Shown one piece after another: positions 1 through 63,838 of a DNA stretch of 63,838 nt. Position 1 is the first letter of the stretch. Each line of letters opens with the position of its first letter. The notes below the pieces were generated by a model that had not been told where the DNA came from, made no database searches, and saw nothing but the letters and a program-made list of their open reading frames with translations. The DNA lies in assembly GCF_000002075.1 (NCBI RefSeq), contig NW_004797281.1, positions 365,845-429,682 of the forward strand, given 5' to 3'. The stretch is from Aplysia californica. Its lineage: Eukaryota. The position numbers and the translations under genes are program-made.

Positions 1-12900: not shown

Positions 12901-15900
12901 CATTCCCATCGTCACAAACCCAATGTCATTAGCAGTTTAAAAAAAAATATTATAGTTGAAATCATCCATGACAGCCACGAGAGAAGTGATTATCTTAGAC
13001 AGTTTTAGTAACAGTTTTACGGCACTAGCAACACAATAAGGTCATGTAAGTGCCGAAGATTAGAGGTGTAACAAGGGAGTAACAAACACAAAAAAGAATG
13101 AGGGGAGATAAAGAAGATAGATGTTAGATAGGAAAGAAGAAGCAAACCACACCAGAGCACCCGCCAACCACCCACAAACTTAGGTTAGCAGCCACAAATA
13201 GAAAACAATGATGAATATTCACATTATCATCTTAAAGAGTATATAAATCAATTGTAAGAAGCACTGCAACTTCACAACAACAATTTGAGTTTGAGTTAAG
13301 AGAAACACATCGACACATAATGGTCATATTATAGTGCAGGGAGGAAGCAAAACAGATAGACAGAAACAACAGAGGGAAAGAAAAGAATCAGGACCAACCA
13401 GTGACACCCTCCAACCACCTGCCTTCACAGTAACACATAAATTATGAGACACCGTGGTGAAATCTGAAAAATTTTTAGGTAGAGTATAACGGCACTTGCA
13501 ATACAATAGCATCATATTAGTGCTGAAGATTAGAGGTGTTCCAAGAGAGTAAAAAGCACAAAAGAGAAGGAGAGGTCAGGATGATAGATGTTCGCTAGGA
13601 AAGGAGCAAACCACACCAGAGCAGCCGCCAACCACCCGTGTGGTGAAATCAGGAGCTCGTCAAAATAATGAAATCGAAGATATCAGCATTTTCACACCGG
13701 TTGGGCAATTTTTATCAAATTTATGTTTTTGCGCCCAACACCTTTTATGTCTATTCAAAAACACATTTCCGGGTGTACTTTACAGAAAAACACTAGTTAA
13801 AGGCACAAAAAGTTAAATCTTTCAGTTTCCAAGGACTCTCAAGCTACAGAGGTCACCAAACTTTGGCGGCCATTTTCTTGCTAATTTTTCCTCTGAAACC
13901 AGGCAACCCCTACCTCCTTCAATAGTAAATATCTCAACTTGTACTCAAGATAGATGGCCTGTTTTTTTTCATCAAAAGATAGATGACTGAACAAGCTTTA
14001 AGATGATACCAATAACTCCACATGCCCAAAAATTGACAAGCATCTGATTCCACCAAGTCGTGACACAATGTACTTGTTTGACTGTGTGAAAGAAAAACTA
14101 GTGCAGAGTGTACCTGTGATCTAGGAAGCTGTACACCATTTTGAGGTAGTTCATCGGGGGCTGGTTGGCTCCGGAAGTCAAGGTGTGGAAGTAAACCAGG
14201 ACAAAGTCGGTCTCCACCACCGGGTCCATCACACGGATGAGATACAGGAGAACCTAAGAGAAGATAAAAGACATGTTTAGTTTTCGTAAGAGTTTTACGG
14301 CACTTGCAACACAAATAAGGTCATATAAGTGCCGAAGATTAGAAGTGTTACAAGAGAGTAACAAACACAAAAAAGGAGGGGAGATAGAGAAGATAGATTT
14401 TGTTATTAAGGAAAGAAGGAGCAAACCACACCAGAGCACCCCCCAACCACCCATGAAGATAAGAAAAGAAAATACAAGATAAGATTAGAGAATAAAAGAT
14501 AAGATATGGTAAGATACATAAGACATGGTAAGATTCAATATGATAAGATGAGATAAGATAAGAAAGGATGGAATTTCCTTTATAGTGAGCTTGACTATGA
14601 AAACCCCCCCAGATCACTGACATTAAGTTGTAGCCTCGTTTCCATTTCTATTCCTATTCAGGAGAATGTGTAGATAAGTGTGTAAAAAGAAGATAGAAAT
14701 GTTGTTGTTTTTGTTTAAGTAGAGGTTTTACGGCGCTCACAACTGCAAAAGGTCATATGAGCGCCAAGGGGAGGATGTCAACAGAGAAGTCCTTACAGGG
14801 AATCAGACTTACTCTGCTCACCTCTCTCGCTTCAACAGCACAAAGTCTGCTTTGACTATCAAGGTACCCCGGAAATAGCGGGTCACAAGAGTGTGACAAA
14901 CATACAAAAGAAGTAGAGGAAAATGAAAATAGTAAGGATTAGGAGAAAAAAAAGCAGCAGTTCCCTGTTGTAGTTCAGGCACAGTAATGAGCATGACATT
15001 GCTGGATCAGCCCATTTACAATTGTACCATGCATTAGAATGAGAAATGTTCCCCCTGTGGGAATGGCCTAAAGACACTTCAGTCAGTAGCACTGCCCCAG
15101 GGGGTGAAGATAGAATTTTAGAAACGAAACCATAATTCCAATCATTAATGACATGGAACACAAGCATTACCTTGTAGATATACAAAAAAGAAGACAGAAC
15201 TAACAACCCAAAAAAAAAATCTTAATTCCAATTAAGAATGACAGGGCACATGCAGCATAGTTATTTACCTTTTCTGGGTCAGCAGTCTGAGCAGGGTAAT
15301 TTTTACCGACAAACACAACAATAGGACGGCCAAAGTGATCCACTCCGGTACGGTACAAACAATGGTAGGCAGCCACATCTGTGAGATCTTCCGACTTAGC
15401 CCGCTGGAGTAACCTGTCGTACCTGCCAACAGTTTCGGAATCATCTTTCCATAAAACAATTTGCCTGAATAAAGTTTATTCTGCAGTTGTAACTGTACAT
15501 ATTTTTACATTGTCATCGACACACTTTAGATTACAAAGTGGTTTGCATAAACACACAATGGAGAAGGTTCTACAATTTTCACAATATTCAGACAGTAAAA
15601 CAATGATAAAAAGCTTTCATATATTCACTTTGTTTTCCAGATCTGACTTTCAAATGTTAAAGTGGGACCAGTAATTAACTTCAAAACAAATTGTTGTGGT
15701 CACACTGAAAATCCTTCAGAATTTCAACTAATGACAGTACCTGATGCAAAGTATAGCCAGTGTTACTCAGATTCGTAAAATTGCATTGAAAATGCAGACA
15801 CACAATAATACAAAACAATACTTTTTAGTTTTAGTAGAGTTTTTACAGCGCTCGCAACTGCATAAGGTCATATGAGCACCAAGGGGTGGATGTCAACAGA

Positions 15901-18900
15901 GAAGTCCATACAGGGAATCTGGCTTACTCTGCTCACCTCTCTAGCCTCAACAGCACAAAGTCTGCTTCGACTATCAAGGCACTCCGCAAATAGTGGGTCA
16001 CAAGAGTGTGACAAACATACAAAAGAAGTAGATGACAAATGACGATAGTAAGGATTAGGAAAGAAAAAGCAGCAGTCCCTGTTGCAGTTCAGGCACAGTT
16101 ATGAGCATGACATTGATGAATCAGCCCATTTACAATTCTACTGAGCATAAGAACATGTTAATGACCGCCTTTGGGAATGGCCTAAAGACACTCCAGTCAG
16201 TAGCATCGCTCCGCGGGGTGAAACAATACTTTTTAAAAAAACCCCAACTAAACTATTTGCTATCCCGAGATATTCTAGCGATGTGAAAAACAAGCTATAG
16301 ACAAATAATTAAATTTATAGTAAGCCATTTACACATTTGTCATTTTCAATATAGGCCCACCTTCGACGAACTTCCAGCTTTTTTGCCTCTGCAGTGTTCT
16401 GCTGTGCCATATGGCGGGATTTCACTTTGTCAGGGTCTTCCTCCATGTTGGCAAAGGGATGGTGGCCGACGTCCAAGGCCATGGACTGAGCAAACTCTTT
16501 GTTCAGGTCGATGGTCTGCTCAAATTCTTCATCTGTAGCCTCTGTGCAGATTGAAGAAACAGAATCCGAGTAAGTGTATGGGTTTCAAGCCCTGATCAAC
16601 AATATTAGGTTATTTAATGAGCGAGACCTTCGAATTCAATGTCCCTCTCCAACAGGACAAAGCAAAATGGGTTGAAAGTCTTGAAAAACTTGAGATGACC
16701 CGGGTTAAAAAAACGTCCAGTATGGGGTTCGAACCAGGACCATCTGCTCTGTAGTCCAGTGTGATACCAATTGAACGCCCAAAAATTCCAAATAAGTAAA
16801 CGACATATGTAGCAATGATGAGTTTTTGGCGTACAGTACAAATGATTATCTTGGACAGGAGGCCGTTAAAGATTGTACATACTAGAATAGCTTCCTCTTA
16901 AGCTTGAGAACTGCACATAATCTTTCCATACACAATGTCGGAGCATTGGAAGGTTACATGATACAGAAGCTATGCTCTGCTTCTTTCTTTTCCCTCGATC
17001 ACTCTTTTACTATACTTGTCTTTTTTTGTGTGTGCACAATCTACACTGTGCCGGTACTCTACGTCTCAAATGAAAGAATGCTTAAACTATTTTCACTTTT
17101 CTCCAATTTCATTTCTATTATTATTTTAAAAAAGTAAATTTATTAATGATAGATTTTCAGAGAATTCAAAGTTTCTTCACATTGTAAACAGGACAGACAG
17201 ACAGATACAGATACACATGAAAGCACATGCACACACGTACACACACATACTTAATGCAGCAAAGGTAGGCTTGTCCAAGATTCTAATCTGACGCTCTTTA
17301 ATCACAGGTTCACCGTCTTCGTTTCCAATATCACTGGGCAGATGGTCAAGAGCTTCGTCTTCTTCACTAGAATTCCTTGGGAAGTACAATGGAAGAATTT
17401 TTCTATACACTTCCTGAAAATGAAAAAAGTCAAGAGTGAGTATTTTAAAATACTTGCTCCAGTATAAAGATAATACAGGTAAAAAGAAGATAGTATACAT
17501 ACACAGATATGACTAGCTCTGAAATTACTTCAATCTTTTTATTTGAAATTGATTTATCAACATTTATTCAAGAAAAAAAAAATTGTCAAGGTTCAAACAT
17601 TTCATTTTTCAAAAGAAACTGACGTCTATAGAAGAATTCACTGTGACAAAAATTGTGGCGACAAAAGCTGTACAGAATGCCTTTGCACATAGATTCCCAT
17701 TCACTTGGGAAATAAAAAAAGCAAAAACCTTTGTGTACCGTAACTAATGCTGAACGAACAATTATATTGGAAGAATTCAGAACATTTTTTAAACGGGCTT
17801 GTTCAGTTTGATGAGTGACTGCGAAGCTCTGAAGTTATTTATAAATCTTTACTTACCAAATTTTCTTCTGTGCATGCAAAAACGATGAGATCAATAGCTT
17901 CGGGATGTTTTTCTAGGAAGCGTCTAACTGTACCTGAAAGGAATAAGAAGAAAAAGAGTACATAATAAGATTCAGAAGGACAAAATCCCCTCATGTTAAG
18001 AAATAGTGACATAATTCACCTTTGCGCTTGTGGCATACAGTATTCTTTTATTTTATGATTAAAGTCTAGTAAGCACATAGTAAAATTGGCAGAATGCAAA
18101 AATCTTTCCAAACGTACGAATTTCGCTAAGCACTCGTTTCAGATTAAAAAAACCCAACATATATAAGACCTGAAAATCTGTTTGCTATTTATATGCGTGT
18201 TACTGTTAGGTTAAGTTATATGCAAGCTAGACTATATATTTTTTTAAGTTGAAGTTTTTTTTAAAGTCCCCATCAACACACTTTGAATCAATTTAGCAGG
18301 CGGGCCTTGACCCTGCCAGTTAGGGCGAAAGCTGTGCTGAGAGGGAAATAACTTCCTAGCGGAAAGACAGAGATAATTGATACTAATTCTCCACACACAG
18401 GAATTAAACTAGGGTCTTCTGCATAGGGCTGTGAAGTACCTAACCGCTACATCACAGATGCCGGAACACAGCATTCATATAAAAACTTAATGCAATAGCT
18501 TGAACAAACTTTATCCAAATAAAAGCTAACTATTCTTAAAATATTCTGCAGTGTTCAACTCTAAGATTGTTTATTTCTCTGCATCTACCCATGCAGCAGA
18601 CTAGACTAGCACATACATAGCCAACAGGCACATAGAGAACAGATTTACTGGCCCTGTACTTTTTTTCTCATGCATGTATATTCTTTGTATTCAAAATATG
18701 AACATAGCGAAATTCGTTCATTACGGAAAGATATCTGTGTCCTGCTGATTTTGTTACACGTGTGCAACACTGTATGTTCAAGACAGCCATTAAAACAAAA
18801 AATCCAGTAACAATTTTGCAGACTTCAACTTTTTGTAACTCTAAATACCACTCCTCGACATCTGAAAATGTTTTGATTCCTGGAGGAAATACGACAACGC

Positions 18901-21900
18901 AGATCAAAGGCAGTGTACAGACTACAAAGATCACCAGACTTTGGAGACATTTTCTATTTTGCTCTCCTGACTGCTCAATCTAGTAGTTCAAAGGCAAGGA
19001 GGAGGGTATGGTAATCTATAGCTGCCAGCTTTACAAAACCGAAAAACGAAAGTAAGTTCAAATTAAAAAACAGAAACAATGAACTGTTACAAAAAAGTAG
19101 CACATTCTTACGTATTGCTATATGAGCTCCTTTCTCAGGGGGATAGTTTCTGCGGACTGTGTGGATTGCTCCAAGACCAAGGACTTTGATTTCTGTCTCT
19201 CTGAAAACACAAAAAAGGAAATATTACACAGAAACAGTTATAGGGTTGCTCTCTTACAAGGGGATTACTAAGTTGAACTTTGAGAAGGGAAAGGGGGGGG
19301 GGGGTGGGTAGGTGGTCTGGTGGTCAGATGGGGTCATTATAAAAAAGAAAAAAACACAAGGGGGGGGGGGGGGGGGAGAGAGTGAAGTGGTCATTTGTAT
19401 AGGTGATTGTTTTCAAAAAGTGGCTGTTAGAACAGGCGTGACCATAATTTATTTAGCTGGAAAAAAGATCCTTCTGTAAAGAACTTCAGGAATAATATTG
19501 AAGGTCATACAAAGTGCTCACAAAACCTTCGGCATAGCTGCCAAAAACTGACTCGATCCATGCAGCGGGTCAAGATGGTGGGTACTGGCTGAGTAAACCC
19601 CCCCCCCTCCTCCCCCAAAACCCTTAACACACACACTTTTCTGTATTCAATAGATTCAAGCTAGTCAAAGTAGACCTTCAGCTAAAGATCTCTCCAATTG
19701 ACTTATGAGCTACGTTCTTCTTCTTATTTGCATATCCTATCTCTTGTTGTTGTTGTTAGCGATCCAGTAGCATCTGAGCGTTAACTCTTCTGCATGATGC
19801 CATTCGGTAATAGTTGCATGTTTGTTCTAACTGTTGTCTTGAGGAGTAGAGGCAATTAGATGTGTGGGGTAGCTTGGGAAGAAAACATCCCCTTAAATCA
19901 GTTAGTTTTCTACAGAAAAACAGATGATGTTCCACTGTCTCTGAGGGGTAGTCACACAGTGGGCAGGCAGCAGACTGCTTTACTCCAATTCGGTTGAGAT
20001 GTTGGTTGAGGGGTACATGTTGTGTTCTAAGTTGGAAGATTATGGATTGATCTCCCCTCCTCAACTCATTGATTGGATCTTTGACCAGTGGTTTATTCAT
20101 GTGGCCATACATCCTCCTTCCTGTATCCTATCTCTTAACACTCCACCTACGCAGAACGAGCAACACTTATCCCCACAGACCAGGATACGGTAGCGGTACA
20201 AGCTATATCACACTGGCGCCGATCGGCGTCCCGTGGGGGCAAAGCGTTAAAAGTCAATACCTTTCCTTCAGCATAGGCAAGTTCATGAAGAACAGTACTA
20301 GAAAAGAGAGAAACCATATTTTACTAAAAGAAAACTGACTACAGTACTCAGATCTTCCAAAACATATTTAACACTTTTTTAACCTACAAGCTGACTGCTA
20401 TGCTACTGCCATTATGACAAAACCATTCCTGTTACTTACTTGCATATCTGTAGGATTGTCCTATAGCAGCTAAACAGAGCGCTCTCGGCGGCTGTAATAT
20501 ACTTAACGTTGTAGCGTGGACCCACTGAGTGGATGACATAACGTGCTGGTAGTTGATGGCCTTTGCTGAGTTTTGCTTCCCCAGTCTTGCACACTGAAAA
20601 GGTAAAATAAGGTAAGTTAAGATAAGATAAAATAAGATAAGGTAAGATGAGCTGAGATAACAGTTTATTGATCTCCGGAAAGAGAAATTTGTTGCAACAT
20701 GGTTATTACGTACATGCACACAAATATTCATCACCATACATATACATACACAAATGCAAACACACATAAATAGTCATCGGGTGAAATACAAAATAACAGA
20801 ATGGAAAAAAAAAAAGTATAAAACCTGGCAAGAGCTACCTTTTAGACCCATGTTCCATTTCAATAACCCGAGATCAAATCTATCTACATACTTGACTTAG
20901 ATATCCTGATATCTTTTCAAAAACCCTTTGATTTATGCATAGTTGCTTTGGTGGCCATGGGAACGAGAGCCGTTTTTAAAATAATCAAGACGGAAGATGT
21001 GCCACAGGCCTCTCTATTCGTTGACTAAATGTCTCCAAAATTGGTGAGAATGTGCCAGTGCTTATTGGATACTTTCGTACACTAGGATTTTGGGATATGT
21101 TTCAAAGTAATTAAAACTGTTATCTATGTGGGTAACAAAATCACTTGTAAATTAAGACTGTTGAAATTTTCTGATTTCATATAACGTGTGAAACTTTGCT
21201 TGCATGCAAACAAGGCTTCCTGAAAGTTTCATGCAAACAGGATAAAAAGTATAGGAGTAGTGGGTAAATAACTATCCAAAAAATGCTGTTTTGAGAAAAT
21301 AAAGCCATTAGTTGTAAAAATCTGACAAATGTTGTGCCATCTTCAAGTTTTCGAAGGTTGTAAACTTATATTTCACACCAGCTTTGTCATTTGACAATTC
21401 ATTACTAATATCTACAATCCCGTAGAACCTTTTTAATGTTAAAATGCCACTTAAGTACAAAGGAAAACATACATCCGCATTTGTTCTTTGCCAAGCAAAA
21501 CAAAACATGGTCACTAACCTCGTAAATCCTCTTGCACCTCTTTAAACAGCGCCTGTCCACCCTGTCTGTACAGCTCATCACTGAGTGAATTTCTATCATT
21601 CATGTGCTCATTGGTTGCATGGGTAATGGCATTAACATTCAGCTTTGTGATATTCCCAGACCTAAACAATAAAAAAAAATTCTCTATATAAACAAGTGCA
21701 AAATAACTCATTCAAAAAACAAAATATCGTTCTCTTCACTGCCGGAAGTTTTGAAGGGGAGGGGTTTACCTAATTTATATGGAAACCAAAATGTGGCCTA
21801 GAGGACTCGTGCTCTCCTCTCTTACCGAAGGTGATAGATTCAAATTCGGTCTAGACCTGCATGTCTAATTTTCTCTTCTTTTTCTGCATCTTCTGCTTTA

Positions 21901-22604
21901 ATTTTTTTGTTCTCACCTCCTTTTTCCTCATCTTCCTCCCCTTTCTTAAAAAAAGTCTCTCTTGCTTACTCAGAGAGGGATGGAGGTGGGGGGGAATGGA
22001 TAATGGAGGGTGGGGGGTGGCCTCCTGACTCCATGAAAGTTAGAATGTTATAAATGCATTAGAGAGGGCAGTGAAATTATTGCATTTAAATAACCATGTA
22101 CAGGCCTTATAGAACATATTATCATTGCGGTAGACAGTCAGCTACACTACGGTCAACTATACAGGACTTACAGTAGATCATATTTTCAAGGAAAAACATC
22201 AAGTGAACCTGAATGAAAAATTCACTGCGCCAACTTCTGATCCTTAGTTTGGTTTGTTAAAGAATGGGTCAGTTGATATCCAATGTGCAACAAGCATTAT
22301 ATAATTATCCCCCCACACTCCCCCAAATCATTTCAGATTTACACAAATCTGAAATAAGAACTATTTTTTGTTACAGAAGGAAAGTCTGACAGCTTCCACA
22401 ATTTTCCTTCTGAACTCACAAGAGACCACAAAATATAAACTCATACCAAAGAGCTATTTTTGCATTCAGGTCATTTCTCCAGGGGAAGGGGGATCCATCT
22501 TCTTCACCCACATTCTCTCTGGGTTGCTCCAGTAATTTTGTAAAGTTCCATCTTGTAATTGTGGACGGCTCAACAATTTCATCTCGAGTTCCCAGAGAGT
22601 CCAT
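9944..22604 (-). CDS. GDAP2: Ganglioside-induced differentiation-associated protein 2 homolog (macro domain + CRAL-TRIO/Sec14 domain), 12 coding exons, 501 aa
   Basis: join(22604-22447, 21661-21519, 20593-20440, 19200-19112, 17933-17857, 17413-17251, 16541-16361, 15422-15269, 14253-14114, 12819-12765, 11611-11468, 9991-9944) = 1506 nt. All introns are GT-AG with matching phases. Motifs CKTGEAKLSKGHQLPARYVIHSVGPRY..TAAESALFSCY, LPLYFPR, DIGNEDGEPVIKERQIRI, GVDHFGRPIVVFVG and YKKNLKQFYIVHPT are characteristic of GDAP2. Confidence 0.95.
10364..11190. mobile_element. pogo/Tigger-like (Tc1-mariner) non-autonomous element
   Basis: TA|CAGTCGAACCTG ... CAGGTTCGACTG|TA terminal inverted repeats; internal ACGGAAACCTGT sub-repeats. 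Confidence 0.9.
11191..11430. repeat. ~38-40 bp minisatellite (tttagcagtgagagagacaaacagaaa.gttttcta); further units at 10000-10100 and 10325-10363
   Basis: Visible tandem units in the last GDAP2 intron. Confidence 0.8.
11468..11611 (-). CDS. GDAP2: GDAP2 coding exon 11 (LATWFFTTFTASDIKPKV...EHDIQ)
   Basis: cag / GTCTGT. Confidence 0.92.
12765..12819 (-). CDS. GDAP2: GDAP2 coding exon 10 (YKKNLKQFYIVHPTWWSK)
   Basis: cag / GTAAGA. Confidence 0.92.
13639..13910. repeat. Interspersed repeat family GTGGTGAAATCAGG...; inverted copy at ~49870-50140
   Basis: Shared gtggtgaaatcagg(a/c)gctcgtcaaaataa(t/c)gaaatcg ... caggcaacc. Confidence 0.7.
14114..14253 (-). CDS. GDAP2: GDAP2 coding exon 9 (VLLYLIRVMDPVVETDFVLVYFHT...)
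   Basis: tag / GTACAC. Confidence 0.92.
14275..14453 (-). mobile_element. SINE family A (~175 bp); other copies at ~1560-1680, 3945-4040+4460-4540, 4860-4965, 13005-13175, 13475-13637, 34035-34190, 37560-37740, 42615-42795, 43220-43360, 44865-45045, 58945-59090 (minus) and 45192-45370, 48580-48715 (plus)
   Basis: Recurrent consensus agagttttacggcacttgcaacacaataaggtcatataagtgccgaagattagaggtgt...ggagcaaaccacaccagagcacccgccaaccaccc. Confidence 0.85.
15269..15422 (-). CDS. GDAP2: GDAP2 coding exon 8 (YDRLLQRAKSEDL...DPEK)
   Basis: start of CRAL-TRIO domain; cag / GTAAAT. Confidence 0.92.
15825..16222 (-). mobile_element. SINE family B (~400 bp); copies at ~14713-15110 and 31245-31590
   Basis: gcgctcgcaactgcataaggtcatatgagc..aagggg..gatgtcaacagagaagtcc...caacagcacaaagtctgct shared by three loci. 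Confidence 0.85.
16361..16541 (-). CDS. GDAP2: GDAP2 coding exon 7 (linker, ATDEEFEQ...HPFANMEEDPDK...)
   Basis: cag / GTGGGC, open frame and phase-consistent. Confidence 0.88.
17251..17413 (-). CDS. GDAP2: GDAP2 coding exon 6 (EVYRKILPLYFPR...PTFAAL)
   Basis: cag / GTATGT. Confidence 0.92.
17857..17933 (-). CDS. GDAP2: GDAP2 coding exon 5 (RTVRRFLEKHP...EENL)
   Basis: cag / GTAAGT. Confidence 0.9.
19112..19200 (-). CDS. GDAP2: GDAP2 coding exon 4 (ETEIKVLGLG...YPPEKGAHIAI)
   Basis: cag / GTAAGA, phase-consistent. Confidence 0.9.
19746..20123 (-). mobile_element. 5'-truncated non-LTR retrotransposon (I/Nimb/Ingi-like ORF2 C-terminus, CCHC knuckle) with (CAA)n tail
   Basis: ORF ...LRTQHVPLNQHLNRIG..CPLC...ETVEHHLFFC; 13-bp TSD tatcctatctctt at 19733-45 and 20124-36. 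Confidence 0.9.
20440..20593 (-). CDS. GDAP2: GDAP2 coding exon 3 (VCKTGEAK...ILQIC)
   Basis: macro core VIHSVGP; cag / GTAAGT. Confidence 0.93.
20600..21130 (-). mobile_element. Decayed LINE 3' end with AATAAA and (TCTTA)n tail
   Basis: FKTALVPMATK-like C-terminal remnant; tail abuts the acceptor of GDAP2 exon 3; related tails near 8090-8145 and 29780-29840. Confidence 0.4.
21519..21661 (-). CDS. GDAP2: GDAP2 coding exon 2 (WSGNITKLNVNAITHATNE...EDLR)
   Basis: N-terminal part of macro domain; tag acceptor, GTTAGT donor. Confidence 0.9.
22447..22604 (-). CDS. GDAP2: GDAP2 coding exon 1 (MDSLGTRDEIVEP...LNAKIAL)
   Basis: cag acceptor at 22610-12, CCAAAATG start context, donor GTATGA. Confidence 0.9.
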
Positions 22605-23341
22605 TTTGGCTGAAAGAAAGAGGGAAGGGCATTAATGCAGCTCAGACATTTTTACTCCAAATCCATGTGCCACAATTTGGGGGGGGGGGGGGGGGGGGGT
22701 GTTGCATGATTGCAATCTACACATAAGATTATAGCACAGGGTACAGTGCTGCCTCTCTATTACACAATCAAAATGGTCCCCAAAATTTTTACAATAATTC
22801 GTAAAGAATTGTATGGGAGAGGGAGTCGATTCAATATTTTTGTATACTGTTATACTTTACATTTTTTGGAACATTGTTCTCTGGAAAAGAAATGAGATGA
22901 ACACTATAGCATCCCATGCTAAAATTAGGGCAAACTATGAGTTTGCATTCAGCCTTTCTCATCTGGCACATCCAATTTTGTTTTACCCATGCACACTGTG
23001 TTCAGCATCCGATAATTTGTAGAATTAAATACTCAAGGCAACAAGTCTTCATGTCTCTCAGTGCTAACAAAAATGTTTCACACATCCTGCAAACAATTTC
23101 AGTTAGGAATAGAGAAGGGAATGTTTTTATTTTTAACAACTCCCCTCCTCCCAAACAAAAACAAATAAAAATTTAATGGGCATTTAGCAGCAGTCTAAAG
23201 CCTACAGCCGTCTCTTGTTGCGACCTCTGACTGAGAAGAAGGGAATGGTTTGTATCCTTTATTTGCATCAGTCCTGCCTTGGTCTGCCTGTGGCCTTAGC
23301 TTTAAAGTGCACACACAAGACGTCCACCTGAATTCACTAGG

Positions 23342-23510
23342 TTAACACTTTGCCCCCCCCCCCCCCCCCCCCGGGATGCCGATCGGTGACGGTAAGAAGC
23401 CGTCCCTTTTCCCCACAGGACGCCGATCGGTGCCGGTGTCATATAGTGTGTACCGCACCTGTATCCTGGTCTGTGGGGATAAGGTTGCGCATGTGGGTGG
23501 AAAGTGTTAA
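23342..23510. mobile_element. Small TTAA-flanked MITE; second, inverted copy at 20135-20250
   Basis: ttaacacttt ... aaagtgttaa ends; shared core ccccacagaccaggatac / gccgatcggcgtc. Confidence 0.7.
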
Positions 23511-23857
23511 ACAGCCACTTTTTTCTCCTCCCCAATACAATCATGGCCATGGGTGGCTGGCAAAAACAATATTAACAATGAGTCACAATGGTAATAGACT
23601 AATACAAAAAAAGGTAGGGAATTGAGCGAAACACAATTTTAACAACTTTTTACAATAAAAGTTAGGTACTCTAATTGAGCTCTCAATCTCATGGATCATG
23701 AGTGGAGTCATAGAGACTAAACATTACTGCTCATGGATGATGGAGACGACTTGGATACTTTCAGTACAGTAGAATATAATATGACTATAGCGCCACCTGC
23801 TGCAGTAGGACCTTACTAAACAGAAATTCCCTTTTTTTGTTGTCTATGAAACTCAAT

Positions 23858-24406
23858 ACATGAAGCTACAGCGAGCACCTAGTCCTAGCACACCTCTGTG
23901 ATTGGCCCAAATATAATGATATAGAAATATGACGTATTTCCGCCATCTATTTTTGTCATCTTCCGGGGCTTCCCCCAAGACTCTTGGGTTTTCAAGACTC
24001 TTGGGTTTTCCTCGCCAGTAACTGTTGACTACATCTCGTCGTGTATGTTGGATTTTTTTGTTGAATAATTTATGTTATCTTTTACAATCTCAGCAATTCT
24101 CGTTCCATAAATTTAAATTTACCTTCTCGTCAAAGTTGTACACACACACACACAAGCGTGTGGGCACACATACACACACACACGCGTGCACGCACACACA
24201 CACACACACAAATGGTCGTGCACATACAGCTCAAGCAGTCGGCAATGAAACGTAGCGACGTAGCCCATCACAAGTTAAGTGGCTAAAGGGGGCCGGCCAA
24301 CTGGCGAGAGAATCCACAGAAGACGATAAAAATAGATGGCGGAAATACATCATCTATATTTGGGCCAATCACAGAGGTGTGCTAGGTGCTCGCTGCAGCT
24401 TCATGT
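23858..24406. mobile_element. MULE/Mutator-like MITE with ~100-bp TIRs
   Basis: TIRs 23858-23963 and 24319-24406; 9-bp TSD aaactcaat at 23849-57 and 24407-15. Confidence 0.85.
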
Positions 24407-25259
24407 AAACTCAATAAACTGTGCTCGGGTATAACAGGGCAAGGAAAGGCCCGAACTTGGATACAGCGAGAGAGATCAAGTGAGCTCTAGCTGGGGGAAG
24501 GGGGGGTTAGTGCTGTAGGCGGGATCAAAACCGCCAGTCAGCGGCCTTGACAGTCCAATGATGAGTAAGTTGAGAAAGGAACGCCTTATATGTGGGGGTG
24601 GGGGGCTGTAGGTGGGCTCCAAACAGACAGTCAGCGGTGCAGCATAGTGATTGACCAGTCCAGTGATGAAAGTGAGGTGCGGCAGGCGGCAGACAGAGAT
24701 GGTGCGGAGCTGGAGAGATGCATTACGTGAGCCACTCCAAAAGTGGCTAGGCCAAAAAGACAGTAAAAGAAGAGGAGAGCGTGTTGTGTGTGCTTTTCCT
24801 GTAATTCCCCTTTACATTCCAGCCTATAGATCTAGCTGGAACTTGCCTCCTACAGCAGGATTTTTCTTCTGCAACTTAAAAGTTAAAGTCCCGCTATCAT
24901 AGCCAGCCACGTTCTACAGTAGTTACTGACACTGTACTGACTAATCTATCATTCTGATGCAACGGAAAGACTTCCAAAACGAGCGCCCACCCCAAACACT
25001 ACCCCTAGCCCTCTAGTTCTACTGTCTCATAGATCTGATCTAGACTCTAGTGGTCGCTCGTTACGGGGGAAGTCCTGATAGTCTACAACTTCAGTTTCGT
25101 TAAATTTTTCGGAGCCCTAAAAATTGGATTTGAACCTGTCTATCACTATGCGTCAATTCTGATCAGTTACACATAATGAGAGGATACATAAAGGGGGTGA
25201 AGTGACTTGGACAGGAAACACAACAGCATCATGACATGAATTTTACCAACAAACCTTAC

Positions 25260-25954
25260 ACAAAAGATCACGAGACTTTCTTGAGCTATACAACTCGTTC
25301 TGTTGTCTGCTTTTATTCCACCATTTTGGCAAATAACAAGTCATGTGATACAGACAAGGGGCATAACGCTAAAGAAATTATGGAGAGCCTTTTCTGTCGG
25401 ATTGCCGACCTTCACAAGGAAGCTTCGGGGTTTTTAGTTTTTAGTCTTTAGTTTTTTTTACCATTGAAAAAGCAACTGACGAATAGTCTGTTCAATACTG
25501 CTCACTACTCATGTAATGCCACGGTCTACTTCATTGACAATTAAAATAAATTGTGATAAAAGCTTGGCTCGGAAGGAAAAGAATAAACATTAAATGGGTT
25601 AAGTAGCCACTGATACATTATTGTACTTTAAATAGGCCTATATACTACTAGATTCTATATAGTTTACTTTTCCCTCTTCCAATTTGACAAAAAGCGCCTT
25701 TATGTTGCAAACATAGTGGGGTGGGTTTAGCTACACACTGGGCCAACGACGCGCGTCGGTGGATTGAGGCCAAGCTCCGTGCCCCGCGCCATCCATCTCT
25801 TGACCAGAGGCAGGGGTCTCTTCTCGCAATGACAAGGCTATGAGTGCAAGAAGGTAACCCATTGTTAGTGTGGCTTAGTTTTACACTTTCAACATTATTC
25901 TAGCTTCGATTTCAGTCTCTTTTTGACTTGGTATAAATTCACGGAGTTGAAGTG
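25260..25954. promoter_or_regulatory. Probable GDAP2 non-coding first exon plus bidirectional promoter shared with the MADF gene
   Basis: The GDAP2 ATG exon begins at an acceptor, so an upstream exon is required. There is a minus-strand GTAAGG donor at 25259, a YY1-like CAAAATGG near 25325, and more CpG than in the neighbouring introns. The MADF ATG is about 0.6 kb away on the other strand. Confidence 0.5.
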
Positions 25955-26359
25955 ATGGGCTCGTGGTCAAAAGAAAGAACGTTGGAATTCATCAAATTGT
26001 ATAGATATCACAGATGTCTCTGGGATGTAAAAAGCAGAGATTACTCGAATAAAATCAAGAGGGAGAGAGCGTATGATGAGATGGTAGCATTTGTCAAATC
26101 GTTTTACCCCGATGCAAACAAGGACACTGTTGTTTGTAAAATCAGCAACCTTCGTAGCTCTTGGAGAAAAGAGCGAAAAAAGATCCTTTCTTCCCAGGTC
26201 TCTGGGGCGGGCTCTGAGGAGGAACATGTGCACACTCCAAGTCTGTTTTATTTCGACAGCCTGAAATTCATCGCTGACGCACAGTTTGCAAGAAAACGGG
26301 GAGAAAGCAGTAGACATGATGGTTTTAACAATACAAGCACGGCTCAGGAATCTGACAAG
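25955..26359 (+). CDS. MADF gene exon 1 (MADF DNA-binding domain)
   Basis: ORF-track protein 25952..26365; ATG at 25955, donor at 26360. Confidence 0.88.
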
Positions 26360-27782
26360 GTATAAAAAAAACCCTGTAAAAAAATAAACCAAAACCCAAA
26401 TACATGTACCCTTCCATCCTCAACTTCACGAGTAGCCACATACATAGTCTTTCTTTCTTCGTTGTTTCTTTCTATAGACTATACATCAAGTCTTCCTTTC
26501 ATATACCTGGCTTTCACTTTTCTTTATAACACCACCTTTCATTTCAAGTTTCTTTTCTATCTTTCTTTATTTCCTTTTTTCTTTTCGGAACTTTTAGCTT
26601 TCTCTCCCGAACATATGTTAAAGATACAAAACAGTGGTTTCATGCGATCTATCTCTAATTATCGTGAGGGATCACGAAGTCACAAACCACAGTAAATTCC
26701 CTTTGCTATGGAACGCTAGTTTTTGTTTGTCTGTATTGTGCTTGTTTGCTTGTTTAGGGGATTGCGCGGAGAAGGTCTCAAGTGAGGAGTGACTGAGCCC
26801 AGAGTTTCAGGAGGAGGGAGAAAATTTCAACTACTAAATATTTTTATAATAAAGTCCTTTAGAAACAAACAGGTCACATTGAAGGATAGAATCTGGATCG
26901 AGCTTCACTTTTAGCCCAATCAGGAAAGGAAGGGAGGTCTGTGTAAAAAAAATTCTTTATGAACAGGAGGAGTAAGAACAAGAAAAAAATATTTTTTCAG
27001 AGTGAAAATTGGGAATAGGGGTGAACTTATTTTATTATAATTGAAGTTTTATATGCCCCCATTGACACTGTTAAGTGTTTAGATAATTTCGGAAGCGGGT
27101 TGCTTTGACTCTATCTGCCAGGGCCAACCTGTCCTTGGTTGGAGGGATACAACGTCCTGTGGAAAGACAGATATTTGCGATAATAATTCTCCTTTTTCAG
27201 GATGGTAGCCACACAAAACAAATGATTGGATGAGAGGAAGAGAGAGAGAGAGAGAGAGAGANNNNNNNNNNNNNNNNNNNNNNNNNNNNNNNNNNNNNNN
27301 NNNNNNNNNNNNNNNNNNNNNNNNNNNNNNNNNNNNNNNNNNNNNNNNNNNNNNNNNNNNNNNNNNNNNNNNNNNNNNNNNNNNNNNNNNNNNNNNNNNN
27401 NNNNNNNNNNNNNNNNNNNNNNNNNNNNNNNNNNNNNNNNNNNNNNNNNNNNNNNNNNNNNNNNNNNNNNNNNNNNNNNNNNNNNNNNNNNNNNNNNNNN
27501 NNNNNNNNNNNNNNNNNNNNNNNNNNNNNNNNNNNNNNNNNNNNNNNNNNNNNNNNNNNNNNNNNNNNNNNNNNNNNNNNNNNNNNNNNNNNNNNNNNNN
27601 NNNNNNNNNNNNNNNNNNNNNNNNNNNNNNNNNNNNNNNNNNNNNNNNNNNNNNNNNNNNNNNNNNNNNNNNNNNNNNNNNNNNNNNNNNNNNNNNNNNN
27701 NNNNNNNNNNNNNNNNNNNNNNNNNNNNNNNNNNNNNNNNNNNNNNNNNNNNNNNNNNNNNNNNNNNNNNNNNNNNNNNNNN

Positions 27783-27827
<45 letters not shown>

Positions 27828-28544
27828 CCTGAGCCAGATAGTTGAGAATTTGCAGTTTATTATTTAGTACAGTGTATCCCATCGATTGCTCCTGTTGTGG
27901 AATTTGGGATAAATTTGCCAATGTGCTCCAGAACTTTTTACCATGGATTTTCTTTTTTTTTTTTCTTTTTGTCTGGTAACTGAAATACAAACAATTACGT
28001 GTGTTGTTTCATGCAGGAATTATTAACATTTAACAAGTGAGAAAGCCAATGATACATTACATATACTGTACATAACTTAACTTGTAACTCTTGTTTCTTT
28101 CATCAGGATGTCGATTCGAAAGAACACATTCTTTGTTCCCAAGGTTGTGATATAGACATGACTGATGATGACGAATGTTCCGACACTGACAGATCTACGC
28201 CCTCTGTGACTACAGCAGGAGCCCCCACAATACCTGTGTCTTGGAGACTGCAAAGGAACAAAGAGGAGCCTGTGGCCAAAAGGAAGAAGACATGTCAGAA
28301 GGACGAAATCCTTAGGAAAGTGTGTCAAAACTTGAATTCTCTGAGCTCCGAATCTCTCAGAAAGGATGAATTTGACTGTTTTGGACAAACGGTGGCCTAT
28401 GGTCTTCGCAACATGTCAAAGGAACAAGCAATTCATGCAAAAAAACGTATCTCCGATGTGCTCTATGAGGGGCAGTTGGGTACTCTCTCCACGGTCTTCA
28501 GTGTCTTCCCCACTACAGAGAAGTGTAATAACAGCAGTGCATGA
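25955..28544 (+). CDS. MADF (Myb/SANT-like, Adf-1 type) domain protein with C-terminal BESS-like motif, 2 exons, 280 aa; Harbinger-associated type
   Basis: join(25955-26359, 28107-28544); phase-0 intron AAG|GTATAA...catcag|GAT. MADF signature WSKERTLEFIKLYRYHRCLWDVKSRDYSNK..R..AY...KISNLRSSWRKE..K...SGAG....P.LFYFDSL.F; C-terminal DEFDCFGQTVAYGLRNM....AKKRISDVLYE. An extra exon inside the 27.26-27.78 kb gap cannot be excluded. Confidence 0.85.
28107..28544 (+). CDS. MADF gene exon 2 (acidic linker, basic KRKK NLS-like stretch, BESS-like motif)
   Basis: polypyrimidine tract + cag at 28104-06, in frame with ORF 28158..28544. Confidence 0.82.
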   Translation, partial: DVDSKEHILCSQGCDIDMTDDDECSDTDRSTPSVTTAGAPTIPVSWRLQRNKEEPVAKRKKTCQKDEILRKVCQNLNSLSSESLRKDEFDCFGQTVAYGLRNMSKEQAIHAKKRISDVLYEGQLGTLSTVFSVFPTTEKCNNSSA

Positions 28545-29358
28545 AAACACCTGCAGGCTACAAACTCACATCCCGAATCAGAAGTACAGTACCGACATCT
28601 GTGATGTAATTGTCAGGCTCTTTGCCATGCATGCAGAAGACACGAGTTTGATTCCCAAGCAAGTATCCTTGTCTATCAGCCGGAATGGATGTAATCGTAT
28701 GTTTTAAATACAAAGAATACGTACATTTGTACGGCAATAATGTCAATAGCACAGGGGAAGAAATAGCCCAACTGTTGCTAGATTGATAACAACAACAACA
28801 CAACGACATAGTTGACTTGGGTCAGGTCCTGGCCTCCCTTGTTCTTTTATAGAATGTTTGAGCTTTTCTATGGTGTAAATCACGTTAAATTTTCAGCTCA
28901 TCATGAAGACTTTTTGTGCAGACATTTGAGAGAAAATCAAAAGCTCTGTCTCTGGTGATGTATTCATAAATTATTTTTATAGTATCCTTAGTGTTGTCGA
29001 TCTAAATACAGTCTAGAATGTGCTTAATTCTTAAAAATTGGCTGTGTGATGAAATCTTTTTGTTTGTATGGATTTCGCTACTACACATCTTGTACGCTCG
29101 TACTCGTACATACAGAATACACACAATTACATGTGACATACATGTATGTATATTCTTTGAATAAGAAAATATTAATTTATGACCTAAAAATCTGTTTGCT
29201 TTGTCTGTGTTTCGCTACATGTGCATGATCGCTATGACTGTGTTTCGCTGAGTGTGCATTTTCGCTATGTGCGTGCTAGGCTGCATTAAATAAGTTATCT
29301 TCACCAAATGACTTTGAAAGATCTGCAACTGTCCCTTTTATGCAGTGTCTTGTCTTGC

Positions 29359-29361
<3 letters not shown>

Positions 29362-29425
<64 letters not shown>
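29362..29425. repeat. (TA)n microsatellite
   Basis: direct. Confidence 0.95.
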
Positions 29426-29427
<2 letters not shown>

Positions 29428-32400
29428 GTCTGTACTATCATTCTCCTGCACTCTATCTAAACTATTCTACGTGCCTCATGAAAGATTAGACTATCAGCTA
29501 GGAATGTAACTTTTCCATTGGATGCTCTGATAAAAATACATGTATGCGTGGTTATCAGTACGTAATCATGTTCCTCTGATAGCGTGTTAGTGTTACTTAC
29601 AGAAATCATCACCTACAGGGCCAATATGGTGTGATAATGTGGTCACTATCAGACCACTTGCACTTTTATTTTTGACTTTCCTTAGTCGCCCTACATTTGG
29701 ATGGTTTAGTGGCTTACTTTGATATATTATGTAGGCCCTAACTGTCACAGTTACATGTTTAAAGTGCCCCAGTAAGAATGATAAGAAGAAATAAGATATA
29801 TTTCATTGATATTTGCAATGAATGAGAAATTTGCTGCGGAGGGGTAAAAATGCACACATACACACACTCGTCGACACACTCTCACTCTTCTTTTCTCTCT
29901 CTCTATCTCACACACACTTACACACACGCACGCATGCACTACCGCACGCACACACACTAATGCACACACACACACACACACATAAAGATGCACTCATACA
30001 TACAGAAACAATTCTTGACCAAATATCCACAAGAGTAGCACTAAGAAGACAAAAGTGATTAGTGTACAAAATGTAGTACTGTACATGGGGTTATTAATTC
30101 TGTGGTTAAGCAATGCCAGTGACACAGTTTAAAGATGGGTAATAATCATATATTATTTGGGGTATTTAAACTTTTTTTTACAGGTTGCACTCCTTACAAA
30201 TTGATGTCCGATCAGAAAGACTAATGTTTTCTGCAGTTTGAGAATTTAAAATTAAAAAAAGTATTGTGTAAGTATTCAGAACTGTTCCAGAAGGGATTGC
30301 TTGATTAATTTGTGAATAGTGATATTTATTCTTCCATTTCCTCCATGAAATTCAAAGGGTTTATAAAATGTGTGCCAGTGTGTGTATGTTATATGTGTAT
30401 GTGTGTGTATGTGTATGTGTGTGTGGGTGTGTGAGTGAGTGTGTGAGAGAGAGAGGGAGAGAGAGAGAGAGAGAATACATGTAGCCTATAATAAAAAAAA
30501 AAAAATGCTATGTGTATGACTCTGAGTGATTTCCCTCTGGAGTATGTTGAAAACTTTTTGTGCATAAACTGTTTTGTAACTCCGTAGAGTGGTGTCTGCC
30601 TAAACTGAACATGGTTAATCTGAAAGAGCGGTTAACCATAAGAAAACAAAATCCCTTATTTTTTTTTCTTCCATTTGAGCAGCCTCCCTAAACTGAAAAA
30701 ATTATGGTGGACCCATGAATTTCGGTTTAAGTGGACTGTATATCTCAACACTCAGGTCATCCGTTGTTCAGAGCTACGAAAAGCCTATGGATTCTGTGGT
30801 CTCTTAAATTGCTTAGTCCCAAGAGCTACAGGCGCTGGTTCAAATCTCTGTACCTCGTACAAGCAATGACCATCATCAGTTTGTTTTTTTAGTTTCTTAA
30901 TGAATGTCTGGTTTGTTTTGTTAAGGTTTTGTTTTTTGTTGTTTTCCAGATTTTTAAAGATGTAAAATTAAATAAAAATTAAAGAGAATGTTTTTTAAAT
31001 TTCTAATTATTCCTATCCTCTTTGTTCATGTCAGCAACTTCTTGTTGGTGATGGTATTTGTAGCTGAAGAAGCAGTACGCGTTGTAATTATTAGTTGCAG
31101 TAGATAGTGGTAGTATGAACAGCAATACATATATAGTTTAGTAGTGGCACAGTTGTATGACCTTATTGTGTTGCAAGTGGTGTAAAACACTTACTAAAAA
31201 AACCTAAAACAAAGCATTGTAGTTGTAGCAGTAATACATGTTCAGTTTAGTTTTTGTAAGGTTTTACAGTGCTCGCAACTGTATATGGTCAAATGAGCCC
31301 CAGGGGGTGGATGTCACCAGAGAAGTCCAAACGGGGAATCAGGCTTACTCTGCTCACCTCTCTAGCCTCAACAGCACAAAGTCTGCTTTTACAAAAGTAG
31401 AGGAAAAATGATGATAGCAAGGATGATGAAAAAAAGCAGCTGGTCCCCCTTTGTTGTTCCGGCACAATACAGTATGAGCATGGCATTGATAAATCAGCCC
31501 ATTTACAATTCTACTGAGCAAAAGAACTTGTTAATATCCCCCCCCCCCCCCTTTGACCTAAAGACACTTCCGTCGGTAGCACTGCCCTGTTTGGAGGGGG
31601 GTATCTGGGTTCTTGGAGAAACTGTTTTGTTGAGTACAGTGGTGTACACTGAAGTCTATTTCAACTAAACACGGTTAATCTGAAAACAGCAGTGAACTGA
31701 AAGAAAATATATAATTCTTTTTTTTCCCCTCTTCTATTTGAGCAACCTCTCTAAACAGAAAACCAGACTAAACCCAAGAAAAATCAAGTGGTCTGGCAAA
31801 TTTCCAGTAAAGCGAGCTTTGACACTTTGACGATGTAACTATTGTAATCAAGTCAGCTAAGGTGGCCCTGATACTACTGATAGGCAGAGGCAAAACCCTG
31901 TTACATGCAGAAGGCATGAGTTCCATTCCTCATTGAGGAAGTCATTTTATCAAGTTGCGTTTACATAGGTTAACTCCATTTGGATGCTGGTGTGCTGTAT
32001 CCCACCTAAACACCCAAGAGGCCCTGACCAGTGAGTGACTGTGACAGGTACGGGCACAGCTCAATCTCACTTACCAGTGTCTCTTGCTAACTACCTGTCT
32101 CATTGAGTTAGATCTAACTCTCCACTTTAAAAAAATAAAGTAAACAAACCACACTCAAATAAGTTTAAGCAAACAAGTTCTCATGTCTGTCCAGCCACAT
32201 ATAAACAAATAAATATTTATTGGCCTCACGAATATATACCTATACTAGCTCACAAAGTCATAAGTCCATACAGACAATACAATACAGAAACTACAACAAA
32301 AGAGAAACCTGTGAAGACATTGCAATCATACAATCTATCAGTTGTCATAGGAAAAACCCCAAGGCTAGTTCTGTAGAAAAGGAAAAGAATAAGGCCACCT

Positions 32401-34454
32401 CATTATGATAACAAGTGAGTACCAGTACATGCAAACTCTAAATTCCAAAATGAATCAGAAAACGTAACAAAAAGAACCAAAAAGGCATTAAATGAATCAT
32501 AATATTAATAGTAAAACACCCCAAAAATCCAACGATTTGATCAGAATGCATGGCACAAAGTTCCAGATCAATTTAGATAACAACTCATAAAATTAGAAAA
32601 TTAAAGTGTTATTAAGAAGAAAAAAAGTAAGTTCATGAAAAAAGTATAGACATATTTACCAGCAATGGTCATGATTGTAAGATGACAGAGAACAGCAGAG
32701 ATTTATAATAATTTAGCCCATGCATTAAACATAAAAGGGAGCACCGAATTAAAGTTGGAAAAAAAAAATTGCTCCTCAGCTAAATGCCAAGTGTATTTTT
32801 TTCAGCAACTGAGTAAGGCTTGAACACACATTCATTTAGGAATTTCTCAAACACTATTTTCACAGTATGGACTGGACAAAAGAAGAAAAAAATACACAAA
32901 AAAATTAAAGAAGAAAAAAACAACAACATTTCTTCTGAACCAGCAACCAAACCAATACAGTTCTTGACTTAACAGGAACTACATTTCAAAAATTGAAATG
33001 AGATCAACCGTATCGACTGAGTCAACTGTACATGATCTAAGTTATTGAAAAGACAGAGAAACCATAAATACTCAGATTCTTCCCACATGATTTTTGTCAT
33101 AGGGCTGAATTTTAGATATTCCAAGACCCAATAAAGACAATACAGTTGACTCCGCTTACTCGCTCGAGCTGATCTTCGGTAAAGTTGATCTTTTTATTGG
33201 GTTCCAGCACCTCTTCTTCTTAACAGGTCCCAACAGATAATAGGTTGAATTTTAGAGGAGTTGATCTTTTTTTCACTCCCCGGACATCAACTCATCCTTA
33301 GTCGACTGAACATCAAGGTGATACTTTTGCTATAGTTTGCCATTTTGAAGAAAAAAAAATGTTTATTGCTGTTGAACACATAAGAACTATTAAATTGCAC
33401 TACAATCAAAGGATGACAATTAAATAAATAACCAAAGACAGAGCTCTCCTTCAATAACTCAGCAGTTTGTGTCTGTTCCCATAAAACACAAAGCAATAAT
33501 TATTTTTATCCAATAACACCCTAGCGAAGAAGAGTAGAGCTTAACGAATGATACAACGCTTCAACAACTAATTAATCACATTCCTAATGTCCTCAGTGTC
33601 CTTTCTACATCCATCCATAAGTTTTTGAAAAGAATAATATAGTTGAAATTAGACCCCAAAAGGGCATAAAAAATACCCCAGAGTTTGGGGTGATTAGAAA
33701 ACATAAATGTTGTGTCAATAAAGATATATCATTATATATTTTATAGAGAGATTTCACGGACTCACGACAAATTCATAACAAAAGGCAATGAAAAACAAAA
33801 ACAAGAAGTCTTCAAGAATTTCATGGCATTTGCAACACAGTACGGTTGAGCCTGCTCTAATGGCTGCTTGTACAAGACAATCACCTGTACAAATGGCCAC
33901 TTTCTATTTTCCCCTGCATTTTTTTAAAACATTATTTATTGAAACATTTGACATTGTGCAAGTCATCCATCTGTTTAAGATGGCCACTTTTCGGGAAAAA
34001 AAAATTTGGTGACTGTCTTAGACAATTTCAACTGTAGTTTGGAATAGGTCGTATAACTTAATGACTAATATAAGTACCAAATAAGAGGTGTTATGAAAGA
34101 CTAACGTACAAAGAAAACAAGAAAGAGAAGTACGGACAATAGATTATGTATGATGGGAAAAAAGGAGCACACCTCACCACAGCGCTAGCTAATAACAGAC
34201 AACAATAGCATCACCGGCACCAACAAATTGCTTATAACAATGAATAAATAAATTCAAATTTTATTAAAAAACAACAACAGACAAAAAACAAAAATCCGCT
34301 CTCAACTAAACCAATTGGTAATTGTAAACTACCAAAATTGCTAGCATATAAATTTAAGTATTACTAGCAAAAACCCAACAAAGAGTTGTGTCAGTAATAA
34401 CACCAATAAGAAGAGCATGGTCACATTAACAAAAACAACAACTGTTCTATGATG

Positions 34455-34457
34455 ATG

Positions 34458-34516
<59 letters not shown>

Positions 34517-35040
34517 GATCATTTCTATAGGATCTGTGATGGCTCTAGGCACTTCACAATAAAATTTTTAAAAAATAATTCAACAGCTAATATAATTACT
34601 CATTTCCTGTATACTGGCTCATTCAACAAACAACAATTATTTCAAATACATCCACCAGTAAACTGACAAAAGAGCACTCACACTTGCAGTTGAAAGAAGA
34701 ATCAACCCTCAGTATTAAAATAGGATTTCGATAAATAAAACTGTGTTTTTAGATCAGTTTTAAATGTGTCCAAAGTAGTCTCCGCTCTAAAATATGCAAT
34801 GGGACGGAAATCTACAATAATGGAGCAGTTGTCAAGATGTTCAATTCTACAAATTTTACAAAGCACAGCCTTAAGTTGTCTTTTACTTTAATAAAGCGTA
34901 AATTTCGAGAAGGAGTATAGTCTACTCCTGTAGCAAATGGGAAAGATATTGTGGAGCCAGATCGTTTAAAAACTTTAGCACATTATTGCAACTCTACTAT
35001 AATCAATATGATTTTTTACAGGGAGCTGTAAAAGCAATAC
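34455..35040 (-). mobile_element. Decayed L2/CR1-group LINE 3' end with (TTA)n tail
   Basis: Minus-strand remnants LAPQYLSHLL..YTPSRNLR and TLDTFKTDLKT, followed by a microsatellite tail. Confidence 0.65.
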
Positions 35041-35302
35041 TGTTGTGTGTTCTAGTGTTAGAAGCCTTTTGAGTTCTTAGTTCTGGAGTCTTTCCACTTT
35101 ATTCATTAGTTCTCTCAGTATGGTTATGAGGATTGAGTTGCAATAGTCAATGTTGTATGAGATAATACAAATGATGACATCAGTGTCTTAAGAGATGTTT
35201 GGCTAAAAAAGGTGCCATTTGTGCAATTTTTTCAGATCTCTAAAAATATGCAATCTTACCACAATTTTGGACTTGGTGGTTCATGGACAATTTGTTGTCA
35301 AA

Positions 35303-36083
35303 TCAGTTGAACCTGCCATGACAGCCACCTGTAAGTGTAAAATACGGCCACCTGCACAAACAGCCACTTTCCATTTCTCCCCTTGCGTTTTTTCCATATA
35401 ATTTTAACTGTGTAAAACGAGAACCTGTCCAGCGTTGCCGTGGCCACCCTATTTTATCAACCCACAGGCAAATTTACCTGTCTGAGACAGCCAGGCTTTG
35501 TAAAAAATTATGCATTTTCTATTGACACTGTGGAAAAGCTGTCATAATTCATTCACCCGTCGTTATTGTCAGTTCCTCCAATGGATGAGAGGGTCATGCT
35601 GCTTAGGCCGTTCTCAATGTTTACCCAAGTTGACCAATGGGTAACAATAAATTTTCAGCTGCTGGTAAAGGAAGTGTGTGATCCGTCATAACCTATAAGC
35701 CCCGTCCACAACTCAGTCTGTAATCCCACCCAGTCCATAACAATTGAAGTCAAAACAAACTCTTGACAGACGTGTTGCTCGTTCGCCAAGTGGTGGCACT
35801 TGGCCTTTCTTGTCTGACACGGTTTTTGTTTTATATTGACCTTTCACAGAACCATAATTTAAAAAATAATAATAAAAGTCCCAACAAAAAAAACAAAAAC
35901 AACCCAAGAACATTTTAATGAGCCTTTCGGCAGCACTCAGCTGCGACCACCTCCAGCTGGGACCTCAGAGGTAAATGCTTTGTTTTTTTCCTTTTGGTCA
36001 ATCCTGTGTATGACAGCCACCTGTCTTATACGGCCACTTTTCTCTTTGACAATGTGTGGCCGTCTTACACAGGACTGACGGTA
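35303..36083. mobile_element. Tigger/pogo-like MITE; shorter relatives at ~6318-6480, 33841-34037, 41716-41900, 31635-31825
   Basis: CAGTTGAACCTG-type ends and gccacctgt sub-repeats. Confidence 0.6.
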
Positions 36084-36602
36084 TTGAGATTTGAGTTTAA
36101 GTAAAGAGAAGCACATACTTGATGGGATCATACATTGCAGGGAAGAAGAAAGACAGAAACAATGGAGGTACGGTAAAGAAAAATAGTAGGACCTACCAGT
36201 GGTGCCTTCCAACACAGTCAAATATATAACTCCTAAATTTTTGGTCTGTGCTTGAACCCTCTAGAACCTGAAATTAGTTTTGGTTATAGCGATTTTTTTT
36301 TTTTAAACATAAAATTTGAAATGGTACATGGAAATATATCAAACAGATCGATCTTGCTCTTGTTTTTAACAGATTTGCAAGGGATCTGTTTTTAGACAGC
36401 AAAGTCTTGTCCAATACAGAACACACTGAATTATGGTCCATCAATGTTTAACTATTTTCACATCTTAATTCATTTAAAGTGCCAGATATAGCACACTTGA
36501 TCCTGGAGGGTTATAAACTGCCTTCCGGCAACAAGATGACTACTCCCACCACATTACGTCTCCACAGAAAGGATCTATGACTAGAAGAAGCTAGGGGTCC
36601 AG

Positions 36603-36701
36603 CTAGGCGCAGCGTATTCCCTTGGCGTTCTGCTTGAGGGCAGACACCGCGGCAAAGGCTCCCCCCTGACCGCTGCCGTCCTTGGCTAGAATCAAGGTCA
36701 C
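36603..36701 (-). CDS. Hexokinase last exon (VTLILAKDGSGQGGAFAA...IRCA*)
   Basis: connect-2 motif; TAG at 36603-05. Confidence 0.92.
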   Translation of the reverse strand: MTLILAKDGSGQGGAFAAVSALKQNAKGIRCA

Positions 36702-39700
36702 CTGTGGGGAGGAGAGAAGGTGTGGACATCAATAAAATAAGTGCATGTNNNNNNNNNNNNNNNNNNNNNNNNNNNNNNNNNNNNNNNNNNNNNNNNNNNN
36801 NNNNNNNNNNNNNNNNNNNNNNNNNNNNNNNNNNNNNNNNNNNNNNNNNNNNNNNNNNNNNNNNNNNNNNNNNNNNNNNNNNNNNNNNNNNNNNNNNNNN
36901 NNNNNTACAGACAAAGAGACAGAGAACAGGGGGCTACAGGGGATAGGAGGGGGAGGACTGGAGATGGGAATGGGATGGGGAGGGACAAGAGGGGGGAGTG
37001 ATGGTGTGAGAAAGAGGGGAGTGGTAGTGTAGGAGAAAGGGGGGGGGCAAAAGTAAACTACCATAAATCTTTTCCCAGCTGCAGAACAGAGACAACATAG
37101 AGTAGCGAGTTGTGCAAAAGTCTGTGGAATCAAATATCTGGTAGGCAAAACTGGATCTTGCAGTAGGCCCTACAGTACATTACCGTGCAAAAAAGACAAG
37201 CGTCTCCTAATACGTAAAGAAATTGCAGCAAAAGGAGGAAGCTGAAAAGGGGATAAAAAAAAAAAAATGTGGACATTGTAGTTAACATGGCATTGCACCA
37301 AGCTTTTTGTCAACATTTTTGTAAGATGACAAAGAAACATCTTGAGCCACCACAAGTTACTTCCCTTCACTGGCCTTCTTGCGCTATGGCTCTTTTATGA
37401 CAGATATCACTTTCACTTTATGTTTAAAAAATGCTCAAGTTAATCCCACCCTGCATCATGTTAACCAGTTTTTTGTAAACCCCCTCAGGGACACCCAACA
37501 TTAGAACTTCAGATTACATAACAATGAACACATTTCCAGTTTTACACTCTTCTTCTGTTTAGTTTGTGTTTTAGTAAGAGTTTTACAGCACTTTCAATAC
37601 AATAAGGTCGTGTATAAGTGCCCAAGATTAGAGGCATTACAAGAGCGTATCAAACACAAAAAAGAAGGAGGAGAGATCAAGAAGATAAATATTTGAAAGA
37701 AAAGAAGGAGCAAACCACACCAGAGCAACCGCCAACCACCAGCGCTACACTCTTCATTACAAAAAATATAACCAGAAGTCAATGTCATCAATTGTTGCTC
37801 GTAATCATGATACTTGTCTAGTGCACATGACAAAAACCAAATCAAATCTACGACAAGTGGGAATGGTTTTGGTGCAGTGTATGTTAGAAGGCTCTGAAAT
37901 TCCCGACTGCCAAATCCAGTGCAGTCCCCGGAAATTTGGGACAGTTGGCATGTGTGCCGCATTATTCAGACCCTAATGTATGCGTGTACATCCAACAAAG
38001 TGCTTCCTTAGAATTAAAAAGCTCTATCTGCTCAATACCTAGTTTTGAGAAATTTGACATTAAAAATGTGGAGTTTCACAATATTTCAAGCTTTTTCTAA
38101 AGTAATTCTTTGAATATCTTGATAATGACAGAATAGTCTTATGATTTTGATAGAGCAGATAAGGCATTTGATTTCTCATTTCCTGGTCTTAGTAGCTTTA
38201 AACAGCCAAAAATATCAGACAGAACTTTGTAATTCTGAGGTAGCGGAATGCCTCACAGAGAGATTATTGATACTTACGTTACTTTAGACGCAGAACAAAT
38301 GCTATAAAATTATATCATTGATATCAAATTTACCTTTGTGTTTGGACTGTACTTTTCAAAGATTTCCATCATGCTGTCATGGTACTTTGGGTGCCTCTCA
38401 TAGAGAGAGCCATCTATTGCTATCGTCACTTCAGGTCGACCGACATGATTCACAAGTACAGCCATGGCTGAGGAAATGATAAGCAACTTGGAATCGAAGA
38501 TGTTCATTGATAGGAAGAAAACTAAGTACAGGTTAGGTTTATTTGTTTGAATTTGAGTAAAGAGATGCACATATTTTTCCTTCCCCTTTCCTCTGCAAGG
38601 TCTCAAGAGAAATCAGCGGAACAATCTTTTACAAATGGAGCAACGACTTTTTAACTTCTAATTTCAAACATGGTCTGCATAGGTAAAAAACAGTCAGATT
38701 TGTTGGGTTTAAAAAAAATTATAAATAATAAACTAAAAAAAAATTTACAGGTTGAAGTTTTAATTCAAATAGCAGTCAAGTTAATGTTTTTAGGCATATC
38801 CTCATTTTCTAATTGTTCAAAGATGGTCTGCCGATCAGTTCAAGTTCTATCTTCTTCATCCTTATAGCACTGGACCCAATGAAATATATCTAGCCCTAAA
38901 TCTTTATTGACATCTGATCCCTTGTTCTGACCAGGTACTGGCTCCTTGCTCATGTCATCCTCTTCCTCTTCTTCCGTGTGAGGTGTTGAACAAACCCCCC
39001 CCCCCCCAAAAAAAAGAAGGAAATTAATCGCCGCACTGGCAGAAAAATGTCAGATTTTTTCATTCTTCTTACTCTGACAAGCGCCCAATTTCACCATCAC
39101 AATGTCACACATGTCTCAAATAAAAAAATACTGTGTCTTACCAGCTGCAATAGTGTGAGCTGCTCTTCGGGACATGAAGTCACACACTTCCCGCACAATA
39201 GCAACATCCTTGTCTGTCGCAATTGAGTCCAGCCCAAATTCCTCCAGGACTTTTTTCGTCCTTGTAGTTGTCTGACCTTCGTCACTGAGGGCAAAAAGAT
39301 CTTACTCAGGCAATGGCTCTCGAAACCTCTCCTGCATGCAGTGCTGAAGTTCAGTTATCCCTACTAGTACTTAGAAAAAAACAAATTCTGAGACAGGAAT
39401 GTTGTTTTGTATGTGTATTACTATGTACTTCTTTTCTTTTCTATTTTTTATTTTATTTCAATATTTAATGTCAAGACAAATTTTGCGTTGTTCCTATAAG
39501 ACAATGATAATTGAATGCTTTATTCAAGTAGACATATATGGAGAGAGTACAGGTTATAATTTATAATAACAGTTGCATTTATTTAGCGCACATCCATGCG
39601 CCACAGGAAGCATAGGCCTAAGGTGCAAGCAGCAACTTAAGCGCTCAAATGCTAACAAACTGATAAGATCTGTCGCCATTTATAGCAGGCACCCATTTCC

Positions 39701-42700
39701 ACCTGAGTGAAGTGAGGAAAATTTGTGCCAAGTGCTTTCCTAAAGGACCCGACTTTTGGTCCTATAGCCTAACCACTAAATGAGTTAAGGAGGGGAGATC
39801 AATCCATAATCTTCCAACTTAGAACACAACATGTACCCCTCAACCAACATCTCAACCGAATTGGAGTAAAGCAGTCTGCTGCCTGCTCACTATGTGACTA
39901 CCCCTCAGAGACAGTGAAACATCATCTGTTCTTCTGTAGAAAACTAACTGATTTAAGGGGATGTTTTCTTCCCAAGCTACCCCACACATCTAATTGCCTC
40001 TACTCCTCAAGACAACAATTAGAACAAACATGCAACTATTACCGAATGGCATCATGCAGAAGAGTGAACGCTCAGATGCTACTGGATCGCTAACAACAAC
40101 AACAACAACAGCCTAACCACTAGACCACAGACACCACAATTCTAATAATAAAAAGTTTTATTCCTCTGACACTTTGTGATGACCCACCAAGATCATTATT
40201 CTTTTTGCAAGACCTAGGGGGTGGGTGGAAGAAAGCAGAGGATTTTCAATTCAAATGTGAAATCGGTCCTGTTGTATGGATCTGAGACATGGAACGCATT
40301 TCAGACTTGAAGAGGATCCAGGTTTTCTTGAACAATTATCTAAGAAAGTTACTGAGGATCAGATGGCCAAACAAGGTAACCAACAAGGAAGTGTTAAGGA
40401 AAACAAGACAGATCCCAGTCAGAGATGAGGTAGGAAGAAGGCAGTGGCAATGGATTGGATAAAAAATACCCTCAGGAAGTCAGGTAGCTGCATAACAAAG
40501 AAAGTGTTGGATTGGAATCCACAAAGTAAAAGACCAAGGGGAAGACTGCATGGAACCTGGAGAATAATCACAGAAATTGATGTACAGAAAAATGGGAAGA
40601 CATGGAATAACATCAAGAGGCTAGCCCAGGATAGAAAAAGGTGGAAAGTGTTGGTTTGTGGCCTATACCCAGGTGCAGGGTGAGAAAGGCAATGATGATG
40701 AGGGGTGGGTGGGAGCATGATACCAACAAGACCTACTTGTTTTTTTTTTGTGCAAGACCTAGGGGTGGGTGGGGGCACGATACTGAAAAGAACGACTTGT
40801 GTACTTGCCTCTCTATAGCGGTGATGTGGGATGCAGTCAGCGCCCAGCGTCTTTCCACTAGATCCACTTGCTTTCCCCCAAACAGAACACCCTCTTGGAC
40901 CAGCTGAACAAGAACCAGACGGGCCAGCTCTCCGAGGTACAAGCCAGCCACAGACTTTTCAAACCTGTAGTCGACCAAAATAATTGAAGGATATATAGGG
41001 GAAAAAACAAGGGATGTCACTTTCTGGTATTTTGAGAAAAACAAAAATGAAATAACGCTTGACAGCCCAAGTGGCATCCATAGTTTAATTTATTTTCTAA
41101 GCCTGTTATCGGGCAGCTCATCAAGTTTTAGCCCTGGACTCTTATAAAGGTCAGAAAATGTGCCTAAACACTTTCCAACTCATGTCACAACTCAAATAAT
41201 CCAAAACCTGACATCTCCTGTCTTTCCCCTTCAATTATTTTGTTTGTTAGAGAAACAGAAGCACAAAAAAGTCCAAAGTTGTAATCTAGTGCAAAGAAAA
41301 ACTGAAACAAAGATGAAAAAAAGAGAAGTAGGACCTGCCAGTGGCTTCCTCTAACTACCCAAAATCAAAATTAGGAAAAAAAGCAACATATCAGTGTATT
41401 GTACCAGATTTTTCTTCTTCTTCTTCTGCATTCCTCTGCTTGAGCTCAGGGAGTAACGGTCTGTGTGATCTTCATCTCACAGTGCAGTTGGTTTTGACGA
41501 GCACAAGCATACATATTTTTGTATTTTATTACACAAAAATGGATTTTCATATTCAGACCTTCCAAAATGTATTAGATACCTTTTTTTAAAGTATTGGTTA
41601 GAAGCTATGAATATGATACTATTACTGCTTCTCTTTCAAAACAACAAAGAGCAAAAAAAAAGATGATTATAATGATTTTTTAAGAAGAGAAACACAATAG
41701 ATTCCTAAATAAATATAGTAAAACCTGCCCAAACAGCCAACTGTATAAGACATCACTTGTAGAAACTAGCGGCTACTTCTCATTTTGTCCCCTACGTTTT
41801 TTTAAAAACAACATTTTAATGACTCTATGTAAGATGGCCACCTGTCTAGGACACCCACTTTTCTCCCTAACAATGTTGGCTGTCCTAGACAGTTTCGACT
41901 ACACTTGCCCTTGTATGAAAAAAGAATATTACATACGTAAATGAGCCAGGGTGGTTTGAGTGCTGGTCCAACTCTTTCTCGTACTTCGAGCGGCAGAAGT
42001 CTAAACAGCCGTTGTCTCCCGTGGAGCCACACTCCACATTCACAATAACCTGAGGACAAGAACAACAAACTACAGTCCAACTTGCTCTCACCGCCACCTG
42101 TCCAAGACAATTCTGGGGTTTTATTTTAAATGACAGTATATCCATTTTCGGAAAATGTTCACGAGAGCCAAAAATATCCAATTCACATCTTAGCCTCTCA
42201 ACAGCCAGTCACTTTGACTATCCTTAAAATACTTTTCCAGCCTTATTTATTCAGACATCGATACTAGACTAAGGCAGAAATGTGTGTCACGTTTCAAACT
42301 ATCATGAGGAATCGATGACTCAATTTCGTCGAAACCTGGACATACTAAAAAATAAAACTCCAGAATTAGCTGTATAAACCACCATTTCCCCCATCATCTC
42401 TTGTTTTTTTTTTTTTCAGAATATGTATATATTATATGTTATAATGGCAAAGTTCAAGATGTCTGCCTGTCTAAAACTGGCACAGTTCAAGATGTCTACC
42501 TGTCTAAAACAACCGTTTTTCTTCTGACAATAGGTGACCATCTCGGACAATTTTGATCGTATGACACACGCAACCACTTGCCAAGGGCACCAAGTCAAAC
42601 TATAGAGAACTTTTTTTTTCTGTTCTGTACAAGTTTTACGGCACTTGCAACATAATAAGGTCATATAAGTGCTGAAGAATAGATGTGTGTCAATAGAGTA

Positions 42701-45700
42701 ACATACACTAAAATGAAGGAGGAGAGATAAGGACGATATATGTTTGATAGGAAAGAAGGAGCAAACCACATCAGAGCACCCAACAACCACCCACAGAGAA
42801 AAAGGGTGAAAAAAGAAGAAAAAAATCCCTAGAACGAACTGAACAAAGAAGAAAAAGACCCCTCCTACGTGTTTGGGGTCTTGATAGTCCCCGGTCCACT
42901 TTTCAATCTCCTCTATGTTCTCCACAAAAGCAGCATTGCTGCCAGTACCTGTGACAATAAAAGAGAGGTAAAGAGATAACAACATCAAATCAATGCCTGG
43001 TCCTTGAGTTTGTACTTTTAGTAAGAGAGGGGGGTGGGGGGTGGGAGGTGGAGAGGGNNNNNNNNNNNNNNNNNNNNNNNNNNNNNNNNNNNNNNNNNNN
43101 NNNNNNNNNNNNNNNNNNNNNNNNNNNNNNNNNNNNNNNNNNNNNNNNNNNNNNNNNNNNNNNNNNNNNNNNNNNNNNNNNNNNNNNNNNNNNNNNNAGA
43201 GCAAGCATGGTATGAGTATTAGTTTTAGTAAGAGTTTATAGCACTTGCAACATAAACAGGTTAAATTCATAAGTGCTGAAGATTAGAGGTGTCACTAGAC
43301 AGTAACATATAAAGAAAAGAAGGAGAGGTAAGGACAGTAGAAGTTCGATGATAGGAAAGAAAAAAGGGGGAGGGAAAGAAAGAATGAGCTTCTCATGTGA
43401 AAAAAATAGCTTTGAAAATTAGAGCAGGTTCTCATCAATTTCTCTGGTGAGTTGGGAAAAAATGACAATAATAATTATAAGTAGCATTTGTTTAGTACAA
43501 ATTCCTTCTCAACAGCAAGCTCTAAGCGCATTGCAATTTATATTATTACCACAGCAGACTTAAAAGCGTTTTGAAACAATCTCAACTTTCTGGGAAGCAT
43601 AGTGTGCAGGCTGTAGGATCAATGGCTCTTGGGAAGAAAACAACCCAACCCAGACATGACAAAGGGAAAGAAAAGAAGTAGGACCTACCACAGGTGCCCC
43701 TTCACCCACCCACTTTATGGAGTTGTTATTTCATATTTCATGCCAAGAGCCCATGTTCTTCAGAAACAATCTGTTTTGTTTGTTGGAGTAAAGAGAAGGA
43801 CACCGACACAATATGTCCTTTAGCGAAAGGAAAAAACAAGACGCAAAGACAGAAAAGAATAGAAGGAAAGAAAAGAAAACAACCCACCCTCAGGAATAGA
43901 TAGCGACACAAGATCAGATAAAAGTAAGTATGGGTTTAATGCCACTTATCATTTGATTATTTTTTCAAATGAAAATTATTTTTTTGGGTACCGTAATTGC
44001 TTTACGGCGCTAGTAACTGCATAAGGTCATAATATGAGCACGCAGGACATATCTAAATATTTTCACCAGGTAGGAAATTTTGAATTTTGCCCAGGTGGCG
44101 GCCGAAGCCTACTCTGATCAATTTTGGACCACCAAGGGATCTTTAACGTGAGCAACTTGCACACGGAACCTCTGAGACTTTTCGCCCTTCTCCGAGAAGG
44201 TTAGGTGTAAATCTTTCCTACTAGAAGATCAGGGGTGTGGCTGAAAGACAACAGTAAGGAGCCAAGGAGTAGCAGTAGAAAAGCTGCAGAAAGAGTCAGG
44301 AGCCCATAGGAGGGGGCAAAAGAGGTGAAGGGGTGGGGAAAGACAGAGGAGACGAAAGCAGACGACAGAACATTGCTAGAGCAGGAAAGGAAGTGAAAGG
44401 AAACAATTTTAGAGAAGAAAAATTTCCGTCACTATCCGGATTGTAACACAGGACTTATTGAATGAGAGGCGAACACCTTAACCTCTAGGCCACGATAGCC
44501 CACAATTAGATTATCTAAGAGGCCGGACCTCGTAATTTAACGTCCATCTCTGACAGGGCTAAGCCGAATGGATTGAGAGTCTTGAAGACAAAATGACCTG
44601 AGTTCAAGAACGTCTAGTCAGGGATTCAAATCAGGGCCATCTGCTCCGCAGAGCAGCACAATACCAACTGAACTAACAGGGAGACAAAATAACTGATAAA
44701 AGAATATTGACATTAAGTGGAACAAGACAAACAAGCTAAACTGGAGAGCTACCACCCCCCCCCCCCCCCCCCCCCATTTTTATCTCTCTTGGCAGAAAAA
44801 AACAGAGAACTGCCTTATCACAGTCAACAAGCGAATAAAGTAGACTGAAGCACACAGTTATCTGTTTTTCTGTTTTAGTAAGAATTTTACAGCACTTGCA
44901 ACATAATAAAGTCATATAAGTGTCAAAGACTAGAGGTATTACAAGAGAGTAACAAACACAAAAAAGAAAGAGGGGAGATGAGGATGATAGATTTTTAATA
45001 GGAAAGAAGGAGCAAGCCACACCAGAGCACCCGCTAACCACCCATTGAGTCATCTGTGGACTGATGTTTGTAAACAGAATCCTCTCCACATAAAAGTACT
45101 GTGACCTGGTTTTCAAGTTCCATCAACAGAAAGGTCCTTGTCCTTTATCACCACAGATATTAGTTTTCAATAAAGGCTGAAAAGCTGTCCATGGGTGGTT
45201 GGCAGGTGCTCTGGTGTGGTTTGTTCCTTCTTTCCTATCAAACATATATCATCTTCATCTCTCCTCCTTTTCTTTTTGTAAGTTACTCTCTGGTAACATC
45301 TATAATAATTCATGACGATTATACAAACTATAATTTGTGTTGCTAGTGCCGTAAAACTCTGTATTAAAACTTTGGACTGTCCAATGAAATTATGAAGCCA
45401 TAATTTTTACAGAGAACCCTCTCTTCAAATTACTCTGACCATGCTACCGATGAACTTCTTGTTTGTCTGCCTAAGTAAAAACGTGGACATGCACACAATA
45501 ACATAGCAGTCAAAGAAAGCCAACACACACAGTCAGCTGTTCAGATGTCATTATCTCATACGACGCTCAATCTGACCAAAAAGCCTGGAGATCATGGCTC
45601 TTCATTTACAGTATTCTCCACTCGGACGCTCTCAAAAATCCTATATCATTCTGGTTTTTCCCCGTCCCCCATCTGTTTAGCTTTTCCAAATAAATTTCTC

Positions 45701-48700
45701 AGATGTACTAAGCCCAAAATTTTGACATTTCTATTTTTGTTGTAGGTTGTATCCATTGCATGTGATGAAAAAAATCCGGAATTCTATTTTCTTTCGGTTT
45801 ACCAGTGTTTTTGGATTGAACCTGTTCGGTTTAGGCACACTCCGCAGTATCAAATTTCCAAACAAAGCAAAAGTTTTAGGCCACCTACCTCATGCTCATC
45901 ACTAAGCAAAAAAGCTTGCACAAAGAAGAGTTCACAATATAAATAAGAATCATACCCAGAATGAGGCCGATACGGCATCGCTTGTCCAGGTAGTTTCCCG
46001 CCATCAGCGTGCTGACCGTGTCGCTCATGACAACCACAATGTCCACGGGGAGACCCTGAGGACACAGCATTCGCTACAATCACACAGTGCTCTTCATTTT
46101 TAAGCTATAGAATGCTTCCATTCTTTTTACAACACAATTACTCATTAAATTTTTTAAAACCATACAAAGCTCAAATTCTTTTTACCTTACAATAATAGAA
46201 TGCTCTTCTGGTCTTTGTTTTTAACCATACCGTGTTTACATTATTTTAACTGTACAATCACACAATGTTCTTTTCTTTTTTAACCATACAGTGTTTACAT
46301 TCTTTTTACCATACAATCACACAATGCTCACATTCAGTTCACCATGCACAAAGACATCAATTCTCTTTTGATGCCTTTGAAATTAAAAAAAAATTATAAA
46401 AAAAAACCCAACAACAATATCTGGCTCAAAATTTCAAAGCAACAAAGAAAATCTTAGCCTTTACAGCTCAAATGACTAAAACATGAGTGATGTAACTAAT
46501 ACAAATACATCAACTTACTTGCAAAAATAAACTCCACTTCTAATTAAAAATGCTCCTGGATTCTAGATGACAAGTAACGGTATTAGCTTCAAACATCTAG
46601 TTAACAACTTCATATGATCCCCACTCTCAACAAAAAGATGTAATAGAAATGAGCGAGGGTTGTTCATTTAACACAATCATTTTCAGCCCAACTTAACTTC
46701 TTTACACACAAATTAACGTGAACGAGTTCTGTAGTTCCACCTAACATCCCATCGCGTAAGATCCCGTTTCGCTTAAGATCTTGCTGTTTTAAGAAAACTA
46801 AGTTTTTACTATACAAAAGTCATCCCTAAGATCCAGCTCTGATTGACTATATTTGGCTAAGATCCCCCATTTTTTTCATAACTAACTGAATGAAACCGGG
46901 ATGCACCCAGCTGATCAAACGAGCAGAGAAAATTTGTGACCATTGTACCACAAATCGCGCCACAGATAATTTACTCTCATGAATGTGATCTATTTCCATT
47001 GTAAATCTCCATTAGGGGGTAAAATGTTTGCTCCAGAAAGGATCATGTCGAGGTGTAAACCTGTCAATGCGTTCTTTTGCCCCAAACATTGCGCTCACAT
47101 TTGAGCCTACTGCCTGAACTTACATCATGTGCTGGGTCAGTAAGGCCTACATGCCACATTAAATGGGATCACATCGAACTGTGGACTTGTCAGTGCTTTT
47201 ATGTCCCTGACCATTACACTTCACTTTGTGCTTTGTGTCTGACACCCTTAGTTAGAGACAGTCCGATCGCCTTTTGGCAGTCATCCTGCCTTCAGTTCTC
47301 CGAATTTTAATTGGTACAGTCACAACACAATGATTCCTTATGACAAGAGCAGGAAACATGGTCTGAGATGGAAAGCTATACATTTTGGACAGGTTAACAT
47401 ATGAAACAATTGGATTGACCTAAACCTTGAGACTTACTATTGGATAAGCCTCAACTAAGTAAGAGACCACTGTAACTGGTCAAAAGGGTTAACCAATCTT
47501 TGCTCACCATAAGTTATTAGCCCGTATCAACAAAACATTTACTTCCAAGAAGTTGTCTTAATATCAAGGGATCACATAATTTCATTTCAAAGTAAGAAGT
47601 TTTATCTTTACCGACCGTGGGCCTTACCATGATTCAAAATGGATTCTTACCCTGGCGATTCTGCTAAGATCCCATTCACCCAAAACCTCAAATTTTCCCT
47701 TGCTCCCAAGCCCCGGGATCTTTGGGCACAGGATGCTGCACTCCTTTCTAATTTTAGAGTTTCAATAAAGTTTTTGCAACCTTGTGACATACCAATATGA
47801 TGCATCAACAACAACAGAATTTCATTGTTATTCCACTAACTCAATATCAAATAAGTTGAAATTGACCAATTTAGAAATGTGGATGTCTTGGACTGTGCCA
47901 GCATCATGTAGAAAAAAATACAAGGGGGAAGTGGGAAGTGGTCGTTTGTTCAGGTGATTGTCTTGGGCAGGTGGACATTAGAGCAGTTTGACTGTATTTT
48001 AATCATGATAAGTAAATCTATCCCCAATTTTCAGCAACAGCTTTCTCAGAAATGCAAATTAGAGGCCAAATCGATAAACCCCACCACAAATATTACTCAT
48101 CACTCAGATTTCTGTAACAATTACCGGACACTTCCGCTCAATGGCTGCCTCCAGCATGGCCACCGAGTCCTCCCCGACACCGTCCGGACACTTGAACGTC
48201 TTCGTCCACGTCACCAGCGTACTCTTCTTCAAAGAAATTTGAATCGATGGAAACGAGAAAGTAAACCCTAGAGAAAAAAAAGTATAATTATATATAATGA
48301 CTAAAGGACTAAAAAAAGTTTTCTTCAGTCATCACGAAAGCAAATATTCAGTTTATAACTTTATTTTCCGCTTTTTTTATTTCCAATATTCATTTCATCT
48401 TTCCATTGCCTTTCCAACAGAATTACCTCCAGCCTTAAGACAAAAAAATCAAATAGAAGTTGACATTTTTCAACCACAAACAGGCAAAACATACTGAATA
48501 CCCTGAAAAAACTAATTTGTGAATTGTTACAAATTGCACTAAGTATGACTTAACTTGCTTCTTCCTCAACAGTGTCTTTGGCTCCGTCTTTCCTATTCAC
48601 ATATATATCATCCTTATTTCTCTGCCTTCTTCTATTTATTTGTTACACTCTCGTAACACCTCTCATCTTCGACATTGTGTTGCAAGTGCTGTAAAATTTG

Positions 48701-60088: not shown

Positions 60089-61374
60089 TAAATAAAATTA
60101 AATGAAATGAAATAGAACCAATTACAGTAGTAGATAAAAAATTGCATCATAAAAGTTGGAAGTGCATGTCTAAAACGTAACAAGTTCGACTTGCTGCGCA
60201 GTCAGCAGCTTTCGGGGGAGTTTTAAACTGTAATTAGTAAATTACACACGTATTGGGCAAACGAGTCGTCTGTTTATCTCTACAGTAAAATTGGGTCTAT
60301 CTACAATGCTGCTCATCGTTTTTCTCAGCATAAGCGGCAACTTTCATGAAAGAAAAACCTCCCCTGGACATGTTGGTGCATGATCTGGTCAAGCATTAGA
60401 TCGTTGTGTACATTTTGTATTTGTTCCGAATCCGGTTTGTACTGTCGTTATTCCCCTCCAATATATCACCAGTCTCGCTACAGTCGAAAGTACGCAACCC
60501 CCCCCCCCCCTTGCCCCTCATTTAACGTATAAGATTGAATAACGCGGAAAAGAGGATAAAGGCACTTTAGATGAAATGTTTCTGCAAACTCTTTGGTATC
60601 TCGTATGGAGATTAGCTGATAACCAATCGGGTAGTGGGAACTAGAATTGGAAACACCATTGGGCCGTATGAAGACCTTCTGACTTCAGTGATGCCGGTAC
60701 GTCACGTTAATCAATCATCTAGACTGGCCAAAATTACCCACTATCCTACAGGAAACAGCACACGGTGGCAAGCAAAGAAGCAGATAGGAACGAAGAAGAA
60801 AGTATAGAGGAAACAACGGGATAACAACATCAAAGAATGAACGGGCTGGGATTGGAACACCATACATACGGCGAAATGCTAATACTAATCAAAATACAAA
60901 TAACGCAAAAAAGTGGGCCTGCTAATTAAATCTAATTTAGGACAGCTAAATGTTACATGTTACACTGCTGTACTCGTATGAAAATTGTCAACATCATTTC
61001 CACAAACGTCTAAGTTAGATCTAGTATTTTTTATTTTTTTGTTTATGTAATCTTTTCAAAAAAATTATTTTATTTTGAAGTTTTAATAAAAATTAAAGAA
61101 AAAGAGAATGACACAACAGAACATTGTTCTGGGCACACGTTATTTTTCAATCAAAAACTGGGAAGGAAATAACGTAACAAAATGAAAATAAATTATCATG
61201 TAAAACACCTTTTGATATTTTTATTGAAATTAAATATCAACTTTATCTGGAAACCCCCAGAAACTGATTTGGGCGATTGAAGGGTGATTATGGCGAAATA
61301 ATATTGCTCACAGCCTTACCTTTGGCACAAGAAGAAATTGCAATCAAAGCGAAGAGTGCTGCCAGAAGTGCCAT
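59253..61374 (-). CDS. Secreted protein with signal peptide and one gastropod FREP/VIgL-type immunoglobulin-like domain (~161 aa)
   Basis: Exon 1 61374-61320, MALLAALFALIAISSCAK, G|GTAAGG phase 1. Exon 2 59683-59253 after a tttcag acceptor: AESEPRFVVSPNEINPGKTSELTVRCSIP...YVELRIFNPAWATDAWFRCQTLGMDDIGHAV...VKV*. Cys spacing and the C-x3-G-x-D-x2-G motif resemble FREP IgSF domains. Confidence 0.78.
60023..60087. repeat. (CA)n microsatellite
   Basis: direct. Confidence 0.95.
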
Positions 61375-63838
61375 GATTTTACCGCCCGTTAGACCGTTTA
61401 CTCTAGCGTCAAGAATGACTGTGCCTGAACGTCTGCTAGTTCAAGGTTTAAGTAGGGCCTACCTGGTGGTCCAGTTTTTAAAATATTTATTTAGTATTCG
61501 TTTTTCCTTTTCTTTAAAAAAAAATATTTTTTTTTTCAGACATGCTATCTAGAAGTTTAAAAAGCACGTCAGCAATTTTGAAAACAGCACATGAATTTGT
61601 GAGGTTGCGTTTGACGCAAAAATAAATTTGACCCCCCCCCACACCCCCATACCCCCGAACCCCCCCCCCCCCCAAACCAAAACAGAAAACAAAAACTACT
61701 GCTGCCTTCGAATAAAAGTCTGATATTGCTTAACTCTTTGTGAGCGTTGTGGACACATGTTATTGTGTCATATCAGCAAAAGTTGCGGCACATTTCCAAC
61801 CATTACACGCAAATCAGAAGCACGGATTTGCACATCTCATAGTGAGCACATTGTTTCCTGCCTTTTTCTGAGTTTCTAATACAGAAAACCAAACTGAAAA
61901 TTCTGTGAGAATAACAAAGTTATGCCTCTTTAAAAATAAGTAAATGCCTCAAAGCAGCGCATCTGGAAGCGTAATAGAATGATCAGAATGCATGTCTTCA
62001 ATGAGTTAAAAGACGACATCCTGCTGGCTGTTGCTTGACAATCGGTAAGACATTTAACTGTTTCGGGCATGTCAAGTGCACCACATTGTTTACGACATAC
62101 ATGTCATTCCCAGGTTGTCCTGGCCGATAGCATGGAGATAACGTTACTTCACTCGTGTACCTTACGTTCTAGTCTGGCTCCCGAGCAGTGGGAAGACTTA
62201 CACTTACTTAATGTATTTTTCTAAACTAGGCGTCTCAAACTGCCGGCCCTCGGGACAATTGGGGCGGTGCCCCTGCTTTCGTCCCACATCTTCGTTTCAC
62301 TACCTGTTTTCGTCCCACTTTCTTCCTCCGCGATTTTACCCAATTTCGTCCCACATTTGCAATCGTAGAGTGTATCCGATTACCCTTCTATTCCTACCTN
62401 NNNNNNNNNNNNNNNNNNNNNNNNNNNNNNNNNNNNNNNNNNNNNNNNNNNNNNNNNNNNNNNNNNNNNNNNNNNNNNNNNNNNNNNNNNNNNNNNNNNN
62501 NNNNNNNNNNNNNNNNNNNNNNNNNNNNNNNNNNNNNNNNNNNNNNNNNNNNNNNNNNNNNNNNNNNNNNNNNNNNNNNNNNNNNNNNNNNNNNNNNNNN
62601 NNNNNNNNNNNNNNNNNNNNNNNNNNNNNNNNNNNNNNGGGGGTAGGTGTGTGTGTGTTTGTCTTTCTCTCCCCCTCCCCCCTCTCTCTCTGATGTTCCG
62701 GTATGATGATATTCTAGGCAGAGGAGTTTCATATTTTTATCTCTGCGATTTTCTCGAAATTTTAGCCTATCATCTCATGAGTCAGTGGTAGACTGACTGT
62801 AAACAATGCGTAAAGTTTTGCCCTAGATTTATAAAACTTTAAACAATAGTTTTAATGCGATTACTTTTTTAAACCGAAGCTGTTTTATCGGAGACATTAA
62901 TTTATTCTGCAAACTTCTAAAACAAACTTTCATCTACCACGAAATCCTACTTCCAGCCCCCTGTCGATGTGATTATAAACAATGATTTTTCCCCTCACAT
63001 CGTAAAAACATTTTGAATGGCAATTGCAGTAACCGTTAAATAATTGGATCAATGTGGGATGAAAACGGGTGGGACGAAATTCAAAAATTTAAATGTTATG
63101 TGACGAAAATGGGCAGGCCTACTTTCAATTGAGACCTGTACAGGATGACAGTAAAATGTGCAGCCCTTGCAACATGTATTTAAAATACGGTTAGATCTAG
63201 ATCTCGATTCATCGACACCACTTCTCGCTTCTCGCTACACTTTCAAACCGTTAGAATCACAAGAGTGAACAAGAAGACAGAGAAATTGAGTTATGCAGTT
63301 CACAATAACTTCAAAATTAATTCCTACCAAACTAAAAATTATGTTTAATGTGTCTTGCGCGTTTATATGACCGTATTCAGTTACGAGCGCCCAAAAACAA
63401 TTACCAAAACAAAACACTTTGAGAACAATATTAACTCATTGGACCCGAGGATTCGGGTCAGTCGACAATATTGGCACATGCACAGTTTTGGCTCACTTTA
63501 ACCTATTCTCTGCTACTGCTACGGCGACGTAGAATTCACGTCTCACAACATGCAAACTACGAAGTACGTCAATTCGTGTTTTTTGGTGATTCGAAGTGCC
63601 GCAACATTACATTTGGTCTACTTGACTCATCTATGACTTGACTGGACATAATCACATATTGTATATTGCGTGTATCCCCCAGGACCTTGAAGAGTTAAAG
63701 AAAGGACTTGATAAACATAATAAGACTACCAGTGACTTTTTGCTAGCCGGGAGACTCAATCGTCGTATACTCTTTTTGTCCCTTGCTCATTTCTATAAAA
63801 CTGACTTCATCTAATTAGCAGAAAAAGGTGCGTAAGAT

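Follow-up and report, generated by a model that had tools for sequence, protein, structure and literature searches.

An intact single-copy MADF gene of Aplysia californica and its probable origin from a PIF/Harbinger accessory gene

What is the origin of an intact MADF gene that lies between two other genes in Aplysia californica? The window, which is the whole stretch of DNA analysed here (63,838 nt of contig NW_004797281.1, positions 365,845 to 429,682), contains this gene on its plus strand. The original prediction described a spliced 280-aa MADF/BESS gene and, immediately 3' of its stop codon, a fossil Harbinger transposase in convergent orientation. The transposase was proposed to have been lost while its MADF partner was kept. 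The domestication of Harbinger accessory genes is already established in vertebrates, insects and plants, and is not a new kind of event.

The gene is as it was predicted. Its reading frame runs from ATG at 25955 to TGA at 28542–28544 and encodes 280 aa with no internal stops, and the protein is 100% identical to the A. californica RefSeq model XP_035826156.1. Coding exon 1 (25955..26359, 135 codons) includes the MADF domain at residues 12–106. Coding exon 2 (28107..28544, 145 codons and the stop) encodes an acidic linker, a KRKK basic patch (28278–28289) that is likely an NLS, and three BESS-like helices at residues 199–259. The phase-0 intron between them (26360..28106, 1747 nt) has a GT donor at 26360 and an AG acceptor ending at 28106. 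It includes 521 N (27262–27782), where transposase DNA could hide. The junction 26359/28107 is a prediction that combines the sequence with the RefSeq model and an alignment of homologs. A GDAP2 homolog with Macro and CRAL-TRIO domains (9947..22604, minus strand) is the head-to-head neighbor, and hexokinase exons (38313..49361, minus strand) lie tail to tail with the gene.

A second isoform begins in an upstream exon (25577..25853, plus strand), with ATG at 25840 and a GT donor at 25854. Its 5' end at 25577 is an estimate based on a 23-letter overhang of one contig record. The residues encoded here match the start of XP_035826158.1. An internal acceptor at 26259/26260 reduces exon 1 to 26260..26359, and the resulting 183-aa isoform is without almost all of the MADF domain. 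RefSeq models exist for both the long and the short isoforms.

The first half of the MADF/BESS label holds. The MADF domain is detected as PF10545 (E 5.6e-16), and residues 1–110 are predicted with block pLDDT of 76–98. BESS (PF02944) scores 11.8 bits, below the Pfam cut-off of 21, and only 2 of 60 family members match the BESS profile at E ≤ 0.1. Atlas feature matches at 0.90 connect the C-terminal helical region to clusters holding 32–37% BESS members. When residues 195–272 were modelled as two copies, the score was 0.51 and the best of three controls was 0.00; contact agreement between runs was at least 84%, with pLDDT of at least 65. The homodimer mark was passed by 21 of 30 homodimers and none of 23 monomers in a microbial benchmark, and by 17 of 29 homodimers and none of 30 monomers in a eukaryotic one. 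For animals the figure was 7/16, and 1/7 where there was no older solved relative. The model supports, without proving, that the protein may pair with itself via its BESS-like C-terminus. A Foldseek search against PDB gave nothing at E ≤ 0.001. The weak Foldseek rows include the DNA-binding domains of Sap1, GT-1 and Zeste.

The DNA 3' of the stop codon has a different content from the predicted one. Four peptides can indeed be read on the minus strand where they were reported, as expected if the frameshifted C-terminus of a transposase adjoined the stop; three of them are antisense SINE or LINE DNA. The peptide at 28580–28665 is the reverse strand of the head of a tRNA-like SINE. This multi-copy, 3'-truncated SINE (28590..28690, plus strand) begins 45 nt past the MADF stop and contains words that we take to be A-box and B-box like motifs; neither Rfam nor ARAGORN called a tRNA on it. 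It differs from the majority of 12 copies at 5 of 67 nt (7.5%), and its head region (28580–28665) is 80–88% identical to 13 fetched copies, with 88% for the best copy. The peptide at 28742–28770 and most of the peptide at 28785–28830 correspond to about 70 nt from the 3' end of a non-LTR retrotransposon (LINE) with its (AAC)n tail (28740..28810, plus strand), read on the opposite strand. The V and C runs in these peptides appear because the tail is read antisense. Longer copies of the LINE presumably encode RNase H-like and zinc-knuckle-like regions, judged from their motifs. The segment 28880–28950 is unique and gave no transposase signal. Further downstream, another dispersed repeat (29177..29290, plus strand) is followed by ATTAAA at 29285, which may serve as a poly(A) signal.

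Frameshift-aware alignment of the minus strand of 28545–29000 with catalytic-domain queries gave a score of 32, under the null median of 37 (95th percentile 44, n = 120); true transposase copies scored 162–715 in the same test. With N-terminal queries the region scored 35 (null median 31, 95th percentile 38, n = 150). This N-terminal test also missed the loci L066, L067 and L070 (35–38), and is thus insensitive to old fossils. The readable part of the intron scored 40 (null median 38, 95th percentile 45, n = 70). The nulls of these searches contained outliers up to 96. The same kind of search found no transposase in the 5' or 3' flank, and tblastn with 1101 ORFs from fetched loci gave no transposase match in the window 3' of the gene. 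One nearby match, ending around 30364, exceeded the null 95th percentile (44 versus 41; maximum 49, n = 150). It was rejected as the match of a single distant query that spans TG-rich DNA. The position is also wrong. Since sister elements carry the catalytic part in the MADF intron and the N-terminal exon 3' of the stop, one would not expect to find a C-terminal fossil next to the stop codon. The fossil in this form can practically be discarded.

The word at 25730..25746 (plus strand), which had been compared to Harbinger TIRs, is present and directly preceded by TTA. It is unpaired: the window contains no partner within 4 mismatches. Its nine other genome matches at 1 mismatch are never preceded by TWA, so that the search gave 10 matches in total (1 for the reversed control) with TWA before the window's copy only. 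The surrounding region (25560–25960) is single copy in the genome. The word falls within the stretch covered by probable RNA contigs, and it is unlike the TIRs of the sister elements. No long-range inverted repeat was found in 22000–32000, and the only family TIR word near the gene is one 3-mismatch match at 24293. The word at 25730 is at most a putative TIR.

The idea that a transposase was lost while its MADF partner was kept finds its support outside the DNA 3' of the stop, and for the Harbinger origin in the sister loci. The closest paralogs, with 46–53% amino acid identity, include MADF genes within the TIR-flanked elements L069, L080, L122 and L138. Among 28 mapped loci, seven have the MADF exon, the transposase and the BESS-like exon together, and in all seven the catalytic piece of the transposase is antisense between the MADF and BESS-like exons. 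This is the position of the intron in the window gene. L066, L067, L069 and L070 share with it the phase-0 donor after the MADF domain, and L069, L080, L122 and L136 have an N-terminal exon of the transposase past the BESS-like one. At another locus, LOC101861586 (L066, G000:C217), a true transposase fossil is found inside the intron, and the originally proposed scenario fits this locus. That the window gene descends from a PIF/Harbinger accessory gene is well supported by these sequence comparisons. The gene could also be an old host MADF-BESS transcription factor that has no recent transposon origin and is merely Harbinger-like, as the locus lacks transposon hallmarks and full-length relatives occur in sacoglossans. 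This is quite improbable, considering that genes within TIR-flanked, transposase-bearing elements have the same order of domains, an intron at the same position and a MADF domain about 50% identical to its own, and that the gene is placed among element copies in a midpoint-rooted tree.

The gene has no second DNA-level copy in the genome. As the original prediction anticipated for a domesticated gene, near-identical TIR-flanked copies are absent. The best other match to exon 1 shows 50% identity over 112 aa, and that to exon 2 shows 43–44%. Stops interrupt 78 of 96 other exon-1 matches, and the window frame is open (counts from the genome searches are lower bounds). Of the features of an autonomous PIF/Harbinger element, the MADF accessory gene is found here; a transposase in the readable sequence, TIRs with a 3-bp TWA duplication, and multiple copies are not. 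With a domesticated accessory gene it shares homology to element MADF proteins, a single copy, an intact frame and the lack of a TIR.

Could the frame be open by chance? The gene might be a remnant under little or no selection, a Harbinger derivative with deletions from a subfamily that had activity in sacoglossans too. Its transcription would then be noise from the GDAP2 promoter region. The RNA data are in part as this predicts, being low and patchy. Contigs of runs X4 and X5, called probable RNA here as they were taken as RNA by guess, give partial cover to the upstream exon, to exon 1 and to the 3' region. One X5 contig is spliced from 25851 to 26258 with GT..AG ends and agrees with RefSeq isoform X2, although its short side of 30 letters is one below the threshold of the tool (31). 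In the four runs aligned to the region, the junction 26359/28107 was not seen and coding exon 2 had no contigs. In two poly(A) raw-read runs the depth is 0 across 25757–26247; a GDAP2 exon is also barely covered there (0–0.5). Deletion derivatives are known as well. L138 is internally deleted and TIR-flanked. However, its TIRs are still present together with a piece of the transposase, and its MADF frame is disrupted, whereas the window gene is without TIRs, either transposase exon, or a DNA-level sibling. An open frame is also improbable after 5–7.5% neutral change. In simulated neutral decay, assuming 0.08 indels per substitution and a SINE insertion later than the element, 39 of 3000 runs still had an open 843-nt frame at 0.05 substitutions per site, and 8 of 3000 had one at 0.075; a transposase exon was detectable up to about 0.5 substitutions per site.

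Relatives in sacoglossans bear on the same question. Plakobranchus ocellatus has a full-length relative of 280 aa (51%), and Elysia marginata has one of 286 aa (46%). In a quick, midpoint-rooted tree, the window protein and sacoglossan proteins form a clade (SH-aLRT 98) that includes none of eight Aplysia element copies. Some members of this clade are broken or multi-copy, as a remnant would be. The E. crispata-like member looks split, with P0019 ending after 100 aa and KAK3795288.1 lacking MADF. P0133 is one of three near-identical truncated proteins that cluster together and lie on three contigs, as expected of transposon copies. Element subfamilies are common to Aplysia and sacoglossans; since further proteins of sacoglossans cluster with element copies from Aplysia, the cross-species clade is no proof of orthology. 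A protein search with GDAP2 returned the Aplysia protein and one further protein, and no sacoglossan GDAP2. The 12 supplements searched among the 32 of PMC8079154 contained no match. A remnant open by chance seems unlikely. The window gene is probably an intact, spliced, single-copy MADF gene derived from a PIF/Harbinger accessory gene and kept by selection as a host gene.

How such a gene could have arisen is suggested by the layout of the sister elements. With the transposase antisense in the MADF intron and beyond the last exon, its decay or deletion would leave the MADF frame untouched, and hence an ordinary-looking gene would remain. The copy, presumably inserted head to head with GDAP2, probably uses a promoter located between them. 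The MADF domain is predicted to bind DNA and the BESS-like C-terminus to pair with itself. The 280-aa form is predicted to be a dimeric regulator of chromatin or transcription. The 183-aa isoform, lacking MADF, would damp the long form through dimers that bind DNA poorly.

It can be tentatively speculated, as a possibility rather than an expectation, that the interleaved Harbinger family has been a ready source of host transcription factors, with a graded series from TIR-flanked elements such as L069, through LOC101861586 as an intact gene that still has its intronic transposase fossil, to the window gene without any trace, a domestication that pre-dates the sacoglossan split, and tuning by a dominant-negative isoform without MADF. 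If true, some of the MADF expansion in Aplysia would be accounted for, and BESS-like domains would be shown to be element-borne. Nested layouts have been reported for insect PIF elements, and the interleaving is not claimed as new here. It is not described in the literature passages covered, including those of PMC13668399, PMC9179366, PMC4482050 and PMC2213677.

Several known systems can be compared with this gene. Adf-1, Dip3 and CP60 are MADF-BESS factors of Drosophila. By domain layout, the window protein resembles them in the N-terminal MADF, the acidic linker and a C-terminal BESS-like helical motif predicted to self-associate, and differs in its BESS score under the Pfam cut-off. Among vertebrates, NAIF1 and MSANTD1–4 arose from Harbinger Myb-like genes, according to the available part of PMC9392472. 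They are likewise single-copy accessory genes standing alone, of similar length (275–345 aa for MSANTD1, 3 and 4). Synteny and dN/dS were demonstrated for them, whereas the window gene is known from sequence comparison, with a separate gastropod origin and a BESS-like C-terminus. The co-domesticated insect pairs DPLG7-DPM7, APLG-APM and LPLG2-LPM2 (PMC9710019, available sections) also include a PIF/Harbinger MADF gene serving as a host gene without TIRs. In those pairs the transposase is retained and adjoins the MADF gene. At the present locus it has been lost, and the source elements have the two genes interleaved. Another Harbinger-derived MADF gene near a host gene is ADF-1L of the fish M. 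miiuy (PMC11893794); the neighbor of the window gene is GDAP2. In Aplysia, a neuroscience model, the accessible text of one survey counts 41 MADF genes, which were set aside for having no visible transposase link, and predicts at least six domestications (PMC10027918). In this respect the present locus has modest weight: the sister loci provide the transposase link for its MADF subfamily, a simple route through loss of the transposase within the intron, and the named candidate genes LOC118477841, LOC101861586 and LOC101855043.

LOC118477841 is an intact, spliced MADF gene. Its coding exons lie at 25955–26359 and 28107–28544. The frame opens with the ATG at 25955 and closes with the TGA at 28542–28544, and the intron runs from a GT donor at 26360 to an acceptor whose last base is 28106. 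The joined exons encode 280 aa with no internal stop, identical to XP_035826156.1 (A. californica uncharacterized LOC118477841, isoform X1). Splice sites, open frame, this identity and a match to MADF (PF10545) at residues 12–106 (E 5.6e-16) bear out the predicted gene. The C-terminus scores 11.8 bits for BESS, below the cut-off of 21, and the Atlas clusters that resemble it at 0.90 have 32–37% BESS members; it is here termed BESS-like. In the AlphaFold model (built on a 60-row alignment; mean pLDDT 76, pTM 0.50), the N-terminal domain is helical and confidently predicted, the linker is disordered, and the C-terminus forms three helices (199–259). The left neighbour, head to head, matches the same-species GDAP2 homolog, and hexokinase exons lie to the right. 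On the minus strand, a 150-aa open frame at 59256–59705, of ordinary composition and without a Pfam match, is probably an exon of another gene.

The A. californica genome contains at least 105 matches to DDE_Tnp_4, the Harbinger-type transposase domain, and exon 1, the MADF-domain exon, has at least 96 matches outside the window. The layout was mapped in 28 loci of at most 10 kb. MADF and transposase occur together in 10 of them, seven of which also have the BESS-like exon (weakly in L071). In all seven, a transposase piece lies antisense between the MADF and BESS-like exons. Two of the remaining three are compatible with an antisense transposase, with no BESS exon detected. In L139, one strand carries both MADF and transposase. 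The N-terminal transposase exon of L069, L080, L122 and L136 is found past the BESS-like exon, close to the far end, and stops at a phase-0 GT donor in all three checked. The antisense catalytic piece in the intron, together with this N-terminal exon, indicates two genes interleaved inside the TIRs. The elements at L069 and L080 are about 5.1 kb. A phase-0 donor after the MADF domain is shared by L066, L067, L069, L070 and the window gene. A Harbinger origin of LOC118477841 is well supported. L069 (G000:C360:373649–378733), the family reference, is a nearly complete 5.1-kb interleaved element; its TIRs match at 97%, its MADF exon is open, and its transposase is interrupted by a stop and frame breaks.

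In the window, the intron (26360–28106) gives no transposase signal (score 40 vs. null median 38; its 521 N are unreadable), nor does 28545–30050, the place of the N-terminal exon (36 vs. 34). One score of 44 near 30364, over TG-rich DNA, is above the 95th percentile (41) and below the null maximum (49).

The original prediction read a decayed convergent transposase from four minus-strand peptides 3' of the stop. All four are readable in the sequence. A DNA search with 28400–29350 gave 40 other matches, stacked on three short stretches. The stretch 28590–28660 aligns at 80–88% with all 13 fetched head-type loci and contains A-box- and B-box-like words; the similarity of the SINE-head copies dwindles near 28690. 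According to PMC4758252, tRNA-headed SINEs number in the thousands in Aplysia and lie about 10% away from their consensus. The stretch 28740–28810 matches a LINE 3' end, of which longer copies carry an ORF with the same final residues as the window plus strand, followed by (AAC)n. Three of the four peptides are therefore retroelement DNA reversed, and their V and C runs arise from the (AAC)n tail. Two near-identical 3' fragments of a related LINE lie in introns of GDAP2 (19759–20127, with a zf-RVT match) and hexokinase (39773–40090).

In frameshift-aware alignment with eight A. californica transposases as queries, 28545–29000 (minus strand) scores 32 against a null median of 37 (120 random segments), while three true decayed copies score 162, 347 and 715. 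Seven N-terminal queries give 35 (null median 31, 95th percentile 38). With both scores within the null, the transposase fossil is rejected. The TIR-like word proposed at ~25730 is preceded by TTA, has no partner found in the window, and is unlike both TIR types of the sister elements. The 400 nt around it are single copy, and contigs of the sequencing runs X4, X5 and X13 cover it. Nine other genomic matches with one mismatch exist, vs. one for a control, and none of the nine follows TWA. The word could be a worn TIR remnant, but nothing supports this.

The proposal of a kept DNA-binding partner thus stands in its Harbinger origin, by sister-locus layout, and loses its transposase fossil; domestication of LOC118477841 is likely. 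Stops interrupt 78 of the 96 other exon-1 matches (best ~50% identical), and exon 2 has eight other genomic matches (36–44%). The SINE lies 45 nt past the stop, which by the sister layout places it inside the former element; compared with the majority of 12 copies, it differs at 5 of 67 sites (best copy 88% identical). Simulated decay, whose outcome depends on the indel rate and order of insertion assumed, left an open frame at 0.05 substitutions per site in 39 of 3000 runs and at 0.075 in 8 of 3000; transposase exons were still detectable up to ~0.5 (12 runs per level).

P. ocellatus GFO18513.1 (51%) and E. marginata GFS23677.1 (46%) are relatives of full length, and their alignments run across the exon junction. 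A quick ML tree was built from 60 rows: 49 database proteins (picked from the 150 best matches of one search and from other searches), three partial rows and eight element copies. In it, both relatives group with the window gene (SH-aLRT 98), with none of the eight Aplysia element copies inside. The E. crispata-like member of this clade appears split, P0133 is represented by three near-identical truncated members on three contigs, and other sacoglossan proteins cluster with element copies. From these, the clade may represent a subfamily of elements, with the gene retained only in Aplysia.

A MADF gene retained beside a decayed transposase is real at L066 (G000:C217:394635–398555; LOC101861586), and cleaner there than in the window. 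Its protein, XP_012938663.1 (267 aa), is intact, and its intron (L066 4500–6010) holds four collinear antisense transposase pieces (E 1e-10 to 7e-4) with stops and frame changes; no long-range inverted repeat or TIR was found at this locus. L070 (G000:C475 from 508825; LOC101855043, 302 aa) is a third candidate: MADF and BESS-like parts are intact, it clusters with the L069 subfamily, and the 10 kb fetched has no transposase match. L036–L038 (G000:C309, C1092), three almost identical open ORFs of 421–455 aa with DDE_Tnp_4 and a presumably THAP-like N-terminus, are a young element of another PHIS-type group. L049 (G000:C592:423079–423537), an open 276-aa stretch with DDE_Tnp_4 unlike element-type transposases, is possibly a HARBI1-like host gene.

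Expression of LOC118477841 looks low or restricted. The runs used are judged probable RNA, none being recorded as such; X4 includes a spliced GDAP2 contig. X4 contigs cover 25640–25844, 26129–26341 and 28543–28794. An X5 contig splices 25851 to 26258 with GT..AG ends (short side 30 letters), the join expected for RefSeq isoform X2, a 183-aa form that begins with the ATG at 25840 and leaves out the MADF domain. The main junction 26359/28107 and coding exon 2 have no contig cover in four probable-RNA runs. Two poly(A) runs show no cover of exon 1 and hardly any of a GDAP2 exon. Joined to a predicted acceptor at 25915/25916, the upstream exon has an ATG opening a 17-codon frame (25840–25957) with its TGA overlapping the main ATG; no read shows this splice, which, if used, could restrict main-frame translation. 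Near 25770 in the upstream exon, an X4 contig with 27 gap letters and X17 with 17 loose letters before 25773 point to a likely insertion polymorphism.

The C-terminal helices are predicted to pair two protein copies, judging from structure models. The two-copy model of residues 195–272 scores 0.51, vs. 0.00 for the best of three controls, with at least 84% of contacts shared between runs and pLDDT of at least 65. Of microbial homodimers, 21 of 30 reach the mark used, as against 0 of 23 monomers; in eukaryotes it is reached by 17 of 29 homodimers (7 of 16 in animals) and by none of 30 monomers. Passing it may reflect memory of solved relatives. The 183-aa isoform, which retains the 195–272 region, is predicted to inhibit the long form. 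In Harbinger elements, as described in PMC9392472 and PMC9710019, the Myb-like protein binds the TIRs and brings the transposase to the nucleus; with the transposase lost, what the LOC118477841 protein would likely still do is bind DNA through MADF, enter the nucleus by way of its KRKK patch and pair via the C-terminal helices.
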